Virus record (IMG/VR): IMGVR_UViG_3300027692_000003
DNA from: a virus
Taxonomy: Duplodnaviria > Heunggongvirae > Uroviricota > Caudoviricetes
Strand: one strand, 5' to 3'
DNA length: 64,000 nt
Shown: positions 1 to 64,000 of the stretch, piece by piece
How positions within the stretch are numbered: the stretch's first letter is position 1
Layout of the letters: every line of letters starts with the position of its first letter
The notes under the pieces: model-generated
Told to the model about the DNA's origin: nothing
What the model saw: the letters and a program-made list of their open reading frames with translations, nothing else
Database searches by the model: none
Program-made: the position numbers and the translations under genes

Positions 1-1400
1 GTGACTGAGACGGGCCATTCCGGAACCCTTCGCCGCCGGACCGCCTGCTCAGGGCGAAAGTGGCTGAGACCCGATCTTGTCGGTCAGTCCTAGGGCGGAT
101 GCAACTGAGACTGCGACCTCCCGAGGCCGGTGCCTGGAATGGCAATGACCGGAACGCCACCTCGGAGAGAACTCTGCTGAGACGTTAGACGCGAGTGCAC
201 GGCCTGGTGGCTGACGGTGCCGGGACGCCTGCTCAGGGCGAAGGTGACTGGGACCTCTGCCACGCGTGGGACGACCGGCGCGGTGTTGCTGTCCGGACGC
301 CTGCTCAGGGCAAACGAGGATGGCTGAGACAAACGCCTCTACGTGCTCAGGGTGCCTGGCAGCCGCGGGCCGGGACGCCAGCTCAGGGCGACGGCCGCTG
401 AGACCGCTCGGTCATCGCCGGGAACGATCTGCTCGGCGATCGCCGGAACGTCCGCTCAGGGCGAGCGACACTGAGACAGAGCAGATCGGAAGATCCGGAG
501 CGGGGACCACCCCCCGGCCGGAACGTCAGCCCGGAAGATGACTGAGACCTTTGAGCCAGCTCAGGCACCCCTCCTAGACGCCTGGCCGTAACGCCAGCTC
601 AGGGCGAATGCTTGTGAGACGAATGCGACGGCTACTACACCGGCCCGGTGAAAGGCGCCGGAACGCCCGCTCGGGGTGATGGTGACTGAGACCGCTCGCA
701 TGTGGTCGAGGTCGCACACGGCAGCCCGGGCCGGAACGCCAGCTCAAGGCGAGAGTGACTGAGACACCGTAGTCGTCAGTCCTCAAGTCCGCGAGCAGGC
801 CGGTCGGGGACGCCAGCTCAGGGCGACGCTTCTGAGACGGGACCGCGTGAAGGAAGCGTTCAAGACGTACGGACGCCGGAAGGCCGGCTCAGTGCGAATA
901 AGGCTGAGACGCTACCCTGCTCGTCCACTTTGACCGCAGGCCATCGACGGAATGCCAGCTCAGGGCGGCGTGCCTGAGACTCCTTCGATACCGACGACTA
1001 CCCGCTTGAGGCGCGGGCCGGAACGCCCGCTCAGGGCTTACGCGACTGAGACATAGCCGGGTTGCGTGAGTGCGGCCTGGACCCATTCGCCGAACCCGCC
1101 CGCTCAGGGCGATGCAACTGAGACGGTGATTGATGCGTCAACGATGATGTCAGTAGTTTCCTGCCGGAACGCTAGCTCAGTGCCGTTGCTGCTGAGACGC
1201 CCACAGCCCGCCGTCCACCAGGCGGAGGTGCTCGCGCCGGAACGACCGCTCAGGGCGATCGGTTCTGAGACCACCTGTCGGTGCTCGCCTTGCTCTACGT
1301 CGAGTCCACCGGAACGCCAGCTCAGGGTTATCGCGGCTGAGACTGATGCTCTGTCTCGTTACCATCGCCCGGAACGCTAGCTCAGTGCGATCGCCTTCTG
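1..1400. CRISPR. CRISPR-like array of >=20 degenerate 35-nt hairpin repeats with unique 25-39-nt spacers; truncated at window start; no cas genes in window
   Basis: Manual alignment gives period 69-75 bp. Conserved blocks CCGGAACGCCAGCTCAGGGCGA and CTGAGAC flank a 6-8-nt variable segment. CTCAG/CTGAG are reverse complements, so each unit is a hairpin with the variable segment in the loop. Intervening sequences are unique. The last copy (1365-1400) is the most diverged. Confidence 0.45.
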
Positions 1401-1602
1401 GACCAGATCCATGGAGAGAGGGCTGGCGCGCGAGTGTGGTAGCTCACGGCCTGCGGATTTTCTGATTCGGCAGGTTCCCTAGCGATTCCGGCACAGCGCC
1501 TATTGTGCTGTGACAGCCACCCTGTGGTCGCGTTGGCGGCAGGGCAGGCATCCGCCCGGGGGATGGCGACGCGAGCCCGGCGGCGGTCGTGCCGGGACGA
1601 AC

Positions 1603-1640
1603 CCTCGCGGAATCACAGCTCAGGGCCTGATCCAGCTGAG
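1603..1640. repeat. Isolated extra copy of the array repeat (cgcggaatcacagctcagggcctgatccagctgagac)
   Basis: Matches the CAGCTCAGGGC...CTGAGAC blocks about 200 bp past the array end, inside a non-coding stretch. Confidence 0.4.
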
Positions 1641-1767
1641 ACCAGTTCATCTTGGGCAGCGGCCGGCGCTTCTGGTCCCGGTGCTGCGTTGTTACTGCCT
1701 CGGTGTCCTTGTGCAGCTATTGTTGTCCTGTTCCGGGCGCGCCCGTACGTGACCGGGTGGGAGCCGC

Positions 1768-2481
1768 ATGTCACCGACGAGAAGGAGAACCCCCGCGTTG
1801 AACAGGACGCTCACCGGGATCATCACCACGACCCTCACCGCCGCAGCCCTCGCAGGATGCGGCAGCACCCACAGCCAGCATCCCGCCGCCACCCCTTCCC
1901 CGGCCCCGCCAGCCAAGGCGAGCGCGTCGAGGGTGACGAAGGCCAGCGTCACCGAGTACGCCTCCGGTGCCATCTCCGGGAATACCGCCCTCGCCGGCCA
2001 CCTGTCCATCCCCCTGGACTGGACCGGCCCGGTAGCAACCTCAGGCGTGTTCACCACGACTGGCGGCCCCCGGAAAGGGGAGCATCACGTCTTCGTGACC
2101 GCGGCAGGGGACCTGGCCGCCGTCATCACCAGCGTGACCGGCCGCAAGCCGGACCTGCTGTCCCAGTCGACATGCGCGACGGTGTACACCACAACCGTGC
2201 AGTACACCGTCGACGGGATAGACAGCACCAGGGTGTTCGCAGGGGCCTCAGGTCACGGCACCGCAACGGTCACGTTCCAGGGCGACATGCCGAAGAAGAA
2301 CGGGGCGTGCGACACGGCGAGCAGCGCCACCCCGCCGGCCGCGACAGCGACCGCCGAGTTCGCCAGCACGACCACACTCCGCCTGGCCAGCAAGACGCCC
2401 GCGCAGGCACAGGCCAGCCCCGCACCGGCGCCGTCGGCTACCGGGCCGACACCTACCACGACCGGGACGACGGCCGGATAG
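1768..2481 (+). CDS. Ala/Thr-rich lipoprotein (signal peptide with lipobox LAGC)
   Basis: N-terminus MSPTRRRTPALNRTLTGIITTTLTAAALAGCGS. Low-complexity Ala/Pro/Thr C-terminus. Confidence 0.55.
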   Translation: MSPTRRRTPALNRTLTGIITTTLTAAALAGCGSTHSQHPAATPSPAPPAKASASRVTKASVTEYASGAISGNTALAGHLSIPLDWTGPVATSGVFTTTGGPRKGEHHVFVTAAGDLAAVITSVTGRKPDLLSQSTCATVYTTTVQYTVDGIDSTRVFAGASGHGTATVTFQGDMPKKNGACDTASSATPPAATATAEFASTTTLRLASKTPAQAQASPAPAPSATGPTPTTTGTTAG

Positions 2482-2483
2482 GT

Positions 2484-2525
2484 GCTGCCGCGGCAGCGGC
2501 CAGCCCGAGCCGCTGCCGCAGCCCG
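2484..2525 (+). terminator. GC-rich palindromes (GCTGCCGCGGCAGC and flanking) after the lipoprotein stop
   Basis: Perfect 14-bp palindrome immediately 3' of the stop codon. No T-run. Confidence 0.2.
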
Positions 2526-2660
2526 CACGTCGCGCACCACAGCCCTCGCTCATCCTGCTCGGGCAGGCACGGGCAGAACACGTCGGCATGGCTGATCCCG
2601 CACGGTGTCACCGTGGCACGCCACTGCCAGTACCATCGCCGGGCTTCCCGCAGCTGCCAC

Positions 2661-2960
2661 TCAGCGAGCACGGCCTGGCCAGCGGATGACACTGGCAGCC
2701 AGGGAGCTGCCGTTACCTACCATCAGAGGCATGGATCTCCTTGAGGACCCGGCCTCGAAGCCGCCCGCGGCCAGGAGGTCAGTCCAGCCCTTGCGGTCCT
2801 CGGGGCGGCTGGCAGTCGCGGACACCCCGTTGTCCGTGAACTCGCCGATGACTTCCCAGCCCCGGCCGGCGGCGTACTTCCTCCCGGCGTCAAGCTGCCG
2901 GTCGATCGACACGGACTCTTCCTTGGTGACACTGAGCCGGGCATACAGGACACAGCGGTG
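2661..2960 (-). pseudogene. Serine recombinase (resolvase) N-terminal catalytic-domain fragment, truncated
   Basis: VLYARLSVTKEESVSIDRQLDAGRKYAAGRGWEVIGEFTDNGVSATASRPEDRKGWTDLL matches the resolvase catalytic-Ser motif (YxRxS...Q). The expected DxLVVxxLDRLxR segment and the recombinase domain are absent, and the frame degenerates. Confidence 0.5.
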
Positions 2961-3318
2961 CACGCCTCCTGACGGGTTCACGGGCGGCGCTCCAGGCAGT
3001 CCCGGCACCCGAACGCGGGTGAGCTGCACACCAGGGCGCCTAGCCGGCCGCAGCTCCCGCAACTGGACACCTCGCCCGCTGGGAGCGCCCAGAGCACGAG
3101 ATTGTCCGTCCTCCCGCAGGTACTACAGGAGGGCCTGCCGTCCGCAGCCTTGCAGTCGGGAGCAAGGAGCATCATGGTCAGGAGCCGCTCGGCCAGCATC
3201 TCGTCGATGACGGGCAGCGGCCCGCTGGCACTCACAGCACAGTCCCGTCTCCAGTTGGTAGCCGGCTGGTCACGATCCTGAGGATACGCCAGGGCCGGAT
3301 GTGACAGTATGCAGTCCC

Positions 3319-3588
3319 ATGACGACACTGATCGAGGATGTGGAAGTCCCGGCCGGGCACGGCATGATGAGCACCCTCAAACCGGAGCACGGCGACCTGC
3401 GGGTCATGTGGGACCCCGACGTCGACGACGAGGTCGAAGCCGCCAGGGCACAGTTCAACGAGCTCCGGGCAAAGGGATACCTCGCCTACAGGGCGCAGGG
3501 CAGGCGCGGTTCCCGCGGGGAGGTCATCCGCGAGTTCGACCCCGATGCGGAACGGATCATCCTGGTCCGCCAGAACGTCGGCGGCTGA
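3319..3588 (+). CDS. hypothetical protein
   Basis: ORF MTTLIEDVEVPAGHG...; balanced charged composition, unlike wrong-frame Arg-rich artefacts. Confidence 0.45.
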   Translation: MTTLIEDVEVPAGHGMMSTLKPEHGDLRVMWDPDVDDEVEAARAQFNELRAKGYLAYRAQGRRGSRGEVIREFDPDAERIILVRQNVGG

Positions 3589-4180
3589 CCGGTGCCCGCG
3601 CTGCTCACGGCCCCCAGCCCGCTGTACACCCCCCACGGGCGGCACGGCCCTGACGACGTTCACCAGCGACATCGTGTGGGCCAGCTGGAATACGACGTAC
3701 AGCACGACCAGCAGCTGGGGCAGCAACAGCCTGTACACCCTCAGTGCCGGGTACACGACGTCGAGCACGATCTGGACCGGGTGGAACACCGCCTGGCGGG
3801 AGTCCGCGGAACAGCGTGCCCGCAGGGAGCAGCACCAGGCCCAGGCCGCCAGCCGCCACCAGGCCAGGGCCGTCGCTTCCGCCCGCGCGGAGGAACTCCT
3901 CCTCGCCCTCCTCACCGAGGAGCAGGCCGCGACCTACCAGGAGCACGGCTGGTTCGAGGTCCGGGGGAGCCGCGGGGGACGGTGGCGGATCCGGAACCGC
4001 GGCCAGTCCGGCAACGTCGACCTGATGCCGGAAATCGGGGAGGAACGCCAGGCAACCTACTGCGCCCACCCGCCGGATCATCTACCCGACGCGGACGCCT
4101 GGATCGCCCAGATGCTGCACCTCGTCACCGACGAGGAAGGATTCCGGAAGGTAGCGAACCTGCACTGGCGGGCAGCCTGA
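3545..4180 (+). CDS. hypothetical protein (start uncertain; Ser/Thr/Trp-rich N-terminus)
   Basis: C-terminal 120 aa (EELLLALLTEEQAATYQEHGWFEVRGS...) look protein-like. Upstream part is low complexity. Confidence 0.3.
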   Translation: MRNGSSWSARTSAADRCPRCSRPPARCTPPTGGTALTTFTSDIVWASWNTTYSTTSSWGSNSLYTLSAGYTTSSTIWTGWNTAWRESAEQRARREQHQAQAASRHQARAVASARAEELLLALLTEEQAATYQEHGWFEVRGSRGGRWRIRNRGQSGNVDLMPEIGEERQATYCAHPPDHLPDADAWIAQMLHLVTDEEGFRKVANLHWRAA

Positions 4181-4193
4181 CTCCTGATGCACA

Positions 4194-4601
4194 ATGGAAC
4201 TCATGTACGAGTCACTGGATCAGTCCGCTGCGGCTACCGGTGACCGGATCCTCGCGGTTCAGATCCTCGCCACTGCCATCCGCCATGCACGGTTCGAGCC
4301 GCTGCCCCCGGATGAGGAAGCCGCCGCGGTGGCTGAGCTCCAGCAGCTGGCGGATGGCCGGGCTGGCCTCCTCGCCCGGGTCGCCGGGCTGTGCCTCGGG
4401 TTCAGCCCGGCCGGGCTGCCCGGTGAGGCAGACCGCAACGCCGGGGCACTGTGCATTACTGCCGGCGCGGATCCGGCCCTCATCCCGTACTGGACCCGGA
4501 TAGGGGAGGCACGGGCGCGGACGGCGAGAATGCCTGTCCCGCAGCTGGGCCACGCCCCCGCGCGAAGCTACCGGTTAACTGCGGCCGGCCCGCCGGCTTA
4601 A
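4194..4601 (+). CDS. hypothetical protein
   Basis: ORF MELMYESLDQSAAATGDRILAVQILATAIRHARFEPLPPDEEAAAVAELQQLADG... Confidence 0.4.
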   Translation: MELMYESLDQSAAATGDRILAVQILATAIRHARFEPLPPDEEAAAVAELQQLADGRAGLLARVAGLCLGFSPAGLPGEADRNAGALCITAGADPALIPYWTRIGEARARTARMPVPQLGHAPARSYRLTAAGPPA

Positions 4602-4829
4602 CCGTTTGCCGCCGACGTTCCTGATGGTGATCACGTGCGTACCCGACTTGGGGTAGGACTGGATCCCGGCCACATAGCAGTCGCCGTCCGTCACCAGGTT
4701 GTAGTCGTCCTTGATCAGCCGTGTCTCGGTGTCGCCGGTGCCGGTGTCTTCGGCGGTTACCCGCGTGCCGTTTCCGTCGCTCACCCGGCCCGCCCGCCAT
4801 CGGATGCCCACAGTTCCTCGGGTCCGCAC
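4575..4829 (-). CDS. hypothetical protein
   Basis: ORF ...RLIKDDYNLVTDGDCYVAGIQSYPKSGTHVITIRNVGGKRL. Confidence 0.4.
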   Translation of the reverse strand: MRTRGTVGIRWRAGRVSDGNGTRVTAEDTGTGDTETRLIKDDYNLVTDGDCYVAGIQSYPKSGTHVITIRNVGGKRLSRRAGRS

Positions 4830-5032
4830 GATATCCGGAACGCGGGCAGGTCATGGGTCCAGCCGAGGAACACCTCCACCGTGTTCCGGGCCGCGCCCGG
4901 GAGGAGCTCAGGTCCGGGAGCGTCCTGCTCGTAGATGCCTCGCACGAAGATACCGCTGTACCGTTCGCCGTCCACGGTTTCCGGCACCACGTCCAGGACC
5001 ACTTTCACGACATCGCCCCTGTTAACGGCCAT
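4781..5032 (-). CDS. hypothetical protein
   Basis: ORF MAVNRGDVVKVVLDVVPETVDGERYSGIFVRGIYEQD... Confidence 0.4.
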   Translation of the reverse strand: MAVNRGDVVKVVLDVVPETVDGERYSGIFVRGIYEQDAPGPELLPGAARNTVEVFLGWTHDLPAFRISCGPEELWASDGGRAG

Positions 5033-5066
5033 CAGGCCCGTACCGTCCTCTCCGCTGCCGCCGCTG

Positions 5067-5360
5067 TCATTGCCGTGCCTCAGCTGGTCCGGGAAGGTTC
5101 TCAGCCCGTACCTGTTCTGCGGTCGCGAGGAACTCTTCCACGACCGTGGCGTCGCATGGCTCGCCCGGCCATTCCGTCCACGCGTACAGGAGCCGGGTCA
5201 GGCGCCGCCACCCTGTATCGGTCATGCCGGGCACGGATGTGCCGACCCGGATGTGCCGGGATACGGCCTGCTGGCCCAGGCCGGTGAGCGCGGCGATCAT
5301 CTCCTGTGCCGGGAGCCGGACCTGACCTCGCGGGATCCGGGAGTAGACCGTCAGGATCAC
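5067..5360 (-). CDS. hypothetical protein
   Basis: ORF MILTVYSRIPRGQVRLPAQEMIAALTGLGQQAVSRHIR... Confidence 0.35.
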   Translation of the reverse strand: MILTVYSRIPRGQVRLPAQEMIAALTGLGQQAVSRHIRVGTSVPGMTDTGWRRLTRLLYAWTEWPGEPCDATVVEEFLATAEQVRAENLPGPAEARQ

Positions 5361-5711
5361 CTGGGCTGCGTCACCGAGGTACCGCAGCTCGCCGATGACG
5401 GGGGGATCACCGTCCCGTCATCCGGGGTCCGGAGGATCGCCCACGCGCCATCAGCTCGCCCGTACAGGGCGTAGTGGTTGCCGGCCATGCCTTATCCTCG
5501 CCGTCCGGTCGGTGCGGCTGGTTTTCTGGGTTCCCATACCGCCCATAGTCCGCATCCGCGGCACTGCCGCTGGGTGCAGGTGGCTCGCATGCGGTCCGCC
5601 CACTCGGACCACTGCAGGTAGCCGGCGGGGCTATCGGTGTGCGGCTCGCATTCCTCCGGATACGCCGGCGTCGCCGTGCAGCCGGTCATCGTGATGCGCT
5701 GCGGTATCACG

Positions 5712-5951
5712 CTAGTCAACCGGACCCCGGACAGCGATCCGTACCCCGCGTGATTCCAGCTCACTGATGATGTCCTGCTCGGTGCGGCCGTAGTGGAGCA
5801 CGATCTCCATCGCGGGCAGCCCCATCTCGGCCATCACGGCCGCGGTGACCAGGATGGGTTCCCCGGCGGCCAGCCGGGTGACGTTCTCCCCGGCGAGGCC
5901 GAGGAACAGGACCGGCAGTCCCTGCTTGTTCCTCGCCGTCCACTTGATCAT
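5712..5951 (-). CDS. hypothetical protein (start at internal MIKWTARNKQ)
   Basis: The upstream part of the track ORF is Ala/Arg-rich artefact. Downstream 80 aa are protein-like. Confidence 0.35.
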   Translation of the reverse strand: MIKWTARNKQGLPVLFLGLAGENVTRLAAGEPILVTAAVMAEMGLPAMEIVLHYGRTEQDIISELESRGVRIAVRGPVD

Positions 5952-6138
5952 CGCAGCTTCCTTCTCATCCCCCGGTACTGGGCACTGTGGGGGCACCTGC
6001 AGGCCAGGGTGCCGTCGGACAGGGCGTGCCACAGCCAGACGGGCCACAGCGGCGACAGCCACCCGAGCCACCAGCCGGTGCCGTCGGGTCTGCGGTCCTC
6101 AGCTCCCACCGGGCACCCCTGCGGCGGGGAGGTGCTGA

Positions 6139-6603
6139 TCAGCCCGTGCCGCTGCCACCGGCGGTCTCCTCTTCCTGGCCCGTGTACAGGATCCCGGCCC
6201 GCAGCCGCCGCCACACCTCGACGGCTTCCTCCCGCACCGTCATGCCCGGTGTCCCGCCGGTGCCCCCGTGACAGCGGCACCGGCCCTCATGATGGGCGAG
6301 GCTCCCGGTGACGTTCGCGAACAGGCATTCCTTGTGGACGTGACGGATCTCAGGCGGCGCGTCTTTCCCGAGCAGCGGCATCGCCTGCCCCGAGTCACCC
6401 GCGGCCTCGTCGAAGACCTCTTCGCAGTACAGGCACGACTCACCTGCGGGGAATGCCTTGCGCATCTCCTCGATGAGCCGGCCGGCTTCGTCATAGCAGA
6501 CATACGACCACCACGGCGGCCCGAACCAGCCGTGGTTCTCCCGCCGCACCTCAGCCGGCAGCCCGTCATACCGGGTGCTGACCGTACCTGGCGTGTCGCT
6601 CAC
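6139..6603 (-). CDS. hypothetical Cys/His-containing protein
   Basis: ORF MSDTPGTVSTRYDGLPAEVRRENHGWFGPPWWSYVCYDEAGRLIEEMRKAF...CLYCEE...HKECLF. Confidence 0.45.
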   Translation of the reverse strand: MSDTPGTVSTRYDGLPAEVRRENHGWFGPPWWSYVCYDEAGRLIEEMRKAFPAGESCLYCEEVFDEAAGDSGQAMPLLGKDAPPEIRHVHKECLFANVTGSLAHHEGRCRCHGGTGGTPGMTVREEAVEVWRRLRAGILYTGQEEETAGGSGTG

Positions 6604-6642
6604 AGTCCACGAGACTACGCGGCAGCCCCCGGCGCCAAACCC

Positions 6643-6894
6643 TCAGGTCCAGGCCATGGCGAACAGTCTCCTCAGGCTCGACGCCACCGAATCCTTGCTC
6701 AGCCCCGCCAGCTCGCCGAGCTCGGCCAGCGACGCGTCCGGATGCTCGATCCGCAGCCTCGCGGCTGCCGCGAGCGGAGGCGGGCACCGGTCACCGAGGC
6801 TGTCCAGCGCAGCCTGAGCGCGGACGCTGGCCTCAGCGGCAGCGGCCCGCTGCCGTTCCCCGTTGCTCGCGGCGAGCCGGCTGGTCCCGGTCAT
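6643..6894 (-). CDS. small HTH DNA-binding protein (WhiA C-terminal-like / sigma region-4-like helix-turn-helix)
   Basis: LRIEHPDASLAELGELAGLSKDSVASSLRRLFAMA resembles the WhiA C-terminal HTH. Confidence 0.45.
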   Translation of the reverse strand: MTGTSRLAASNGERQRAAAAEASVRAQAALDSLGDRCPPPLAAAARLRIEHPDASLAELGELAGLSKDSVASSLRRLFAMAWT

Positions 6895-7208
6895 GACCGC
6901 GGATCCGTCCCGCCGGCACCGTCCGGGCCGGGGTCGCCGTCCAGGTCGTCATCGAGGACCGCCGCGGCGTCGGCACGCCGGAGTTCACCGGGCTGTCCGT
7001 CATCGCCGGGAGGGCGGGGCTGGGCGGTGTCCATCACGTACCTCGCTGAAAGTGGGGGGCGGCTGCTTCAGTCCTCAATCTAACCGGGGTCTGCCGGCCA
7101 CCGGCGCAGCCCCTAGTAATAAGGTCACGCGGCCGGGGGAGGGGGCGGTGCTCTCGCCACGAGCCCGGCTGCCGGGTACTGGCGCCGCCGGCCCGTAGCG
7201 TTGACATC

Positions 7209-7439
7209 GTGCGTAACACCGACATCGCCGCCATCGCCCGCCTCCGGGCTTCCTTCCGTAACGGGACCGCACGGCAGGCACGCCTCGCCGCCGGGATCAG
7301 CATGGCAGAGATCGCATCTGCCACCGGGGTATCCCGGCAGGCCATCGGAAGCTGGGAACGATGCCGGAGCATCCCGTCCGCCGGGCATGCCCTCGCCTAT
7401 GCGAAGGCACTCGCCGCGGCGACGGCAGCGTCAGCGTAA
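7209..7439 (+). CDS. XRE/Cro-C1-type HTH transcriptional regulator (GTG start)
   Basis: AGISMAEIASATGVSRQAIGSWE is a canonical HTH_XRE motif. Lies immediately upstream of the integrase. Confidence 0.6.
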   Translation: MRNTDIAAIARLRASFRNGTARQARLAAGISMAEIASATGVSRQAIGSWERCRSIPSAGHALAYAKALAAATAASA

Positions 7440-7589
7440 CGCGCAAGCAGGGCGCAAGCATCGCGGTAACCATCCGGAAAGCAGCGAGCCGCCATACAAA
7501 GATAATTACTGTTATATTGGAGTCGACCCTAGTCTAGTTCTGATGGCAGGAAAACCGGGCTGATAGCCGCCAGGCGGAGGTGGAACCGC
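7440..7589. promoter_or_regulatory. Locally AT-rich intergenic region upstream of int (promoter and possible attachment-site region)
   Basis: gataattactgttatattggagtcgaccctagtctagttctgatgg is strongly AT-rich against a ~70% GC background. A short direct repeat gcgcaagca x2 lies at 7441-7460. Confidence 0.3.
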
Positions 7590-8645
7590 GTGACCGGAAT
7601 CGAGATCTGCCGGCCCGTCCCGGGCGGAGACGACGCGCGGCCATCGGCCGAACGGCTCGTGCTCAGCTGGCTGGCCACCAAGAGATCCGCGAACACCCGG
7701 TTCGGCTACGGCGCCGATCTCGGCGTGCGGCTCCTGCGTCCCGGCGCGGCCACCATCGGCGAACCACGCCCCGCCCGCGCACCGGACTGGCTCAGCTACT
7801 GCCGGATGGCCGGCGTCGATCCGCTCGGCGCGGTACTCGAGGAGCATGCCGCGGTCTGGATCCGCGGCATGGAAGCGGCCGGGCTCTCCCCGGCCACCGT
7901 CGCACGCAAGCTGTCAGCAGTGTCGTCCTGGTATGCATGGCTGAAGAGAAAAGGCCACGTCGCTGCCAACCCAGCCGAGGACCTGCCCCGGCCCTACGTC
8001 AACCCGGACATCTCCACGACTCCCGGCCTGACAAGGGATCAGGCACTCGCGATGCTCGCGGCCGCCGATGATGCGCCCTGGCCGCAGTCCGCCCGCAACG
8101 CCGCGCTGACGGCGCTCCTCCTGTTCACGGGGGCGCGGGTCAGCGAGGCCTGCGGCGCCGCCCTGGCCGACCTCGGGATGGACCGCGGCCACCGGGTGCT
8201 GTGGGTCACCCGCAAGGGCACTGAAGGCAGGCAGGCACTCGGGCTCCCGGCACCGGCGACCATGCGGCTGGACGCCTACACTGCCGGACGCGCCGACCTC
8301 GAGCGGCTGCCCGCCATCGCCGGGACCCGGGGACGTGACCGGCCGCTGATCGCCACATCCACCGGGAAGCCGATGCGGCCGGCCGACGTGTGGGAACTCA
8401 TGCGGCGCCTGGGCCGCGCCGCGAAGCTGCCCCCGGAACTGGTCGCGAGGATGGGCTCCCACTCAATGCGGCACAGCTTCGCCACCCTCTACCTTGACGC
8501 CGGCGGGAACCTGCGGGACCTGCAGGACGCCATGGGCCACAAGGACCCGCGGACGACACGCCGGTACGACCGGTCGCGGGGCGCCCTTGACCGCTCGCCG
8601 GGCTACAGGCTCGCTGAGTACCTCTCGGACGGAGACCGGGCATGA
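7590..8645 (+). CDS. int: tyrosine site-specific recombinase / phage integrase (Xer-like)
   Basis: C-terminal catalytic motifs ...GARVSEA..., HSMRHSFATLYLDAGGNLRDLQDAMGHKDPRTTRRYDRS (R..H..R..Y). GTG start. Confidence 0.85.
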   Translation: MTGIEICRPVPGGDDARPSAERLVLSWLATKRSANTRFGYGADLGVRLLRPGAATIGEPRPARAPDWLSYCRMAGVDPLGAVLEEHAAVWIRGMEAAGLSPATVARKLSAVSSWYAWLKRKGHVAANPAEDLPRPYVNPDISTTPGLTRDQALAMLAAADDAPWPQSARNAALTALLLFTGARVSEACGAALADLGMDRGHRVLWVTRKGTEGRQALGLPAPATMRLDAYTAGRADLERLPAIAGTRGRDRPLIATSTGKPMRPADVWELMRRLGRAAKLPPELVARMGSHSMRHSFATLYLDAGGNLRDLQDAMGHKDPRTTRRYDRSRGALDRSPGYRLAEYLSDGDRA

Positions 8646-9979
8646 CAGCCACCCCTAAAGCGCTGACGGCGTGGACGGAGCTGAACGACCGGCAGCAGGG
8701 AACGCTGCGGGTCATCTACCAGATCGACCAGGCGAACGAGAAGTGGCGGCGGCAGCGCGGCACGAGCGGCAGCTACGACACGTCGCCCGCGTCGGAGTGG
8801 CGGCGCATCGACTTCGCGCACGACCCGTCCGGGCTGGCCACGACCGATATGCAGCTGCGCCTGGACACCGCGGGCTGGCATAACCAGGGGAACGGATCAA
8901 CGGTCGCCGCGCTCGCTGACCGTGGCATGCTCACCCGCGGGGAACGCGGCACGCTTCTCGGGGTGATGCTCACGGTCACGCTGACCCGCGAAGGACGCGC
9001 AGCCGCCCGCGCCGGGCTGTCCCTCCAGCCCGGCGGCGCCCCGAAAGCGGGGCTCCGCGAACGCGCGTGGGAAGTGCTCGCGCTGCTGTGGGCGGCCGGG
9101 CAGCGCGGCGAGACCCTGAAGTGGGGGTACTCGGCGACGATCGAGTTCGTGCTCATTGCCAAGCATGTGCCGGCGCTCGCCGAGCGGGTACCCGGCGGTT
9201 ACACGATCACCAGCCGCGGCCAGGACTTCTACCGGCAGCAGTACGCCGCGCACACCGCCGCGCACCCGGCCGTGCGCGCACCCCACCCCGACGGAGCAGC
9301 CGCCGAGCCGTGGCCCGCGGACGCCGGCCAGATCCTGGCCCGGCACCGCCGCCGCTACACGGAGCTGAGCATGGCATGGCAGGCCGAATGGGACGCGCAC
9401 AAGGACGCCGCAGCCGAAGCCAGCACTGCCGCACCGGACACGGGCGCTCTGCCCGTCGTCGTCGCCCAGATGGCCGCGGCCCGGCACCAGCTGTGGTGCG
9501 GCACCGCACAGCAGCGTGCGGCCCTGGCCGCCGCCCAGGCCGCCGAGCTGCACACCCTGGCCACCCGGGCGGCACGTACCTACGCTGTCGCGGCCCTGGC
9601 CGTATTCCGTGCCGCCGTCACCCGCACCGACCCGCTCGCCGGGCTCGGGGAACCACGCGACGACGACACGTGGGATGAGCCGCGCCTCGAGCCGCCGGCG
9701 GTAACCGGCATCCACGCCATCGATGAGCCCGCCCGGCGGCTGCACTCCGCTGCCGTCGGCGTGCCGGTGCCCCGGCGCGGCCCCGCCCCGAAACGGCGGC
9801 GCTCCAGCCGTCCCGTCACGGCACCGGAACGACCCGGCCAGCAGCTGGCACTCCTGGCCGGCTTCCTGAAAGAGCACACAGACGGGGGTGCTCTCCTGCG
9901 CCGACTCCACCCGGATTGCGGGGAGACGAAGGGCTGCCTAGAGCCAGCCGAAATGCTCAGCGGTATTACGCAGGACTGA
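8642..9979 (+). CDS. hypothetical 445-aa protein translationally coupled to int (ATGA overlap)
   Basis: The start ATG overlaps the int stop. Ala-rich, no recognisable domain. Confidence 0.6.
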   Translation: MTATPKALTAWTELNDRQQGTLRVIYQIDQANEKWRRQRGTSGSYDTSPASEWRRIDFAHDPSGLATTDMQLRLDTAGWHNQGNGSTVAALADRGMLTRGERGTLLGVMLTVTLTREGRAAARAGLSLQPGGAPKAGLRERAWEVLALLWAAGQRGETLKWGYSATIEFVLIAKHVPALAERVPGGYTITSRGQDFYRQQYAAHTAAHPAVRAPHPDGAAAEPWPADAGQILARHRRRYTELSMAWQAEWDAHKDAAAEASTAAPDTGALPVVVAQMAAARHQLWCGTAQQRAALAAAQAAELHTLATRAARTYAVAALAVFRAAVTRTDPLAGLGEPRDDDTWDEPRLEPPAVTGIHAIDEPARRLHSAAVGVPVPRRGPAPKRRRSSRPVTAPERPGQQLALLAGFLKEHTDGGALLRRLHPDCGETKGCLEPAEMLSGITQD

Positions 9980-10104
9980 GAGTTGCAAAGTACCCTCCAA
10001 ATATTCCAGAAATATTCACGGGGCGCCCCAACCTTGTGCTGGCCAGAATGCCTGTAGGTTCCGGGGCGGATCTTGCAGTGGAGGGTGGAGGTTCCCCGCG
10101 AGGG

Positions 10105-10135
10105 CTGGGCCGCTCTTGTCCCGGCCGGGCCGCTT
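10105..10135 (+). terminator. GC hairpin (cccggccggg palindrome) followed by TTTT
   Basis: gtcccggccgggccgcttttacacgg lies ~130 nt after the 445-aa ORF, inside a 375-bp non-coding gap between convergent operons. Confidence 0.35.
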
Positions 10136-10355
10136 TTACACGGCATCCCGGGAATCAGGCTGGCGGGGGCAGCCGCCCTCATCATAGCGAGCGGGGTGTG
10201 GCTCACACGCCGTCCGGAGTGCTGCTACGCCCCGCTAGGCCGGCCCATGTCCGGCACCGAGGCGGGGAGACGCGGGAACCTGGCGTCTTACCCCGGCTAG
10301 CGTCTTGCGGTAGCTCCCCAGCGGTAATCCTGCGGTCAGCTTAGCGGCCCGTTGC

Positions 10356-10790
10356 TCATCCCGGTGACCGGCCGAACCCGGCGGTCGATCCCCACTCGTC
10401 GATCATCGGCGTTTCCTCTGGGCTCCACGTCACGCTGACCGGTATGCGGGGCACGCACAGAGCGCTCGAACGCTCCCACCTGTGGATGCCGTTGCTCAGC
10501 ATGACCGGTCCGTCGCCTTTGATGCACGCCTCCGGCGCGAACTCGTGGCGGATGCCCCCGGCGTCGCTGATGAGGCGGGTCATGGTCTCCCGGTCGAAGC
10601 CCGGTTTGTGCTTTTCCCACAGGTGCGGATCGGCGGCATGCTCGCGGACTGTCCGCAGCCGGTCGGCGGTCGCGAGGTAGTGGAGCCAGTCCCCGATCTC
10701 GGACGTGTCGTACCACTTGTGACAGTCGCACTCTTGCCCGCTCACCGCTGCTCCTCGCTGCTGTCTTCTGGCTGGTCCAGCACGATCCAC
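10356..10790 (-). CDS. hypothetical protein
   Basis: ORF ...WYDTSEIGDWLHYLATADRLRTVREHAADPHLWEKHKPGFDRETMTRLISDAGGIRHEF... An alternative overlapping frame (10336-10884) looks like artefact. Confidence 0.4.
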   Translation of the reverse strand: MDRAGPARRQQRGAAVSGQECDCHKWYDTSEIGDWLHYLATADRLRTVREHAADPHLWEKHKPGFDRETMTRLISDAGGIRHEFAPEACIKGDGPVMLSNGIHRWERSSALCVPRIPVSVTWSPEETPMIDEWGSTAGFGRSPG

Positions 10791-10954
10791 CGGTCATGGC
10801 CGGTAGCCGAAGTGTGCTCTGATGCCCACCTGCCACGTTCGGCCGGGGTCCCGAAGGGGATGGGGAGCGGCCGGTCAGGGTCACCGCAGTCGCGGCACAC
10901 TAGCAGGTAGAAGACCTTCGACCCGGTAGTCAGGTGCGTGTCGTCAGCGTCCAC
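10742..10954 (-). CDS. small CxxC protein with acidic tail
   Basis: ORF MDADDTHLTTGSKVFYLLVCRDCGDPDRPLPIPFG... Confidence 0.4.
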   Translation of the reverse strand: MDADDTHLTTGSKVFYLLVCRDCGDPDRPLPIPFGTPAERGRWASEHTSATGHDRWIVLDQPEDSSEEQR

Positions 10955-11234
10955 GCCGCCTCCTCTCCCGAAGTGCCTGCTCGCTGTCCTCGCCGTGCTC
11001 GGGGCATGTCTTCACGGTCAGCATCCGCACCCATCCCTCGCCCATGCTTATCCCGTACAGCACCCCCAGTCCCTTCCATTCGTACGGGCAGGTGCAGCCG
11101 GTGATGCCGAGCCACGCCAGGTCATCCTCAAGGCTAATGTTCGGGGTGCCCATGCCCGCCGTCTCCTCCTCTTCACCCGGTTCCGCTGACGGCGCCTGTA
11201 CTCCCTGCCGTTGATGGGGAGCGGCCGGGGCCAT
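10944..11234 (-). CDS. hypothetical protein
   Basis: ORF ...MGTPNISLEDDLAWLGITGCTCPYEWKGLGVLYGISMGEGWVRMLTVKTCPEHGEDSEQAL. Confidence 0.3.
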   Translation of the reverse strand: MAPAAPHQRQGVQAPSAEPGEEEETAGMGTPNISLEDDLAWLGITGCTCPYEWKGLGVLYGISMGEGWVRMLTVKTCPEHGEDSEQALRERRRRGR

Positions 11235-11570
11235 GCGCAGTTAGCCCGCGCGAGGATCGCCGGGAGCCCGGCGGCCAGCCCGCGCACGTACGTGCGGAGA
11301 GCCTCGATGAGGGCGCCACAGATCTCGTCGTCAGTCACTTACCCGTCCTCTGGCCTGGGGGCTCCAGCCTGACCTCAGTCCGGTCTCCAGCCGGGTAGGC
11401 CAGTGCCAGCACGGCGTGGACGAGAGAGCCTGTTCCCGGAGCGCCCGCCGCCGCCACGGCCGCACCGACGGCCGTGCAGACAGGTTCACGAGTTCCTCGG
11501 CGGTACGCCAGTGCCATCCGGCCGACGCGGCGGCGCGCGGGAACGGCGGCTCCTCGCTCATGGCGCCACG

Positions 11571-11819
11571 CTAGCGGGTCACCATGACAGCTACCCACGC
11601 CGCGGCACCAAGCGGGATGGCGATGGCGAGGAAAAGCGCAGCGAGGAAGAGGGCCAGTCTCCACCGGGCCTGTCGCCACAGCTCAGGCCAGGTCTGGGCG
11701 CGGCCTTCAGGTGTCATCGGTGTCGCTGCGGCCGGCCTGAATCGCCCTGATGTCGCACGGCCTGCCGCATGATGCGCATTCCCACGGCGGGTATGAGTAC
11801 GTTTTCCGCCATGTCGCAC
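11571..11819 (-). CDS. small membrane protein (C-terminal TM helix; start may be internal MTPEG)
   Basis: ALFLAALFLAIAIPLGAAAWVAVMV hydrophobic segment. Confidence 0.35.
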   Translation of the reverse strand: MRHGGKRTHTRRGNAHHAAGRATSGRFRPAAATPMTPEGRAQTWPELWRQARWRLALFLAALFLAIAIPLGAAAWVAVMVTR

Positions 11820-11955
11820 CGGCTCCGCAGCAGGCGCTCTCGACCTTGATCGTCACTGCGTCCTTGCGCCTCGGGAGGACCTCCCGGAAGGGGGCGCCGG
11901 ACATCTGGGAGAGCGGGAAGCCTCCGGGTGGCCACGGATGGAGTTCCTCGCTCAC
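11707..11955 (-). CDS. hypothetical Cys-containing protein
   Basis: ORF MSEELHPWPPGGFPLSQMSGAPFREVLPRRKDAVTIKVESACCGAGATW...CASCGRPCD. Confidence 0.35.
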   Translation of the reverse strand: MSEELHPWPPGGFPLSQMSGAPFREVLPRRKDAVTIKVESACCGAGATWRKTYSYPPWECASCGRPCDIRAIQAGRSDTDDT

Positions 11956-12145
11956 GACGCCACGCTAGCGCGCCCGGAACGCCGCAGGTACCCGGCAGCC
12001 TCCCGCGCGACCGCTCTCTGCTCGATGCGCTTTGCCGCCCTCGCTCCCATCGACCCGCCACCCGAGCAGTCCGGTCCCGGCTCACGGCCGGCGCGTGTAC
12101 CGGGGCAGCAGCCTGGCACCTGCCAGCGTCCCAGCATCCGCGCCA

Positions 12146-12835
12146 TCACGTCACCGGGTGCATGCCGGGAGCGTTCCGCGTCATCACGAGCCGGTAGTTG
12201 TGCGCCTCTACCGCCTCGTTCACCAGGTCTGCCGTGTCGAGCGTCCCTATGAACACGTCCTCGTAGTGGTCTCCTGCAGGGGTCACGGCGTAGATGGTCC
12301 GGTCGTTGTGGGTGCCGGTACGCCAAGGCAGCGAGGAGAGGTCGGCGGGCTGCGCCGTGGCCTGCCGCTGCTCGGCGTAGCCTCGCAGCATCTCCAGCAC
12401 CTTCGCCCGCATGTCACCTAGCGTGGGGCCGCACTCCTCCAGAGCCCGGACCCCGATGCCGTCACCTTCGCGGAGCATCCCGAGCAGCAGGTGCTCTGTC
12501 CCGATGTAGTTGCAGCCGAGCGGGAGGGATTCCCGCAATGCCAGCTCGCAGGCTTTCTTGAGCCGGGGCGTGAACGGGATGTGGCCGCACGGCTTCTGCT
12601 GGCCGATGCCGATCCGCGCCACCACGGCCTCTCGCACCGCTGCCTCGGTGACCCCGAGGGCGATCAGCGCCTGCCCGGCGACGCCCTCACCCTCCCCGAT
12701 CAGCCCGATAGCGAGGTGCTCGGTGCCGATCCAGTTGTGGTTCAGGTCCCGCGCCGCCTGCTGCGCAAGCACGATGACCCGCCGTGCCCGGTCGGTGTAG
12801 CGCTCGAACATCAGGCTGTCCTCCATTCCGCTCAT
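12146..12835 (-). CDS. ClpC1 N-terminal-domain (double Clp_N repeat) homologue with ~85-aa C-terminal extension
   Basis: MFERYTDRARRVIVLAQQAARDLNHNWIGTEHLAIGLIGEGEGVAGQALIALG...IPFTPRLKK...CNYIGTEHLLLGMLREGDGIGVRALEECG is almost collinear with the ClpC/ClpC1 NTD (MFERFTDRARRVVVLAQEEAR...NYIGTEHILLGLIHEGEGVAA...). No AAA+ modules follow. Confidence 0.75.
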   Translation of the reverse strand: MSGMEDSLMFERYTDRARRVIVLAQQAARDLNHNWIGTEHLAIGLIGEGEGVAGQALIALGVTEAAVREAVVARIGIGQQKPCGHIPFTPRLKKACELALRESLPLGCNYIGTEHLLLGMLREGDGIGVRALEECGPTLGDMRAKVLEMLRGYAEQRQATAQPADLSSLPWRTGTHNDRTIYAVTPAGDHYEDVFIGTLDTADLVNEAVEAHNYRLVMTRNAPGMHPVT

Positions 12836-13197
12836 GGCGCCGAGCGTAGCGCGAGCGAATCAAGCCACTTCCGTGCCTCATCGCAGACGCCGCCATCCCA
12901 GTGGATGTGACCGCGCTCGCTGATGCGCCCGTTCCAGTAGACGCCGCACGGCGCATAGTCGGCCCGTGTCTCGTCGTCGCTGTCTTCCCACTCGGCCGGG
13001 CATGGGATCGTCCGCAGCCTTCCCGGCCGCCAGAAGATGCAGAGCGCGCCGACAGGCGGCACCTTGAGCACCACGGAATCGTTGCACCATTCATCGCCGC
13101 CACGGGAGATCCCGGGCAGCCACCAGCGGGTGAGTCCCCACGGGTAGTACCAGAACCAGCGACGGCGGTAGATGCCGTCGCGGCGGAAAGTGCGCAC
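12832..13197 (-). CDS. hypothetical Trp/Arg-rich protein
   Basis: ORF MRTFRRDGIYRRRWFWYYPWGLTRWWLPG... with overlapping stop/start with neighbours. Confidence 0.45.
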   Translation of the reverse strand: MRTFRRDGIYRRRWFWYYPWGLTRWWLPGISRGGDEWCNDSVVLKVPPVGALCIFWRPGRLRTIPCPAEWEDSDDETRADYAPCGVYWNGRISERGHIHWDGGVCDEARKWLDSLALRSAP

Positions 13198-13198
13198 A

Positions 13199-13390
13199 TC
13201 ACGAGCCTAGCGAATCCGGGTCGGCCAGCGTGATGTACGTCCGCTCGCCCCGGAGCACCCTCACGGCGTCGATGGCGTCGGCGACGCGCTGCACTGGCTC
13301 GCCCCACCGCTCCGCCAGCTTGCCCATCGGCAGGCCCCAGTCCGCTTCGGGGAGGGATGCGACCTCTTCCATGAGGTGCTCGAACGGCAT
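13199..13390 (-). CDS. hypothetical small protein (start MPFEHLMEE)
   Basis: The upstream part of the track ORF is Arg-rich artefact. Confidence 0.35.
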   Translation of the reverse strand: MPFEHLMEEVASLPEADWGLPMGKLAERWGEPVQRVADAIDAVRVLRGERTYITLADPDSLGS

Positions 13391-13392
13391 TT

Positions 13393-13596
13393 TCACGGGC
13401 GGGAGCCTAGCCGCTTCGCCTTGGCCGCCCAAGCGGTCTGGTCGACCTCGGCGATGAGCCGGGCCTGATGCTCGGCGAGGGTGATGCCGTGGTGCCACGC
13501 CGCCATCTGGACAGCTTCCGTGACGTCATGGGCGCGGTCGCGGATCCGGGCACACCTCATCTCGTCTGACATGTGCGGGAACGGGACTTCGGCCAT
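13393..13596 (-). CDS. hypothetical small protein
   Basis: ORF MAEVPFPHMSDEMRCARIRDRAHDVTEAVQMAAWHHGITLAEHQARL... Confidence 0.4.
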   Translation of the reverse strand: MAEVPFPHMSDEMRCARIRDRAHDVTEAVQMAAWHHGITLAEHQARLIAEVDQTAWAAKAKRLGSRP

Positions 13597-13770
13597 GACC
13601 CCAATCCTCCCTCATCACCGGTGCTTTCAGCGCTCACCCCGCCTCGCACCACTCCCGGTGGCACAGGTCAGTGCAGAAGTACAGGTAGTCCCCGCCAGTC
13701 CACGGGACGCTCAGGTTCTCCGGGTGGATAGTCTCGCACCAGTCGCAGGTCCGCATGATCACGCTGGGGT

Positions 13771-14115
13771 TCATCGCGGTTCCAGGCACTTACTGCCCGC
13801 ACCGCAGGTAGCGGCGTCCGGGCACCAGCTGCACGGCATGACCGGGTTAGAGCACATCTCCCCGTCCGGGTGACCGAAGCGCCCGCCGCCCCTGTGGTCC
13901 GTCCAGCCCGCATGCCGTCCCTCAGTGCAAAGCTCACAGCACTGCTCCTCCGGTTCGCAGTTCCGGCCGTGGAACTCGCAGCACTGGGCAGCGGGGCGGC
14001 CGATGGCCAGCTCATAGCCGCAGTTCTGGCACCGGGCGGATATCCCGCGCAGGGTCTTGAAAAGCGTGAACCAGCTGCACTCCTCGCACTTCGGGCAGGT
14101 GATCTCATCGCCCAT
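13771..14115 (-). CDS. Cys-rich zinc-ribbon-like protein
   Basis: CPKCEEC...CQNCGYE...CCEFHGRNCEPEEQCCELCTEGRH...CSWCPDAATCG. Confidence 0.45.
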   Translation of the reverse strand: MGDEITCPKCEECSWFTLFKTLRGISARCQNCGYELAIGRPAAQCCEFHGRNCEPEEQCCELCTEGRHAGWTDHRGGGRFGHPDGEMCSNPVMPCSWCPDAATCGAGSKCLEPR

Positions 14116-14461
14116 GCGGATCAGCCCGCCGCGAGGGGATCGTCAGCGCACGCCAGACAGGGGCCCGCCCGGAATCGGCGGAACTCAGCCCGAACCCGGG
14201 ATCCGGCACGCCGTACATGCCTGCCAGGTCCCTCAGCTCGCGGCGGAGGGGGCCGGCGAGGATCCCGGCGACCTCGGCGAGCACGCAGGCGCTCTGCACG
14301 TCAGCGCCTGGCAGTGCATGCCACTCGGCGATGACCCGCCGGGAGCAGCACGCGACGTGGCGGGTGAACTCGGCACAGTAGGCAGCCCACCGCTGCTGCG
14401 ACAGCTTGCCGTCCTCGTTGACGATGCTGATGTACAGCACCGGGTCAGCCTCACCGTTCAC
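14105..14461 (-). CDS. hypothetical protein
   Basis: ORF MNGEADPVLYISIVNEDGKLSQQRWAAYCAEFTRHVACCSRRVIAEWHALPG... Confidence 0.4.
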   Translation of the reverse strand: MNGEADPVLYISIVNEDGKLSQQRWAAYCAEFTRHVACCSRRVIAEWHALPGADVQSACVLAEVAGILAGPLRRELRDLAGMYGVPDPGFGLSSADSGRAPVWRALTIPSRRADPHGR

Positions 14462-14491
14462 AGGTAACCGTTATCCTCCCCAGCGGCTTTG

Positions 14492-15361
14492 TCATTCACC
14501 GGATGTTTCCCAGAGGTGAGCGTGGGTGTGCCGGCCGTCGCCGGGTATGCCGAGAACACCGCGAGCGAGCCGGACGCGGCTGTCGGTCTGCCAGATAGTG
14601 CCGGGCATCCCGCCGAGGTCGGCGAGCTGGAGCACGGCACGCGCCAGCGCGGTCACGGTCCCGTCATCAGGAGGCTTCCCGGTGCCCGTCACCTTCGCGG
14701 AGCTTCGCGGCCAGGCAGGCGAGCTGGCCGGGGACTGATCGCCGCCCGATCCCGGACTCCCGTCCGGCTCGAGTGCGGCGATCACCGGGGTGACGACGGT
14801 GTTCATGGCCCGGACGAGCACTTCGACTGCGGCCCGCGCGGCCTGGAGTACGCCGTGATGCGCATCGTGCGGCACGGGGATCGTGCCAGGCGGGATGCCC
14901 AGCGGGAACGCCAGCGTGATCCTGGCCAGCAGGTGCGGGGCCTGCGCCTCGTCTTCCCATGGGCCGCGCCAGTACGGTGCCTCCCCGATGACGGGCTCGC
15001 GTTCCCAGTCTCCCCACCGTGACCCGCCCTGCCAGTCCCGTGTCCCCGCGAGCGCGGCGGGCCAGGGCGCCGCTACGTCGACGGCCCCGGTCAGGGTGCC
15101 GTCCCAGCTGCTGATGCGGACGTCCGCTGCCAGGATCCTGCCGTGGCTGCGGACGTAGCCGGGGCTCATGACCGGGCCGTTCGCGATCTCCCACGCGGCA
15201 GCCGCGAAGCGCTCCGCCCGGCCGGCGAGGTCACCATCCCAGCAGCTGGCGAAGGCCGGGGCGTTCTGCCGGATGTACGCGCCGTACCGGCTCACGCCGT
15301 CGCTGGCGGACTCCCGGTCATACTGCCTGTCGATCCAGAACGCTTCATGCCCGTTGCTCAT
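14492..15361 (-). CDS. hypothetical 289-aa protein
   Basis: ORF MSNGHEAFWIDRQYDRESASDGVSRYGAYIRQNAPAFASCWDGDLAGRAERF... Confidence 0.5.
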   Translation of the reverse strand: MSNGHEAFWIDRQYDRESASDGVSRYGAYIRQNAPAFASCWDGDLAGRAERFAAAAWEIANGPVMSPGYVRSHGRILAADVRISSWDGTLTGAVDVAAPWPAALAGTRDWQGGSRWGDWEREPVIGEAPYWRGPWEDEAQAPHLLARITLAFPLGIPPGTIPVPHDAHHGVLQAARAAVEVLVRAMNTVVTPVIAALEPDGSPGSGGDQSPASSPAWPRSSAKVTGTGKPPDDGTVTALARAVLQLADLGGMPGTIWQTDSRVRLARGVLGIPGDGRHTHAHLWETSGE

Positions 15362-15544
15362 GCTGCTCGTACCTGCCTTCGTGTCGTAGGCCTGTGGGCC
15401 GTCTTATATCGCTTGTGGAGCCGCACGCTGCGCGAGCTGTCCATGGGCACGATGAAGTCCCCCACGAACCGGGTTCTGCAGCCGGGGCCGTCGCAGGTGA
15501 CGCCTAGGCCCCACGGTGTCCCGGCCTCGACGGGCTGGATCCGG

Positions 15545-15763
15545 TCAGGCACCGGGACTCCCTTCCGCCGCGAGCCGGCTGATCGCCTCGGCGGCCTCTG
15601 TGCATGCTGCAGCGGCAGCGCGAGCATCCTCGGCACTGCCGAAGTACAGGATGCACATCGGTCCGAGGTTCACGGACGCGTGGGGCTCCCCGCGCTTGTC
15701 CCGCCATGCGAGACCGAAAGCAGGCTTGCTGATGTCCGTGTGGGTGGTGGCAGTGCTACTCAT
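15545..15763 (-). CDS. hypothetical small protein
   Basis: ORF MSSTATTHTDISKPAFGLAWRDKRGEPHASVNLGPMCILYFGSAEDARAAAAAC... Confidence 0.35.
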   Translation of the reverse strand: MSSTATTHTDISKPAFGLAWRDKRGEPHASVNLGPMCILYFGSAEDARAAAAACTEAAEAISRLAAEGSPGA

Positions 15764-16106
15764 CGCCAGTCCCTTCTCCTCGCTGATCTGTTGTCACCGC
15801 GGATTCCCCGAGGAGCTCGGCGGCGATGTCCTGGTATGTGGGGCACGGCCAGGACCGCCACGCACCGGAACTGAAAGGCTCCTCGCCGTCGTCGCTGAGA
15901 TCGATAGCACAGCCGGTGCAGAAGCCTTTGTCGTCCGGGACATGACGTTCCAGCACCTTGCGGAGTGCATCATGGCACTTCCTCAGGTCCCCGGACGGCA
16001 TCGTGGCTACCGTCGCCGCGGTGAGACACAGGACGGCTATGTAGCCCTCGTTGTAGGCCTGAATGCGGGCCAGCTCGGCGAGGAGGGGACCGGGGCCGTC
16101 AGGCAT
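15756..16106 (-). CDS. hypothetical protein
   Basis: ORF MPDGPGPLLAELARIQAYNEGYIAVLCLTAATVATMPSGDLRKCHDALRKVLERH... Confidence 0.4.
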   Translation of the reverse strand: MPDGPGPLLAELARIQAYNEGYIAVLCLTAATVATMPSGDLRKCHDALRKVLERHVPDDKGFCTGCAIDLSDDGEEPFSSGAWRSWPCPTYQDIAAELLGESAVTTDQRGEGTGDE

Positions 16107-16584
16107 GGTCGCTCACCTCCGGGAACGCTTCGGGGCGAGCAGCTTTCCACGCACGCCACCCCGGGTTCGGCTCGGGGCCGAAGTCGTTGATCCGGTCCAG
16201 CAGCCGCTCCAGCGTGAACCGCTCCGGGTTGTCGTAGAACGGCCACGGCCCGTGATCCCAGGTGGCTTTCTGGTACAGCCAGCCATGATCGGCGGTTTTC
16301 ATGAGGGTCACGGTGTTCGTGCTGTCGTCCACGTCGAGCGGACGCCGCCGCATCTTCGCCCGCCACCCTTCGCGGTAATACTCCATGCGGTATTCGAGGT
16401 AGGCGACGATCATGCGGACCTCGGCGTCATCGGGGCGGATCGCCGGGCCCCTCGGGGCGTCGTCGCTGATGCACAGGGCCACCTCATACTGCCAGCGGGG
16501 GCGCGGGTGGCTCACTACCGGGATGCGCAGCGCGGCCAGCGGGTCGCTCTGGTCGGCGTCGAACGGCCAGTCGGTGTCAGCCAT
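16099..16584 (-). CDS. hypothetical protein (start MADTDWP)
   Basis: ORF ...RWQYEVALCISDDAPRGPAIRPDDAEVRMIVAYLEYRMEYYREGWRAKMRRRPLDVDDSTNTVTLMKTADHGWLYQKATWDHGPWPFYDNPERF... Confidence 0.45.
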   Translation of the reverse strand: MADTDWPFDADQSDPLAALRIPVVSHPRPRWQYEVALCISDDAPRGPAIRPDDAEVRMIVAYLEYRMEYYREGWRAKMRRRPLDVDDSTNTVTLMKTADHGWLYQKATWDHGPWPFYDNPERFTLERLLDRINDFGPEPNPGWRAWKAARPEAFPEVSDHA

Positions 16585-16813
16585 GGTCGCCTGCCTGCAC
16601 GCTTCCTGGCTGGCCGAGTACGGCGCGGCCGATCGCCTCGGCGGCCTCCCGAGTAGCCACGGACTCATGCGCGGGCTCACCCCACCGGGCACGCAGGGCG
16701 GGCAGGGTGCATGCGCAGATCGTCCACGACTGATGGATACGGGTTCCGTCGGGGCGTTCCTCGGTAAGGCTCAGGGTCGCATCCGGGTGGCTGTGGTGGT
16801 CCTGATCGGTCAT
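16577..16813 (-). CDS. hypothetical small protein
   Basis: ORF MTDQDHHSHPDATLSLTEERPDGTRIHQSWTICACTLPALRARWGEPAHESVATREAAEAIGR... Confidence 0.35.
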   Translation of the reverse strand: MTDQDHHSHPDATLSLTEERPDGTRIHQSWTICACTLPALRARWGEPAHESVATREAAEAIGRAVLGQPGSVQAGDHG

Positions 16814-16875
16814 CGGTCTTCCTTTCCTGCCTCAGAACGGCGGTTCATCGGAGTACGGGCGCTTCCGGACGGTGA

Positions 16876-17199
16876 TCACTGGACAGCCTCGCAATCACGG
16901 CAGATCCACTCGCCGGGCTTCTCCGGGTCATGTCGGCAGGTCCGGCGTTCCTCGCATACCCAGCAGGTCTGTCCGGGCTTGCAGGCGTCACCGGCATCCT
17001 GCGCCGCGGCACGCTGGTTCCTCGCTGCTAGGTCGTCGGCCAGCTGGCGGCGGGCGTCGTCCAGCGTCATCGGCCGCTCGACACGGCGGATCAGGCCCTC
17101 ACCGATCAGGGTGGTGCACTCCGCGCACGGCTGGCCGTCATCTACCGGGCTGGTGCAGATGGGCACCGGGCAGACGGTGAACAAGGTGGGGGCGGTCAT
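16876..17199 (-). CDS. Cys-rich zinc-finger-like protein
   Basis: CPVPICTSPVDDGQPCAECTT...CKPGQTCWVCEERRTCRHDPEKPGEWICRDC. Confidence 0.45.
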   Translation of the reverse strand: MTAPTLFTVCPVPICTSPVDDGQPCAECTTLIGEGLIRRVERPMTLDDARRQLADDLAARNQRAAAQDAGDACKPGQTCWVCEERRTCRHDPEKPGEWICRDCEAVQ

Positions 17200-17615
17200 G
17201 CTGGCGCCCCGAACAGGGCAAGCTGCACCGGCACGGGCACCGGGGCCTTGACCGGCTCCAGCACCTCAGGGCGTCCCTGTGCCCCGTATGCCGGGCATCC
17301 GCACCTGGTGCACGGCTTCCCGTGCTGGACGCCCTTGCGGAGTGCCTGGTACTGGCCATGCCCCCCGTGCCAGAGGGTGAGATGGCCGCAGCCTTCGCGG
17401 GCGCAGGCACCCGGACCGCCGGGGACGGACTCGCCGAGGGAGAGACGCCCGGCCAGCTCGCCCTCTGCCCTGCACATCGGCCGGCATGCCGGGTAGAAGC
17501 GGTCACCGGACCCGGGGGCGGGCAGCGGCTTGTGGCAGTAGCGGCAGGCTAGGCCAGGAGCGGTCACGTCCACCACGCACCGTCCTTGGCCAGCCCGGTG
17601 ACCCAGCGCGGTCAC
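17196..17615 (-). CDS. Cys-rich protein
   Basis: CRYCHKP...CRPMCRAE...CAREGCGH...CTRCGCPAYG. Confidence 0.45.
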   Translation of the reverse strand: MTALGHRAGQGRCVVDVTAPGLACRYCHKPLPAPGSGDRFYPACRPMCRAEGELAGRLSLGESVPGGPGACAREGCGHLTLWHGGHGQYQALRKGVQHGKPCTRCGCPAYGAQGRPEVLEPVKAPVPVPVQLALFGAPA

Positions 17616-18334
17616 AGCCGCTCACCTTCCGCGGAGCATTCCAGGCAGGCATACCCGGCCGGAGGTTCCCCGCCGCAGGTGCTGCACTGGTACGGGCCGA
17701 TCATCACGGCCAGTTCCAGGCCGACAAGACCGGCAAGCTGCCCGGCCAGTTCCAGGCCGACACCGGTCCCGTTGATAGCGCGGGCGGCCGTCTGCGCCGT
17801 GATCGACGCGCGTTCCTGGATGGCTGCCTGATCCCAGCCGAGTGCCCGCATGCGGGCTGTCAGGTGGGCGGAGAAGTTCTCGACCGGTGTCCCGACTCCC
17901 TCGGCCGGAGGTGTGGGCGCGGCGTCGGCTGGGGGGTTCCCTGCGCCGGGGAGGTCCCCCGCGACCCTGGCCGCGATCTCTTCGCGGGACGGCCGCTGAT
18001 ACAGGTCGTTGGTCATCGTTATCGGTTGTCCTTTCCCGCCGTCGTGGCGGCCTTCAGGGTGCGAGTAATCCACGCCGTGGAGCAGGCCCATCCCGGCTTC
18101 GGTGACCCACAGGCGCGCACCGTCCGGCGTGTTACGTGACTCGACTAGGGCAGAGGTCACGGTCTTGCGGATAGCGCGGTCCGCGGTGTTGGGCGGGAAC
18201 GTGTTGGCGACGTGGTTGTAGGTACGCGCGCGGGACACTCCGGGCGTGCCCTCCACGTAGAGCAGGACAGCTTCGGTGGCCGCGCCGAGCATGGCGCCGC
18301 GGCCGGGGATGGCGCCAGGGAGCGGACCGCTCAT
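17612..18334 (-). CDS. hypothetical protein with C-terminal CxxC...CxxC (start MSGPLPG with GAGGAAG RBS)
   Basis: The upstream 102 codons of the track ORF are Arg/Pro-rich artefact. Downstream looks protein-like and ends ...PYQCSTCGGEPPAGYACLECSAEGERL. Confidence 0.4.
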   Translation of the reverse strand: MSGPLPGAIPGRGAMLGAATEAVLLYVEGTPGVSRARTYNHVANTFPPNTADRAIRKTVTSALVESRNTPDGARLWVTEAGMGLLHGVDYSHPEGRHDGGKGQPITMTNDLYQRPSREEIAARVAGDLPGAGNPPADAAPTPPAEGVGTPVENFSAHLTARMRALGWDQAAIQERASITAQTAARAINGTGVGLELAGQLAGLVGLELAVMIGPYQCSTCGGEPPAGYACLECSAEGERL

Positions 18335-18518
18335 GGCTGCTTCCTCATCGGCTGATGGCGGCCGCCAGGTGAGGCGACGTACCGGCCGCTGCACTGCCAC
18401 GGCTCGCCGCTCTCGAAGCCCTCGCCGGCGTAGTCGCCACCGGGGCCGTGGTCGCGGACGTGACGGTTGCAGCCCGTCGCCATGATGCGGGCGATGATGC
18501 TGGTCTCTGGTTCGGCGG

Positions 18519-18716
18519 TCACCTGAATCTCGTTTCCTGGTAGCAGGTATCCGGGTCCACGTGGGTGCTGTACCGGAGCCATCGCGTGCTGCCGTAGTCG
18601 TCATGGCCGGGCGTGATGGTGGCGTGCTCGTAGCGGTCACCGGGCTTGATGGTTCCGTGGCAGGTGACGCACTTACGGGCTATGCGGGCGCGGCGGATGG
18701 TGGTGAAGATGGCCAC
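18519..18716 (-). CDS. small zinc-ribbon-like protein
   Basis: ORF MAIFTTIRRARIARKCVTCHGTIKPGDRYEHATITPGHDDYGSTRWLRYSTHVDPDTCYQETRFR. Confidence 0.35.
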   Translation of the reverse strand: MAIFTTIRRARIARKCVTCHGTIKPGDRYEHATITPGHDDYGSTRWLRYSTHVDPDTCYQETRFR

Positions 18717-18719
18717 GGC

Positions 18720-19010
18720 CTAGCCCTCCGGCTTCCGTGCAGTAACGATCAGCCGACATACGTGCTCATCCCGCTCGGCCGAATACCCGGTTTCGGTGAT
18801 CGCCTTCGCGTACTCGTCCAGGCGTGCCCAGCGCTGGGCGTCGGAGGTGCCCATGCTCATCGGCCGCCAGCGGACCTCAACCCGGCCGGCGCTCAGGCCG
18901 TTCACCTCGAAGCCAGAGCTTGTGAGGCTGTCCCGGTCGGCGCGCTTGAAACCGGCGTAGCCCAGCAGCCGGGAGATGCCGTGCGGTGTCGGCTGCTTGG
19001 GGGAGGTCAT
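18720..19010 (-). CDS. hypothetical 96-aa protein; paralogue of the C-terminal domain of the 19577-20392 product
   Basis: QPTPHGISRLLGYAG...SSGFEVNGLSAGRVEVRWRPMSMG...YAKAITETGYSAERDEHVCRLIVTARKPEG aligns with HPTPQGISALLAEAA...TDGFEVSGDPHGVRVRFRFMRIMPG...YARTITGAGWAVEAGDYELFVTAPKTED. Confidence 0.5.
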   Translation of the reverse strand: MTSPKQPTPHGISRLLGYAGFKRADRDSLTSSGFEVNGLSAGRVEVRWRPMSMGTSDAQRWARLDEYAKAITETGYSAERDEHVCRLIVTARKPEG

Positions 19011-19204
19011 CGCGCTTCCCGTCCGTTCCGTTCGGCCTGCGCCGTGTCGGCCAGGTGGTGACAGGCCAGGATCAAGCGCTCAAGCTGCCCGTCGTCCAGC
19101 CACGCCACTTCGCAGGCGGTCATCTGGGGGTCGCGGTTCAGGGCGTGAGACAGTGCGCGGTGCGATACCGCGACGATCCCGCCGGGGCTGCTGGGCTTGG
19201 CCAT
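19007..19204 (-). CDS. hypothetical small protein
   Basis: ORF MAKPSSPGGIVAVSHRALSHALNRDPQMTACEVAWLDDGQLERLILACHHLADTAQAERNGREAR with overlapping starts/stops in the operon. Confidence 0.3.
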   Translation of the reverse strand: MAKPSSPGGIVAVSHRALSHALNRDPQMTACEVAWLDDGQLERLILACHHLADTAQAERNGREAR

Positions 19205-19207
19205 CGG

Positions 19208-19477
19208 TCAGCCCTTCCCTGCGATATGGTCACGGGCGGCAGCGACGACGGAGACAAGCCATGGTCCTGCTTTCGCTAGCAGGTCAGCGGCCGGGTGGTC
19301 GTCGAACCAGAGGCGGGAGGCCACTGTGATGCGGGCCGGGACAGCGGACCCGCCGGCCGCAGTGAAAAGCACGGTGATCCGGACCGGGTCGAGTCCTTTG
19401 ATGTCCCCCCACTCGTCGCCGGCGGTCCGGGTGACGGTCACTTCCCACTCCTGCCGCGTGACCTCGAAGTCAGCCAT
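19208..19477 (-). CDS. hypothetical protein
   Basis: ORF MADFEVTRQEWEVTVTRTAGDEWGDIKGLDPVRITVLFTAAGGSAVPARITVASRLWFDDHPAADLLAKAGPWLVSVVAAARDHIAGKG. Confidence 0.4.
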   Translation of the reverse strand: MADFEVTRQEWEVTVTRTAGDEWGDIKGLDPVRITVLFTAAGGSAVPARITVASRLWFDDHPAADLLAKAGPWLVSVVAAARDHIAGKG

Positions 19478-19576
19478 GGGCGTGTCCCTCGCAGTCGCCG
19501 GTGTGCCACTTGCCGTCTGGGGCGTAGAAGCCGACAGTCCAGAGGGACGGCTCGCTTCGGATGTAGACGTACATGC

Positions 19577-20392
19577 TCAGTCCTCCGTTTTCGGTGCGGT
19601 CACGAACAGCTCGTAATCGCCGGCCTCAACAGCCCATCCCGCTCCGGTGATGGTCCTGGCGTAGCTCCTGGTCGCTGCCTTCGCTACTGCGGGATCGTGG
19701 CCCGGCATGATGCGCATGAACCGGAACCGGACACGGACGCCGTGCGGATCTCCGCTGACCTCGAAGCCGTCCGTGAATGACCAGCCGCCGGGGACTGGCA
19801 CCTGCCCGGCGCGGGGATGCGCGGCTTCGGCCAGCAACGCTGAGATGCCCTGCGGGGTGGGGTGCCGGGTCACTGGCGAGCCCTCCGTTCCGTGACCCAG
19901 CATGATCGGGTCTTCGGCGCGGCACTGTGCCGCGAAGTCCTGTGCCCACTGCTCGGCGTCGGCGTGGATTCTCGCCGCGTCGGCAGCGGAGTCGATCGGG
20001 AACCGTGCGGCCCTCATGTTCGCCCGGATGATGTCTTCCGGCGCCAGGGTGCCCTCGATTGCGTGCGGTACGGCGACTTCTGCGGATGGCTGCGGCGCCC
20101 GGTGGACCGGCTCAGGACACGCCGACTCATACGCGGATTCGCGGTCTAGGTCGGGTGACCAGACGACGCCTGTGTCGTTGCAGACACGGCATAGCGGGGG
20201 CTCTGCCCGTGCGGCCATGTGGTCCATGACGGCCAGTGCTTCGTCTAGCCCGTCCACGTGGCCGAACGTCTTCAGTGCGCCGTCGTTGCCTTCGTCGTCC
20301 AGGTCGAGGGCGACCGTGTAGGTGCTCTCGCGTCGGCGGCCAAGCTCGGTGCGGAGTTCTGCCCACATCTCGGCGCTCATGATTCGGTCCAC
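19577..20392 (-). CDS. hypothetical 271-aa protein; its C-terminal ~95 aa are duplicated in the 18720-19010 product
   Basis: See the paralogue alignment above. N-terminus MDRIMSAEMWAELRTELGRRRESTYTVALDLDDEGNDG... Confidence 0.5.
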   Translation of the reverse strand: MDRIMSAEMWAELRTELGRRRESTYTVALDLDDEGNDGALKTFGHVDGLDEALAVMDHMAARAEPPLCRVCNDTGVVWSPDLDRESAYESACPEPVHRAPQPSAEVAVPHAIEGTLAPEDIIRANMRAARFPIDSAADAARIHADAEQWAQDFAAQCRAEDPIMLGHGTEGSPVTRHPTPQGISALLAEAAHPRAGQVPVPGGWSFTDGFEVSGDPHGVRVRFRFMRIMPGHDPAVAKAATRSYARTITGAGWAVEAGDYELFVTAPKTED

Positions 20393-20532
20393 CTTTCCTC
20401 GCGAGCAAGACGCTCGCCTTCGTCATCAAGTTCTGTCGGGGATGGGGCTGTCCGCCCCTCACCGAGGAGGGAGAGCCTCAGGGTTTCGAGGGCCGTCGCC
20501 GGGGGGCGGGTGGCTAGGGAAGTGGTCACTGG

Positions 20533-20727
20533 TCAGCCCTCCCATTTCCTTGGGAGACCTTCGCGGACGCGGATGTCCTCGACTTCCCGCGTGGCGAACG
20601 TGACCGGGCACGGGCATCCGTCGACTTCGTGGCAGCCGGTCATGTCGTGCGCTTCGATCGGGTGACCGCATTCGTCGCACTCGACGTAGCCGTCCGTGAG
20701 CGGCTGGGAATCATGCTTGCGGGGCAT
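20533..20727 (-). CDS. small Cys/His zinc-finger-like protein
   Basis: ORF MPRKHDSQPLTDGYVECDECGHPIEAHDMTGCHEVDGCPCPVTF... Confidence 0.4.
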   Translation of the reverse strand: MPRKHDSQPLTDGYVECDECGHPIEAHDMTGCHEVDGCPCPVTFATREVEDIRVREGLPRKWEG

Positions 20728-20730
20728 CGT

Positions 20731-20988
20731 CTATGCCGCCTTCCGGGTAATCGTGTAGTGCCCGGCTAGCAGCAGGCCGACCGTTATCTTGACGTCGACA
20801 GTCCCGTCATCGCTGGTGACGTACAGGTACGCGCGGTTGATATCGGACCAGTCGTGCTGCTGCGGTGTGGTGACCACGCCGCCCAGCGGAGGAGTCGTGC
20901 GCCCCGCAACGTCTACCTTGTCGCCGCGCTTGAAGCTGGCGAGATGGGCGTAAGCCTCTTCGGCGCGGGTGAGTCTGATGACGGCCAC
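20731..20988 (-). CDS. hypothetical protein
   Basis: ORF MAVIRLTRAEEAYAHLASFKRGDKVDVAGRTTPPLGGVVTTPQQHDWSDINRAYLYVTSDDGTVDVKITVGLLLAGHYTITRKAA. Confidence 0.4.
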   Translation of the reverse strand: MAVIRLTRAEEAYAHLASFKRGDKVDVAGRTTPPLGGVVTTPQQHDWSDINRAYLYVTSDDGTVDVKITVGLLLAGHYTITRKAA

Positions 20989-20991
20989 CGG

Positions 20992-21315
20992 TCAGCCCTG
21001 CGCCATCTGCGGGTAGTACCGCTCCAGCGTGGCCCAGATGACCTCATCGTCACGACCGGCCGCGAACCAGGCCCGGCGCAGCTCCGTAGCACCGCAGCCC
21101 GCCTCCGGGTAGCACACGCCGTCGTCGAGGACATCACACGGCAGGGCCGGCCCGTCGTCCTGCGGCTTACGGTGATGGAAGTCGAGGACGAAAGGGACAC
21201 GACTCCCCGGCATGGTGCTGCACACCACCGCGCCGAGGTCCCCCGAGACGATGTAGCAGGTGCAGTTGTCGGTGATGGCTGTCGAGCGGGTGGTGGCGGG
21301 CGGGTTGTCCGTCAT
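20992..21315 (-). CDS. hypothetical Cys-containing protein
   Basis: ORF MTDNPPATTRSTAITDNCTCYIVSGDLGAVVCSTMPGSRVPFVLDFHHRKPQDDG... Confidence 0.45.
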   Translation of the reverse strand: MTDNPPATTRSTAITDNCTCYIVSGDLGAVVCSTMPGSRVPFVLDFHHRKPQDDGPALPCDVLDDGVCYPEAGCGATELRRAWFAAGRDDEVIWATLERYYPQMAQG

Positions 21316-21662
21316 CAGATTGCCTCCGTAGCATCCAGGAGCTGAGTGAGAAGGGCGCGGAGCTGGCCGGCCGTGAGATCGACCGTGTCGCCTTCCCCGT
21401 CAACCGAGCAGAGAATTACCGGGCCGTGGTAGGACTGCCAGGTGAAGCCGTGGTGCGCGGCGAACGCGGTCGCCGGCAGGTTGACGGGCTGGGCGTAAAG
21501 GCCTTCCTCGTCGATCCACATGTCGATACGGCTGGTGAGCGCCACGCAGTCCACGAGGGAACAGCCGATGTGCTCGCGCATCAGGGCCAGGTGGTCACCG
21601 CCGGCCTTGAAGCTGATCTCGGTGATCGTGCCGTCGGGGTGAAGTACCAGTGCGCTGCCCAT
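21315..21662 (-). CDS. hypothetical protein
   Basis: ORF MGSALVLHPDGTITEISFKAGGDHLALMREHIGCSLVDCVALTSRIDMWIDEEGLYAQPVNLPATAFAAHHGFTW... Confidence 0.45.
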   Translation of the reverse strand: MGSALVLHPDGTITEISFKAGGDHLALMREHIGCSLVDCVALTSRIDMWIDEEGLYAQPVNLPATAFAAHHGFTWQSYHGPVILCSVDGEGDTVDLTAGQLRALLTQLLDATEAI

Positions 21663-21665
21663 CGT

Positions 21666-21857
21666 TCAGATCTCCTCGTTCAGTTCGCGGCCGTCGCGGT
21701 ACATCGCCCGCACCCGGCCGATCGGGTCATGGATCGTCAGCAGGCGGCCCATGTCGTTCAGGCAGCCGCGCTCGGCCTCGGCGAGCGACGCGGCGGTGCC
21801 GACGATCTCCCGGCTGTCGCTGACCGTCCATGCGCTGCAGGTGCTGCTCATCGTCAT
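21666..21857 (-). CDS. hypothetical small protein
   Basis: ORF MTMSSTCSAWTVSDSREIVGTAASLAEAERGCLNDMGRLLTIHDPIGRVRAMYRDGRELNEEI. Confidence 0.35.
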   Translation of the reverse strand: MTMSSTCSAWTVSDSREIVGTAASLAEAERGCLNDMGRLLTIHDPIGRVRAMYRDGRELNEEI

Positions 21858-21869
21858 GCCGCCTTCTAA

Positions 21870-22226
21870 TCAGGGGTGGTCGTTGGGGAAGTAGGCGGAA
21901 CCGATGAGGGAGTGGGCTTCGTTATAGGCGCGCTCGCGCAGCTCGGCGGTAACGCGGGCTTGGAGTTCGTCTCTCTCGGCGGTCCGGATCTTCACGACAA
22001 GGTCCGCGCGGCCTTCCGCAGCGAGGTGCGCGGTCAGCTCGGCGAGCATCGCCCGGGACACCTGGTGGACCTTGTCGTTGAACTCGGGGGTGCTGAGGGT
22101 GCGTCCCTCGTTGACCCGGAGCACCATCAGGGCTGACTGCTTGCGGACCAGCGCGATGATGTCGGCGGCGGTGCGGAGGTGGCCGTTCGTCATGAGGAGT
22201 TCCTGCGCGGTGGTGGTCATCGTCAT
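21870..22226 (-). CDS. hypothetical helical protein
   Basis: ORF MTMTTTAQELLMTNGHLRTAADIIALVRKQSALMVLRVNEGRTLSTPEFNDKVHQVSRAMLAELTAHLAAEGRADLVVKIRTAERDELQARV... Confidence 0.45.
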   Translation of the reverse strand: MTMTTTAQELLMTNGHLRTAADIIALVRKQSALMVLRVNEGRTLSTPEFNDKVHQVSRAMLAELTAHLAAEGRADLVVKIRTAERDELQARVTAELRERAYNEAHSLIGSAYFPNDHP

Positions 22227-22229
22227 CTC

Positions 22230-22607
22230 CTAGGCGGCGAGCGCCATGGTGGCTGCTGCGTTGTGGCAGCAGGGCTTGGATGCTGGGCACGAGCACTCGT
22301 ACGTGGTGGTGGTGTAGTACTCGCTGCCGTCGCTGGAGACGGTCAGGAAAAGTCCGTCGATGCCAGTGGGGACGAGGGCGCCGTCCTCGAAGATCTCGTC
22401 GGCCTTGTCGAGCTGCTCGGGGGTGAAGACCTCGGCGAGGACGACGCGGGCGGCGGTGCGGACGATGCGGAGCTTGGCGGCGCAGGTGCGGCCGTCAGGG
22501 CCGGCGGCGAGGAGGGCTGCGGCGGAGCGGAAGCGCCGTACGCGTCCGCAGGCTAGGCACTTGGCGGTGTGCTCAGGGGTTCCCGTGGTCTTGCCCATGG
22601 CCCCCAT
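22230..22607 (-). CDS. SWIM-type zinc-finger protein; first gene of the leftward operon
   Basis: C-terminal YECSCPASKPCCHNAAA (CxCxnCxH). The upstream 280 codons of the 406-aa track ORF are Arg/Gly-rich artefact. Confidence 0.5.
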   Translation of the reverse strand: MGAMGKTTGTPEHTAKCLACGRVRRFRSAAALLAAGPDGRTCAAKLRIVRTAARVVLAEVFTPEQLDKADEIFEDGALVPTGIDGLFLTVSSDGSEYYTTTTYECSCPASKPCCHNAAATMALAA

Positions 22608-22659
22608 CGTAGGGCATACTGTAGCCACAGGCAATAGGAATTCCACGGAAGGTGAGAAG
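22608..22659. promoter_or_regulatory. Divergent control region between the leftward operon and the RHH gene
   Basis: Relatively AT-rich intergenic tcgtagggcatactgtagccacaggcaataggaattccacggaaggtgagaag. RBS GGAAGGTGAGA precedes the ATG at 22660. Confidence 0.3.
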
Positions 22660-22884
22660 ATGGCCGTGACCCACACCAGACCCGACACCGGAGGTACGGC
22701 GATGCCGGACGGTACGCCGCTGCGGAAGATCCGCATGGACGACGACCTGTGGAAGCGGCTAGAGGAAACAGCCAAGCGCGCCGATCCAGACTCCAACCGA
22801 ACCGTCATCCTGCGGAAGTTCGCACGCTGGTACGTCGGCGACATAGACGAGATGCCGCAGCGGCCTGAGCCGAAGCGTTTCTGA
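22660..22884 (+). CDS. ribbon-helix-helix (CopG/Arc-like) DNA-binding protein
   Basis: LRKIRMDDDLWKRLEETAKRADPDSNRTVILRKFARWYVG is an RHH-type pattern. The upstream part of the 174-aa track ORF lacks coding character. Confidence 0.5.
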   Translation: MAVTHTRPDTGGTAMPDGTPLRKIRMDDDLWKRLEETAKRADPDSNRTVILRKFARWYVGDIDEMPQRPEPKRF

Positions 22885-23177
22885 TGGGCGGTCAGCCCGC
22901 GCCCGGATTCCGGAAATGCGACCCGATGAGCCTGCCCGAAGCCTGCTTCTGGGCAGTGGCCATCATCGGTGACGGCGTCAGCACGCCACGGGTCCATGAC
23001 TGGCTCAAACATGACGGCCGACATGCCGAGAGGACCCAAGTGCTCCGTGCCCTGAAGAGTGCCAGCCGCAGGCAGCCGCCGCTCATTGAATGCACGCACC
23101 AAGGCCGTGCGGGGAACGGGGATCCGGCCCGGTGGCGCCTCACCGCACATGGCCGCGACTACCTCGCGACATGCTGA
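22884..23177 (+). CDS. hypothetical protein (ATGA-coupled to the RHH gene)
   Basis: ORF MGGQPAPGFRKCDPMSLPEACFWAVAIIGDGVSTPRVHDWLKHDGRHAERTQVLRALKSASRRQ... Confidence 0.4.
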   Translation: MGGQPAPGFRKCDPMSLPEACFWAVAIIGDGVSTPRVHDWLKHDGRHAERTQVLRALKSASRRQPPLIECTHQGRAGNGDPARWRLTAHGRDYLATC

Positions 23178-23278
23178 TAGGTGTCCGGTCACCCCTCCGC
23201 CCCTTCCCCTGCTGCCGGGGTGAGCGGCGGCGCCGTACGGGCCGCTAACGCCTGCTTGACCCCGGCACCGTAACCAGC

Positions 23279-24913
23279 TCAGTCCTGGTCCTGGTCCTGC
23301 TCCGTACTGGCGGGGCCCGGTTTCCCGGTCCAGAGGATCTTCACGGAGTTCCTGACCGGGTTGTGCTTGGTATGTCCCGGGAAGAGCTCGATCTTCTGCG
23401 TGAGGATCCTGATGATGGCCCGCTTCTGGAGGACCGTCAGTGCATCCCACGCTGCCCGGACCCTGGGCTCGGGTCCGCCGAGCGGCATGTTCCGCAGGAC
23501 CGGGGAGATCGCGAGGCGGCGCCCCTTGCTGCGGAGCCGGCCGATGTCGGCCTCGAGGGTTTTCTCCAGCTGCGCGAGGACCCGCAGGCTCGGGGTGCCT
23601 GTCAGGGCATGGCTGTCGGTGGCTTCCCGCAGCCGCTGCTCTTTCTCCTCTGCCTCCGCGAAGTACTGCTCGGCATTGCGGCGCCGGTCCTGGCTGCTGG
23701 CGAGCGCCCGGAGGATGTCGGGGTTGGTGAGCCGGACGATGACTGACTCGGTGACGTACTCGTCAACCAGGGGCATGCGCCGGGCGGCGTGGCCCTTCGG
23801 GCAGTAGTAGTGGAAGAGCCCTGATCCCCTGGCCGTCTCGTTTCCCTGGACAGGCTTCGCGCAGATACCGCACTGGATGATGTAGGAGGCGAGGTAGCGG
23901 ACGTTCCCGTCGCGCCGCTTGCCCCTGGACCGTTCGGCGAGGACGCCGCGGGCCTGGGCTGCGAGGGCCTGGCTGAGGACCGGCGGCCAGATCGCCGTCG
24001 CGACGACCTGGCCGCGGTGCACCCGCTCCCCTGTGTAGGTGGGCCGCTTGATCATCAGGATCAGGGTCTGCCAACGCCAGTGCGTGCCCGCGACGATCTC
24101 CTCGAGCGCGGCTCTCTTCGCCGGGTCGGCCGTGGCGTTCAGCCGGCGCGCCGCCGCGGCTGCCCTGGGTGACAGGATCCCGCGGCGGTCGAGGTCGTCG
24201 CATATCTGCTGGAGCGGCTCGTGCAGGGAGACCCGCCGGGCTGCTTCCCGGATTACCTGGGCTTCTTCCTCGATGATGCGGACCTCGAGGAGTTCTCGGT
24301 CCGGGCCGTACACCCTCTCGTAGGCGTACACGCCGGGGCCGTGGGGACGGCCGGACTGCGCGTTGGCGCGCATGTCCCGCCGGACACGCTTGCTGGTCTC
24401 GTCGGAGGATTTCTCGTTGTGCATGCCTTCCATGAGGAGGGCCTGCCGGTCGGCGATGTTGTCCGGGTCATACAGGCGCTCGGCGCCGCTGTCGTAGAGG
24501 AGTGTTCCCGTGTCGCGGCACAGGTCCAGGAAGTGCGTCCAGGAGGCCATGGTCCGGTCACCGCGGGAGGTCTCGTGCATGACGAGGACCCGGGCGGGCC
24601 GCTGCGGGGAGTCCTCCCTGAGGACGGGGGTGCCTTCGAGTACCTCGATGAGCTCGTCCCAGTCGGGGCGGCGCCGGGTCGCGAAGCGGGACGCCGAGAT
24701 GTCGTCGTCGCTCCATTTCCGCTCGACCGGCCAGCCGTGGTCGGTGCAGGCCCGTACGTTGGCCCGGTCCTGCTGGACGATCGACCCGACTTTGTCCTTG
24801 CCGCGTTTCCTGCTCCTGCTGGCATCGCTGAGGCGGGTGTAGAGCCACGCGGGCAGGGGCCCGCGATCTGGAGGGAGAAGTGCCAGCGCGGGCAGCATGG
24901 TGCTATGGTACAT
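23279..24913 (-). CDS. large serine recombinase (serine integrase)
   Basis: N-terminal resolvase domain (YTRLSDASRSRKRG...SIVQQDRANVRACTDHGW), recombinase domain, and zinc-ribbon Cys cluster (CGICAKP...YYCPKGH). 544 aa. Confidence 0.85.
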   Translation of the reverse strand: MYHSTMLPALALLPPDRGPLPAWLYTRLSDASRSRKRGKDKVGSIVQQDRANVRACTDHGWPVERKWSDDDISASRFATRRRPDWDELIEVLEGTPVLREDSPQRPARVLVMHETSRGDRTMASWTHFLDLCRDTGTLLYDSGAERLYDPDNIADRQALLMEGMHNEKSSDETSKRVRRDMRANAQSGRPHGPGVYAYERVYGPDRELLEVRIIEEEAQVIREAARRVSLHEPLQQICDDLDRRGILSPRAAAAARRLNATADPAKRAALEEIVAGTHWRWQTLILMIKRPTYTGERVHRGQVVATAIWPPVLSQALAAQARGVLAERSRGKRRDGNVRYLASYIIQCGICAKPVQGNETARGSGLFHYYCPKGHAARRMPLVDEYVTESVIVRLTNPDILRALASSQDRRRNAEQYFAEAEEKEQRLREATDSHALTGTPSLRVLAQLEKTLEADIGRLRSKGRRLAISPVLRNMPLGGPEPRVRAAWDALTVLQKRAIIRILTQKIELFPGHTKHNPVRNSVKILWTGKPGPASTEQDQDQD

Positions 24914-24965
24914 CTTAGTAAGGGTTAAGATCCTACTAGCGGGCTGGAATTGCCTTAGCCCCTAC

Positions 24966-24997
24966 GGAACCACGGAACCACGGAACCACGGAACCAC
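24966..24997. repeat. (GGAACCAC)x4 perfect tandem octamer plus a degenerate fifth copy, in the intergenic region between the serine recombinase and the secreted-protein gene
   Basis: cggaaccacggaaccacggaaccacggaaccacgggacc read directly. Confidence 0.6.
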
Positions 24998-25158
24998 GGG
25001 ACCGAGCAGGCGGCCTGAACGGGCCGCTGCCAGGGACACTACCCGTCCTGGCCGCCCGGTGCCTGGTAACCGGACCCGTCCCGCCATGCCCGCGGGGACG
25101 GGGCCACAGCGGCCCGGCCGCAGGGTCCGGCCGCAGATCCAGGAAAGGCCATCCCAGA

Positions 25159-25943
25159 TGTCACTCAGGAGCAGGAGCGCCGCCACGTTCGCGGCAGCGG
25201 CCCTCATCATCCCCGCGTTCGCGGGGCTCGCGGCCGTGACGAGCGCGGGTGCCGCGAACGCGGCGACCCCGTCGTGCGGCGGCAGCTGCATCGACGTCTT
25301 CAGCCACCAGTTCGGCACGTTCGCGGACCCGTCATTCGTGATGGACTCGTTCAAGCAGGGCGACGTGGCCGGCACCCCGGTCATCCTGTTCCGCACCAGC
25401 AACAGCGACCCGGCTGAGGACTTCACCGTCGACGAGGAAGGCCTGGTGTCGCGGTTCTACGCCCTCGGCCTGGTCTCCCCGCAGCTCGCGCTTTTTTATG
25501 GCTGCACCTACACCGTCCTGGCCACCACGATCCCGTGCACCGGCTTCGACGGCACCGGCTACGACTTCGAGGCGTACGAGTTCATGTACTCCCCGTACGG
25601 CGTCCAGACCGGTCTCTGCACCGGCGTCGCCTCCACCGCGGTCGCAGGCGAGCACGTGACCCTGCAGCCCTGCGGCGTCACCAGCAAGACGCTGTGGATC
25701 GCGGCCGACGTGAAGGACTACGACGGCCACGGCGTCCCGACGGGACTGGAGTCGTTCGAGCAGCCCCTCGTGAACGGGTCGGACACCAACTTCTCGCAGC
25801 CGTTCGCGCTGGCCTACGGCACGTCCAGCTACCCGACTGACACCCCGCGGCCCCCGCTGTACACCGAGAACCTCCTCGGCTTCTCCGACGGCGAGATCGG
25901 CACCAACGAGCTGTTCAGCGCCGACACAGGCGTCCTCCCGTAA
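25159..25943 (+). CDS. secreted Cys-rich protein (signal peptide)
   Basis: MSLRSRSAATFAAAALIIPAFAGLAAVTSAGAANAATP signal-like. Mature part has paired Cys residues. The upstream part of the track ORF is not coding. Confidence 0.6.
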
Positions 25944-26552
25944 CACCTGGCTGTTACAGCAGGGCAGGAACCGGCCCAGGAACCTGGCCGGCGGTCATCC
26001 CGTGAGCGTGAGGGGCACGGATGACCGCCGGCCAGCCCGTTTCCCCAGGACATTCACGGAAGGCAAGGACAGGCAGTTGGCTGCTACCGCACTCGAGAGG
26101 CGCCCGGCGGCGGGCGGATGGCGGCAGGCGCGGGCTGGACTGCGCGGCCGTCACGCCGCCGCCCTCCCCGTTCCCCGCGTCGCCGCGGTGACCGGCCGCC
26201 GGTCCGGGCCGCAGGTCAGCGAAGCCTACGCGTCCGCTGCCCTCCTCGCCGCCCTCCGCGGACGCCGGCACCTCGCCGCCGCATCCGTGCAGTGCATGAC
26301 ACCCGAAGACATCGCCGCGTTCCGGACGGCCGCCCGGTACCTCGTCGAGCTGGGCGCCGCCCGGCTCCGGGACCTCGACCCGGCTGCTGTCCCCCCAGGG
26401 TTCACGGCCTGCTGGACCTGCCTCACCACCCCGGCCGGAACCGCGTGCACCAGCCCGTCCTGCCGCGAGGGCGCGTAGCGGATGCGGCCGGACCGGCCCC
26501 TGTCACCGGAGCCCCCCCCCGCTGCCTCCTCGGTAATGAGGAAGGGACCGCT

Positions 26553-27353
26553 GTGGGCAGGGCCATGATCGGCACGATCAGGACCGGTGCACGAAAGTCC
26601 CGGACCCTGGGGGATATCGCGGGCCTCGCCGGCTCCATCGCGGTGGACGGGCAGCGGCACCCGGTCACGGTCAGCCCGGCGGGCCAGCTCATCACCGGTG
26701 CCCGGCGCCTGGCCGCCCGCGAGCACCTCGGCTGGGTCACGGTCCCGGCCCGGGTGATCACGACCTTCCAGGAAGCTGTCGACGCACTGAACGCCGAGCG
26801 TGCCGACGGCCGGCACGCGAAGCCGATGACCGTCGCTGAGATCATCGACCTGGAATCGGTGATGGCCGCGGAACTGGAATGGTGGCCCAGGCAGCAGCCA
26901 GGGAACGGTGACCGGATCCGCGGGAACGAGCGCCGTGCGGCGGTGGCGGCCGCGCTCGGGGTCAGCACCACGGTGTACCGGGACGGGAAGAGGATCGCCG
27001 CTGCTGCCCGCGGCGAGGCGTACGGCAGGACACCGGAACTGGTCACCCCCCGGGCCCGGCAGGCAGCAGCGGACGCGATGGCCGCGATCCGGGCCGGGAT
27101 ACCGGTCCCGGAGGCATACCGGCAGTTCACTGCGGCAGCATGGCCGGCGGCGGCGCCCCGGCCGAACCCGAGGCAGCGGCAGGCCGTCGCATCCGCTGTC
27201 GGCGCCCTCGCCGGGATCGCCGGCGCCCTGGCCAGTACCGGGCCGCTCGACCCGTCGATCAGCCCTGACGTCATCGCCGGCTGGGACACGTCCCTGACTG
27301 AGGCGATGGGACAGCTCCGGACGTTCCGGACGACACTGAGGAAGGCACCCTGA
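26553..27353 (+). CDS. ParB-like N-terminal (ParB/Srx) domain protein (GTG start, GAGGAAGGG RBS)
   Basis: TLGDIAGLAGSIAVDGQRHPVTVSPAGQLITGARRLAAREHLGWVTVPARVI (GxxRxxA motif). The 145-codon upstream extension of the track ORF is Arg/Pro-rich artefact. Confidence 0.6.
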   Translation: MGRAMIGTIRTGARKSRTLGDIAGLAGSIAVDGQRHPVTVSPAGQLITGARRLAAREHLGWVTVPARVITTFQEAVDALNAERADGRHAKPMTVAEIIDLESVMAAELEWWPRQQPGNGDRIRGNERRAAVAAALGVSTTVYRDGKRIAAAARGEAYGRTPELVTPRARQAAADAMAAIRAGIPVPEAYRQFTAAAWPAAAPRPNPRQRQAVASAVGALAGIAGALASTGPLDPSISPDVIAGWDTSLTEAMGQLRTFRTTLRKAP

Positions 27354-28210
27354 TGGCTGGAACGAGAGTTAAGACAGCACCTGAACCCGCCGCCCGGTCG
27401 GGCACCGCCGTGATCGAGATGATCCCGGTACGGGAGCTCGGGACCGACCCGGCGGTCAACACCCGCCCGGTCGACGAGAAATGGGTCACCGACCGTGTCC
27501 CCGTCTACACCCCGGCCGGGGTCGGCACCCTCACGGTGTCCCGCCGCGACGACGGCGAGCTCATCATCCTGGACGGGCAGCACCGCGCCGAGCTGATGCG
27601 GAATGCCGTCGGCATACAGGCGGTCGCCCAGTGCGAGGTGTACCAGGGGCTGGCCCTCAGCCAGGAAGCCGCGATCTTCCGTCTCCTGAACGACAAGCGT
27701 GCCCTGACCCCGCTGCACCGGTTCCTGGCCCTCATCACCGAAGGTGACCCGTCGGCCAGGGATGTCGCGGAGATCGCCGGCCTGTGCGGCTGGACCATCG
27801 CCGACAACACCCGCAACGGCACCCTCCGCTGCATCGGAGCCGTCCAGAAGATCCACCAGCAGGACAAGAACAGGAAGACCGGCGCCGACCCGGTGGCGCT
27901 CGCGCGGACCCTCCGCTGCATCACCGAGACGTGGGGCACCCGCGGTGACTCAGGATCGGCGTTCATCGTCGCCGGGATCGGCGGCGTCTTCGTGCAGTAC
28001 GAGGCGGCGGTCAAGCCTGAGATCATGACCGACCACCTCAAGACCGCGTACACCGACGCGACGGCACTGATCGCCCACGCCAGGGGCCTGGTCCAGTACG
28101 ACCGCGGCTCGATCGCGAACAGCGTCTCCAAGCTGGCGGTCAGGACATACAACAAGCGGCTGCAGTCCCGTAAGATCCCAGGCTGGCGCGGAGACGCCTT
28201 CAACGACTGA
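27353..28210 (+). CDS. DGQHR-motif (DndB-like / ParB-nuclease superfamily) protein, start overlaps the upstream stop (TGATG)
   Basis: IEMIPVRELGTDPAVNTRPVDEKWVTDRVP...LTVSRRDDGELIILDGQHRAELM. Confidence 0.6.
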   Translation: MAGTRVKTAPEPAARSGTAVIEMIPVRELGTDPAVNTRPVDEKWVTDRVPVYTPAGVGTLTVSRRDDGELIILDGQHRAELMRNAVGIQAVAQCEVYQGLALSQEAAIFRLLNDKRALTPLHRFLALITEGDPSARDVAEIAGLCGWTIADNTRNGTLRCIGAVQKIHQQDKNRKTGADPVALARTLRCITETWGTRGDSGSAFIVAGIGGVFVQYEAAVKPEIMTDHLKTAYTDATALIAHARGLVQYDRGSIANSVSKLAVRTYNKRLQSRKIPGWRGDAFND

Positions 28211-28227
28211 GGACAGGACCATCACCA

Positions 28228-28557
28228 GTGACACCCCCCCCCGTTGATCTCGCGGTAATCAGGGAACGGAATTCGGCCTGCATTACTGACCTCGTGACCA
28301 TGACCGTGCTCCGCAAGATGCCGTCCGCAGCCGAGGGACCGGCGATGTGGGAGCGCCTGGTGGAGTCCCTCCGGGATGTCGTGGTGATGGGAGGCGAGAT
28401 AGAGCGGCTGCGGGCGGGCCGGTACAAGATCCGTGACATTCATGCCCCGGCCCCGTCGGGTGACCCGTCGGTGCAGGGGGCGATCTGCACCGGCTGCTCC
28501 CTCCACGGCTCCCTGGTGACATGGCCGTGCGTGACCTGGAACGCTGTAGCGGAGTAA
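28228..28557 (+). CDS. hypothetical protein; GTG start followed by a C9 tract encoding PPP
   Basis: ORF VTPPPVDLAVIRERNSACITDLVTMTVLRKMPSAAEGPAMWERLVESLRDVVVMGGEIERLRAGRYKIRDIH... Confidence 0.4.
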   Translation: MTPPPVDLAVIRERNSACITDLVTMTVLRKMPSAAEGPAMWERLVESLRDVVVMGGEIERLRAGRYKIRDIHAPAPSGDPSVQGAICTGCSLHGSLVTWPCVTWNAVAE

Positions 28558-28687
28558 CCCGGACTCGCGACGCCACGCCGGGATCGGTGCTATGCGTGCA
28601 GGCCGGTTGCCGGTAGCGGCGCCCGGGTTACGCTGTGCGGCATGCTGCTGGTGAGGGACCTGCGTACTGGCGCGGCACCATAGGAAA

Positions 28688-28828
28688 CAGTGCCGTGTCC
28701 GCGGTGCCGGCATGGTCCGGGCACAGCCGCCCCCCCTTTTTCCCTGCGCGAGCCCCGCAGGACGCAGGGGGCAGCGGCACCCCCGTCCCCGTCGTACCGT
28801 GCCGGCACCGGGGACACGGCACATCCCG
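28688..28828 (+). ncRNA. structured RNA candidate: 23-bp near-perfect long-range inverted repeat enclosing ~90 nt with an internal C7T5 tract and a CCCTGCG/CGCAGGG hairpin (Y RNA-like Ro-binding stem candidate)
   Basis: GTGCCGTGTCCGCGGTGCCGGCA (~28691) pairs with TGCCGGCACCGGGGACACGGCAC (~28803). No ORF with coding character. Lies upstream of rsr. Confidence 0.35.
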
Positions 28829-28984
28829 GGCGGGGTCGAAGGCGACTGCTTACCTGCTGGAACCGGGAAGCCTGGGGTGCTGGGCCCGTCCCGGGGGAGC
28901 GCGATCCCCCGGGACGCTCAGCCTCGCAGGGCACCGGTTAGATACCGCAGCCGCCGGCACTGCTTATCCGCCCGGACCCAGGCG

Positions 28985-29115
28985 GCATGACCCTGGCGGG
29001 TCGAAGATGTCCGGTTACCACTGTTAATGGAGAGGTCGCAGGTTCGAGACCTGCCGGCCGGGGCAACCCGGCCGTAGCTCAGCTGGCAGAGCACTTAAAC
29101 CCCGGACGTCACACC
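28985..29115 (+). ncRNA. tRNA-like structured RNA module 1 (YrlA-type Y RNA candidate) with permuted order T-arm / closed acceptor-like hairpin / D-arm
   Basis: CCACTGTTAATGG is an anticodon-arm-like hairpin. GCAGGTTCGAGACCTGC is a T-arm-like hairpin with a TTCGAGA loop. CGGCCGGG-GCAA-CCCGGCCG is an 8-bp stem with a GNRA tetraloop. TAGCTCAGCTGGCAGAGCA is a D-arm. A flanking CCGGTTA/TTAAACCCCGG stem is possible. Confidence 0.4.
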
Positions 29116-29169
29116 CTTTATCCGCCGGGGCCTCGCCGGCCCCGTATTCCCGTCCCGACCTTTGTGTGC

Positions 29170-29280
29170 GGCCCCTGGCGGGTCGAACGAGTCCCGGTTA
29201 TCACAAGTTCGATTCTTGTAGGCCCCACCCCTTTGCGGGGCCTTCGCTCAGTGGCAGAGCATCCGGTCCTCACCTCACTC
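29170..29280 (+). ncRNA. tRNA-like structured RNA module 2 (tandem paralogue of module 1)
   Basis: Shares CCCTGGCGGGTCGAA-N4-TCCCGGTTA with module 1. ACAAGTTCGATTCTTGT is a T-arm. GGCCCC...GGGGCC is a hairpin. TTCGCTCAGTGGCAGAGCA is a D-arm. The TTATCCGCC(N)GG(R)CC motif recurs at ~28964, ~29118 and ~29279. Confidence 0.4.
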
Positions 29281-29347
29281 ATCCGCCAGGACCCCCGTCA
29301 CCGCCCCGTGTCCAGTTCAGGTCGCCCGTACCCCGGAAGGCGCAGCC

Positions 29348-31033
29348 ATGCCCCGTGATCCCCTGGCCTCCGTCACCACCCTCGCCACCCCGCAGAACCA
29401 GCCCGTCCCCGGCCGTGCTGACCAGGTACGGGATAACGCCGGCGGGTACGTGTTCGCGAAAGACCTGTGGACCAGGCTCGAGGATTTCCTGATCCTCGGC
29501 ACGGCCGGCGGGACGCATTATCTCGGTGAGGACAAGCTGACTGCTGACAACGCCGACGTGGTGTTCGAGGCGATCCGGGAGGACGGGCCGCGTGCCGTCA
29601 CCCTCCTCACGGACATCTCAGCATCGAGACCGCCCAGGGCACCGAAGAACCGGGGGTGCCTGTTCACGCTCGCCGCCGCGTCCGCGTCCGGCAACCCCGC
29701 TACGGTGCAGGCCGTCAAGGCGGCGGTACCCCTGGTCGCCCGGACCACCGGTCATCTCGCTGCCCTGTACGGGTACCGGAAGCAGTTCAAGGCGGCGGCG
29801 ACCCCCCGCGGGTACTCGTCGGTGGAGGGGCGGGCGTGGCGGTCCGCGCTTGCCGGCTGGTTCCTGACCGGGGACCCGGACTCGGTGGCGTGGCGGGCAT
29901 GCAAGGCGAAGTCGCGGAAGACTCCCGCCGGGGAGGACATGGCGCTGCGGGACATCATCCGCCTCGCCCACCCCAGGCCGGCCACTGCGGAGCAGGCGGC
30001 GCTGCTGGGGTGGCTGACCGGGAAGACCAGCGACGAGCAGGCCGCCGCGCTGCTGCCCGCCGTCGACGCGTACCTGACCGCCCGCGCCGTCACCACCGAG
30101 ACTGAGGCGGTCCGGGTGGTGACGGACCGGCGGGTCCCGTGGGAGTACCTGCCGTCGAAGTTCCAGGGATCGGCGGCAGTGTGGGAAGCACTCGCACCGG
30201 TCGCGGGGGTAACGGCGCTGCTGCGGAACCTGGCCCGCATGACCAGGATCGGCACCATCGCCCCGTTCGCCGCCGCCAATGTGGAGGTGGCACGGCGGCT
30301 CACCGACCCGCAGGTGCTGAGGCAGGGCCGGATACACCCGATGGACGTGTTCCTCGCCCTGCGGGTCTACCAGTCGGGCCGGTCCCAGCCGAACCCTGAC
30401 GAGCCGCCCAGCACGTGGCAGCCCGTCGCGGACATCTCCGACGCACTGGAGGAGGCGTACAGCCTGTCGTTCGGGCATACCGAGCCATCCGGGCGGCGGC
30501 TCCTGGTCGCCGTGGACTCGTCCGGGTCCATGACCGGGAAGGTGTACCGGAACGGCCCGGTAGTGCACCCGGTCACGTTCGGCGGATCGCCGATCGGCAC
30601 CCCGTATGAGGTGGCGTGCGCGGTCGCAGTCCAGATGAAGCGGATCGAGGGCGGCAACGTCCATGTCATCGACGTCGACGGCGCCGCGCACCCGTCGAAG
30701 GTGACCGCCCGGACGACCCTGCGGGAAATCAGCTCGTGGAAACCCAGCGGGGACCGCACGGACCTGTCCCTCCCGTTCATGTACGCGGCCCAGTATGACC
30801 TGAGGGTCGACGGGTTCCTGATCCTGTCCGACATGGAGACCTGGGCCGGGGGGCAGCACCCTTTCCAGGCCCTGTCCGCTTACCGGGCCCGGTACAACCC
30901 GCACGCGAGGGTGGTCGCCGCGGCGATCACTCCGGCGGGTCACGCCATCGGCGAGCCCGGCGACACGGGTGTGCTGAACATTGCCGGGATGGACTCCTCG
31001 CTGCCGCAGGTCATCGCCGGGTTCCTCCGGTGA
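29348..31033 (+). CDS. rsr: Ro60 orthologue (TROVE domain + C-terminal vWA with MIDAS)
   Basis: GGYVFAKDLWTRLEDFLILGTAGGTHYLGEDKLTADNADVVFEAIREDGPRAVTLL aligns with human Ro60 [52 protein letters not shown]. C-terminal LLVAVDSSGSMTG is a MIDAS DxSxS motif. GGAAGG RBS. Confidence 0.85.
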   Translation: MPRDPLASVTTLATPQNQPVPGRADQVRDNAGGYVFAKDLWTRLEDFLILGTAGGTHYLGEDKLTADNADVVFEAIREDGPRAVTLLTDISASRPPRAPKNRGCLFTLAAASASGNPATVQAVKAAVPLVARTTGHLAALYGYRKQFKAAATPRGYSSVEGRAWRSALAGWFLTGDPDSVAWRACKAKSRKTPAGEDMALRDIIRLAHPRPATAEQAALLGWLTGKTSDEQAAALLPAVDAYLTARAVTTETEAVRVVTDRRVPWEYLPSKFQGSAAVWEALAPVAGVTALLRNLARMTRIGTIAPFAAANVEVARRLTDPQVLRQGRIHPMDVFLALRVYQSGRSQPNPDEPPSTWQPVADISDALEEAYSLSFGHTEPSGRRLLVAVDSSGSMTGKVYRNGPVVHPVTFGGSPIGTPYEVACAVAVQMKRIEGGNVHVIDVDGAAHPSKVTARTTLREISSWKPSGDRTDLSLPFMYAAQYDLRVDGFLILSDMETWAGGQHPFQALSAYRARYNPHARVVAAAITPAGHAIGEPGDTGVLNIAGMDSSLPQVIAGFLR

Positions 31034-31058
31034 GGACCCCGCCCGGGGCCGGGGGTGC

Positions 31059-31478
31059 GTGGTGGCCCTGACGGACTGCCCGTACTGCGAGGAACGCCAC
31101 GGTGACCTGCTCCTGTGCCCTCCCGCGAAACGGTATCTCGACGCGGTTGCCGCACGCGGGCACCGGTTCGACCTCCCCGAGATCGAGTTCAGTGAACCGG
31201 TGGCCGGCGCCGGCATGTTCGGCGAGGACACGGTCCTGATGGCCCAGTTCCTGGCCAAGGCGGCGGTCGTCCAGGTCGCCGGGACCCACAAGCCGGTCCT
31301 CATCCTCACCGGTGTCTCCATCGACGGGACCCCGCTGCCGAACTGGCTGTACGCGGGGAACGCGGCCCAGATCCGCCGGGCCGTGAAGATCACCGCCGGG
31401 ATGGGCGAGATGGCGATCCGGCGGGCCCGCGACCTCAACCAGGCGCAGCCGCCCGGTCCCTTACCCCGTTTCCCGTGA
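31059..31478 (+). CDS. hypothetical protein downstream of rsr (start uncertain)
   Basis: ORF ...VVALTDCPYCEERHGDLLLCPPAKRYLDAVAARGHRFDLPEIEFSEPVAGAGMFGEDTVLMAQFLAKAAVVQVAGTHKPVLILTGVSIDGTPLPNW... Confidence 0.4.
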   Translation: MVALTDCPYCEERHGDLLLCPPAKRYLDAVAARGHRFDLPEIEFSEPVAGAGMFGEDTVLMAQFLAKAAVVQVAGTHKPVLILTGVSIDGTPLPNWLYAGNAAQIRRAVKITAGMGEMAIRRARDLNQAQPPGPLPRFP

Positions 31479-31559
31479 CCCGGGACACACCAGGGCACAG
31501 CCGCCGGCCCGGCTGCCGTGCCAGTCACGCCCACCCGGAAAAGGGGAAGAGGGAACTCG

Positions 31560-32525
31560 ATGGGATGGTTTATCTTCGCGGTCCTGCTCGCCATCATCGG
31601 CGCGCTCGCGCTGGCTGGCGGCGGCCTGGCGAAAGGCGAGTATAAGCGCGCCTACGGCGGGAAGCCGGAGCCGTGGGACTGGTCACTGCCAGTCCGGGCC
31701 GCCGGCGGCTTCGTGCTTCTGCTCTCGTTCGGCCTGTTCGCGGTGTCGGGCCTGAAGTCGGTCCCGGTGAAGAACATCGGCGTCCCGCAGGTATTCGGTG
31801 CGGTGACCGGCACCGTGCAGGGGCCCGGGATCCACGAGACGTGGACGCCGTGGCTGCACCTGACCGACGTGGACGAGACCGTCCAGACCACGACGTTCGA
31901 GGACTCCGGTAACGACACCGGGTCATCATGCAACGGCGGCCTCGCAGTCCGGATCGGCGGCCAGCAGACCGCGTGTGCCGACGTGACGATCCAGTGGCAG
32001 ATCCTGCCGGCAGCCGCGGACTCCCTGTTCAGCGACTACGCCAACCAGGGCAACCTGATGACCGAGATCACCAATGCCGTGGTGCTGCGCGAGTTCAAGA
32101 CCGTCGTCAACCAGGTCGTGGGTGACTACAACCCGATCACCGACGTGGAGTCCGTCGCGAATACGAACTCGGCGACCAGCGTGTTCTCCACGTTCGCGCC
32201 GACAATCCAGGCGGACATGACCCGTGACATCGGGTCCCGGATCAGGATCATCAGTGTTCAGCTGCCGCTGATGCATTACGACGCCACGGTGGAAGCCGCA
32301 CTGCAGTCGATCGCGAAGGAGAACGCGAGCTACGCCGTCGCTGTCGAGGAAGTGAAAGTCGACCAGGAGCAGGCCCTGGCCTACCGGCAGCTCGGCACAC
32401 CGTCCGAGAGCGCCCTGATCAGCGAGTGCCTCTCCGACGTGAAAGCAGCAGGCAGCAGCTGGCCGGTCAACGTCCAGTGCTTCCCGGGTGCCAGCTCAGG
32501 TGTGGCACTCTCCCAGGGAGGGTGA
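31560..32525 (+). CDS. membrane-anchored SPFH/band-7-like protein
   Basis: N-terminal TM MGWFIFAVLLAIIGALALAGGG, then a prohibitin/stomatin-like region (IQWQILPAAADSLFSDYANQGNLMTEITNAVVLREFKTVV...AALQSIAKENASYAVAVEEVKVDQEQALAYRQLG). Confidence 0.5.
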   Translation: MGWFIFAVLLAIIGALALAGGGLAKGEYKRAYGGKPEPWDWSLPVRAAGGFVLLLSFGLFAVSGLKSVPVKNIGVPQVFGAVTGTVQGPGIHETWTPWLHLTDVDETVQTTTFEDSGNDTGSSCNGGLAVRIGGQQTACADVTIQWQILPAAADSLFSDYANQGNLMTEITNAVVLREFKTVVNQVVGDYNPITDVESVANTNSATSVFSTFAPTIQADMTRDIGSRIRIISVQLPLMHYDATVEAALQSIAKENASYAVAVEEVKVDQEQALAYRQLGTPSESALISECLSDVKAAGSSWPVNVQCFPGASSGVALSQGG

Positions 32526-32587
32526 CGCCGGCGCCCGGAACAGGGCAGCTCCTCGCGCGGGGCCGCCGTCATCCGGGCATGACGAAA

Positions 32588-32635
32588 CCGCCCGCCTGCC
32601 TCCCCCGGTCAACGGGGAAGGCAGGCGGGCGGCTG
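32588..32635. terminator. Perfect 21-bp stem hairpin between convergent genes (bidirectional terminator candidate)
   Basis: CCGCCCGCCTGCCTTCCCCG-gtcaa-CGGGGAAGGCAGGCGGGCGG. Confidence 0.45.
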
Positions 32636-32655
32636 GGATGCGGCCTGGCGCGGGT

Positions 32656-32889
32656 TTAGGAGCCCGTCGACGGTGCCGGGGTGGCGGGGACCAGGGCGGT
32701 CACCGACGTGACCGTGGTGCCCAGCGACGCCACGGCGGCGTCGAGGCCGGACAGGTCCAGGGCAGGATTCGCTGCCTGGAGGGTGGTGATTTCCGCCTGG
32801 ATGGCGGTGACGTCCGCTGCCAGGGTCGTGACTGCCGTCTCGATGCCGGCGACGTCGGTGGCCAGGTCGGCTGCCTGCTCGCTCATGCT
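32656..32889 (-). CDS. small coiled-coil protein (start MSEQAADLATDVAG)
   Basis: Heptad-like repeats (...IETAVTTLAADVTAIQAEITTLQAANPALDLSGLDAAVASLGTTVTSV...) running Thr/Ala-rich (...ALVPATPAPSTGS). The upstream part of the track ORF is artefact. Confidence 0.4.
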   Translation of the reverse strand, partial: SMSEQAADLATDVAGIETAVTTLAADVTAIQAEITTLQAANPALDLSGLDAAVASLGTTVTSVTALVPATPAPSTGS

Positions 32890-32990
32890 GTGCCTGCTTT
32901 CTGCGGGAAATGAGGAGAGCACCCGGCGGGCTGCCGGGTGCTCAGGGGGTAAGAAGGTGCGCCTGCCACCCGGCCAGGGCCGGGCGGGGG

Positions 32991-33320
32991 CTAGAGGAAG
33001 GGGACGTCGACGATGAACGCGTTCACGGCGCAGGCCTGCACCGTGCCGGTCCCGGCCCACTCATACGTCCAGGTCGCGGAGTCCACCGCATCCGTGGTGT
33101 CCAGGTCGGCGTGGTACAGGCCGGCGGCGTCCCTGACGACGGGCGACGCCGGGTAGGTGACGGTGACGACGGCCTGCCCGGTACCGGGCCGGTACAGCAG
33201 GGTGACCACCGTCGGGTCGGCGAGGTCCCCGTCCTCGTTGACGAACCCGCCCGAAGGCGCCGAGACGCTGCCGGCATAGGTCGCTACCCGGATCAGGTTC
33301 CCCGCGGTATAGGTGTTCAC
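32991..33320 (-). CDS. phage structural protein (hypothetical)
   Basis: ORF MNTYTAGNLIRVATYAGSVSAPSGGFVNEDGDLADPTVVTLLYRPGTGQAVVTVTYPASPVVRDAAGLYHADLD... Confidence 0.45.
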   Translation of the reverse strand: MNTYTAGNLIRVATYAGSVSAPSGGFVNEDGDLADPTVVTLLYRPGTGQAVVTVTYPASPVVRDAAGLYHADLDTTDAVDSATWTYEWAGTGTVQACAVNAFIVDVPFL

Positions 33321-33329
33321 GAGGCCTCC

Positions 33330-34190
33330 CTAGGGCTGCCAGTCAGCTGCGAGGACGGAGGCGGGCTGCCAGTCGGCGGCGGTGACGGTGCCGGGGCCGA
33401 CCGGCGGGACGAGCTCACCTGTCCCGCCCGGGAGCGCCGTGGCGGTGAGTGCTGCCGCACCCTCACGGCGGGAGGTGCCTGCCGCGGACTGTGCTGCCGC
33501 GGTCCGCAGCGACGAAGGGCCGGCGGCGGTCTTGGCGGCGGCGGGCTGAGCCGTCCCGGTGCTGGTGATGGCGGAATACCCGGACACGGCCCGGGTACCG
33601 GACGTCCGCATGATCCCGGAAGAGAGGGCCTGTGACGTGCCGGGGGCGTGCCTGGCACCTGCGGCGGACAGGAAGCCCGTCTCGGTGATCGCGGATATTC
33701 CGGGCGGCTGTCCTGTCTCTGCGCCGAGGATGCCGCCTGCGGTGAGTGCCGCCTGCCCGGAAGCGGCCCGGATGCCGGCCGGTGACGTGCGCGCAGTCGC
33801 CGGCAGCCTGCCGGTGCCCGGTGCGGACTTCTGCCCGGCAGCTCCGGTGAGGGCGGCAGTAGTGGCCTGGGCGGTGCCGGCGCAGGCCTTGGCGCCTCGC
33901 GGTGCGGAGGCCGCGGCCCCGCTGAGAGCCCCTGTGCCCGGGGTTCTCCTGCTGCCCGCAGGGGCGTGCGTGCCGGCAGCGGTGAGCTCCGCGGTGCCGG
34001 CTGCCGCCCTGGTGCCCGCCGGGGTGCTGGTCCCGGTGCCGCAGATCCGGGAGGATCCCGACGCGGTCTTGACGCCGGCGGGGGCCGTCGTCCCGGCTGC
34101 GGTGACCGCGGACGTCCCGGTGTATGCGGGGACTGCCGTCAGCGGGGTGACCTTCGGCCGGAAGGGGAACGCTCGGCCTAGACGCGCCAT
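33330..34190 (-). CDS. repetitive Ala/Thr/Gly-rich fibre-like protein ending in tandem ADWQP motifs
   Basis: Short repeats of the A-G-T-x-A-P-A-G type throughout. C-terminus TAADWQPASVLAADWQP. Confidence 0.45.
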   Translation of the reverse strand: MARLGRAFPFRPKVTPLTAVPAYTGTSAVTAAGTTAPAGVKTASGSSRICGTGTSTPAGTRAAAGTAELTAAGTHAPAGSRRTPGTGALSGAAASAPRGAKACAGTAQATTAALTGAAGQKSAPGTGRLPATARTSPAGIRAASGQAALTAGGILGAETGQPPGISAITETGFLSAAGARHAPGTSQALSSGIMRTSGTRAVSGYSAITSTGTAQPAAAKTAAGPSSLRTAAAQSAAGTSRREGAAALTATALPGGTGELVPPVGPGTVTAADWQPASVLAADWQP

Positions 34191-34218
34191 GTGACCCTCC
34201 GGCCGTTACGCGGGACGG

Positions 34219-34845
34219 TCAGAACGCGCTGAGGGTCTCCGACGTCAGCGTGTAGAGGCCCTGTGCGCCGTACACCTCGGGGGTGACCGACATGACGATC
34301 CCGGCCCCGGCGGCGCTGAGGTTGATCGCCGAGCCACCCGAGGTGGCGGACAGCTCGAATGTGGACCCCGACGCGGAGACGATGTAGTAGATCGTCCCGG
34401 CAGTGATCCCCGCGGGGAGGGTGGCGCCGGCGCCGGGGAACACGACGACCGTGTTCCCGCTGGTGTAGGAACTGCCGGGTGCAGTGAAGACGCCGGGAGA
34501 TGCGAGGGTTGCCGTGAACGCGTACGGGGTGCCGGCGTCGTTCGGGCCCATCCCGGCGCAGGTCCCTGCGGTGACGGCCGAGAACAGGCCGACGAACGCG
34601 ACTGTTGACCCGGCGGGGACGTTGAACGCCCCGGCTACCGAAGCGGACCCCTTCGAGCCGCCGGCTGCCCCCGACCAGGTGACTGCCTGCCGTGCATAGG
34701 CCGGGGAGCCGCCGGTCAGCTCGTTCGCGGTGCCGGTGGCGCTGTAGGCGCTGAACAGTCCCGCGTAGCCGATGATGCTGGACGGGGTGCCGCCGCTGAG
34801 TGCGTCCAGCATCTGGTCCTGGGCGCTGGCGGTGAACATGGTCAA
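34219..34845 (-). CDS. tail fibre / structural protein (Gly/Ala/Thr-rich)
   Basis: ORF MTMFTASAQDQMLDALSGGTPSSIIGYAGLFSAYSATGTANELTGG... Confidence 0.45.
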   Translation of the reverse strand: MTMFTASAQDQMLDALSGGTPSSIIGYAGLFSAYSATGTANELTGGSPAYARQAVTWSGAAGGSKGSASVAGAFNVPAGSTVAFVGLFSAVTAGTCAGMGPNDAGTPYAFTATLASPGVFTAPGSSYTSGNTVVVFPGAGATLPAGITAGTIYYIVSASGSTFELSATSGGSAINLSAAGAGIVMSVTPEVYGAQGLYTLTSETLSAF

Positions 34846-34887
34846 GGCGGTCTCCTATGCTGGCGGCGTGAATGGGCGGTCCGGGGC

Positions 34888-35451
34888 TCAGGCTTTCTCG
34901 AACTCGACGTAGCACAGCGCGCTGACTGCCGTGCCGAACAGCATCCTGACCCGCAGGCAGTCGCCGGCCTTGACGCCGAACTCCCGGCCGAGGGGGAGCT
35001 GCTTCCAGTACTGGTTCGTCGGCGCGATCTGCTCGCTGCCGCCGAGGCGCCCGGACGTGATCGCGCCTTCAGCTGTCGAGGTGTAGCCGGACAGGGCCGT
35101 CCCGAGCTGCAGCGGCACGCCCGTGGACCCGGACGTGTTGGCCGGGGCATACGGGTTGTTCTGCGGCTGGACATCTCCCGTGCCGTATGCGGTGACGGTC
35201 GCGAAGACGGTCCCGGTGTCGATCAGCTCGACACTGCCGGGGGCAGCTGCCGCGTCACCGCCGAAGCTGCATCCCCAGTCGGTCACGATGATGTCGATGC
35301 CGGGTGCGAGCTGGAGCATCGTCTTGATGCTGGTCCCGGTGGTGACCGGGGCGAGGACGGTCGTGGTCGGTGCGGGACCGTTCCACACCCTGTAGGTGAT
35401 GCCCACTGGTCCTCCTAGTAGGTCGAGGCGCGGTTGACCGCCTGGCCGCAC
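34888..35451 (-). CDS. phage structural protein (hypothetical)
   Basis: ORF ...VGITYRVWNGPAPTTTVLAPVTTGTSIKTMLQLAPGIDIIVTDWGCSFGG... Confidence 0.4.
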   Translation of the reverse strand: MRPGGQPRLDLLGGPVGITYRVWNGPAPTTTVLAPVTTGTSIKTMLQLAPGIDIIVTDWGCSFGGDAAAAPGSVELIDTGTVFATVTAYGTGDVQPQNNPYAPANTSGSTGVPLQLGTALSGYTSTAEGAITSGRLGGSEQIAPTNQYWKQLPLGREFGVKAGDCLRVRMLFGTAVSALCYVEFEKA

Positions 35452-36653
35452 AGGCGGTTCGGCGGCGGGCAGAACACGAGCGGCGTGACCTCGACGTCCA
35501 CCCAGTAGGACTGGCCCTCAGTGGCCACGTACTGGCTGGGGTAGAGGAACGTCGTGCCGCTCGTCTCGTACGTGCACTGACCCGGTGACGTGGCGGTCGT
35601 GACGCTGGGGACCGTGACCGGGCCGGTGGTGATCCCGTTCGCGCCGGCCCCGGTGGTGAAGTAGTTCAGCGAGTACACGTTGAACCCGCTCGGGGTCGCG
35701 TTCCCGTTCCACACGCTGGTCTTGTAGTCCCCGGCGGGGAGCGTCGCGCCGCTGTACGCGCAGGCCACCCACCCCGAACCCGCGGCCCCGGTCCACGACG
35801 GCGATGTGCTGAGCGTCCCGGGGACCATCGTCTGGGTGGCGACGTCCCAGATCGCGCACTGGGTCGGCAGCTGGGTCACGCCGGCGGGCGAGTAGAACCA
35901 GATATTGTCCAGGGCGCACACCTGGGACAGGGTGAACTCGGTGCCGAGGATGTAGTTGTCGCTCGCGTCCGTGCCCGTGCCGGTGGCGGCGACGTCATAC
36001 TTGGCCGGCCAGATCCGGTAGGACCCGGCATACCCGCTGGGCGCGGTACTGCTGACCAGGACATCGACCCAGAAGCTGGATGAGCTGCTGCCCTGGACCG
36101 GCATGTAGACGCTGGGGTCCGCATGGCCGGAGACGTCACCGAACGCACCCTGCGGGATGTTGGGGGTCGCCGGGCTGCTGCCGCCGGACGTGCCGTCGGA
36201 GTAGGCGTACAGCGGGCCGTTCGTGATGCCCGCCGCGTACGGGTCGCCGGACCCGAACTGGCTGTTGCTGATCGGGAAGCCGTTGACGGCGGTCCATCCG
36301 GTGCAGGCCAGGTACTGCGTGCCGATGGCCAGCTGGATCGGGGCCGTCAGGGCGGTGTAATTCCAGGCGCCCGCGGTCAGGGTCCCGGAGGTGACGGTCG
36401 CGGCAGGGATCAGGGTTCCGCCGCTGGTAGAGGTGACGTTCCACAGGGCGAACTTCTGCGCGCCCGTGTCACCGCCGGCCGGGCACCACCAGTAGTAGCC
36501 CTGGAGCCAGAGACCGCCCTGGGTGACCTCGAAGTTCGTGCCTGCCTGGAACACGCCGCTGTAGGAGGTCAGGCCAGGGGGCTGCGTGCCCGACGACCCC
36601 ACGCCGGGCCTGCCGGCCGTACCGTCCATCAGGCGGTAGGTGGTCACGGGCAC
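35415..36653 (-). CDS. minor tail / baseplate-like structural protein (412 aa)
   Basis: Thr/Gly/Ser-rich beta-type composition typical of tail proteins (MPVTTYRLMDGTAGRPGVGSSGTQPPGLTSYSGVFQAGTNFEVTQGGLWLQGYYWW...). Confidence 0.5.
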   Translation of the reverse strand: MPVTTYRLMDGTAGRPGVGSSGTQPPGLTSYSGVFQAGTNFEVTQGGLWLQGYYWWCPAGGDTGAQKFALWNVTSTSGGTLIPAATVTSGTLTAGAWNYTALTAPIQLAIGTQYLACTGWTAVNGFPISNSQFGSGDPYAAGITNGPLYAYSDGTSGGSSPATPNIPQGAFGDVSGHADPSVYMPVQGSSSSSFWVDVLVSSTAPSGYAGSYRIWPAKYDVAATGTGTDASDNYILGTEFTLSQVCALDNIWFYSPAGVTQLPTQCAIWDVATQTMVPGTLSTSPSWTGAAGSGWVACAYSGATLPAGDYKTSVWNGNATPSGFNVYSLNYFTTGAGANGITTGPVTVPSVTTATSPGQCTYETSGTTFLYPSQYVATEGQSYWVDVEVTPLVFCPPPNRLCGQAVNRASTY

Positions 36654-36788
36654 ACCCCCGTACGCCGGTCAGGCGGCTGCTGCCGCTGTAGCTCGGGGTG
36701 GTGCTGGCGGGCCGCGGCAGGAAACCCCGGATATCCGGATTGCCGTAGCAGGCCAGACGCCGGGTACGGGGGGTTTGCGGGTGCCGGG

Positions 36789-37085
36789 TCAGCTGGCGTC
36801 GCCGTCCAGGAGCAGCCCGGCGATCCGGGCCGCCTCCGCCACGGCGGCCTCGGCTTCGGTGACGAGCTCGCTGACCGTCCCGCCCGCGGCGGGGTCAGCC
36901 TGCTTCGCGAGGGCGGCGACCAGGGTCGCGAGCCGGGTCAGGACAGGTGCCTGGGCGACGGCTGCCTGCAGTGCCTTCCGGGTGTCCGCTTCGACGGCCT
37001 CGATGCGGGGGCCGGCGTCTTTCTCGAACCAGGCCCTGATCCGGGCGGCGAGTCCTTCAGGGAGCGGGGTGACAGGTGCGGTCAC
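36789..37085 (-). CDS. hypothetical helical protein
   Basis: ORF MTAPVTPLPEGLAARIRAWFEKDAGPRIEAVEADTRKALQAAVAQAPVLTRLATLVAALAKQ... Confidence 0.4.
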   Translation of the reverse strand: MTAPVTPLPEGLAARIRAWFEKDAGPRIEAVEADTRKALQAAVAQAPVLTRLATLVAALAKQADPAAGGTVSELVTEAEAAVAEAARIAGLLLDGDAS

Positions 37086-37145
37086 GGGGGCAGGTTCCTT
37101 CCGTGCGGGACAATGAGGGGGTTTGCGCAGATGCCGGCGGCTGTC

Positions 37146-37898
37146 TCAGGCCGCTAGCCGGTCCAGGTCTGCGGTGAGGGCTGCGACGGCGATGCCGTGG
37201 CCGTCGGTGCCGGCGGTGGTGATCTCGCCGGTCATGACGGCCCAGGCCTCGTCGGAGAGGTAATGCCAGGCGCTGTAGGCGATCGGCTGGACCGTTCCCC
37301 AGGTGATCGCGTACAGGAATTCGGAATCGTATCCGGCGATGATGACGCAGTGGCCGCCGAGTTCCTCGCTGCCGAGGGTGTCGAGGGTCCACGGCTGCCC
37401 CGCGTCCGTGGCCGTCATCATCCCCTGTGTCACGGTTATCCCCGTATAGGCCCAGTTGTACGAACTGACAGCGAACTGGAGCGTGGGAATGTCATGGACC
37501 CCGACCGGTGCATACGCCCCGACGGTGTGCCCGTAGAACTTCTGCGCCCGGACGTAAGCCAGGTACTGGGACAGGACGACACCGGTGTCCTGCCCGCCGG
37601 TGTACCGCAGGTAGTAGTCCACGACCTGGCCGGAGTCCGGGAATGCCTCCTTCTCGGCGGTGTCGGCCGCGTTCAGAAGGAACCCGTGGTCCAGGCCGGC
37701 CGGCCCGCAGTTCCCGACACCCTGCGGCGCGACCGTGCAGGACGGGTCCGGACCATTGCCCAGCATCCCCCACGCAAGGTCAGGTACCGGCACCTTCGCC
37801 GGGGCCTTAGGGAGGGAGCCGGCAGCGTAGAAGGTCAGGTCACGCAGTCCGGCTGGCATGAGCGCCGGGAGACGGCCGAGAAGACGGGCAGCAGGCAC
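37146..37898 (-). CDS. papain-like (C1-type) cysteine peptidase; putative lysin component
   Basis: GVGNCGPAG (Cys motif), GGHCVIIAGYD (papain His motif GHAVxxVGYG-like), YAITWGTVQ (NSWG-like). Confidence 0.5.
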   Translation of the reverse strand: MPAARLLGRLPALMPAGLRDLTFYAAGSLPKAPAKVPVPDLAWGMLGNGPDPSCTVAPQGVGNCGPAGLDHGFLLNAADTAEKEAFPDSGQVVDYYLRYTGGQDTGVVLSQYLAYVRAQKFYGHTVGAYAPVGVHDIPTLQFAVSSYNWAYTGITVTQGMMTATDAGQPWTLDTLGSEELGGHCVIIAGYDSEFLYAITWGTVQPIAYSAWHYLSDEAWAVMTGEITTAGTDGHGIAVAALTADLDRLAA

Positions 37899-37968
37899 GC
37901 TGGAACCTCCGGAGCAGATGGGGGGAATGAGGACACGAGCCGGTGCCAGGTCACGGCGGTGTTCAAGG

Positions 37969-38664
37969 TCACCGGGGAGAACCCGGCTTCGGGGTGACTG
38001 GGGCAGGGACGGTCAGGGCGGCGAGCTCGGCGGATGACCCGTGGTACGCGGAGCAGTCACATGAGCCGATTCCCGGTACCGGGTACGACGCCGTGAACTG
38101 CCACATCTGGTGCGGGAATGCGGGCTCGTCCTGCTGGTACGCGGCGACCCACTGCGGCTGCAGGCGCTTCGCCTCGGCGAAGTCCAGGCCCGAGTACAGC
38201 CACGGGCCCCCGGCCGGGGTCCGGGCCAGCTGCGGGTACGCGGCGAGGATCTCTGCCCGCCACGCCTCCCACACTGCGGCCTGGTCCCCGTCGCCTGTCT
38301 CCAGGTCGGCGATCGGGAGCTCACCGGGACGCAGCGGCCCCAGCAGGCTGGCGAGGGCACGGGCCTGGCCGGCGGGGTCCTGGCCGGGGACGAGGAACTG
38401 GTAGATGCCGAGGAAGACCGCGCCGCCGGCGTGGAGGTCCCCGCGGCGGGCACCGCCGTACCAGGCGCCGTCGTCCATGTCCTCGCCGTACATCGCCCGG
38501 ATGATCACTGCCTTGGACCAGGCGAGATAGACCGGGTCATCGACGTCGGGCTGGAACCCGGACACGTCCGCGAGCAGGATGCTGCGGGTACTGTCCAGTG
38601 CCGGGATGCCGCGTGGTTCCCCGCCGGCCCGCAGGACGGCCGGTCTTGCGTCAGTGACTGGCAT
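37969..38664 (-). CDS. GH25-family muramidase (endolysin)
   Basis: ILLADVSGFQPDVDD...AVIIRAMYG...GIYQFLV matches the GH25 DVSxxQ / FxIIKATEG / YHF pattern. Confidence 0.6.
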   Translation of the reverse strand: MPVTDARPAVLRAGGEPRGIPALDSTRSILLADVSGFQPDVDDPVYLAWSKAVIIRAMYGEDMDDGAWYGGARRGDLHAGGAVFLGIYQFLVPGQDPAGQARALASLLGPLRPGELPIADLETGDGDQAAVWEAWRAEILAAYPQLARTPAGGPWLYSGLDFAEAKRLQPQWVAAYQQDEPAFPHQMWQFTASYPVPGIGSCDCSAYHGSSAELAALTVPAPVTPKPGSPR

Positions 38665-38732
38665 GGTCAGCCTGCCCCCTCTGGTTTGTCGTGGTACCCG
38701 GAAATGTCATACCCGTGCCGTAGCGTGGCCTC

Positions 38733-39083
38733 ATGGATACGCTGCCTGACACGGACCGGCGAGTAGAGCCGCTCTGGCCCGAGCTGGATGAGCCCGAGGT
38801 GCCGTACACGGTCACCGTCGACCTCGAGCTGCCCCCCGGCGACGCCGGAGCCGGGCACCTCGAAAGATTCGTCGCCGGGGTCCGGGCGTTCGAGCGGCTC
38901 GCGCAGCTCGAGGAATCCCTGATCGTCATCACGCCGGTCGCCCGCGCCCAGGTGACGGTGCCGGGCCGGTCCGGGCCACGCGCGATGGAGAGCGTGCTCG
39001 CGGCGGTCGCGGAGATCGCCGGGGACTGGCTCCGGGTCAAGGAGGTCCGTGGCGAGCTCGCCCCGCCGCCCGCCCGCGCCTAG
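38733..39083 (+). CDS. hypothetical protein (plus-strand moron)
   Basis: ORF MDTLPDTDRRVEPLWPELDEPEVPYTVTVDLELPPGDAGAGHLERFVAGVRAFERLAQLEESLIVITPVARAQV... Confidence 0.4.
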   Translation: MDTLPDTDRRVEPLWPELDEPEVPYTVTVDLELPPGDAGAGHLERFVAGVRAFERLAQLEESLIVITPVARAQVTVPGRSGPRAMESVLAAVAEIAGDWLRVKEVRGELAPPPARA

Positions 39084-39143
39084 TCAGGTCAGCAGGCCCG
39101 CGAAGCCGAGCGGGGCTAGGCTTCGCGCCGGCAAGCTGGTTAC

Positions 39144-39326
39144 ATGGATAAGCGCGATGAGCGGGTCAATTTCATGGCCAAGCTGCCCCGTGATCTCCAC
39201 CGCTGGCTCAAGATCACAGCGGCGGAACGCGGTACCGACATGAACTCTGTCCTCGTTGACGCTCTTAAGGCGACTGCCGGACATTCGGCGCCCTTGACGA
39301 CGATGAGGAGCCGCTGTGACCCTTGA
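39144..39326 (+). CDS. Arc/MetJ-type ribbon-helix-helix protein (antitoxin-like)
   Basis: MAKLPRDLHRWLKITAAERGTDMNSVLVDALK is a classic RHH beta-strand plus helices. Confidence 0.55.
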   Translation: MDKRDERVNFMAKLPRDLHRWLKITAAERGTDMNSVLVDALKATAGHSAPLTTMRSRCDP

Positions 39327-39717
39327 TGAGGTGATCGCGGCGAGGATGCCGGCCGGGACGATGGTCTACTACTGCCCGTTCGCCGACTGGGTGCACCCGC
39401 AGGCACCGATGACCACAGAAGAGATCGCGGCCAGCTTCAGCCGCTCGGTCGCCGAGGTGCTCGGCGAGCGGCTGGCCGAGGCCGAAGGGGCGATCAAGGC
39501 TCACCTTGAGACCCACACGCTGCTGGAGTGGCTGACACGGTGCCAGCATCTGGAGGGTCAGGTGGCCACCGCGAACACCCGCGCCGGCGAGATCGTCCAG
39601 CACGCCCCGGCGATCCTGTCCGCCCTGCATCTCGCTCTGGCGAACGCGGAAGGCCCGGAACTCGCCCGGCCCTACCGTGAGGCACTGGACGCTACCGGAT
39701 GGGACAAGAGGCTCTAG
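39316..39717 (+). CDS. hypothetical protein overlapping the RHH gene by 11 nt (toxin-like partner candidate)
   Basis: ORF MTLDEVIAARMPAGTMVYYCPFADWVHPQAPMTTEEIAASFSRSVAEVLGERLAEAEGAIKAHLETHTLLEWLTRCQHLEG... Confidence 0.4.
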   Translation: MTLDEVIAARMPAGTMVYYCPFADWVHPQAPMTTEEIAASFSRSVAEVLGERLAEAEGAIKAHLETHTLLEWLTRCQHLEGQVATANTRAGEIVQHAPAILSALHLALANAEGPELARPYREALDATGWDKRL

Positions 39718-40349
39718 CGGATCGGGGCTTCACCCGGATTGTCCCCGCTGCCGGGGTTGCGGTGCTGCCGTCCGAGCGTGTGCTTCTGCACCTCTGCGGC
39801 GAACGCGGCCCCGTCAATGTCGAGCCCGGTCGTGGTCTGGTGCGTGACCGCGGGGACGGTGACAGGGGCGGGCTGCGCGAGTGCTGCCCGGACCTGCTCG
39901 GTCAGTGCCGTGTTCGCGGTGAGCTGCTCAAGGATGGCGAGGATCTTGTCATCCTGTGCCGCGAGGTGCGCGGCCTGCTCGGACTGGCCGTGGAGCAGCA
40001 ACTCGACGTCATCGAACTGCCGCTTGTTCATCTTGTCGGTAGCCTCAGCGAGGACAGCGGCACCCACGATGATGATCGGGAGCAGCACCAGCTGTATGAA
40101 CTGCGAGCTGGCCCACTGGACGAACCCGGCCGCCCCGCCGTGCAAACCCGCGGGAAGGCCATAGAACGCCAGTGCGCAAAATGCGTATGCACACCACATA
40201 GTCCCTACCCCGCGCGTCACAATTACCGCAGCGCGGGTGTTGAAGCGGACGACGGGATTCGCACCCGGGTTCGCCCCGCCGACCTTCACGGGGCCGTTCT
40301 CCGCGCGGTGCTTCAGGTGCGGATGGGGGACGTGCTGGTACAGGCTCAC
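39714..40349 (-). CDS. membrane protein with 2-3 TM helices (possible holin/lysis-associated)
   Basis: MWCAYAFCALAFYGLPAGL...FIQLVLLPIIIVGAAVLAEATDKMNKRQFDDVELLLHGQSEQ. Confidence 0.45.
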   Translation of the reverse strand: MSLYQHVPHPHLKHRAENGPVKVGGANPGANPVVRFNTRAAVIVTRGVGTMWCAYAFCALAFYGLPAGLHGGAAGFVQWASSQFIQLVLLPIIIVGAAVLAEATDKMNKRQFDDVELLLHGQSEQAAHLAAQDDKILAILEQLTANTALTEQVRAALAQPAPVTVPAVTHQTTTGLDIDGAAFAAEVQKHTLGRQHRNPGSGDNPGEAPIR

Positions 40350-40380
40350 GGGGCCTCTCCTCGGTGCTGCTTGTCGGGGG

Positions 40381-40746
40381 TCACGCCGGACCCAGCTCGC
40401 CGTCCCGGAGCCAGTAGTGCCCTCCCGGGCATGTGCCGTGCTTCCATCCGCCGCACCCGAGCGACGGCGTGAGCGTCGGCTTCTCCTCGGTGCCGCTGTT
40501 CACCCACCGCGGCGCATCCCACCCGCTGACCGGCTGGTCGCCCATCTGCCCGTACAGCCAGCGGCCACAGCCGGGGCAGAGCCAGGAAAACGAGCGGTGG
40601 CCGCCCGCAGCAGGCCACCACACGAACAGGGAAGTGCCCCGCACGGCCTGCTCGCCGAGCTCGAAGTCGTCGCGTGAAAGCCCCGATGAACGGAAGCGCT
40701 TGTTCCGCCCGGCCATCTCCTCCGCGGAAATAACCAGTACCTTCAC
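40381..40746 (-). CDS. small zinc-ribbon-like protein, GTGA-coupled to the upstream peptidase gene
   Basis: C-terminal SFSWLCPGCGRWLYGQMGD...LGCGGWKHGTCPGGHYW. Remainder of the 335-aa track ORF is Arg/Pro artefact. Confidence 0.4.
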   Translation of the reverse strand: MKVLVISAEEMAGRNKRFRSSGLSRDDFELGEQAVRGTSLFVWWPAAGGHRSFSWLCPGCGRWLYGQMGDQPVSGWDAPRWVNSGTEEKPTLTPSLGCGGWKHGTCPGGHYWLRDGELGPA

Positions 40747-41438
40747 CGGGGCGCCCCGGCTAGCCCGGCTAGTGCCGCATCCCACCAGTCGCGGACTGCT
40801 GGTATCCGCTCGGGCCGGGTGATGCCGGGGTGGGGCCAGAACTCTGCCTCGAGCCCGCAGACCAGGATCCGGAAGTCGTCGGCGAAGATCTCGCAGGCCG
40901 AGTCGTGCCAGGTGCCGCCGTCGCCGTGGTGGACGCTGGAGGCGGGCAGGCCCCGGACGGCGGCGTATTCCTGGTAGAGCGGATCCGCGCTGGCGACGTT
41001 CTTCGCCCCGTCGCCGCGGAGGCTGTTCAGCATGCAGGCGACGTTGTGGCCGTACTCGTGCCCCGTCAGGTGCCTTGTCATCGCCGGGTGCGGCGGGATC
41101 CGCTTCCCCGACATCAGGATCAGGCCGGTCCGCTCGGCGACCCATTCCCCGCTGACGTAGCGGCCTTCCTCGATGTTGGAGTGGCCGTTGGACCTGGAGT
41201 TCTCCTCCCGGTCCGCGAGATAGCAGTGGACATCCCACAGCGGCGGGCAGCATGCCTGGACATGGGCTGCGGCAGCGACGGCGGTGTCCCGGTCGTGGGG
41301 GTAGGCGGGGAAAGGATCGAACCTGCACGTGAACGCGTACCGGTCCGGAGGGCACCACGCCACCTCCGACCCGGAACGGAACTCCCACCGGCCCTCCCGG
41401 GTCACGTCGAGGTCATGGACGACGATGCCGGGCATCAC
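40743..41438 (-). CDS. HExxH zinc metallopeptidase-like protein
   Basis: MTRHLTGHEYGHNVACML contains HEYGH. Start MPGIVVHDLDVTREGRW. Confidence 0.5.
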   Translation of the reverse strand: MMPGIVVHDLDVTREGRWEFRSGSEVAWCPPDRYAFTCRFDPFPAYPHDRDTAVAAAAHVQACCPPLWDVHCYLADREENSRSNGHSNIEEGRYVSGEWVAERTGLILMSGKRIPPHPAMTRHLTGHEYGHNVACMLNSLRGDGAKNVASADPLYQEYAAVRGLPASSVHHGDGGTWHDSACEIFADDFRILVCGLEAEFWPHPGITRPERIPAVRDWWDAALAGLAGAPR

Positions 41439-41497
41439 TGCACCCGCCTTCCCGTGAGCTGTAAGGTGGGTGTCCGCCGCCGCTGGCGGCATGCGGG

Positions 41498-42223
41498 ATG
41501 AATCCGCAGGAAGGCAGAAGGGGGTGCGGTGCCGTGACGTTCTTTTCCTCGGACACGCACTTCTGCCACGGCCTCGTCGCCGGCAAGCGCGGCTTCGCGT
41601 CGTCAGCTGAGCATGATGATGAGGTGATACGGCGGTGGAACTCCGTCGTCCGCGCCGAGGACATGGTGTGGCATGTCGGTGACGTCGGCCTGGGGAACGA
41701 CACGCAGGTGCTGGAACGGGCATCCCGCCTGAACGGCCGCAAGCACCTGGTCCCCGGGAAGCATGACCGCTGCTGGCCTGGCCACACTGACTCGCGGAAG
41801 CATCAGCGGCGCTGGCTTGAGGTATTCGAGTCGGTGCAGGCGTTCGCCAGGGTCAGGCTCGGGGCACGGATGGTGCTGCTCTCCCACTACCCGTACGAGG
41901 GCGACCATACGGACGAGGACCGCGCCACCCAGTACCGGCTCCGGGACGAGGGCAGGTGGCTGCTCCACGGCCACCTGCACCAGCAGCGGAGACTAGGACC
42001 TGACCCGCGGTACCTGACGATGATGAACCCTCTCGACGGCTCGGGACTGGTCAGCCCGCGCGGCCGGGAAGTGCACGTCGGGCTTGACGCGTGGGACCTG
42101 CGGCCCGCCAGCGAAGCTGACGTCATCGGCGTGATACGCGGATACGAGGACAGCCAGGTGCCGGACGAGGAGACCTCGGCGGCCGTGCTGGCCCGGCTCG
42201 CCGAGGTACGGTCGCAGCGGTAG
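41498..42223 (+). CDS. calcineurin-like metallophosphoesterase (lambda-PPase-like Ser/Thr phosphatase family); alternative GTG start at 41534
   Basis: Motifs FFSSDTHFCH, VWHVGDVG, LVPGKHDR, LLSHYP, LLHGHLH. Confidence 0.65.
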   Translation: MNPQEGRRGCGAVTFFSSDTHFCHGLVAGKRGFASSAEHDDEVIRRWNSVVRAEDMVWHVGDVGLGNDTQVLERASRLNGRKHLVPGKHDRCWPGHTDSRKHQRRWLEVFESVQAFARVRLGARMVLLSHYPYEGDHTDEDRATQYRLRDEGRWLLHGHLHQQRRLGPDPRYLTMMNPLDGSGLVSPRGREVHVGLDAWDLRPASEADVIGVIRGYEDSQVPDEETSAAVLARLAEVRSQR

Positions 42224-42277
42224 CGCACCGTGCTGGCCATTCCATGGCTGCTGGCCGCGCGCTGTACCTGAGGGCCG

Positions 42278-42835
42278 TTACCTTGCTGCGGCGATGAGGC
42301 CGTGCACGTACTGGCTAGCCTCCCAGTCAGAATGGGACGCCGTATGCGCCCCGGCCGGCCCCCGGTGATGGAAGGCGCACAGCCAGCGGAAGTTCGCGTC
42401 CGACTCGACCCACGCCCCCACTGCGGCCGGATCTGAGATGCCGGGGTAGTCCTTCTCCAGCGCGGCCAGATCCACGCCGTTCTGCAAGCTGAACTCCACG
42501 ACATGATGGTGGAGCTCCAGCCCCGGCTGCTCGCCATCCTCGGCCGGCGGCGGGCACGGCTGCATCTGGGCATCCCGGCAGTCCCCGAACCCGATCCGCT
42601 CGCCGATGAAGCACCGCGCCGTGGCCCGGTACTGGCGGTGGTAGTGGTCAAAGTCCGCATAATGCGGGTCGGCGGTTCGTGCTGGGTGCGGCGGGAAATG
42701 CATCACGTAGTGATGAGTCTCGGCCTGCTGGTGCGCGGCCACCTCCTTGCCGAGCTGGGGAGCGCTCACCCCCGCCGCCTTGAGGGTGGCGGCATCCGCA
42801 GCGAATTGCGCGGCGCCATCGGGACGTGCCATCAC
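42278..42835 (-). CDS. HNH endonuclease-like protein
   Basis: ELHHHVVEFSLQNGVDLAALE...NFRWLCAFHHRG fits the HNH H-N-H/Cys pattern. His-rich. Confidence 0.45.
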   Translation of the reverse strand: MMARPDGAAQFAADAATLKAAGVSAPQLGKEVAAHQQAETHHYVMHFPPHPARTADPHYADFDHYHRQYRATARCFIGERIGFGDCRDAQMQPCPPPAEDGEQPGLELHHHVVEFSLQNGVDLAALEKDYPGISDPAAVGAWVESDANFRWLCAFHHRGPAGAHTASHSDWEASQYVHGLIAAAR

Positions 42836-42875
42836 TCACCCCTTGACATCGGTAGGCCAGTCCGCCGGCAGGCTG

Positions 42876-43274
42876 TCAGGTCGGCGGCAGTTTCCCGGCC
42901 AGGAGTGCCCGGCAGTCTGTGGCCTGCACGACGCCGTGAATCGCCAGGGAAAGCCGGTAGCCGTACGACTTCGACAGCGGCACCCCGGTAGCGGACTGCT
43001 GGGCGAACACGGCCCCGGTGCTCGCGTTGTCAAGGCCCACTAGCGCCACGCAGATTGCGCGGGCCTGCTGCTGCCGCTGCTCGGACACGGTGCTGTCGTG
43101 CTGGTCCCGCGCGGCCCAGAACAAGCCGGCCCCGGCGAGGAGGACGGCGATGGCGAACAGGACGACCAGGGAGCGGCGGATGGAGCCGCTGAGGCCAGCC
43201 GCGCCCTTCTCGCCGCGCTTCCCCTCCGGTCCTGCCGGACCCTGCACCGCCAGCCGCTCGTCCCGCTCATTCAC
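42876..43274 (-). CDS. membrane-anchored protein with short collagen-like GxxGxx N-terminus
   Basis: GPAGPEGKRGEKGAAGLSGS followed by TM LVVLFAIAVLLAGAGLFWAA. Confidence 0.4.
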   Translation of the reverse strand: MNERDERLAVQGPAGPEGKRGEKGAAGLSGSIRRSLVVLFAIAVLLAGAGLFWAARDQHDSTVSEQRQQQARAICVALVGLDNASTGAVFAQQSATGVPLSKSYGYRLSLAIHGVVQATDCRALLAGKLPPT

Positions 43275-43533
43275 CTGCGGACGCCTCCTGCGGCTCGGAC
43301 GAAGACGGCGATCCAGGCGGCGGCGATGCAGGCGAGGAATCCGGCGGACCGGAGCCGGGCAGCAGCGCTTTCACGTGCTCGACCGCGGCCGGGGCGGTCA
43401 GGCCCAGTCCCGTCCACAGCAGCGGCGTTGACGGGTGCGCACTGAGCACCTGCACGATGATCACGCCCATCCCGGTGCCGGTCAGCAGGACGTCCCTCAG
43501 AAGCGGCCACCATCGACTCCACGAGGCCATCAC
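43267..43533 (-). CDS. small membrane protein (holin-like candidate)
   Basis: WWPLLRDVLLTGTGMGVIIVQVL...LLWTGLGLTAPAAV hydrophobic segments, then a Pro/Ser-rich tail. Confidence 0.35.
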   Translation of the reverse strand: MMASWSRWWPLLRDVLLTGTGMGVIIVQVLSAHPSTPLLWTGLGLTAPAAVEHVKALLPGSGPPDSSPASPPPGSPSSSEPQEASAGE

Positions 43534-43700
43534 GCTCTTTTCCGCAGTCGGGCCCGCGCGCGAGGTCCAGGCGCCGGGTGGTTAGAGGGGGGTCTGGTCG
43601 CCGGGTGTGATCATCGCGGCCGGCCGTTTCCCGCTGTCGCCGCGGCGACAGCGGGGTATGCCAGGGATCGGGGGATGGACAGCGGGCCCGTCGCCACGAT

Positions 43701-44042
43701 GTGATGGGGAGTGGTGCGGGAACGGGAGGGCTGGCGATGACAGGGCAGGGCGGCAGCGGCACGGCGGTGACCGGTAACCGGGTGTACACGGTTAGTGCCG
43801 GTGCCCGGAACGCGGCGTGGCTGGCGACGCAGTCCGGGACCGGGGGGATCACCGACAACGGGGACGGCACGGCCAGTTTCGGGCTGCCCGTCATGCGGGA
43901 GCTGCGGGACCTGCCCGACGAGCAGGACGGCTACGTAGACCCGACCGGGATCATCTGGATCGCCGGCACCGGATACCCAGTCATCTCGGCGCGCTTACAG
44001 ACTCACCGGGACCGCGGGCGGGTCAGGCGGGCACGACGATGA
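43701..44042 (+). CDS. hypothetical Gly-rich protein
   Basis: ORF ...MTGQGGSGTAVTGNRVYTVSAGARNAAWLATQSGTGGITDNGDGTASFGLPVMRELRDLPDEQDGYVDPTGIIWIAG... Confidence 0.3.
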   Translation: MMGSGAGTGGLAMTGQGGSGTAVTGNRVYTVSAGARNAAWLATQSGTGGITDNGDGTASFGLPVMRELRDLPDEQDGYVDPTGIIWIAGTGYPVISARLQTHRDRGRVRRARR

Positions 44043-44301
44043 GGACGGTCCGGCCGATCGTCACCCGGTCACCCCTGGCCAGCACCTGGTGCCCCCAGAC
44101 CCGCCGCCCGTTCACCCAGGTGCCGTTCATCGACCCGAGATCCTCGACCGTCCACCCGCCATCACCGGGCCTGAAAGCGGCGTGACGCGGGGACGCATAC
44201 GGGTCAGCTACGGCAAGCGTCCCGGACCGGCCGGCCGTGAAAGCCTCACCGAACACGCTGGTACCGTCCTGCACCTGGACTACGAGGGCACCTGGTTCCA
44301 C
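44023..44301 (-). CDS. FHA-domain protein (92 aa)
   Basis: GRSGTLAVADPYASPRHAAFRPGDGGWTVEDLGSMNGTWVNGRRV...LARGDRVTIGRTVL is the canonical FHA core (GR...SR.HA...DLGS.NGT.VNG...GD...IG). Confidence 0.7.
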   Translation of the reverse strand: MEPGALVVQVQDGTSVFGEAFTAGRSGTLAVADPYASPRHAAFRPGDGGWTVEDLGSMNGTWVNGRRVWGHQVLARGDRVTIGRTVLIVVPA

Positions 44302-44328
44302 TGCTGTTCCTCACTCGATCTGCCCTGG

Positions 44329-45252
44329 TCACGGGGGCGGCAGTACCCGCCAGGTCATCGCTCCTGGCGGCAGGTCGCTGAGGCGGGCGACGTCACCGCG
44401 GCCGAGGGCGTCTGTGCACCGGGTGCAGTCATCGCCGCCCATTCCCGGCATGGGCGTGATGCTGCCGTCCGGCATCCGCTGGTGCACATGCCGGGTGAAC
44501 GAGTGGTGCGAGGCGGCGGCGCCGGGGCACAGCGGTCCCTCGGTGCAGTCGCAGCCGTCAAGGTGGCGGGTGACGTGTCCGGGGCACTGCAGCCGCCAGC
44601 GCCGCGTGGCATCGGCGGCTATCCACCGTTTCTCGTAGCTGAGGGCCGCACTGGCGCAGTCTCCCCGGCGGCGCAGATGGAACACCGGCGACGGGGCTCC
44701 GGGCAGCAGCAGGTTCTCGCCGTCGAAGCGGAGGGCTTTCTGCCGCTGGGTGACCGGGTCGCCGCAGCCCCAGCAGCAGCCGGGCAGGATCTTCTCGTAC
44801 CGGGCCAGCTTCCCGGACTCCCGGCTGATCTCCTGCGTGATCTCCAGGTCCCGGCACGGCCACGGCTCACCGCAGTCCCTGCACACCGGGTAGTGCGGGG
44901 ACAGGACGTAGGCGCCAAGGCCGGCATACGGCCGGACGCCGAAGTGCTGGCGTTTCCCGCCGGCGGCCGGGACGACGATCAGGTCCAGGGGACGGCGGTC
45001 CCATTCCTCCATGGACACGGGGCGCCTGCGGCAGATCTGGCCGGGAATCACCGGGGTCCCGAACGCCTGCTCCCAGTACTCGCGGGTATCCTCATCCCAG
45101 TCGGCGACGGGAGCAGGCCGGACCTGCACGACACGCCACACCGTGCGGTCCCCGAGGGCTATCAGGTCACCCTCGGCGAGGTCTCTCCACTCGCATTTAC
45201 GGCCGCCCTGCGGCTCCCAGCCGCCCCCGAAGCGACTCCAGTAGAGGCTCAC
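44329..45252 (-). CDS. Cys-rich hypothetical protein (307 aa)
   Basis: Multiple CxxC / CxC clusters (CRDCGEPWPC, CCWGCGD, CPGHVTRHLDGCDCTEGPLCPG, CTRCTD). Confidence 0.5.
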   Translation of the reverse strand: MSLYWSRFGGGWEPQGGRKCEWRDLAEGDLIALGDRTVWRVVQVRPAPVADWDEDTREYWEQAFGTPVIPGQICRRRPVSMEEWDRRPLDLIVVPAAGGKRQHFGVRPYAGLGAYVLSPHYPVCRDCGEPWPCRDLEITQEISRESGKLARYEKILPGCCWGCGDPVTQRQKALRFDGENLLLPGAPSPVFHLRRRGDCASAALSYEKRWIAADATRRWRLQCPGHVTRHLDGCDCTEGPLCPGAAASHHSFTRHVHQRMPDGSITPMPGMGGDDCTRCTDALGRGDVARLSDLPPGAMTWRVLPPP

Positions 45253-45536
45253 CCCGCACCCTCCCTGACCTTCACGATCCGAGGCTACTCGCCGGGCCTG
45301 GGGTCCCGCCCGTCCTGCGCGTAATACAGGTGGGCTGCGGTGATCGCCGACGCTGCGAGCATTCCCGCACCTGCACGGCGCAGGGCGACATACTCGCTGA
45401 CAACCGCCACGTACAGGCTGTTCTCGGCTGCTACCGGGTCGGCGGGCTGTTCCGGGGCCTCCACGGGCAGCCCCCTCTCCGGCTCGCCGCCGCGCTGGCA
45501 GTGCTGCGGGAAAAAACCTTGCCTGGCATGCTCACT

Positions 45537-45998
45537 CTACTTATGGAGTGAGATGACCGAGATGATGATGGCGGCCACAGCCGCGACGAGCACGAGGAGT
45601 TGCATGACCTGCCCGGTATCAAGGCGCCGCTCGGTGCGGGTGTCGGCAGCACCGCCGGTACGGCCCTGCTGCGCCGAGACGTACTCGCCGAGCGGCCTGA
45701 TCGTGGCCGTCATCTCCCGCACCGCGTTGGCGAGATCGTCCTTGGTGGCGTAGTTGCCGCGCTCGCCCTCGATCTGGGAGCGGAGGTTGTTCGCCTTCTC
45801 GTCCTTGAAGCCCTGTATTTCCCGCGCCAGGTCAAGGGCCTTCTCGTCGGCGACCTGCTTGATCTGGAGGGCTTTCTCCCGCTCCTGCGCGACCTCCTGA
45901 TACCGGCGGTCCCGTTCCGCTGCCAGGCCCGCGTCTGCTGCCCGGAGCGCCAGGAGGTGCTCCCGGAGCGTTACGGTCTCGCCCGGTGGGCTAGCCAC
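45537..45998 (-). CDS. coiled-coil protein with C-terminal TM anchor
   Basis: Heptad-rich ...QEVAQEREKALQIKQVADEKALDLAREIQGFKDEKANNLRSQIEGE..., ending VMQLLVLVAAVAAIIISVISLHK. Confidence 0.5.
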   Translation of the reverse strand: MASPPGETVTLREHLLALRAADAGLAAERDRRYQEVAQEREKALQIKQVADEKALDLAREIQGFKDEKANNLRSQIEGERGNYATKDDLANAVREMTATIRPLGEYVSAQQGRTGGAADTRTERRLDTGQVMQLLVLVAAVAAIIISVISLHK

Positions 45999-46158
45999 GG
46001 CTCCCGTAGCGTCCGCCCCGGTTCCAGCCCCACGCGACCTCCGCGCCCACCAGGGCCACGGCCACGATGACGAGCCAGATAACCCAGTTGAGATGCTTGC
46101 CGGTCAGCTCCAGAGCGGCCGCGATCACCATCATGACGAATGCGAGTGTGGCGAGCAT
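45991..46158 (-). CDS. small two-TM membrane protein (~55 aa, start MLATLAFVMM)
   Basis: MLATLAFVMMVIAAALELTGKHLNWVIWLVIVAVALVGAEVAWGWNRGG. Confidence 0.35.
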   Translation of the reverse strand: MLATLAFVMMVIAAALELTGKHLNWVIWLVIVAVALVGAEVAWGWNRGGRYGSRG

Positions 46159-46232
46159 GATGCCTCCCTCATGGCAGGTGGTGGTCCTTGAAGGCGGGGA
46201 CCTGCTGGCCGCCGGCCGCGAATAGCCGCAGG

Positions 46233-49200
46233 TCAGGACCAGTATTCTGACGGCTCGTAATCGAGTAGGCACGTTATGGAGCCGGTGATCTGGCTCTTGT
46301 TCGCGCCATAGCTGATAGACCGGCGGATCTGGGTCACCCGGTAGATCCCCGTCGAGGACGGCGCCCCGGAAACGGACATGTCATAGACCGTGGCCAGGTC
46401 ACCGACGTTCATGGCAAGGACAGCTGGCCATGCGGCCGGGTATCCCGCCGCGTCGATTTCCAGGAGCGCGACCCGTCGCCTGTTCTGCCCGTAATTCTCG
46501 AACAGCCAGTTGACGTAGGCCTGGATCTCCGTCAGCGACTGGAGGTAGGACGTGAACGGGTATGCCCGTGCCCCGTACTGGATGAGCCCGGCCGCGACAC
46601 CGGCCGCGTTCGCAGGCGTCAGGTCAGGGAGGGTTGCCCCGGCAGGGTCATACGGGGTCGCGACGATCGGGTTCCACACCCGGGTCGGGTCCGTCTGGAA
46701 CTGCTGCGATGGCTTGTAGGGGATCATGCCCTCGGACACCAGCGGCCCCAGGGTCCAGGCGGGCGTGTCAGCGGCGAGATGCGGCCGGGACCGGTAGCAC
46801 AGCGTCCCGTTATTGTCGATCGACATGAACCCGCCGTCACTCTGGGCGATGTTGAGCATGGCCTGGCCGCACTGCTGCCCGCCGACGTCCAGGGCCGCCT
46901 GGACGGCCAGGACCGCCTGGGGGATGTCGATGGCCCGGTTCGGGACGGTCATCCCGCCGTACCCGGCTGCCCGCTCGATCCGCTGCCCGGCCGTGTCCCC
47001 CAGCGGGGTCGCGACCGTGGGGGGCGATGCGCCGGATCCTGCGCCGGCGGCGCAGACCCCGGCGGAGACGGCAGCAGTCCCGTACCCGGAGGTCATCGAA
47101 TCCCCGGCACCGAGGATGACCGCGGCTTCCTCCTCAGCGCCCGCGTTCGCGGACGTGTACAGGGCGATGCCGGGTGCGAGGGCGGTGGCGGCTGCCCATA
47201 CGGCGGACCCGGAGGCGAGGGAGTCGCCGAGCATCCCCGTGAGAGTGGTCCTGGCAGAAGGACCCGAGGTGTAGTTCCCGGCGAGGGAGGCGGTGACGAG
47301 GGAAAGGGACCAGGGGTCGCCGCCCGGGCCGTAGTTCCCCTCGTAGCAGGTGCCGTCCGGCGTGAACCCGGTGGGGTTCAGGTTCTGCACCGATGAGAGC
47401 CCCGGCGACGTCGGGGCGGGGAGGAGGCCGAATCCCGTGACCGCGGCCGTGTAGTGGGCGAGGATCCGGGCCTGCGGCAGGATCCGGGGGTAGATGCTGA
47501 TGTGGGACAGGGCCATGTTGCCGCCGTGGGCGAGCCCGGCCGGGCTGGATCCGCCGCCGGTCCCGAGGTCCCCGCACGCCGTCAGCCATGTGCACTGGGA
47601 GGTCATCGCGGTGCAGGTCCCTGACGCGGTGGCGGTCAGGCCGCCGTTGACCTGCACACTCCACGTGGTGGTGGTCAGCTGGACCGAGTAGGAGACGAAC
47701 GCGTTGCAGCGCAGGTCAGACCCGGTGTAGATGCTGTGGGTCGTGCCTGTCGAGGTCCCCGCCGCGTAGGTGATGAGGACCAGGTTCCCCAGGCCGTTCA
47801 GCTGCAGGACCGCGACGGGCAGGGTTGCCGTGGTCAGGGAGAGGATGGTGAGCGGGCAGCAGGGCTGGGCTGCGATGCAGAAGTAGCCGATCGACCCGCC
47901 AGTAGAAGTAAACCCCTGGGAACTGGCGAGGAACCCGGCACTAGCCCACGCCTCGATACTCACACCGCTGGCCAGCGGAGGGTAGGTGTCCTCGCAGGCC
48001 AGCCACCACCCGTAGCTCCCGGTCTCGCCGAGGAGGCCGGTCTGCTGCCAGGCGGCGGCGCCCGGGGACGCGGTGATCGCCCCGCCCGCCGAGGCCACGG
48101 CGGAAGGGGAGGACTGGGGGTCCCCGTACATCCACCCGGGCTGCTGCCCTACCTGGTAGACCGCCACGCTGGGCGTGGGGGGCGTCGAGGCCTCCGCACT
48201 GGCGGTCAGGTCCGTGGCGGAACCGTAGATCGAGCCGGCGAAGCCGCACAGGTCCTGGTACGGGATCCCGTTCGGCGATGCCTTGATGAGCAGGGGGTTC
48301 GTATTGCCCGGTGCCGCGTTCCGGAGCTGGACGGGGAGGACCCCGCCGGCGAGTGCCTGGTCATCGCACGGCCACCACCAGCCGGGACTGTCCTGGTACA
48401 CCTCAGCCCGGTAGGGGCTGGGGCACGGCCCGGACGCGGTGGCCCAGATGTCGCTGACCCCGAGGGAGACCCAGTTGCGGAGGGTGCTGGTGCGCTGCTC
48501 GGGGAAGTCCTTCGCATTCCGCGAGATCACGTACCAGCGGTTCGCTGTGCCGCCGAGCGCGAATCGCAGCCTGACGGGCGTGCCGGTAAGGCAGTACGGG
48601 TAGTAAGGCGAGGATTCACTGGACGGCGAGAGATTCCCATCGAAATTATCAACGGAAACCGTGCCCTCAGTCGTCTGGATCTGCCCGCGCTGGTACTGGA
48701 CGCCCGTGGTTTCCTGATAGCCCCAGAGCCTCTTGATGGTGGTGAGGGGGTCCGCTGCGCTGTCGGAGAGCGTGGTCCACTCGATCTCGTCCGCCGGGGT
48801 CTGGAACCCGGAACCGAACCCGGCCTCCAGGATGGTCCGCCCCGCCCACGCAGCGTTCGCGCCCGCCGGGATCGGGGAGGGCGCATTGAAGAGGAAGCCG
48901 ATGATGAACCCGGACAGGTCGGTAGCCGCCGAGGCCGTCGCGGTGACGGACAGGGCCCCGGTGGTGGCGTAGCACGCGGATGTCAGGACCGCATCGCCGG
49001 CGTGATTCGCCCCGTTCGTGGCCGTGACCGTAGCCAGTGGCGTCCACCCGGGCGGAAGGAACCCCTGGCCGGCGCTGTCGTTATCCCCGCATACCCCGGC
49101 GATGACGAGTGCCTGACCTGAGGGCGCGGGGAACGACAGGCCCAGTGAGGTGGTCGCGGCGGAGTAGGCGGTACTGACCGCGGTTACCGAATCCCACGGC

Positions 49201-50345
49201 CCGATGCCGGAGATCTCCACGACCAGGCATGCCGCACCCGCTACCGCCCCGTTCGGGGCGCAGTAGACATCAGCTGCGGTCCTGGCGAGATTCGCCGTGT
49301 ACCACCCGGCACACCGGGTGCTGCCTGCGGACGATGACGGCGACGCCGGGCGCCAGAAAGAGTGGATGTCATCGGCGTCGCCGAACGTGACCGCCGATGT
49401 CGCGATGCCCTGCTGCCAGCCCATCAGGCAGACCAGCCAGTTCCCCGCCGAAGGCGTGCCGCTGCCGCTTCCCGCTGAGGTAGCCGGGGTCAGCTGGACG
49501 ACCGTGGACTGCAACGCAGGCGGCATCGACCCGAACACGGCCGGCTGGCTGAACGTCGCCGACCACTGGTTGACGACGGACGCCCGGCCCAGCGAGGGAG
49601 GCTGAGGTGACGGCGGCGCCTGGTAGCCGCCGAAGCCCATCGGGACGAACTGCGACGGCGGGACAGGCTGAGGGGGGATCGCAGGCGCGGGGATGACAGA
49701 CCAGGTGAGGATGATCCATCCCGCTGCCGGGGTGCCCGGTCCGCCGCCGGCGACCGACGCGTTAGACCCGCCGCCGGGTCCGCCGCCGGGCACGGTCCCC
49801 GGAGATCCGGGGGCGGTGCTGGAGGCACCGCCGGCACCGCCGGCCCCCCCGCCCGTTCCCGGCGTCCCGCCGGCACCGGGCGAAGCACCCGAGCCGGGAC
49901 CGCCCGCACCGCCGGGACCGCCAGGGCCTGCCGCGCCGCCACCGCCACCGCCGTACCCGGTCCCGGTGGTGCTGTTGGACCCGTTCCCGCCGCTGCCGCC
50001 GGCATAGGCGATCGCGTTGGAGCCCGCCGCACCGCCGCTGCCGGGGGCGATTCCCGCCCCGTTCCCGCCAGGTGCGGCGGAGACCGCGAGGGAATCGCCG
50101 GTGAAGACGGTGTGGTTACCTGTGGCGCCCTGCCCGATCGACCAGCTGTACGTCAGGCCGCCAGTGACAGCAGGGGCATCCTGGGCGAAAGCCCCGGCAC
50201 CCGCACCGCCGGAGCCCTTGTGTGCCGTGAGGTCCGACGCTGCCGCGCCGGACTCCCCGGTGCACTGGACGATCAGCGATCCGGGGAGGATGTTCAGCGG
50301 GCACAGCCACGTCCCGCTTGCCCCGGTGAGGGTGATGGTCTGCAC
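46233..50345 (-). CDS. 1370-aa tail fibre / host-recognition protein with Gly-rich collagen-like C-terminal region
   Basis: Size, Thr/Gly/Ser-rich beta-type composition, and ...GGSGGNGSNSTTGTGYGGGGGGAAGPGGPGGAGGPGSGASPGAGGTPGTGGGAGGAGG... Confidence 0.6.
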   Translation of the reverse strand: MQTITLTGASGTWLCPLNILPGSLIVQCTGESGAAASDLTAHKGSGGAGAGAFAQDAPAVTGGLTYSWSIGQGATGNHTVFTGDSLAVSAAPGGNGAGIAPGSGGAAGSNAIAYAGGSGGNGSNSTTGTGYGGGGGGAAGPGGPGGAGGPGSGASPGAGGTPGTGGGAGGAGGASSTAPGSPGTVPGGGPGGGSNASVAGGGPGTPAAGWIILTWSVIPAPAIPPQPVPPSQFVPMGFGGYQAPPSPQPPSLGRASVVNQWSATFSQPAVFGSMPPALQSTVVQLTPATSAGSGSGTPSAGNWLVCLMGWQQGIATSAVTFGDADDIHSFWRPASPSSSAGSTRCAGWYTANLARTAADVYCAPNGAVAGAACLVVEISGIGPWDSVTAVSTAYSAATTSLGLSFPAPSGQALVIAGVCGDNDSAGQGFLPPGWTPLATVTATNGANHAGDAVLTSACYATTGALSVTATASAATDLSGFIIGFLFNAPSPIPAGANAAWAGRTILEAGFGSGFQTPADEIEWTTLSDSAADPLTTIKRLWGYQETTGVQYQRGQIQTTEGTVSVDNFDGNLSPSSESSPYYPYCLTGTPVRLRFALGGTANRWYVISRNAKDFPEQRTSTLRNWVSLGVSDIWATASGPCPSPYRAEVYQDSPGWWWPCDDQALAGGVLPVQLRNAAPGNTNPLLIKASPNGIPYQDLCGFAGSIYGSATDLTASAEASTPPTPSVAVYQVGQQPGWMYGDPQSSPSAVASAGGAITASPGAAAWQQTGLLGETGSYGWWLACEDTYPPLASGVSIEAWASAGFLASSQGFTSTGGSIGYFCIAAQPCCPLTILSLTTATLPVAVLQLNGLGNLVLITYAAGTSTGTTHSIYTGSDLRCNAFVSYSVQLTTTTWSVQVNGGLTATASGTCTAMTSQCTWLTACGDLGTGGGSSPAGLAHGGNMALSHISIYPRILPQARILAHYTAAVTGFGLLPAPTSPGLSSVQNLNPTGFTPDGTCYEGNYGPGGDPWSLSLVTASLAGNYTSGPSARTTLTGMLGDSLASGSAVWAAATALAPGIALYTSANAGAEEEAAVILGAGDSMTSGYGTAAVSAGVCAAGAGSGASPPTVATPLGDTAGQRIERAAGYGGMTVPNRAIDIPQAVLAVQAALDVGGQQCGQAMLNIAQSDGGFMSIDNNGTLCYRSRPHLAADTPAWTLGPLVSEGMIPYKPSQQFQTDPTRVWNPIVATPYDPAGATLPDLTPANAAGVAAGLIQYGARAYPFTSYLQSLTEIQAYVNWLFENYGQNRRRVALLEIDAAGYPAAWPAVLAMNVGDLATVYDMSVSGAPSSTGIYRVTQIRRSISYGANKSQITGSITCLLDYEPSEYWS

Positions 50346-50396
50346 GCAGCCCCCTCACCAGCACCTCGTCAGCGGGAGCGGGGGTTAAGCAGCGGC

Positions 50397-50999
50397 TTAG
50401 CTGTGCGTCCACAGGAAGAACTGCGTGCACGTGAGCGACGGGGCGCCAGTCACCTGCGACAGGGTCCCGGCGAGAGCGATCGTGTGCGCGAAGGTTGTGT
50501 CAACATCCGCGGCCGTGGGGCCGGACGCCGCCGGCATCGGCAGGATCTGCATATTGCTGTTCGTGAGCGTTGCCTCGTAGGGCGCCGTCTGGATTATCGT
50601 GTCGCCGTGGGTGTACAGGGTCGGTGTCGAGGTTCCCTGGGCAAGCTGACGGGTCTGGATCTTGCCCGCAGCTTTCCAGTACAGGCCAGTCTGGGAGACG
50701 GGCAGCGCGAACGCCCCGGTCGTTGCCAGCAGTGTCCCGCCGGCGGCCGCCGTGCCCGCCGCGGACGCATACAGGGCCAGGGTCGCATTCGTGGCCGTGG
50801 AGCCGCACGTCCAGATCCCGCGTGCCTCCCACTCGATGACGAGTGCGGGCGTGAACTGCAGGATTGCCGGGTCACCGCCGACCCCGCCGGCCATCTCCGG
50901 GCTGAGGGTGAGGGTGGCTGCCGTGGTGAGCGCTGTCCCGCTCGCGGTCTGCCACGGCGGACCCCAGTTGGCAAGCTGGACCCACGAGGTGTTAGCCAT
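50397..50999 (-). CDS. tail structural protein (distal tail-like)
   Basis: ORF MANTSWVQLANWGPPWQTASGTALTTAATLTLSPEMAGGVGGDPAILQFTPALVIEWEARGIWTCGSTATN... Lies between the tape-measure and fibre genes. Confidence 0.45.
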   Translation of the reverse strand: MANTSWVQLANWGPPWQTASGTALTTAATLTLSPEMAGGVGGDPAILQFTPALVIEWEARGIWTCGSTATNATLALYASAAGTAAAGGTLLATTGAFALPVSQTGLYWKAAGKIQTRQLAQGTSTPTLYTHGDTIIQTAPYEATLTNSNMQILPMPAASGPTAADVDTTFAHTIALAGTLSQVTGAPSLTCTQFFLWTHS

Positions 51000-51041
51000 C
51001 AGTGCTCCCGGAGTAGGTAAGGCAGGTGAGGAACGGGGCGG

Positions 51042-54000
51042 CTAGTACTGCCGGCCGGGCATCTGGTAACCCGTCCCGAGGTTGTTCGCGGCCCTGTCCA
51101 GGGCGTGAGCCTGGACGACGCTGCTCAGGACCTGGCCGTCCACGACGAGATGGGTCGTGGTCTGGTGGACCACCGGGGCCGCGCCGCCGCCGCCGCCGCT
51201 GCCGCCGCCGGACGATCCCGCCGCGGCGGGGTGCGGGACAGCGCTCGCGGGATGCTGGTCCGCGGCGGCGGGGACTGCGCTGGAGATACCGTCCGCTGAG
51301 GAGCCGTCACCGCCCTTGGTCCTCTTCTTCGCGGCGTCCTTCTCCGCTGTCTCGATCGCGGCGAGGATGGCCGAGGTGAGGTCACCGGTCACGGAGGCGA
51401 TGCCTGCCGCCATCTCCTGGCCTATCTCGGCACCGCCCTTGAATGCGGCGGCTGCAGCACCGCCGCCTAGCGCCGCGTCCAGGTCGTGGGTGATGTCCTT
51501 CGACAGGGAGCCGATCGACGAGTTGACCGCCCCGAGCTGGCTTTTCAGCCCGGCTGCGAGGCCCTTGGTGATGTCGGCGGCCGGCTCGTAGACGGCGTTG
51601 CTCGCTGTGACCCCGAGCGCTTTCGCTGCCGTGTTCATCTGCGACTGGAGGCTGTTGAGCTGCTGGATCGCGCCCTTCCCGCCGCCGAGGATGCTCTCGG
51701 CGATCGGGTCGCCTGTCGCCGCGCCGGACTGCGCGAGCTGGTCCAGGAAGGCGGTGTTGAGGCCCTCTTTCTTCAGCTTGGTCAGGTCGGCAGTGAACTG
51801 CTTGGTCTGCGTGACCTGGGCCTGCATCCCGGAGATCAGGTCGCTGACCTGCGGCGCGGCTACCGCCGCTGGTGCGTTGCCGGACTCCAGCGCCTGAGCG
51901 TTCGCCGCGACGCTGATGATGCTGGCGCCCTGGTTCGTCGCTGCCGTGATGCTCTGCGCGTAGGACTGCGCCTGCGTGATCTGGTTTTCCAGGGTCTGCC
52001 GCTGCTGGGCGAGGGCCTGCAGCTTCGCGCCGTCAGCCTTGAGGTAGGCGACCATGCCCGAGTCCTCGGACTTGCTGATCTTGCCTTTCTTCAGCGCCTT
52101 CGCGATATCGGCCTCGAACGTCGAGATGGTCCCGGCGATCGTGGAGTCGCTGAACGGCGCGGCGATCCCCTCCGCGAGATCCTTCGCGGTGGTGATCGCG
52201 GACTGGCCGCCCTGGAGGCCGGCGAGCAGCGACGCGGCGGCGGTCTTGGACAGCCCCTCTGCCGCCTTCTTCACCGTGCCCTCGCCGGCGGTAATGCCCT
52301 CGGCGAAACCGCCGTCGAACTCGTCCTGCCCGATCGCCATCGTGACCCGGCTAGGCGAATGCGCGTCGAGGGTCGTGTGCATCGCCTCGGCCCCGGCAGC
52401 CGCCACGGCGCTCGCTGCCGCCGTGACCGCACCGACTCCGCCCGCGATACCGCCCGCCAGTCCGGCGTCCATGGACGCGCCGATGCCGGCGGTGCCTGCC
52501 GCACCGGACTTCATCGCGCCGAGGACACTGGCCATGGCGGTCGCGGCCTTGGCCTTCGCCGCAGACAGGGCACTCAGGTCGGGTGCGGGGACCTTGACCG
52601 GGGCCATCGCGGACCCGGTGCCGAGCGTGCCAAGGGCGTGCTTGATGGTCTCGCTGATGGAGTTCGCGGAGGCCGGGTCGACCTCGGGCTTGACCTTGAC
52701 CTGCACGGTCTGGTCAGCGGCGGGCAGCTTCATGCCGGTCTTGAGCATGTCCCCGGCCCAGCCGCCAGTCACGGGTGCCACCGCCGGCGCAGCCTCCGGC
52801 GCGGGAGCGGCAGGCTTGCCGCCGCCGAACCCGAAGAACGACGCGATCGAATCGACGGCCGAGGCCGCCTGGTGCCGGGAGGAATCGAGACCGGATGTCA
52901 CCCAGTCGGCATTGCCCTTGAAGCTATTGGCGAGGGCGTCACCCTGGCTTGCCATCTGGTGCCGGGCCGAGTCGAAGCTGCCGGTCTGGTAGTCCCCGGC
53001 GCGCGTGAAGGCCCCGACGGTCTCGCTGACCGCGTTGCTGACGTGGGTTCCGACAGCGGAGCCGAACTTGGAGGTCGCGAACCAGGAGTCGAGGCCGCCG
53101 AAGATGCTGGGCATCATCCCGGCTGCGGCCGGGTCGTTCTGGAGGTCCTTGTTCGCGGTCCCGGCCTTGGTCCCGGCGGGGGAAAGCTGATCCCCGAGGC
53201 CCTTGATCAGGAGGCCGAGGCCGACCCCCGCGGCGAGAGGGTTGACTGAGGCAGCCAGGTCGGTGCCGCCGCGCAGGCCAGCGGCGGCGAGGACCCCGCC
53301 GCCGCCCTTTTCTGCGTCCCCTTCGATACCGGACTCAGCGTCCGAAGCGACAGGTCCGGCGGGGATGGTCCCGCCCGGTTCCCTGCTGGACGGCAGCGTG
53401 CCAGGGAGTGTCTTGTCAGTGTTGCCGAGATCGCCGCCTTCGGCGGCGGTGGAGAGTTTCCCTGCTGCGCCTTCAAGGCTTCCGGCGGCGGCGCTGAGGC
53501 TCGACCCGGCACTTTCCAGGCCCGCCGCACCGGCCGTGCTGGAGCCCTGCCCGATCCCGGCGAGTTTGTCGGCGCCGGGGATGCCGAGGGTCTCCCCGAC
53601 TTTCCCGGCAGAGCTGAGTACCGTGCTGATCGGCGAGGCGACCTTGGACAGGATGGCCGGCAGCGCGAGGAGTCCCGCGCCGATCATGACGTCCTTGGTC
53701 GCGGTGGGATGTGCTGCGGCGAAGCCGAGGACGTCGGAGACACCGCCGAGCACCTTGGTTACAGAGGGGAGGAGTGCCTGCCCGGCCTCGGTCGCTACCG
53801 CCTCAAGGCTGTACTCGGTGGCCTTGAGCTTGTAGTTAAGGGTGTCCTGGACCTGGGACCAGCCCTTGATGTTGTTCCCGGTGTGCTGGACGGACTGGCC
53901 GACCGCGTCCACGTCGCTCTTGAACGTGCCCAGGTGCGAGCCGCCGGTCATCAGGGCGAACTGCTCGCCCATCTTCCCGCCGAGCGCCTCGGACAGGGCA

Positions 54001-55865
54001 GCGGTGACCGTCTGCTTGTCGCCGGCACCGGACTTCTCCAGCGCCGAGTAGCCTTTCGCCGTGTTCGCCGTGTTCGCGAACTGCTTCAGCAGGTTCACGT
54101 CGCCTACGGGCAGGGTGGACTTCGTGCCGGTCAGCGCATACCACTGCGCCTCGGTCGTCTTCCCCGTCAGGTAGCCCGTCGCTACCTGCTGGAGGCCGGC
54201 CGGGAGCTTTGCTATCTCCTGGTTCGCGGCCTGGATGGCCAGCTTCGACTGGTTCATCGTGTCGAGGACGACCATGCCGTTTTTCTCATGGCCCTTGATC
54301 GCCGAGTCGACCTCGGAGACGACGCCAGTCAGGCCCTGCGTCTTCAGCGAGTCGGACAGCTTGTTCGGGTTGATCCCGAGCATCTGCTGCTCAGCCCGCT
54401 GTACGCCGCTCGGCCCGGTGATCGCCCCGACGGTGTGCGAGATGTCCTGCGCCGACCATTCCGCGGTTGCGCCCCCGGCGGTCATGGTGGCCATCGCCCC
54501 GAGTACCTGCGGCAGTGACAGCCCGGCATTCTGCGCGGTGGGCAGCACGGAGGGGAGGGCGCCCGCGAACCCCTGGTAGGTCATCCTGCCGAGGCCGACC
54601 GCCGTGAGGCTCGCGTTCGCCGCCTCGGTCGCGTACTTCGCCTGCTGCGCCGCCGACTTCTGGGGGCCGCCGAAGTAGTCGTTCAGCAGTGTCGTCTCGG
54701 CGGCACTGGCTGTCGAGACGTCCGCGCCTTCGGCGAACGCGGCCTCAGCGGTCGGCTTCAGGACCGCTGCCGCGTTCGCGCCGTGGAATCCGGCGCTCTG
54801 CGTCCAGTACTCGCCCTGCTCAAGGCTGGCCTGGGACGTGGCGGCAGGCCCGGACATTCCCAGCAGTGCCGATTCATCGCCCGGCACGTTCTTCAGGGAC
54901 TCGCCTGCTGAGGTGTACCAGCGGGTACCCGCTGACTGCAGCTGCGCCGCCAGGTAGGTCCCGTACCCGACTGCCCCCGCGACGCCGAGGGCGAGCATGT
55001 GATACTTCCCGGCGGACGCCTCAGCCGATGCGGCAGCATCCTCGGTGGCGAGCTTCCGCGCCCTGATCCCCTGCGCTACCGCCGCGTCCTGCTCGACGCT
55101 GGTCGTGCCGAGCGCCGCGTAGGAGTCCGCGGCGACCCCGTTGGCTTTCGCGATCCCCAGGGTCGCCTCAGCCTGCCCGGCCGCGTAGATCCTGTTCTGG
55201 TCCGCGGTGATAGCCGCGGTGTCCCGCATCCATGCCAGGGACTCCGCGGTTTCCTTGGTGACGGCACCCTGGGCCTTCAGTGCATCGCTGGCTGCTGCTG
55301 CTGACCCGGCGACCGTGGCGTTGGTTTCCGCGACTGCCTTGCCCGCGTCGGCGAGATCACCCTGGGTCGCTGCCGTGTCTGCGGAGGCGACCCCCAGTCC
55401 CCTGATGCCGGCGGCGGCAGGGTCAGCGGACCCGGCGATCGCGTCGTTGCTGTCGGCGACTGCCTTCCCTGCGTCGGCTACCCCCGCCAGGCCGTCCCGT
55501 GCCCCGGCGGCAGTATCGGCGACGCCTCTCAGCTCGTCCGCTACGGCCCCGGCCCCGGCTGCAGCTTCCCCGAGGCCCTTGCCCGCATCCCCGACCGCGC
55601 TGAGGCTCTCAGCTGCTGAGGCGCCGGCACCATCGAGACGCCCCAGGGAGGCGAGGATGGAGGACACGGCCGAGTCGACGGCTCCGGCCGCAGACTCCAT
55701 GGAGGCAGCGAGTCCGCCGAGGCCGCCCGTCTCAATGGGCTTGCCGAGTGCCTCCAGTGCCGCGTCGGCCTCTACCGCAAGATTGCGGTAGGCGGCGGCG
55801 AGGTCCTGGATCTCGCCGACAGCACCGCCGGCGGAAACGGTGATGGTGGTGGAGATGTCGCCCAT
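51042..55865 (-). CDS. tape measure protein (1607 aa, Ala-rich)
   Basis: Length, Ala/Gly-rich helical composition, and position downstream of the chaperone-like genes and upstream of distal tail genes. Confidence 0.7.
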   Translation of the reverse strand: MGDISTTITVSAGGAVGEIQDLAAAYRNLAVEADAALEALGKPIETGGLGGLAASMESAAGAVDSAVSSILASLGRLDGAGASAAESLSAVGDAGKGLGEAAAGAGAVADELRGVADTAAGARDGLAGVADAGKAVADSNDAIAGSADPAAAGIRGLGVASADTAATQGDLADAGKAVAETNATVAGSAAAASDALKAQGAVTKETAESLAWMRDTAAITADQNRIYAAGQAEATLGIAKANGVAADSYAALGTTSVEQDAAVAQGIRARKLATEDAAASAEASAGKYHMLALGVAGAVGYGTYLAAQLQSAGTRWYTSAGESLKNVPGDESALLGMSGPAATSQASLEQGEYWTQSAGFHGANAAAVLKPTAEAAFAEGADVSTASAAETTLLNDYFGGPQKSAAQQAKYATEAANASLTAVGLGRMTYQGFAGALPSVLPTAQNAGLSLPQVLGAMATMTAGGATAEWSAQDISHTVGAITGPSGVQRAEQQMLGINPNKLSDSLKTQGLTGVVSEVDSAIKGHEKNGMVVLDTMNQSKLAIQAANQEIAKLPAGLQQVATGYLTGKTTEAQWYALTGTKSTLPVGDVNLLKQFANTANTAKGYSALEKSGAGDKQTVTAALSEALGGKMGEQFALMTGGSHLGTFKSDVDAVGQSVQHTGNNIKGWSQVQDTLNYKLKATEYSLEAVATEAGQALLPSVTKVLGGVSDVLGFAAAHPTATKDVMIGAGLLALPAILSKVASPISTVLSSAGKVGETLGIPGADKLAGIGQGSSTAGAAGLESAGSSLSAAAGSLEGAAGKLSTAAEGGDLGNTDKTLPGTLPSSREPGGTIPAGPVASDAESGIEGDAEKGGGGVLAAAGLRGGTDLAASVNPLAAGVGLGLLIKGLGDQLSPAGTKAGTANKDLQNDPAAAGMMPSIFGGLDSWFATSKFGSAVGTHVSNAVSETVGAFTRAGDYQTGSFDSARHQMASQGDALANSFKGNADWVTSGLDSSRHQAASAVDSIASFFGFGGGKPAAPAPEAAPAVAPVTGGWAGDMLKTGMKLPAADQTVQVKVKPEVDPASANSISETIKHALGTLGTGSAMAPVKVPAPDLSALSAAKAKAATAMASVLGAMKSGAAGTAGIGASMDAGLAGGIAGGVGAVTAAASAVAAAGAEAMHTTLDAHSPSRVTMAIGQDEFDGGFAEGITAGEGTVKKAAEGLSKTAAASLLAGLQGGQSAITTAKDLAEGIAAPFSDSTIAGTISTFEADIAKALKKGKISKSEDSGMVAYLKADGAKLQALAQQRQTLENQITQAQSYAQSITAATNQGASIISVAANAQALESGNAPAAVAAPQVSDLISGMQAQVTQTKQFTADLTKLKKEGLNTAFLDQLAQSGAATGDPIAESILGGGKGAIQQLNSLQSQMNTAAKALGVTASNAVYEPAADITKGLAAGLKSQLGAVNSSIGSLSKDITHDLDAALGGGAAAAAFKGGAEIGQEMAAGIASVTGDLTSAILAAIETAEKDAAKKRTKGGDGSSADGISSAVPAAADQHPASAVPHPAAAGSSGGGSGGGGGAAPVVHQTTTHLVVDGQVLSSVVQAHALDRAANNLGTGYQMPGRQY

Positions 55866-55914
55866 GGCTCACCCCCGGCACGGAGAGATCTGGGCAGTGG
55901 AGGAAAAGGGCGGG

Positions 55915-56391
55915 TCAGCCGAGGAACTCGTCAAGGACCGACTGGGCGATGCCGTCCATCTGGCCCTTCGCCGCCGCCTGGGCCTTCTCCACGTAGTGGG
56001 CGCCGGCCTGGGTCACCGAGAGAGGGAACCCGCCGCCCCCCCAGTGCAGGGTGTGGGGGCGCATGCCCTTGCGGCCCAGGCCGCCGTGCGCGGTGATCGT
56101 CCCGCCGTTCTCGCGGAACTCGGCGTAGATGATGTGCGGGGACACCTTCGCCGAGGCGAAGGTGCCGCCGCCGCCGGCACTGTCGATGGTCTCGGACCCG
56201 GCGAGTTTCCCGGTCCGCTTCGGCGTGACAATCCGCAGGATCGCCAGGAAGTCCCTGGCCTGCTCCCGGACCACGTCGACGGCGAGACCGGCATCCATCC
56301 GCTCAGCGACCGCTTCCCAGTGCGCGGCGAGGTCGTCATACGCGGACATGGCGGTCCCCCTCTCACCAGCGTCCGGGGAAGAGGGATTCAA
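55915..56391 (-). CDS. phage structural/assembly protein (hypothetical)
   Basis: ORF MNPSSPDAGERGTAMSAYDDLAAHWEAVAERMDAGLAVDVVREQARDFLAILRIVTPKRTGKLAG... Confidence 0.45.
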   Translation of the reverse strand: MNPSSPDAGERGTAMSAYDDLAAHWEAVAERMDAGLAVDVVREQARDFLAILRIVTPKRTGKLAGSETIDSAGGGGTFASAKVSPHIIYAEFRENGGTITAHGGLGRKGMRPHTLHWGGGGFPLSVTQAGAHYVEKAQAAAKGQMDGIAQSVLDEFLG

Positions 56392-56490
56392 GGCACCGGG
56401 CGACCGGGTCCAGCCATTCCGCTACCTCGGCCGGGTAGTCATCCGGGGTCCGGGGATGCAGGAAGTGCCGGACGATGTGGATGCAGTGCG

Positions 56491-56952
56491 TTATGGTTCC
56501 GGCGTCTGCTCCGGCTGGGGGGCAGAGGCATCCGTGCTGGAGGTAGGTGCGGAGGTGGGCGTGCTCTGGTTCCGTTTTGGGCCGCCGCCCACGAGGCGGT
56601 TAGAAGCCTCCAGTCCCTTCTCGTCCAGGGCGGTGACGATGTCCAGGTCCGTCTCGTCCCGCATCCCCGGCGTCCACGGCAGGGCGAAGCGGGAACTGGA
56701 GGTCAGCAGCCTGCCCAGCACCGCGTCGAGGAGCGTGATGTTGTCCTCGACGAGGAGCTCCGCCGGGACCGCCGGGACCTCCAGCATGACAGCCGAGTTG
56801 GCCGGGTCCGGCCCGCTCGTCGCGGGCTTCGCTGTCCCGTTCTCCCGCCGGAGCTTGTCACGGAGGATGAGGTACCACTTCTGGTCCCCGCCGGTCAGTT
56901 CCGTGCGGATCTCCGCGTACTCGCCGTCGCCGAGATCGATCTTGTCTGGCAT
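56491..56952 (-). CDS. putative tail assembly chaperone (acidic)
   Basis: Acidic 153-aa product immediately upstream of the tape-measure region (MPDKIDLGDGEYAEIRTELTGGDQKWYLILRDKLRRENG...). Confidence 0.4.
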   Translation of the reverse strand: MPDKIDLGDGEYAEIRTELTGGDQKWYLILRDKLRRENGTAKPATSGPDPANSAVMLEVPAVPAELLVEDNITLLDAVLGRLLTSSSRFALPWTPGMRDETDLDIVTALDEKGLEASNRLVGGGPKRNQSTPTSAPTSSTDASAPQPEQTPEP

Positions 56953-57038
56953 GTGCCTCCGGTGCTTTCCGGGAGAAAGGAAAACGCGCCCCGAGGTACC
57001 CGGACGCGCACGGATTAGACGTGATGGAATGGTTACGT

Positions 57039-58298
57039 TCAGTAACCGGGCACGGCGTTCACGAGCACGAGCTGGCTCGGGGTCGTCCCACCGCTATTTC
57101 CCGCTCCCGTGCTGCTGGAAATGAAGGACCCCGAACTTTCGTATCCCCAGAAATTCTTCTGGGCGGTCAGGGCAGCCGACTCATAGCCGGTGAGCGTCGA
57201 GTTGATCGTGAGGGATGCCAGGCTCGCGCCGCTCCCGCCGTTGCTGGTCGTCCAGGTGAGGGCCGCCTGGTTGTTCGCCAGGAGGTTCGTCAGCTGACTC
57301 TCGTCAATGGCCGGCGCGATGGTCATCTTCCACGAGCCGTTGATCGGGCCCCGGCCGAAGAAATAAGGGTCCTGCACGCCGTCAGCGGTCGGGTCCGTAT
57401 CGTTCTTCCTGGTCCACGTACCAGACCAGGCTGCGATCTGGTTCACCAGGCTGGACGCCTGACTGACCGTGCTCTTCCACGACGGGTCCCCGGTGATGGG
57501 GGAGATGGTGCCGGACAGGGTGGACCCTGGCGCGACCTGCGTCCGGGACGTCAGCTTCGCTGTCCAGGTGAGCCACCCGTCCGATTTCGCGGAGATGGTG
57601 ATCTCGTCCACGATCGAGTAGAGGAACTCGTCCGCGTAGTACGAGCCTGACCCGGCTGGGGTGTTGACATGCCCGAGGGTGTGCGTCGGCGGCTGGCAGG
57701 ACGCCGCGTACAGACCGGTGCCGCCCGTGTTGAGCAGGGCGAACGTGTGAGTGAACGGGGCGACGACCGTGACGACGGCGACACTGGCGAGGTGGGAGAA
57801 CCGCAGCGGGGTGCCGGCGTTCAGGACGATGCTCGTGGACGTGCTGCCGGTCCCGACGGTGACGATCTCCGCGTTGACGCCAGTATCAACCTGGACGTAG
57901 GTCCCTGCTGTGGCGGCAGTGCCGGTGGTGACCGGGATAGCTGCCGCACCAGCGGCCAGCGGTGACGCTGTCGACGTCCACGTCGGCGTCGACGCGGTGC
58001 CCACGGCGTAGTAGTCGCCGAACAGGTTGTACAGGAAATGCCCGATCGTGTCCGCGTACAGCGGCGACTCAGGGATCGTGTGGGTTGCCCAGCGGGGACC
58101 CTGCTGCATGTTGTGCAGTTCCGCCATATCCCCCCACATCGAGTTGTCCTTCAGGGGGTTGACCTTGTTCTCCGGCTTGAAGACCCCGCACTTGACGGCA
58201 GTGAACGAGGTCGCCACCACGGCAGGGGACGGTTCCTTGCCGACGACGACGTACGCCGGGGCGACGGGGTACGGCGTGGTCGGCGGGCTGATCGTCAC
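57039..58298 (-). CDS. major structural protein (tail tube/sheath or capsid-like, 419 aa)
   Basis: Thr/Ser/Gly-rich beta composition. Position upstream of the chaperone and tape-measure genes. Confidence 0.45.
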   Translation of the reverse strand: MTISPPTTPYPVAPAYVVVGKEPSPAVVATSFTAVKCGVFKPENKVNPLKDNSMWGDMAELHNMQQGPRWATHTIPESPLYADTIGHFLYNLFGDYYAVGTASTPTWTSTASPLAAGAAAIPVTTGTAATAGTYVQVDTGVNAEIVTVGTGSTSTSIVLNAGTPLRFSHLASVAVVTVVAPFTHTFALLNTGGTGLYAASCQPPTHTLGHVNTPAGSGSYYADEFLYSIVDEITISAKSDGWLTWTAKLTSRTQVAPGSTLSGTISPITGDPSWKSTVSQASSLVNQIAAWSGTWTRKNDTDPTADGVQDPYFFGRGPINGSWKMTIAPAIDESQLTNLLANNQAALTWTTSNGGSGASLASLTINSTLTGYESAALTAQKNFWGYESSGSFISSSTGAGNSGGTTPSQLVLVNAVPGY

Positions 58299-58600
58299 TT
58301 GGGCTCCTCGGTGGTCTGGGCGGGCACGGTGACGGAGGACACGGCGGGATCCGCGGTGCGTTTCGGGGAGCGGCCTGGCGGCTTCGTCTCGCCGCCTGGC
58401 TCACCGGGCGGTTCCGCAGCGGGGGGCGCGAGCAGGACGTGGTCCTCGTTGCCGGCGACGGGCAGCCAGTGCACGTCCGGGGGCTCCTCGAAATCGCGGA
58501 TGTCACCGGGTTCCACATCGCCGGCCAGCTGGCCCGCTGTGTCGCGCAGGACCGGGTACCTGCCGCTGGGGCCGGTATAGAAGTGGTCGGGCACAGTGCC
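58295..58600 (-). CDS. hypothetical protein (start uncertain)
   Basis: ORF ...VPDHFYTGPSGRYPVLRDTAGQLAGDVEPGDIRDFEEPPDVHWLPVAGNEDHVLLAPP... Confidence 0.3.
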   Translation of the reverse strand, partial: GTVPDHFYTGPSGRYPVLRDTAGQLAGDVEPGDIRDFEEPPDVHWLPVAGNEDHVLLAPPAAEPPGEPGGETKPPGRSPKRTADPAVSSVTVPAQTTEEPK

Positions 58601-58634
58601 TCCAGAAGGGCGCAGCGAGGAGAGAGGTGGGACG

Positions 58635-58928
58635 ATGGCGGCCATGAGGCGCCATCCGCGATGGATCAGGACCACTGCCGCGCCCGGACTCCCGCGCGAG
58701 TCATGGGTGCAGGTCGATGAAGGCGAGTACGCCGAGCAGGTACAGGTGCTGGCCTCACGCCCGGCCGCGCTGAAGATCGGCCGTGTCCGCTGGCGGCACC
58801 GGCTCCTGTGGGCGGCGCAGGGGCTCCCGGCGCGGGCGTGGCGCCGGCTGCGGTCTGCCGCGTGGCGTGCGATGCACTGGCGGCATGACGGCGTTGCGGA
58901 CGGCTTCGGGTGGGAGGACTACGAGTGA
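58635..58928 (+). CDS. hypothetical Arg/Trp-rich protein (RBS GAGAGGTGGGACG before ATG)
   Basis: ORF MAAMRRHPRWIRTTAAPGLPRESWVQVDEGEYAEQVQVLASRPAALKIGRVRWRHRLLW... Confidence 0.35.
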   Translation: MAAMRRHPRWIRTTAAPGLPRESWVQVDEGEYAEQVQVLASRPAALKIGRVRWRHRLLWAAQGLPARAWRRLRSAAWRAMHWRHDGVADGFGWEDYE

Positions 58929-59350
58929 GCGGTGAGCAGGACCCTGCCGCGTGGCTGCGACAGCAGATCGAGGCCGACGCCGGCTGGACGGCCCCCCCGC
59001 CGCAACGGCTGCAGCAGGCGCTCAGCAGGGGCGAGCTGAGCATCAATGACGTGCGCTGGGTTCCGTTCTCATCCGCGCTGATGGCCGCTGACCGTGAGGC
59101 GAAGCTGGCCATCCTGGGCGAGCTGGCCGCCGCGAAGGCGAGACGTGATGCCGAGCGGGACGACTATTCCCGGTGGATTGCCGGCGAGACCCGGGGGGAG
59201 CGGCCCCGGTTCCCCGGACCTGCGCCTGAGGTCATCGCGGGACTGGAACGTGCGGTCTGCCTGCTCGCCACGGGGTACCGGCATCGTGAGGGGTACGCGG
59301 AACACTGGGGCACCACGGACATCAGTAACTCTGGTTCCAGTAGTTACTGA
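58925..59350 (+). CDS. hypothetical protein (GTG start overlapping the upstream stop)
   Basis: ORF VSGEQDPAAWLRQQIEADAGWTAPPPQRLQQALSRGELSINDVRWVPFSSALMAADREAKLAILGELAAAKARRDAERDDYSRWIAG... Confidence 0.4.
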   Translation: MSGEQDPAAWLRQQIEADAGWTAPPPQRLQQALSRGELSINDVRWVPFSSALMAADREAKLAILGELAAAKARRDAERDDYSRWIAGETRGERPRFPGPAPEVIAGLERAVCLLATGYRHREGYAEHWGTTDISNSGSSSY

Positions 59351-60497
59351 GGATCACGCTGCTGACCCCGTACTCGCTGGAGTCCGTCAGGTTCGCGATG
59401 CCGGACAGCCTGTACTCGGCGGTGACGTAATCCTCTTCGAGGCTCACGCTGCCCTGCGTCCACCCGGACCGGGAGAGGGTGACTGTGATCGAGCAGCCGC
59501 CTTGCAGGGCCGGCTGGGCGAGCGTCCACACCGCCGGCTCCTGGATCGCCTCCCGGTACAGGTTCAGGTCCGCCGCCGTGTCGAAGATGGCCTTGTATGA
59601 CCCTGCGGTCCGCAGCGGCCCGGCGCCGATGAACAGGGGGGCCTGCTGGCCGTTGCAGCACGGGAAGATGCCGAGCTCGCGTGTCAGGGGCAGGTCAAGG
59701 GAGATGCCCCGGGCCGAGGTGCCGCCTGCGGTGGTGATGCCCCATCCCCATCCGGCGGGAGGCTGGGCGGCGGTCTGCTCCTCCGCGGACGTCGCGACGG
59801 CGACGGGCGGCATGCCGTTCCAGGTGGAGACGAGCCGGGCGTACCCGCTCTGCTGGACCTGGAGGCGGACGCTGCCGAGGATGCAGCCGGGCCAGCCGAG
59901 CTGATCCACCCCGTCATCCGTAGTCAGCGAGTACGACGGCCAGATCGTCGGAGGGCCGTAGACACGGTCCTGCTGGAACAGGTGGGTGGCCTGGGACTGC
60001 GCGGGGTCGCCTTCGCCGTGGCCGTACAGCAGGGCAGTCGTGAGCGGGACGAGGTAAGGCCCGGTCCCGGCCGGGGTTCCGGCCAGCGCGTACTCCAGCA
60101 TGGCGCCTGTGCCGAGCATCAGGACCGAACCGGCGGGAGGCGCCGCGGCGAGGCTGACAGCGTTCATCCCCGCTGATGCCTGCGCCGCGAACGTCGTCAC
60201 GGTACCGGCCGTGAACTGGTCAGTACCGATCATCGCCCGGTACAGCCACCCGGCCCAGTCCGGGTAAGCCTGGGTTGTTATCGTCCAGTCTGACCAGTAC
60301 GGGCCCTGCTGGATGTCCTGCGTATCAGTGTCGGTGCCCATCAGGGAACGGTCGGTGAGCTGGGTGATCGCGGACCGGTACCGGGTGCCGGTGCTGAACG
60401 GGACAGTGAACGAGGGGGCAACGTAGACGGCGTCCGAGGATTCGGCGGCGATGCCGAGCCTGGCGGTGGCGGACAGGACCGAGTACGTCACCGGCAC
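59322..60497 (-). CDS. phage structural protein (391 aa)
   Basis: ORF MPVTYSVLSATARLGIAAESSDAVYVAPSFTVPFSTGTRYRSAITQLTDRSLMGTDTDTQDIQQGPYWSDWTITTQAY... Confidence 0.5.
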   Translation of the reverse strand: MPVTYSVLSATARLGIAAESSDAVYVAPSFTVPFSTGTRYRSAITQLTDRSLMGTDTDTQDIQQGPYWSDWTITTQAYPDWAGWLYRAMIGTDQFTAGTVTTFAAQASAGMNAVSLAAAPPAGSVLMLGTGAMLEYALAGTPAGTGPYLVPLTTALLYGHGEGDPAQSQATHLFQQDRVYGPPTIWPSYSLTTDDGVDQLGWPGCILGSVRLQVQQSGYARLVSTWNGMPPVAVATSAEEQTAAQPPAGWGWGITTAGGTSARGISLDLPLTRELGIFPCCNGQQAPLFIGAGPLRTAGSYKAIFDTAADLNLYREAIQEPAVWTLAQPALQGGCSITVTLSRSGWTQGSVSLEEDYVTAEYRLSGIANLTDSSEYGVSSVILSNYWNQSY

Positions 60498-60751
60498 CCC
60501 TAGCTGGGATGATGGCGGGATGGGTAACGGTGACCTGATAGCGCAGACGCGACAGCAGTACGAGGCAGCGGCCGAAGCAGGCTGGCAGCGGCTCCGCCTG
60601 GCCGGCGGCTGGCTGTGGACCCGGCTGGCACCTCAGCCGCCGGCTGACGGCGGACTCCTCGCGCCGGGCGGGGTGCTGATCGGCGTTGCGGCCGGCGGCA
60701 TCATCAGCGCGACGCGGGCTTGGCTCGGCGCGAGGCGCGGAGCCTGGCGGG

Positions 60752-61180
60752 ATGAGTAACGAGCCGCCGTCACTGGCCATGCCGGGCGTGGTGATGACGG
60801 ACTGGCTGGGTCAGGCGTACGGCGTCGGCGACACGGTGCTGTACCCGGCGATGTCCGGACGGTCACCGCAGATCGTGATGGGCGCCGTGACCGACATCGG
60901 CGTCTGGTACCGGGGCGACGACTACGACTGGGTCCGCGCCGGGAACGACGCGGAACTGTCCGGCCGCAGTCAGGTGCAGACCAGGGTCATGATCACCCCG
61001 GAGCGGACAAGCCGCTGGCAGCAGCATTACAGCGGGCCGGACGGCAGCGGCGAGCACGCCGCGATCGGCTTCGTGTACAAGGAACCGCAGCATCCGGTCA
61101 CCTTGACAATCACCGGCAACATCACGAAGTGGCCTGGGGACCAGGATCTCCCTGCCGGCGGAAAGGGAAGGATCCTCTGA
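60752..61180 (+). CDS. hypothetical protein (start MSNEPPS)
   Basis: ORF ...MPGVVMTDWLGQAYGVGDTVLYPAMSGRSPQIVMGAVTDIGVWYRGDDYDWVRAGNDAELSGRSQVQTRVMITPERT... Confidence 0.4.
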   Translation: MSNEPPSLAMPGVVMTDWLGQAYGVGDTVLYPAMSGRSPQIVMGAVTDIGVWYRGDDYDWVRAGNDAELSGRSQVQTRVMITPERTSRWQQHYSGPDGSGEHAAIGFVYKEPQHPVTLTITGNITKWPGDQDLPAGGKGRIL

Positions 61181-61747
61181 TGCCTGGCGTGCTCCATGAC
61201 CAGCTGGCCGGTTACGCACGCCGCTCAGTTGAGCGGCACAGCGAATGGGACGGCCCGCATGCTTTCGAGATCCTGTGCCGTGAGGACGGCGAGATCATCC
61301 CGAGGGTGTACGCGTGCATCATGACGGACGTCTCGCCGCAGCAGTACCCCGCCCTCATGCGGGACATGGTGTACGAGTGGATCCGGGACCACCCCGGCGA
61401 GCCCCCTTACGCCTTCGCCCTCTCCTCCGAGGGCTATGCAGCGGCAGAGCCCCCCCCCCGCTGCCCCGCAGGCCGAACGTGACGCATACTGGCAGGCTGC
61501 CCGGACACCGTGCGGGTTCCGTGACCTCCCCGGCACCCGGGAAGAGTTCGCGACCTGGGTCGTGGACGTCCACGGCCGGGGCTGGCGGGCCGGGCATTAC
61601 CGTGACGATCCCGCCATCATCAGCGAGAGCAAGCACGCACCCGGGACCCTCCCCGCGACCGCGATGATCAAGGGGTTGCAGAAAGTCGCCTACGCGACCG
61701 GGATGAGCGAGTACGGGCTGCACGGACCGCGGGGCCAGTGGAACTGA
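61180..61747 (+). CDS. hypothetical protein apparently split by a frameshift within a C10 homopolymer (61450-61459); ATGA-coupled to the upstream gene
   Basis: ...ALSSEGYAAAEPPP (frame A) continues as AAPQAERDAYWQAARTPCGF (frame B) across the poly-C tract. Confidence 0.4.
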
Positions 61748-61769
61748 CCAGGCCGGCTAGCTATCGTCC

Positions 61770-62288
61770 CTAGTTGCTGGCCTCGTAGTCGTCAATGGTG
61801 TAGGTCATGACGCCGCGGATCTCTTTCGCCGCCAGGATGGTCGCGTCCGCCGGCTCCTGTGCCCAGGTGATGTCCGGCTGCCCGCCCGAAGGCGCGACCG
61901 CAGCACTCAGGAACCGGCCTCCGTGGGACTTGTCGCCGAGGGGTCCCGCTACCCGCTGCCGCAGCAGCTCCACCGCCGCGTCAAGGTCAGCCTGTGTCTC
62001 CGCTGCGATGCTCGACGAGCCCGGGCTTGACCGCAGGACGGGCCACCGGATGTCGAGCCGCATCTCGTAGCGGGGCCGGGTCCGCTGGTTCGCGGGCCGG
62101 ATGTTCTTCCATCCCGGTTCGCGGGTGACGTAGATCGCTGCCTGCTGGGTCCGGGTCGCTGCCGCGTTCGTGTAGGCGGCGATGATCAGCCACGGGCCCC
62201 CGGCAGTGGACGGCAGGAACGGGAGGGAGTCACCTGAGGTGGTGTTCAGCCACGCTGTCTCGCGGGCAACGGCTGTGGCAGTGGACAC
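61770..62288 (-). CDS. phage structural/connector-like protein (172 aa)
   Basis: ORF MSTATAVARETAWLNTTSGDSLPFLPSTAGGPWLIIAAYTNAAATRTQQAAIYVTREPGWKNIRPANQRTRPRYEMRLDIRWPVL... Confidence 0.45.
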   Translation of the reverse strand: MSTATAVARETAWLNTTSGDSLPFLPSTAGGPWLIIAAYTNAAATRTQQAAIYVTREPGWKNIRPANQRTRPRYEMRLDIRWPVLRSSPGSSSIAAETQADLDAAVELLRQRVAGPLGDKSHGGRFLSAAVAPSGGQPDITWAQEPADATILAAKEIRGVMTYTIDDYEASN

Positions 62289-62307
62289 GTGAACGCCCCC
62301 GTCCCGG

Positions 62308-62413
62308 TCAGCGCCTGTGCTTCCTCGCCGCCGTCTTCTTCGGCTTGGCTGCCTTCACTGTCTTCACCGTGGCCTTGCGTACCTTGCCGCGTGCACGGCG
62401 TGCCGTCGCCATG
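62308..62413 (-). CDS. tiny highly basic ORF (34 aa, MATARRARGKVRKATVKTVKAAKPKKTAARKHRR)
   Basis: Below the track cut-off. Lys/Arg-rich, histone/protamine-like. Coupled position downstream of 61770-62288 is lacking, so it may be spurious. Confidence 0.2.
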
Positions 62414-62455
62414 ACCGGCCACCCCTCTCACCGGGCGGATGCCTAGGATGGCGGG

Positions 62456-62950
62456 ATGGGACTGACCCGGAGCGAGAGAGATGCGGGACTGCAGGCCCTG
62501 TATGACCAGGTCCCTGCGATCCCGGACTGTGACGGCAGCTGCTGGACGACGTGCGGGCCGATCGAGATGTCGGACCGGGAACGGCAGCGGATCCGGGAGG
62601 CCGGGTTGCGGATCACCCCGTACCGGGAGGCGCTCGCCACCGGCGGGAAGTTCACGTGCGACGCCCTCTCCAGCGGGAAGGAGTGCGCAGTCTACAGGCC
62701 GCTGATCTGCCGGCTGTGGGGGGCGTCGGAGGGCTTGCGGTGCGTGTACGGGTGCGTCCCCGAGGGCGGCTGGCTTCCCGATGCCGAGATGTTCCGGCTC
62801 CTCGCCGAGGCGGCCCGGGTCGGCGGCGGGCCGCCGATGCGGATCCCGGGCGACGCGGAGATCCGCCGTATCGCTGGACGCGCCCAGGCCCTGGACGAGG
62901 CGATCGCCGCCCGTGCTGTCCCGGCCGCGTTCCGGCGCCGCAGTGAGTGA
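62456..62950 (+). CDS. Cys-rich hypothetical protein
   Basis: ORF MGLTRSERDAGLQALYDQVPAIPDCDGSCWTTCGPIEMSDRERQRIREAGLRITPYREALATGGKFTCDALSSGKECAVYRPLICRLWGASEGLRCVYGCVPEGGW... Confidence 0.45.
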   Translation: MGLTRSERDAGLQALYDQVPAIPDCDGSCWTTCGPIEMSDRERQRIREAGLRITPYREALATGGKFTCDALSSGKECAVYRPLICRLWGASEGLRCVYGCVPEGGWLPDAEMFRLLAEAARVGGGPPMRIPGDAEIRRIAGRAQALDEAIAARAVPAAFRRRSE

Positions 62951-63308
62951 CATCGCGGCGAGGGGCGGGCTGCCGGCGGTCCAGGACACCGCCGGGTACG
63001 GGCAGCTGCTCGGCCAGTACCTCGAGGTGCGTTCGGTATCGCAGGATTTCCAGGCGGCCCGCCCGGCGATGGTGATCACCGGGGCGCTGCGGCCCGCCGC
63101 CGGCGTGGACGATGCGGGGGCGGTGCGCCGGTCGTTCCTGGACAGCCTCGATGCGGTCCTGGCGATCCTCGCTGAGGCCGGGGCACGGCATTACCATCAT
63201 CCGGAGCTCATCATGCACGGCCAGGCCCTGGTGGACCCGGGACCAGACGGGGAGTTCACGGGGCTGGAGTGCCTGATCCGGATCAGCCTCTACCGGGAGA
63301 CCACGTGA
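62947..63308 (+). CDS. hypothetical protein (GTG start overlapping the upstream stop)
   Basis: ORF VSDIAARGGLPAVQDTAGYGQLLGQYLEVRSVSQDFQAARPAMVITGALRPAAGVDDAGAVRRSFLDSLDAVLAILAEAGARHYHHPELIMHGQALV... Confidence 0.4.
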
Positions 63309-63560
63309 TCCCGGAGCTGGCGCCGGGCGAGGATGAGGAGGCGGAGTTCGCCCGGTATGCCGCCGAGCTGCCCGGCCCGTCGTGCCTGGACGCCTATGAG
63401 CTGCTGGTGACGGACGGGCGGCGGCGCATGCTGCGGCTGCGGAGGCTGGCGGGCAGCTGGGAGGCGGTCGGGGCGGCGCTGGAGGGTGCGCTGAGGCAGC
63501 TGGACCGGGAACTGCGGCATGAGGTGCCGGACTGGCCCGGCCTCACCTGGAGATTAGGGC
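63305..63560 (+). CDS. hypothetical protein (3' end uncertain; the track ORF runs antisense into the next gene)
   Basis: ORF VIPELAPGEDEEAEFARYAAELPGPSCLDAYELLVTDGRRRMLRLRRLAGSWEAVGAALEGALRQLDRELRHEVPDWPG... Confidence 0.3.
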
Positions 63561-63982
63561 CGCATCCACTGGGCGAGGGCCTTCAGCGCGTCGTTATACA
63601 GGACGTCAGGGTCATGCGGAGTGCCGACCGGCTGGAGCTCACGGGCGATGATGGAGGCGGTCATGTACTTCCCGGCCCGGACAAGATCCGCGGGATAAGG
63701 TGCGTACCCGCCGCCGTAGGTGACCCTGGCCAGTGACCCGATGGGGATGTACTGGCCCAGCTGGAACCACACATGCCCGGAGTCTGTCTCGGGGCCGGTG
63801 TAGTTCGCTGCGGTCAGGTCCGTGGATCCGCCGTAGGACCGGACGATGGTGATGCTGACGCTGCCGTAGGCCCACAGGTCGGGGTAGCGGGGTGCGTACT
63901 CGTTCAGCCACAGGTGCCTCACGAGGGTGGAGGCGCCGAGGGCCTGGGCGTAGGAGCGGCCGAGAGTGCCCTGCAGGTCCAT
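63554..63982 (-). CDS. phage head-tail region structural protein (142 aa)
   Basis: ORF MDLQGTLGRSYAQALGASTLVRHLWLNEYAPRYPDLWAYGSVSITIVRSYGGSTDLTAANYTGPETDSGHVWFQLGQYIPIGSLARVTYGGGYAPYPADLVRAGKYMTASIIARELQ... with strong coding character. Confidence 0.5.
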   Translation of the reverse strand: MDLQGTLGRSYAQALGASTLVRHLWLNEYAPRYPDLWAYGSVSITIVRSYGGSTDLTAANYTGPETDSGHVWFQLGQYIPIGSLARVTYGGGYAPYPADLVRAGKYMTASIIARELQPVGTPHDPDVLYNDALKALAQWMRP

Positions 63983-64000
63983 CGGCAGGTTCGCGGCGTC

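What the first reader, a model, noticed from the sequence alone, without database searches (positions are those of the whole stretch)
28964..29300. Two-and-a-half tandem ~155-bp units, each a permuted tRNA-like module (T-arm, closed acceptor-like hairpin, D-arm), directly upstream of a Ro60 gene: YrlA-type Y RNA genes
Unit 1 has an anticodon-arm-like hairpin (CCACTGTTAATGG, GTT in the loop) and a T-arm with TTCGAGA loop. It also has an 8-bp GC stem capped by a GCAA tetraloop and a canonical D-arm (TAGCTCAGCTGGCAGAGCA). Unit 2 repeats the T-arm (ACAAGTTCGATTCTTGT), hairpin and D-arm (GCTCAGTGGCAGAGC). The order is not that of a tRNA gene, so tRNAscan would probably miss it. The order does match the published architecture of bacterial and mycobacteriophage YrlA RNAs, which mimic tRNA and bind Ro60. 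Tandem duplication of the module is notable.
Basis: partly seen in the sequence, partly recalled or inferred. Interest (0 to 1): 0.7.

Follow-up and report, generated by a model that had tools for sequence, protein, structure and literature searches.

The report
Three tandem Y RNA genes before Ro60
Just upstream of a phage-borne Ro60 gene lie three related genes for small tRNA-mimicking "Y RNAs", the known RNA partners of Ro60. This is a fresh example of an already described arrangement, not a new kind of element.

Summary
There are three complete homologous units, not two and a half. They lie at 28826-28975 (unit 0), 28992-29129 (unit 1) and 29174-29290 (unit 2), spaced 166 and 182 nt apart.

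Each unit is closed by a stem joining its 5' and 3' ends. The stem carries the published Ro60-binding motif GNCGAAN0-1G. Units 1 and 2 contain a T arm, a closed acceptor-like hairpin and a D arm, in that order. This is the YrlA architecture. Unit 0 keeps the stems and a D-arm remnant but has lost the T loop.

A covariance model built only from relatives finds exactly these three sites in the 64 kb window (112.5, 62.8 and 40.3 bits). Across 42 related units, 25 of 36 base pairs show compensatory changes.

Rfam's YrlA model hits units 1 and 2 only below its threshold. ARAGORN finds no tRNA.

The gene at 29348-31033 is Ro60, and the neighbourhood is prophage-like. Arrays of one to four such units are the rule in related actinomycete and prophage loci.

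This is a new member of a known kind, of modest interest.

The parts
28795..28800 (+). Candidate -10 promoter hexamer TACCGT, 31 nt before unit 0 (inferred)
   Evidence: A TANNNT hexamer lies 29-37 nt upstream of the first unit in 14 of the 23 loci examined, including the window. The generic sigma-70 scan found nothing, so this rests on conservation only.
28826..28975 (+). Unit 0: a divergent Y RNA gene that is probably rod-like rather than tRNA-like. Closing stem CCGGGCGG 28826-28833 pairs with CCGCCCGG 28968-28975. Motif GUCGAAG is at 28835-28841. Upper stem is 28842-28849 with 28947-28954. A GC hairpin is at 28888-28915. A D-arm remnant GCTCAGCCTCGCAGGGC is at 28916-28932. There is no T loop.
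   Evidence: Model R2, which is independent of the window, scores it 40.3 bits, E 9e-9, full length. R1 scores it 46.6 bits, with alignment shown. It is 99/155 identical to unit 1, z 7.6. Folding gives -92.1 kcal/mol, z -3.8.
28992..29129 (+). Unit 1: full YrlA-type Y RNA gene. Closing stem 28992-28999 pairs with 29122-29129. GUCGAAG is at 29000-29006. Upper stem GUCCGG 29009-29014 pairs with CCGGAC 29102-29107. The V/anticodon-like hairpin is at 29018-29030, the T arm at 29038-29054, the acceptor-like hairpin at 29055-29074 and the D arm at 29077-29092.
   Evidence: Rfam YrlA 40.4 bits, E 2e-7. R2 112.5 bits, E 1.4e-27. The MFE fold reproduces all arms, z -4.0. It is 82% identical to a unit in Mycobacterium abscessus prophages next to a Ro-like gene.
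29127..29143 (+). Small hairpin GGGGCC-UCGCC-GGCCCC. It overlaps the last 3 nt of unit 1's closing stem. Its role is unknown (processing or pause site?).
   Evidence: It is conserved in the closest relative L021 as AGGGCC-TCGCC-GGCCCT, which is one compensatory G-C to A-U change. It has no U tract, and no terminator was called.
29174..29290 (+). Unit 2: shorter YrlA-type Y RNA gene without the V/anticodon-like hairpin. Closing stem 29174-29181 pairs with 29283-29290. GUCGAACG is at 29182-29189. The T arm is at 29203-29219, the acceptor-like hairpin at 29220-29243 and the D arm at 29246-29260.
   Evidence: Rfam YrlA 28 bits, E 8.5e-4. R2 62.8 bits, E 1.3e-14. The fold has z -2.7. The same unit type, with an identical T arm, occurs in L021 and L031 with compensatory changes in the acceptor and D stems.
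29335..29340 (+). Shine-Dalgarno-like GGAAGG, 7 nt before the Ro60 start codon
   Evidence: Read directly from the sequence.
29348..31033 (+). Ro60 (Rsr) gene, 561 aa, the presumed protein partner of the three RNAs
   Evidence: Pfam TROVE E 8e-18 and vWA_Ro60 E 1e-30. PDB 2NVO, D. radiodurans Rsr, E 8e-66. PHROG 850 RNA-binding protein, E 1e-52.

Best explanation
The 0.5 kb before the Ro60 gene encodes three paralogous YrlA-family Y RNAs on the Ro60 strand.

Shown:
- Each unit can fold so that its 5' and 3' ends form a helix (CGGGU/AUCCG) next to an internal loop. The loop carries GUCGAA(N)G, the published Ro60-binding signature.
- The distal part of units 1 and 2 is a permuted tRNA mimic. A T arm stacks directly onto a closed acceptor-like stem. 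Two nucleotities (U8-like) follow, then a D arm with the GG that would pair with the T loop.
- Unit 0 is homologous but has lost the T loop, and it folds into a long GC-rich rod.

Inferred:
- The array is transcribed from one promoter about 30 nt before unit 0, together with the Ro60 gene.
- It is cut into separate RNAs of about 150, 138 and 117 nt.
- Each RNA binds the outer surface of the Ro60 ring through the conserved helix. Each uses its distal module to resist nucleases and to tether Ro60 to partners such as PNPase, as shown for D. radiodurans, Salmonella and Thermus phage phiLo.
- Because the locus sits in a prophage-like region, the phage probably uses the RNP to redirect host RNA decay or quality control.
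For: Ro60 identity is supported.

Anatomy:
- The arms are read directly from the sequence.
- MFE folds reproduce them, with z of -2.7 to -4.0.

Family signal:
- Rfam YrlA hits units 1 and 2 full length, E 2e-7 and 8.5e-4.
- Model R2 contains no window sequence. It finds exactly three hits in 64 kb: 112.5, 62.8 and 40.3 bits.

Covariation over 42 units from 24 loci:
- 25 of 36 pairs have compensatory changes.
- 94.1% of cells are paired, against 36-45% when partners are slid.
- The covariation score is 0.569, against at most 0.148.
- 0 of 500 shuffles reach the observed values.

Sequence conservation and close relatives:
- GGGUCGAA and AUCCG are invariant in all 42 units.
- The closest relative L021 (Ro60 83% identical) keeps units 1 and 2. 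Its acceptor hairpin has a different sequence but still pairs, and its T stem has compensatory changes.

Non-coding status and strand:
- The source's own gene calls leave 28558-29347 empty.
- All hits are on the Ro60 strand.

Literature:
- The YrlA definition, M. smegmatis YrlA and YrlB processed from one precursor upstream of rsr, and RNase P cleavage come from PMC4201824.
- Phage Ro60 with two upstream Y-RNA-like genes that bind Ro60 and PNPase comes from PMC12135203.

Prophage context: serine recombinase, two ParB-like genes, a borderline Glyco_hydro_25 match (27.2 bits against a cut-off of 27) that may be a lysin, tape measure and tail tube.
Against: - No expression, processing or binding data exist. 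The sequence comes from a metagenome scaffold.
- Both Rfam scores are below the curated gathering score of 69 bits, and the gathering-mode scan reports nothing.
- Unit 0 lacks the T loop, U8 and the D-loop GG, so it is not a tRNA mimic and could be a decaying copy.
- No relative closer than 70% covers unit 0, so its conservation could not be tested.
- No promoter or terminator was called by the generic scan. Transcript boundaries are therefore inferred.
- The pairs G-U and U-A next to the CGAA loop never vary, so they have no covariation support.
Confidence: 0.88

Rival explanations
1. The units are not separate stable RNAs. They are a cis-acting structured leader of the Ro60 mRNA, for example a platform that Ro60 binds in cis to control its own translation or stability.
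For: - The units lie on the same strand as Ro60, 57 nt from its start codon.
- No internal promoter or terminator was detected.
- Only one conserved -10-like hexamer exists, before the first unit.
- Many relatives carry an extra mimic of the Y-RNA helix right at the ribosome-binding site. This suggests Ro60 does touch this leader.
Against: - In M. smegmatis the homologous upstream units accumulate as discrete Ro60-bound RNAs cut from a precursor (PMC4201824). Co-transcription and stable RNAs are therefore not exclusive.
- In Salmonella the YrlA gene lies 3' of rsr, according to the bioRxiv paper 10.1101/312249.
- The tRNA-like module is conserved in detail, which a simple leader would not need.
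Confidence: 0.08
2. Unit 0 is a decaying pseudogene copy of a YrlA unit, not a functional third Y RNA.
For: - The T loop is lost and the D-loop GG is changed to CG. There is no U at the position before the D-arm remnant that U8 occupies in units 1 and 2.
- It has the lowest model score of the three, 40.3 bits.
- The window lacks the short 67-78 nt non-tRNA unit that opens the array in most relatives.
Against: - The Ro60-binding part is intact: an 8-bp closing stem, GUCGAAG and the upper stem.
- The interior has been remodelled into a very stable rod (-92 kcal/mol, z -3.8) rather than randomised.
- Every characterised species has one non-tRNA-like, long-hairpin Y RNA (YrlB or Yrn2) beside the tRNA-like one (PMC4201824).
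- It sits where the first transcribed unit would be.
Confidence: 0.3
3. These are real tRNA genes, or the remains of a dimeric tRNA gene, that the reader mis-parsed.
For: - The Rfam tRNA model gives a weak hit at 28992-29062: 18.3 bits against a gathering score of 29.
- ARAGORN, like GenBank, calls the 5' half of the homologous unit in prophage prophiGD43A-5 tRNA-Thr(tgt).
- 18 of 42 units carry a hairpin with an anticodon-loop-like YU-NNN-AA loop.
- A published model derives YrlA from dimeric tRNA transcripts, cited in 10.1101/312249.
Against: - ARAGORN finds no tRNA anywhere in the window.
- The arm order is T, acceptor, D.
- The acceptor-like stem is closed by a loop.
- The ends pair into a long helix with the Ro60 motif.
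- The 'anticodon' triplet varies freely, with 11 different triplets.
- Common ancestry with tRNA is likely, but present identity as a tRNA is not.
Confidence: 0.02

Closest known systems
Mycobacterium smegmatis YrlA and YrlB (Chen et al. 2014, PMC4201824)
   Same: - The host is an actinobacterium.
- At least two Y RNAs lie upstream of rsr on the same strand. In M. smegmatis they are processed from one precursor.
- YrlA is about 147 nt, with the GNCGAAN0-1G stem, T arm, acceptor-like stem and D arm.
- The published YrlA-5' probe implies UUACCACUUCUAAUGG, the same hairpin as in unit 1 and its relatives (CCACUGUUAAUGG).
   Different: - The window has three units, not two.
- The non-tRNA-like member (unit 0) is a full-length derivative of a tRNA-like unit rather than a short hairpin.
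- The acceptor-like stem is 8 bp with a tetraloop, against 7 bp in M. smegmatis, so RNase P cleavage is uncertain.
- The locus is in a prophage-like region.
- No experimental data exist here.
Rfam RF02553 YrlA and Salmonella Typhimurium YrlA (tRNA-like domain crystal structure, bioRxiv 10.1101/312249)
   Same: The order of elements is the same, and the full-length alignment to the model covers the closing stems, T arm, acceptor-like stem and D arm.
   Different: - Scores of 40.4 and 28 bits are below the gathering score of 69 bits.
- None of the units in 19 related loci passes the threshold either.
- In Salmonella the RNAs lie 3' of rsr in an rtcBA operon under RtcR control. I saw no RNA ligase domain among the window's neighbouring ORFs that I scanned, which was not every ORF.
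- Salmonella YrlA lacks the V/anticodon-like loop that unit 1 has.
Thermus phage phiLo Yrl1 and Yrl2 with phage Ro60 (PMC12135203)
   Same: Both are phage-encoded Ro60 genes with Y-RNA-like genes directly upstream, each with a 5'/3' stem and a CGAA-containing bulge. In phiLo, binding to Ro60 and to host PNPase was shown.
   Different: - The phage lineage and host phylum are different.
- The paper's text contains no mention of 'tRNA-like'.
- phiLo has two units rather than three.
Mycobacteriophage and Mycobacterium abscessus prophage Y-RNA-like units next to Ro-like genes
   Same: Unit 1 is 82% identical over about 100 nt to a unit in prophiT37-1 and prophiGD43A-5. prophiGD43A-5 carries four tandem model hits upstream of its Ro-like gene.
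   Different: - In the prophage units the position of GGGUCGAAG is occupied by GAGCAGGAC or GAACAGGAC.
- The best tblastn matches to the window's Ro60 among phage records, which include mycobacteriophages, are about 35% identical.
- The first prophage unit is annotated as tRNA-Thr in GenBank.
Deinococcus radiodurans Yrn1 and Yrn2
   Same: Several Y RNAs are encoded upstream of rsr and made as a polycistronic precursor. One is tRNA-like and one is a long hairpin.
   Different: This is a separate lineage. The order of T and D arms is the reverse, and the Ro60-binding helix is metazoan-like.

Membership tests
YrlA-type bacterial Y RNA (Chen et al. 2014; Rfam RF02553) | Encoded within 4 kb of a Ro60/TROVE gene, on the same strand | tested here: met
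   The units end 57 to 373 nt before the Ro60 start at 29348, all on the + strand.
YrlA-type bacterial Y RNA (Chen et al. 2014; Rfam RF02553) | The 5' and 3' ends pair into a stem whose 5' strand carries GNCGAAN0-1G | tested here: met
   GUCGAAG is present in units 0 and 1, and GUCGAACG in unit 2. The 8-bp closing stems are all paired. The closing helix covaries in relatives, with 5 of 10 pairs showing changes on both sides.
YrlA-type bacterial Y RNA (Chen et al. 2014; Rfam RF02553) | T arm with a UUCGA-type loop placed 5' of the D arm | tested here: met
   Units 1 and 2 meet this, with loops UUCGAGA and UUCGAUU. Four of 5 T-stem pairs covary. Unit 0 does not meet it, because its T loop is absent.
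YrlA-type bacterial Y RNA (Chen et al. 2014; Rfam RF02553) | Closed acceptor-like stem between the T and D arms, abutting the T stem | tested here: met
   All three units have it. In relatives all 8 pairs of this helix show compensatory changes. The L021 version has an unrelated sequence but the same pairing.
YrlA-type bacterial Y RNA (Chen et al. 2014; Rfam RF02553) | D arm with the conserved A14 and G18-G19 equivalents, two nucleotides after the acceptor-like stem | tested here: met
   Units 1 and 2 have GCUC-AGCUGGCA-GAGC and GCUC-AGUGGCA-GAGC. Unit 0 has only a remnant, GCUC-AGCCUCGCA-GGGC, without the GG.
YrlA-type bacterial Y RNA (Chen et al. 2014; Rfam RF02553) | Score at or above Rfam's gathering threshold (69 bits) | tested here: not met
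   Unit 1 scores 40.4 bits and unit 2 scores 28.0 bits. Unit 0 gets no hit. The same threshold also misses every unit in 19 related loci. I read this as a model-coverage limit, not as evidence against homology.
YrlA-type bacterial Y RNA (Chen et al. 2014; Rfam RF02553) | Accumulates as a discrete RNA bound by Ro60, modified by TruB/Dus or cut by RNase P | not testable with these tools
   The sequence is a metagenome scaffold and no expression data were available.
tRNA gene | A cloverleaf in the order acceptor, D, anticodon, T, acceptor, recognised by tRNA finders | tested here: not met
   ARAGORN finds 0 genes in the window. The Rfam tRNA model scores 18.3 bits against a gathering score of 29.
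Non-tRNA-like, long-hairpin Y RNA (YrlB / Yrn2 type) - considered for unit 0 | [quoted passage not shown] | tested here: inconclusive
   Unit 0 has the stem and motif and folds as a long rod. However, it is 150 nt, derives from a tRNA-like unit, and differs from the 67-78 nt short units of relatives.

The most novel reading that the evidence does not exclude
In this Ro60 clade the protein may repress its own translation. It would do so by binding a permuted copy of the Y-RNA helix, (C)AY-AUCCGCC-loop-GGCGGGU-CGAA. This copy sits 14-30 nt before the start codon in 16-20 of the 27 loci examined (26 relatives and the window), next to the Shine-Dalgarno sequence. Y RNAs would act as competitors that set the amount of free Ro60. 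The phage lineage in the window and L021 has lost this element and carries an extra Y RNA (unit 2) in its place. That would uncouple phage Ro60 synthesis from the feedback. A related reading concerns unit 0. It may show how rod-like YrlB-type Y RNAs arise from tRNA-like ones by collapse of the T and D arms.
Probability: 0.2. Interest if true: 0.6.

Novelty: new member of a known kind. Interest (0 to 1): 0.33.

Why it matters
The locus adds a three-gene Y RNA array from an uncultured, prophage-like actinobacterial element to a family with few characterised members.

Practical points:
- Rfam's YrlA threshold misses this whole actinomycete and phage clade.
- tRNA finders can mislabel the 5' half of such units as tRNA-Thr.
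- A clade-specific model such as R2 would correct annotation.

Biological points:
- The array offers natural variants for asking what the tRNA-like module does. Unit 1 is a full tRNA mimic with an anticodon-loop-like hairpin. Unit 2 is a mimic without that hairpin. Unit 0 has a collapsed mimic.
- The phage context fits the recent proposal that phage Ro60-Y RNA particles co-opt host PNPase.

None of this changes the current picture of Y RNAs.

Tried and rejected
- ARAGORN on the window found no tRNA.
- Rfam in gathering mode found nothing in the window. It found no YrlA in 19 related loci.
- Tandem Repeats Finder found no array, because the units are too diverged.
- The generic promoter and terminator scan of 28100-29400 found nothing.
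- An IMG/VR scan with the Ro60 protein found no relatives.
- The metagenome scan found only relatives at 70% identity or less. The one closer relative, L021 at 83%, has a contig that begins 25 nt before unit 1. Conservation of unit 0 therefore could not be tested.
- The contig for P0003 had no DNA file.
- I tested whether the GGCGGGUCGAA before Ro60 in relatives pairs with a partner beyond the Ro60 stop codon, which would place the mRNA inside a giant Y stem. No AUCCGCC lies downstream, so I rejected this.
- I searched for a short YrlB-like unit in the window with model R1. There is none besides the three hits.
- A tail tube protein search against 50,697 phage records found no match, so the phage lineage could not be named.
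- The reviews by Sim and Wolin (2018), Sim et al. (2020) and Boccitto and Wolin (2019) are not held in the library. The supplementary tables of Chen et al. 2014 are not held either. I could not check how many multi-unit arrays were already tabulated.
- A naive hairpin finder for the V arm picked inconsistent stems. I replaced it with an explicit YU-NNN-AA test.
Full report
**Observation.**
- In unit 1 the CCACTGTTAATGG hairpin is at 29018-29030 and the T arm at 29038-29054. The 8-bp GC stem with its GCAA loop is at 29055-29074 and the D arm at 29077-29092.
- In unit 2 the T arm is at 29203-29219, the hairpin at 29220-29243 and the D arm at 29246-29260.
- The ORF at 29348-31033 is a Ro60 protein. 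Pfam gives TROVE and vWA_Ro60. PHROG 850 matches. PDB 2NVO, D. radiodurans Rsr, matches at E 8e-66.

Each unit is closed by a stem between its own ends.
- Unit 1: CCUGGCGG at 28992-28999 pairs with CCGCCGGG at 29122-29129.
- Unit 2: CCUGGCGG at 29174-29181 pairs with CCGCCAGG at 29283-29290.
Its 5' strand, CCGGGCGG, lies at 28826-28833.

Start-to-start spacing is 166 and 182 nt. The apparent 155-nt period is the spacing of the 3' strands of units 0 and 1. Tandem Repeats Finder reports nothing. The units are only 56-64% identical, which is still 5 to 10 standard deviations above shuffled controls.

**Is it more than chance?**
- Rfam at gathering thresholds reports nothing in the window.
- In a local E-value search the YrlA model RF02553 aligns full length to 29008-29111 (40.4 bits, E 2e-7) and to 29175-29292 (28 bits, E 8.5e-4). 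The gathering score is 69 bits.
- ARAGORN finds no tRNA in the 64 kb. The Rfam tRNA model gives only 18.3 bits on the 5' half of unit 1.
- All three units fold as proposed. Free energies are -92.1, -72.3 and -48.6 kcal/mol, with z of -3.8, -4.0 and -2.7.

**Relatives.**
The Ro60 protein was used to collect loci.
- 17 Streptosporangiaceae genomes have Ro60 at 57-61% identity.
- A Nonomuraea chromosome and two Mycobacterium abscessus prophages came from DNA similarity.
- Almost every locus has one to four units with the same anatomy directly upstream of Ro60, on its strand.

A MAFFT alignment of 42 tRNA-like units (A1) has invariant GGGUCGAA and AUCCG. RNAalifold predicts 36 pairs in five helices: closing stem, upper stem, T stem, acceptor-like stem and D stem. 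Twenty-five of these pairs show changes on both sides.

Counting on that structure gives the following.
- 94.1% of cells are paired, against 36-45% when the 3' partners are slid by 1-3 columns.
- The covariation score is 0.569, against at most 0.148.
- None of 500 shuffles reaches any observed measure.

The closest relative, L021 (Ro60 83% identical), has both unit 1 and unit 2. Its acceptor hairpin has a different sequence but still pairs, and its T stem has compensatory changes. L031 (72% identical) has the unit-2 type with the identical T arm and compensatory changes in the acceptor and D stems.

**Independent test of the window.**
Model R2 was built from 38 units, excluding every window and L021 sequence. 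On the whole window it gives exactly three hits.
- 28992-29129: 112.5 bits, E 1.4e-27
- 29174-29290: 62.8 bits, E 1.3e-14
- 28826-28975: 40.3 bits, E 9e-9
- The next best hit has E 0.2.

The alignment of unit 0 to the family model shows what it keeps. It has the closing stem, GUCGAAG, the upper stem, the acceptor-like hairpin and a D-arm remnant. The remnant, GCUCAGCCUCGCAGGGC, compares with GCUCAGCCUGGCAGAGC in L023. The T arm is gone and the D-loop GG is lost. In the MFE fold the remnant pairs with upstream sequence, extending the hairpin into a long rod.

Unit 0 is therefore a homologous third unit that is no longer a tRNA mimic. Whether it is functional could not be tested, because no relative closer than 70% covers it.

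**What it is.**
The features match the published definition of YrlA RNAs (PMC4201824). That definition requires:
- proximity to Ro60 on the same strand
- a terminal stem with GNCGAAN0-1G
- a T arm, an acceptor-like stem and a D arm in that order

That paper already lists a Streptosporangium roseum YrlA and mycobacteriophage YrlAs. It reports 355 candidates in 276 genomes, so some genomes have several. It also shows that M. smegmatis YrlA and YrlB are both encoded upstream of rsr and cut from one precursor.

The M. smegmatis YrlA-5' probe implies the sequence UUACCACUUCUAAUGG. This is the same hairpin as in unit 1 and its relatives.

A Thermus phage Ro60 with two upstream Y-RNA-like genes has been characterised biochemically (PMC12135203).

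**Context.**
The exact Ro60 protein occurs on a 165 kb metagenome scaffold. Its gene calls leave 28558-29347 empty. The window carries several phage-like genes:
- a serine recombinase at 23279-24913 (-)
- two ParB-like genes at 26118-28210 (+)
- a borderline Glyco_hydro_25 match at 37969-38664 (-), possibly a lysin (27.2 bits against a cut-off of 27)
- a tape measure gene at 51042-55865 (-)
- a tail tube gene at 59322-60497 (-)

The locus therefore lies in a phage or prophage. The tail tube has no match among 50,697 phage records. The phage Ro60 proteins in that collection are only about 35% identical, whereas chromosomal Streptosporangiaceae Ro60 proteins are about 60% identical.

**Mechanism.**
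Shown here:
- homology and conserved structure of the RNAs
- presence of the published Ro60-binding signature
- adjacency to Ro60

Inferred:
- Transcription starts from a promoter whose -10 is TACCGT at 28795-28800. A TANNNT hexamer lies 29-37 nt before the first unit in 14 of the 23 loci examined.
- The array is co-transcribed with Ro60, since no terminator was detected.
- The precursor is processed into three RNAs.
- Each RNA binds Ro60 through the CGGGU/AUCCG helix and the CGAA loop.
- The tRNA-like module protects the RNA and tethers partners such as PNPase, by analogy with D. radiodurans, Salmonella and phage phiLo.
- Unit 1's acceptor-like stem (7 bp plus one closing pair and a tetraloop) abuts the T stem exactly as in tRNA, so RNase P cleavage as in M. 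smegmatis is possible but untested.

**Details worth recording.**
In 18 of 42 units it is a 3-4 bp stem closing a 7-nt loop YU-NNN-AA. There are four stem types and 11 different central triplets. Shuffled sequence gives 0.2 such units. This is an anticodon-loop signature without a conserved anticodon. It fits the published idea that YrlA arose from a dimeric tRNA transcript (10.1101/312249).
- The same feature explains why ARAGORN and GenBank call the 5' half of a prophage unit tRNA-Thr.
- Unit types are shuffled between loci. L031 has a short unit, a B-type unit, the unit-2 type and the unit-1 type, in that order. The window has a degenerate B-type, the unit-1 type and the unit-2 type.

**Verdict.**
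These are three YrlA-family Y RNA genes, one of them degenerate, upstream of a prophage Ro60 gene. The locus is a new member of a known kind, and interest is modest. The most novel lead lies in the relatives, not in the window. It is a permuted copy of the Y-RNA helix at the Ro60 ribosome-binding site, which could mediate autoregulation. The window's lineage lacks it.

Noticed in passing
Relatives, e.g. L028:2950-3000, L003:2955-3000, L030:1636-1686; absent from the window (29291-29347): In 16 of the 27 loci examined (26 relatives and the window; about 20 with near-matches) the Ro60 start codon is preceded at 14-30 nt by (C)AY-AUCCGCC-[short loop]-GGCGGGU-CGAA. Both conserved strands of the Y-RNA closing helix are joined at the end that is open in a Y RNA, and the Shine-Dalgarno sequence follows. 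No partner strand lies downstream of Ro60. This could be a Ro60 autoregulatory site. The window and L021 keep only a remnant (CAGGTCGCCCG, 29314-29324).
   Followed up: partly
L025:17-2923 (metagenome contig Ga0596951_0001508): A Ro60 gene 70% identical to the window's is preceded by an uninterrupted array of 25 ARAGORN-called tRNA genes instead of Y RNAs. Only the GGCGGGUCGAA half of the leader motif is present. Two dynamin-like genes follow.
   Followed up: partly
L003, L004, L009, L010, L015, L017: spacers between units (e.g. L003:2454-2487, 2625-2657, 2796-2815): Spacers flanking each unit in Streptosporangiaceae arrays are mutually complementary (GGTCAGGTCTGG with CCAGACCTGATC; CGTCAGTCCTGCCGG with CCGGCAGGGCTGACG). 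In L026 a perfect 12-nt complement flanks the single unit. These extend the closing stems and look like double-strand processing stems. The window's spacers do not show this.
   Followed up: no
L001:3980-4700 (Mycobacterium phage prophiGD43A-5, MW584167.1): Four tandem family-model hits, plus what I read by eye as a short fifth unit, lie upstream of the Ro-like gene. The position of GGGUCGAAG is occupied by GAGCAGGAC or GAACAGGAC, suggesting a co-evolved Ro-binding motif. The first unit's 5' half is annotated tRNA-Thr(tgt) in GenBank and called so by ARAGORN, which is probably a mis-annotation.
   Followed up: partly
window 29127-29143: Hairpin GGGGCC-UCGCC-GGCCCC overlaps the 3' end of unit 1. 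It is conserved in L021 with one compensatory pair change. A similar CCGCC...GGCGG hairpin overlaps the 3' end of unit 0 (28969-28985). No U tract follows either, and their role is unknown.
   Followed up: no
L003, L010, L012, L015 (about 50 nt upstream of the first unit): A conserved palindrome, GTGTGACGCGTCAC (GTGGCGCGCCAC in L002 and L005), sits about 20 nt upstream of the TANNNT hexamer. It may be an operator for a regulator of the Y RNA-Ro60 operon. It is not present in the window.
   Followed up: no
window 23279-64000: The region is prophage-like. It has a serine recombinase (23279-24913, -), two ParB-like genes (26118-28210, +), an SPFH/Band_7 gene (31518-32525, +), a borderline Glyco_hydro_25 match that may be a lysin (37969-38664, -), a tape measure gene (51042-55865, -) and a tail tube gene (59322-60497, -). 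The tail tube has no match in the phage collection. A tyrosine integrase lies at 7590-8645.
   Followed up: partly
Alignment A1, region between the upper stem and the T arm (window 29018-29030): 18 of 42 units have a 3-4 bp stem with a 7-nt loop YU-NNN-AA. U33- and A37/A38-like positions are conserved and the central triplet is free, with 11 variants. This is an anticodon-loop signature inside a Y RNA.
   Followed up: yes

Follow-up and report, generated by a model that had tools for sequence, protein, structure and literature searches.

Three Y RNA genes lie directly upstream of a Ro60/Rsr gene in phage DNA

Introduction

In the RYPER complex of Deinococcus and Salmonella a Y RNA recruits PNPase. 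Adjacent YrlA-like RNAs and Ro60 are known from 254 bacteria, among them Streptosporangium roseum, and from 22 phages, among them mycobacteriophage ET08 (PMC4201824). In the Thermus phage phiLo two Yrls that carry the CGAA motif precede the Ro60 gene, and the complex attenuates host PNPase, to which it binds (PMC12135203). Among actinophages, proteins annotated as 'Ro-like RNA binding proteins' form PHROG 850, which includes members from cluster C mycobacteriophages and Streptomyces BE phages.

Phage Ro60-Y RNA modules are thus already known, and the locus analyzed here, which lies in a 64,000-nt stretch of DNA (the window), is a further example. A preliminary description of this locus had started it at the rsr gene and had named as partners of Ro60 the two genes downstream, encoding a small protein and an SPFH/Band_7 membrane protein. 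That choice leaves out positions 28826-29292, where we find three Y RNA genes (Table 1).

Results

Table 1. Features of the Ro60 locus (positions in the window; CM R1 is the covariance model built in this study)
Feature	Position	Strand	Description
Ya	28826-28977	+	Ro-binding helix 5' GGCGGGGUCGAA, 3' UUAUCCGCC; CM R1 46 bits, E 3e-9 over the window; fold z = -3.6
Yb (YrlA type)	28992-29131	+	Rfam YrlA RF02553 40.4 bits, E 1.4e-6; CM R1 123 bits; fold z = -4.3
Yc (YrlA type, shorter)	29174-29292	+	Rfam YrlA 28 bits, E 0.0057; CM R1 61.5 bits, E 5e-13; fold z = -2.7
rsr (Ro60/Rsr)	29348-31033	+	561 aa; TROVE HEAT-repeat ring and vWA domain with MIDAS; PHROG 850
Small ORF	31062-31478	+	138 aa, C2HC; N-terminal CxxC-x3-H-x5-C motif; conserved
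SPFH/Band_7 membrane protein	31560-32525	+	321 aa; alternative GTG start 31518
Hairpin	32589-32633	.	Long, perfect, GC-rich; between the convergent + strand cluster and - strand late genes

The three Y-RNA-like genes are arranged in tandem on the same strand as rsr, 56-522 nt upstream of it and so within the 4 kb from a Ro60 ortholog that is used as a criterion for YrlA. All three have a Ro-binding helix that carries CGAA and a bulged C; on the + strand, three copies of the 5' element GGCGGG(G)TCGAA alternate with three copies of the 3' element ATCCGCC, and neither element recurs elsewhere in the 64 kb. In Yb the terminal helix is formed by 28992-29001 with 29120-29129, with CGAA at 29002-05, and Yb further contains a second stem, the T-arm GCAGGUUCGAGACCUGC, an acceptor-like hairpin and the D-arm UAGCUCAGCUGGCAGAGCA. 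Yc has the same Ro-binding helix, the T-arm ACAAGUUCGAUUCUUGU, an acceptor-like hairpin and a D-arm, and is kept in the closest relative of the locus (L007, positions 208-323). Yb and Yc thus carry a permuted tRNA-like domain. In Ya this domain is degenerate and a long GC-rich hairpin stands in its place, so that only the terminal helix follows the YrlA architecture.

The structure of these RNAs is borne out by covariation. In an alignment of 25 sequences (A2), RNAalifold predicted 28 pairs, 15 of which show compensatory changes; 94.1% of the cells are paired, compared with 33-46% in slid registers, and none of 500 shuffles reached the observed values. The sequences in A2 were chosen by a regular expression on the core of the terminal helix, a selection that in part dictates the invariance of the core pairs. 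Over the window, CM R1 matched exactly the sites of Ya, Yb and Yc. At the gathering threshold Rfam returned nothing in the window; Yb and Yc were seen at the E-value threshold (E-values refer to a 5-kb scan of all families), and as their YrlA scores fall short of the RF02553 gathering score of 69, we regard the RNAs as divergent members. No fourth RNA was found upstream of Ya, where the folds of 28575-28865 are ordinary (z about 0) and CM R1 gave no match.

Similar arrays precede rsr in many other loci. In 80 genome loci, predominantly from Streptosporangiales, CM R1 gave 189 matches, usually 2-4 per locus in the 650 nt that precede rsr, and it also recovered arrays in the next relative (L008, three copies) and in the loci L001 (four), L094 (five) and L004 (six), so that the model detects up to six Y RNAs in phage contigs. 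When phages were searched at the DNA level, the Yb region alone gave matches, in two prophages of M. abscessus. One of these, prophiGD43A-5, carries a Yb-homologous element annotated as tRNA-Thr, and we flag this published annotation as a probable error.

The Ro60 protein is collinear over its full length with D. radiodurans Rsr (2NVO; residues 13-561 to 11-531, E 8e-66) and with Xenopus and human Ro60 (1YVP and 9NEN; E about 1e-60). Both domains score above their Pfam cut-offs, vWA_Ro60 with 107.3 bits (cut-off 27.7) and TROVE with 65.2 bits (cut-off 23). Residues 390-394 form the MIDAS motif DSSGS, which does not vary among 38 relatives, including D390, S392 and S394 of the DxSxS signature (alignment A1). 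Its alignment to the NCBIfam model NF041674 (Rsr) is full-length but scores 289.9 bits, far under the equivalog cut-off of 900, which marks it as a divergent Rsr member. Its identity to the cellular Rsr of Streptosporangiales is about 60%; to none of the 359 Ro proteins of GenBank phages does it exceed 37%, and for this reason the protein looks like an independent lineage of host type.

For the small ORF, the most likely start is the GTG at 31062, which has an RBS-like GGGGG upstream. The ORF encodes a genuine protein, as its conservation shows: the family has only five members, 51-83% identical to it, in which C6, C9, H13 and C19 are invariant; it follows Ro60 in L007, it occurs without Ro60 in L126 and L127, and no phage, Pfam, PHROG, PADLOC, NCBIfam or PDB match was obtained. 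Its AlphaFold model (pLDDT 59.8) was too poor for a fold search. LeBron gp50, also of 138 aa, was considered as a homolog and rejected, as the two have no similarity.

The SPFH protein, which likely starts at ATG 31560 rather than at GTG 31518, matches Pfam Band_7 with 43.9 bits (cut-off 23.6) and PHROG 200 (7.7e-23), and is 22-32% identical to GenBank phage band-7 proteins. A sequence search of the PDB returned nothing and matches came from the fold search alone: the AlphaFold (AF2) model, with a pLDDT of only 68.5, resembles erlin, stomatin, prohibitin and HflK/C (Foldseek E 1e-9, probability 1.0). It consists of hydrophobic N-terminal helices (2-32 and 42-63), the SPFH domain and a long coiled-coil helix (242-278). 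This is the single Band_7 gene in the Pfam list of the neighborhood, which holds no second SPFH gene and no NfeD gene, so neither the HflK and HflC pair nor the NfeD partner of HflK/C-type systems is present there. In the literature on phage band-7 function, or on a link between Ro and band-7 proteins, we found only the mild overexpression toxicity of LeBron gp49.

The gaps between the genes are short, 28 nt between rsr and the small ORF and 81 nt from there to ATG 31560. The hairpin 3' of the SPFH gene is the sole statistically unusual one (z = -5.4); it is kept in L007 (about 3060-3101) and is a probable bidirectional terminator. Consensus scans for promoters and terminators gave nothing useful in this 70% GC DNA, and the sequence is consistent with an operon-like layout of the three genes. 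On one side the cluster is flanked by genes for a serine recombinase, ParB_N and DUF6551, and on the other, in convergent orientation, by Gp80-like tail genes, a GH25 lysin, a tape-measure-sized gene and a tail-tube gene. This position between ParB/DUF6551 and tail/lysis genes is common to L007 and L008. The carrier is a temperate siphophage-like element of actinobacteria, whose host most likely belongs to the Streptosporangiales. No gene for RtcB, RtcA or RtcR lies within 10 kb of rsr. Much of the preliminary description therefore stands, namely the Ro60 and SPFH assignments, the cluster of three genes on one strand, the phage setting and the absence of RtcB and RtcR neighbors.

Discussion

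We consider it quite probable that this locus is a self-contained, phage-borne Ro60/Rsr-Y RNA RNP unit, consisting of three Y RNAs and rsr, whereas the small ORF and the SPFH gene are exchangeable cargo in a variable slot outside the Ro60 machine. The comparison with the relatives bears directly on this. L007, 83% identical, retains the Y RNAs and Ro60 together with the small ORF, but the 1114-nt SPFH segment (31452-32565) is exactly replaced there by an unrelated segment of 556 nt, and L008, 71% identical, has Ro60 without the small ORF and without SPFH. An SPFH homolog was found in the flanks of none of 80 metagenomic, 25 IMG/VR and 80 genomic Ro60 loci, and in 0/187 other Ro60 loci in total; the IMG/VR loci had been retrieved with an alignment query, a scan of IMG/VR with the single Ro60 protein having given no match. 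Likewise, no conserved protein neighbor was found around cellular rsr. The link between SPFH and Ro60 is thus not conserved.

The preliminary description had instead proposed that the products of the three protein genes work as one system with a membrane-linked function. In such a system an SPFH scaffold would hold the Ro60 RNP at the membrane, where it would serve in the quality control of RNA, in defence or in anti-defence. We judge this to be improbable. It would agree with the single strand, the short gaps, the ordinary intergenic structure and the single terminator hairpin of the cluster, and with SPFH homologs of the same clade (53-62% identity) that lie within 5 kb of Ro60 in two further contigs. 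One is L094, with the SPFH gene 4 kb downstream of Ro60; in the other, L004, the SPFH gene is followed by six Y RNAs and then by a Ro60 from another clade (34% identical to the one described here). Moreover, in cluster L mycobacteriophages a DUF2828/vWA 'Ro-like' gene is preceded, at a distance of 0.9-1.6 kb, by a Band_7 gene, and many large actinophages contain both genes somewhere in the genome. Against it stand the replacement in L007 and the absence from L008, the empty flanks of the other Ro60 loci, and the finding that, when about 10 contigs of the SPFH clade were sampled regardless of Ro60, only L004 had a Ro60. The closest SPFH homologs lie in phage early regions without Ro60, and in the GenBank phages that have both genes these are 8-120 kb apart. 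Of the five members of the small-ORF family, two have no Ro60 beside them. PADLOC defence models matched neither Ro60 nor the small ORF, and SPFH gave only a weak partial match to one model (E 4e-4). Neither the partnership of the two downstream genes with Ro60 nor the membrane-linked function is supported by these data. An apparent pairing of the SPFH protein P0131 with the Ro60 protein P0010 on a shared 2640-bp contig was rejected, as the contig is not shared.

The proximity of SPFH/Band_7 genes to Ro-type genes recurs in the locus described here, in L094, in L004 and in cluster L mycobacteriophages, and at the level of whole genomes SPFH and Ro co-occur in cluster C, Streptomyces BE and Gordonia Forza-type phages. 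We treat the closeness in L004, L094 and cluster L as incidental and as a weak lead. That it is non-accidental in temperate actinophages, the SPFH scaffold and the Ro60-Y RNA particle acting in one pathway such as a membrane-organized function in RNA surveillance or in exclusion that the prophage expresses, seems to us quite improbable.

It could also be argued that the rsr locus is host chromosomal DNA merely abutting a prophage, as the source scaffold measures 165 kb and the protein is closer to cellular Streptosporangiales Rsr than to GenBank phage Ro proteins. We find this very improbable, since the cluster has the phage genes named above on both sides and L007 and L008 have Ro60 in the same placement. 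Finally, that the elements before rsr are no more than usual phage tRNA genes or tRNA pseudogenes unrelated to Ro60 is scarcely credible. T-arm and D-arm consensus sequences, a weak Rfam tRNA match (28992-29062; 18.3 bits, E 4.1) and the tRNA-Thr annotation in prophiGD43A-5 point that way. However, ARAGORN predicted no tRNA anywhere in the window, the arms stand in a permuted order (T-arm, closed acceptor-like hairpin, D-arm) with no anticodon arm in the tRNA register, a long covarying terminal helix with CGAA encloses the tRNA-like domain, and in well over 100 loci the position of the elements is specific, upstream of rsr.

If the locus is a self-contained Ro60-Y RNA unit, it may work as follows. 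The identities of the genes and RNAs, the structure of the RNAs from covariation, the synteny and the replacement of the SPFH segment are shown by the sequences, whereas RNP formation, the host factor, the timing of expression and the role of SPFH are what we infer. Ya, Yb, Yc and rsr share one direction of transcription, and the Y RNAs are probably processed from a common transcript. The ring-shaped Ro60 would bind the terminal helix of each Y RNA, in which GGCGGGU pairs with AUCCGCC and a C, itself followed by GAA, is bulged. The tRNA-like domain of Yb and Yc, with its T-arm, closed acceptor-like stem and D-arm, could then recruit a host factor, for which PNPase or a different enzyme that handles tRNA or RNA is the likeliest candidate; PNPase is assumed here by analogy with RYPER and phiLo. 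In this way the phage could divert or attenuate RNA decay and quality control in its host, during infection or lysogeny. The small ORF and SPFH would share the transcription unit and terminator with Ro60, and the SPFH protein most likely builds a membrane cage or scaffold of its own, similar to HflK/C or stomatin, with a possible influence on a membrane protease or on the cell envelope.

The SPFH protein shares its N-terminal membrane helices, SPFH domain and long coiled-coil helix with the cage formers HflK/C, stomatin, prohibitin, erlin and QmcA and with the actinophage band-7-like proteins of PHROG 200, but unlike HflK/C-type cage formers it is encoded by a lone gene, without an HflK/HflC pair and with no NfeD partner seen. 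The joint encoding of Rsr with its Y RNAs is shared with the enterobacterial rsr-yrlBA-rtcBA operon under RtcR; the locus differs from that operon in lacking the Rtc genes nearby and in having the Y RNAs upstream of rsr. The resemblance to the bacterial Rsr-YrlA/YrlB loci (Chen et al. 2014, PMC4201824), including those of Streptosporangium roseum and M. smegmatis, extends to several Y RNAs per locus directly upstream of rsr on the same strand, to a terminal Ro-binding helix around a permuted tRNA-like domain and to the protein, with its roughly 60% identity to Streptosporangiales Rsr. What sets the module apart from them is its location inside a phage or prophage, the unrecognizable tRNA-like domain of Ya and the scores below RF02553 gathering. 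With phiLo (Yrl1, Yrl2; PMC12135203) and the actinophage Ro-like proteins it has in common a phage Ro60, upstream CGAA Y-RNA-like genes and a presumed action via a host effector such as PNPase, whereas it differs in protein sequence (at most 37% identity), in having three Y RNAs rather than two and in occupying an accessory slot of a temperate phage. The locus does not open a long-standing question, and the SPFH recurrence is a weak lead; its reading is corrected in that the Y RNA genes are the partners and SPFH is cargo. What this example adds to the known systems is a host-type, Streptosporangiales-like module of three Y RNAs on a temperate phage, which shows movement as a unit of RNA genes and rsr without protein partners.

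Three Y RNA genes precede rsr

The preliminary description identified a phage-borne Ro60, and this identification is borne out. The rsr product, encoded in a window of about 70% G+C, scores with both Pfam domains expected of it (table), aligns end to end with Rsr of D. radiodurans (2NVO, E 8e-66) and also with Xenopus and human Ro60, matches PHROG 850, and carries a MIDAS motif, DSSGS at residues 390–394, that is invariant in 38 relatives. Its score with the NCBIfam Rsr model, 290 bits, does not reach the strict equivalog cut-off of 900.

The true partners of this Ro60, overlooked in that description, are Y RNAs encoded 5′ of rsr. An Rfam scan with an E-value threshold gave two matches to YrlA (RF02553) 5′ of rsr and on the same strand, both of which fall short of the gathering score of 69. 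We find that GGCGGG(G)TCGAA (at 28829, 28995, and 29177) and YWYATCCGCC (at 28963, 29117, and 29278) are each present in three copies and nowhere else in the 64 kb. As the two motifs take turns along the + strand, the three pairs delimit three RNAs, Ya, Yb, and Yc. In each RNA the ends pair, 5′ GGCGGGU with 3′ AUCCGCC, followed by a bulged C and GAA; this is the "CGAA motif" helix known from work on Ro60 binding (PMC12135203). In Yb and Yc, the terminal helix and a second stem surround a T-arm (loop GGUUCGA), a closed acceptor-like hairpin, and a D-arm (AGCUCAG..GGCAGAGC), and this arrangement is the permuted tRNA-like domain known from YrlA RNA (PMC4201824). ARAGORN called no tRNA in the Y RNA region. 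Since the T and D arms of Ya are found only as a degenerate remnant in the alignment, with a long GC hairpin instead, Ya is a paralog that has diverged, and its role compares with that of the shorter YrlB-type RNAs.

A 270-nt non-coding gap separates Ya from an upstream 109-aa ORF. No covariance-model match, unusual folding, or consensus promoter was detected in this gap, where the promoter for the Y RNA-rsr unit presumably lies.

Features of the window and of the comparison locus L004
Feature	Location	Strand	Details
Recombinase and Clp_N features (listed jointly)	7590–8645 (+), 12146–12835 (-), 23279–24913 (-)		
Large serine recombinase	23279–24913	-	first in gene order around the cluster
Non-coding gap	28558–28825		
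Ya	28826–28977	+	fold z = -3.6
Yb	28992–29131	+	fold z = -4.3
YrlA match 1	29008–29111	+	Rfam, 40.4 bits, E 1.4e-6
Yc	29174–29292	+	fold z = -2.7
YrlA match 2	29175–29292	+	Rfam, 28 bits, E 0.0057
rsr (Ro60/Rsr, 561 aa)	29348–31033	+	Pfam vWA_Ro60 107.3 bits, TROVE 65.2 bits
Small ORF (138 aa)	31062–31478 (most likely extent)	+	five-member protein family
SPFH gene (ORF)	31518–32525	+	Pfam Band_7 43.9 bits, cut-off 23.6
Hairpin 3′ of SPFH gene	32589–32633		z = -5.4
L004 Band_7	5028–5945		
L004 Y RNA array	6019–6904		
L004 Ro60	7214–8953		

The Y RNA fold is supported by covariation

Relatives of the phage Ro60 were gathered from metagenomes, IMG/VR, and genomes, and in dozens of these loci the same motif pair lies at most about 500 nt 5′ of Ro60 on the same strand. 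Twenty-five Yb-type sequences out of 20 loci were aligned. RNAalifold predicted 28 pairs, 15 of which keep their pairing through two-sided changes; 94.1% of alignment cells pair in this structure vs 33–46% when partners are slid by 1–3 columns, and none of 500 shuffles reached any observed measure. As the sequences were picked by a regular expression on the terminal-helix core, the six invariant core pairs carry no weight, and the covariation sits in the outer four pairs, the second stem, and the T and D arms. When run over the whole window, a covariance model derived from the alignment gave three sites and no more, namely Yb (123 bits), Yc (61.5 bits, E 5e-13), and Ya (46 bits, E 3e-9).

A host-type module in a temperate phage

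In gene order around the cluster, the serine recombinase is followed by ParB_N and DUF6551 proteins and then by the Y RNAs, rsr, the small ORF, and the SPFH gene. Beyond these lie convergent genes on the - strand, among them Gp80-like and other tail genes, a GH25 lysin, a tail tube gene, and a 1607-aa ORF of tape-measure size. With the recombinase, ParB_N, and DUF6551 on one side and tail and lysis genes on the other, we place the module within a temperate phage or prophage. Besides the large serine recombinase, the 64 kb encode a tyrosine integrase as a second site-specific recombinase, and a Clp_N-domain protein lies between the two. The exact Ro60 protein is encoded on an ENA metagenome scaffold of 165 kb.

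Ro homologs occur in 359 GenBank phage records, and none of them exceeds 37% identity to this Ro60. Among 185,579 species genomes the best matches (58–62% identity) are all from Streptosporangiales, in the genera Streptosporangium, Sphaerisporangium, Nonomuraea, Microtetraspora, Actinomadura, and Herbidospora, and some rsr copies of this order are plasmid-borne or present several times per genome. The covariance model gave 189 matches in these rsr loci, typically 2–4 tandem Y RNAs at most 650 nt 5′ of rsr, and no family of neighboring proteins was common to more than six of about 75 genomic loci. As the Y RNA arrays are kept without a conserved protein neighbor, the conserved unit is the Y RNA array plus rsr, which is evidently mobile; the Streptosporangiales loci themselves suggest a mobile RNA-plus-rsr cassette, and the copy in the phage is of the host type. 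Across the Streptosporangiales loci collected (L128–L198), 2–4 tandem Y RNAs precede rsr in almost every genome, and Spongiactinospora sp. TRM90649 has three rsr loci.

The only DNA-level match to the window among GenBank phages is the Y RNA region of Mycobacterium phage prophiGD43A-5. This prophage has four Y RNA-like copies (L001 4980–5597; MW584167 about 26006–26623) 5′ of gene 52, annotated as "Ro-like RNA binding protein." The tRNA-Thr(tgt) that overlaps the first copy is probably a mis-annotated Y RNA.

The SPFH gene and the small ORF as proposed partners of Ro60

The three genes called in the preliminary description are all confirmed, and its SPFH assignment holds: Band_7 scores above the Pfam cut-off, PHROG 200 matches, and an AlphaFold model (pLDDT 68.5), in which two N-terminal helices accompany the SPFH domain and a long coiled coil, has fold matches to erlin, stomatin, prohibitin, HflK/C, flotillin, and QmcA. 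The start is more likely ATG 31560, chosen by the gene caller and preceded by a good RBS, than GTG 31518. The small ORF has no recognizable fold, and no homolog beyond its own ORFan-like family, for which a search of 5.8 billion proteins gave five members only; the family has an invariant CxxC-x3-H-x5-C, and this C2HC product may be a small zinc-binding protein.

The description had further proposed that Ro60, the small ORF, and the SPFH protein are functionally coupled, with a membrane-linked role. Their layout is compatible with one transcript, as only 28 and 81 nt separate the genes, the spacers fold no more strongly than usual (z of 0 to 1), and a single very strong hairpin follows the SPFH gene. 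The comparison with other loci speaks against coupling. The closest relative, L007 (Ro60 83% identical), aligns with window positions 28988–31451 at 83% and 32566–33389 at 84%, and the SPFH-bearing 1114 nt in the window correspond to 556 unrelated nt in L007, a clean cassette swap that leaves the small ORF in L007 in place (83% identity). In L008 (Ro60 71% identical), three Y RNAs and Ro60 are directly followed by convergent lysis genes, with neither the small ORF nor SPFH. Searches with tblastn found no SPFH homolog beside Ro60 in any of 80 metagenomic loci (of which 47 extend at least 1.5 kb downstream), 25 IMG/VR loci (10-kb flanks), or 80 genome loci (8-kb flanks). Conversely, the closest SPFH homolog (74% identical, 17 contigs) and those on the next long contigs by rank (P0127, P0129, P0132, and P0133) sit among small early-region ORFs, none with a Ro60 of any type up to 10 kb away. 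The IMG/VR SPFH loci L120, L121, L123, and L125 give the same picture, and in L126 and L127 the small-ORF homolog has no Ro60 beside it.

Three cases keep the coupling idea from outright dismissal. In L004 (IMGVR_UViG_3300037258_000549, 90.8 kb), an SPFH gene 53–60% identical to that of the window is followed by six Y RNAs and a Ro60 that is 34% identical to the window Ro60 and 56% to the M. abscessus prophage type; six tandem Y RNAs (33–103 bits with the covariance model) make an unusually long array. L094 has five Y RNAs and a Ro60 (60% identical), and 4 kb past this Ro60 the same strand carries an SPFH gene from the clade of the window SPFH; the locus was picked through its presence in both match lists, so that it is not an unbiased sample. 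In cluster L mycobacteriophages (LeBron, Faith1, CELFI, Krypton555, and Clautastrophe), a Band_7 gene precedes a "Ro-like" DUF2828/DUF7788-vWA gene by 0.9–1.6 kb, and this proximity persists in phages diverged to 54–67% protein identity. In LeBron (L208 2927–6378; HM152763, 36926–40377), Band_7 gp49 is 0.9 kb upstream of gp53, the DUF2828/DUF7788-vWA gene, and a tRNA-like covariance-model match (31 bits) lies just 3′ of gp53 in an unannotated gap.

Both families occur in many large actinophages, yet 8–120 kb apart. In the Streptomyces BE phages Sham and Moab (L005 and L006), the band-7-like gene belongs to a region of tRNA, tmRNA, and RNA-ligase genes, with about 10 kb between it and the Ro-like gene. 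Counting contigs chosen regardless of Ro60, about one in ten SPFH-clade contigs has a Ro60, not clearly in excess of what a shared place in the accessory region near the integrase would produce. Altogether we regard a functional link between SPFH and Ro60 as improbable; a separate action as a membrane scaffold is the likeliest role of the SPFH protein.

Comparison with known Ro60 systems

By homology, Ro60 would bind the conserved helix of its own Y RNAs, whose tRNA-like module would tether a host enzyme, and this known mechanism is, by analogy, the best-supported reading of the cluster. In Deinococcus and Salmonella the tethered enzyme is PNPase, in the RYPER complex, and in Thermus phage phiLo the Ro60-Yrl complexes bind host PNPase and lower its activity (PMC4201824, PMC12135203). 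No PNPase gene was found in the phage region examined, and the effector is therefore assumed to come from the host. That phages carry Ro60 together with adjacent Y RNAs is already established: 22 such phages were reported in 2014 (PMC4201824) and the phiLo structure in 2025 (PMC12135203), and SEA-PHAGES annotation and PHROG 850 also record phage Ro60. What is specific to this case is that a temperate phage carries a host-type, Streptosporangiales-like Ro60-Y RNA module, that the Y RNAs are three in tandem with one of them degenerate, and that the module lies in a cargo slot in which SPFH is exchangeable.
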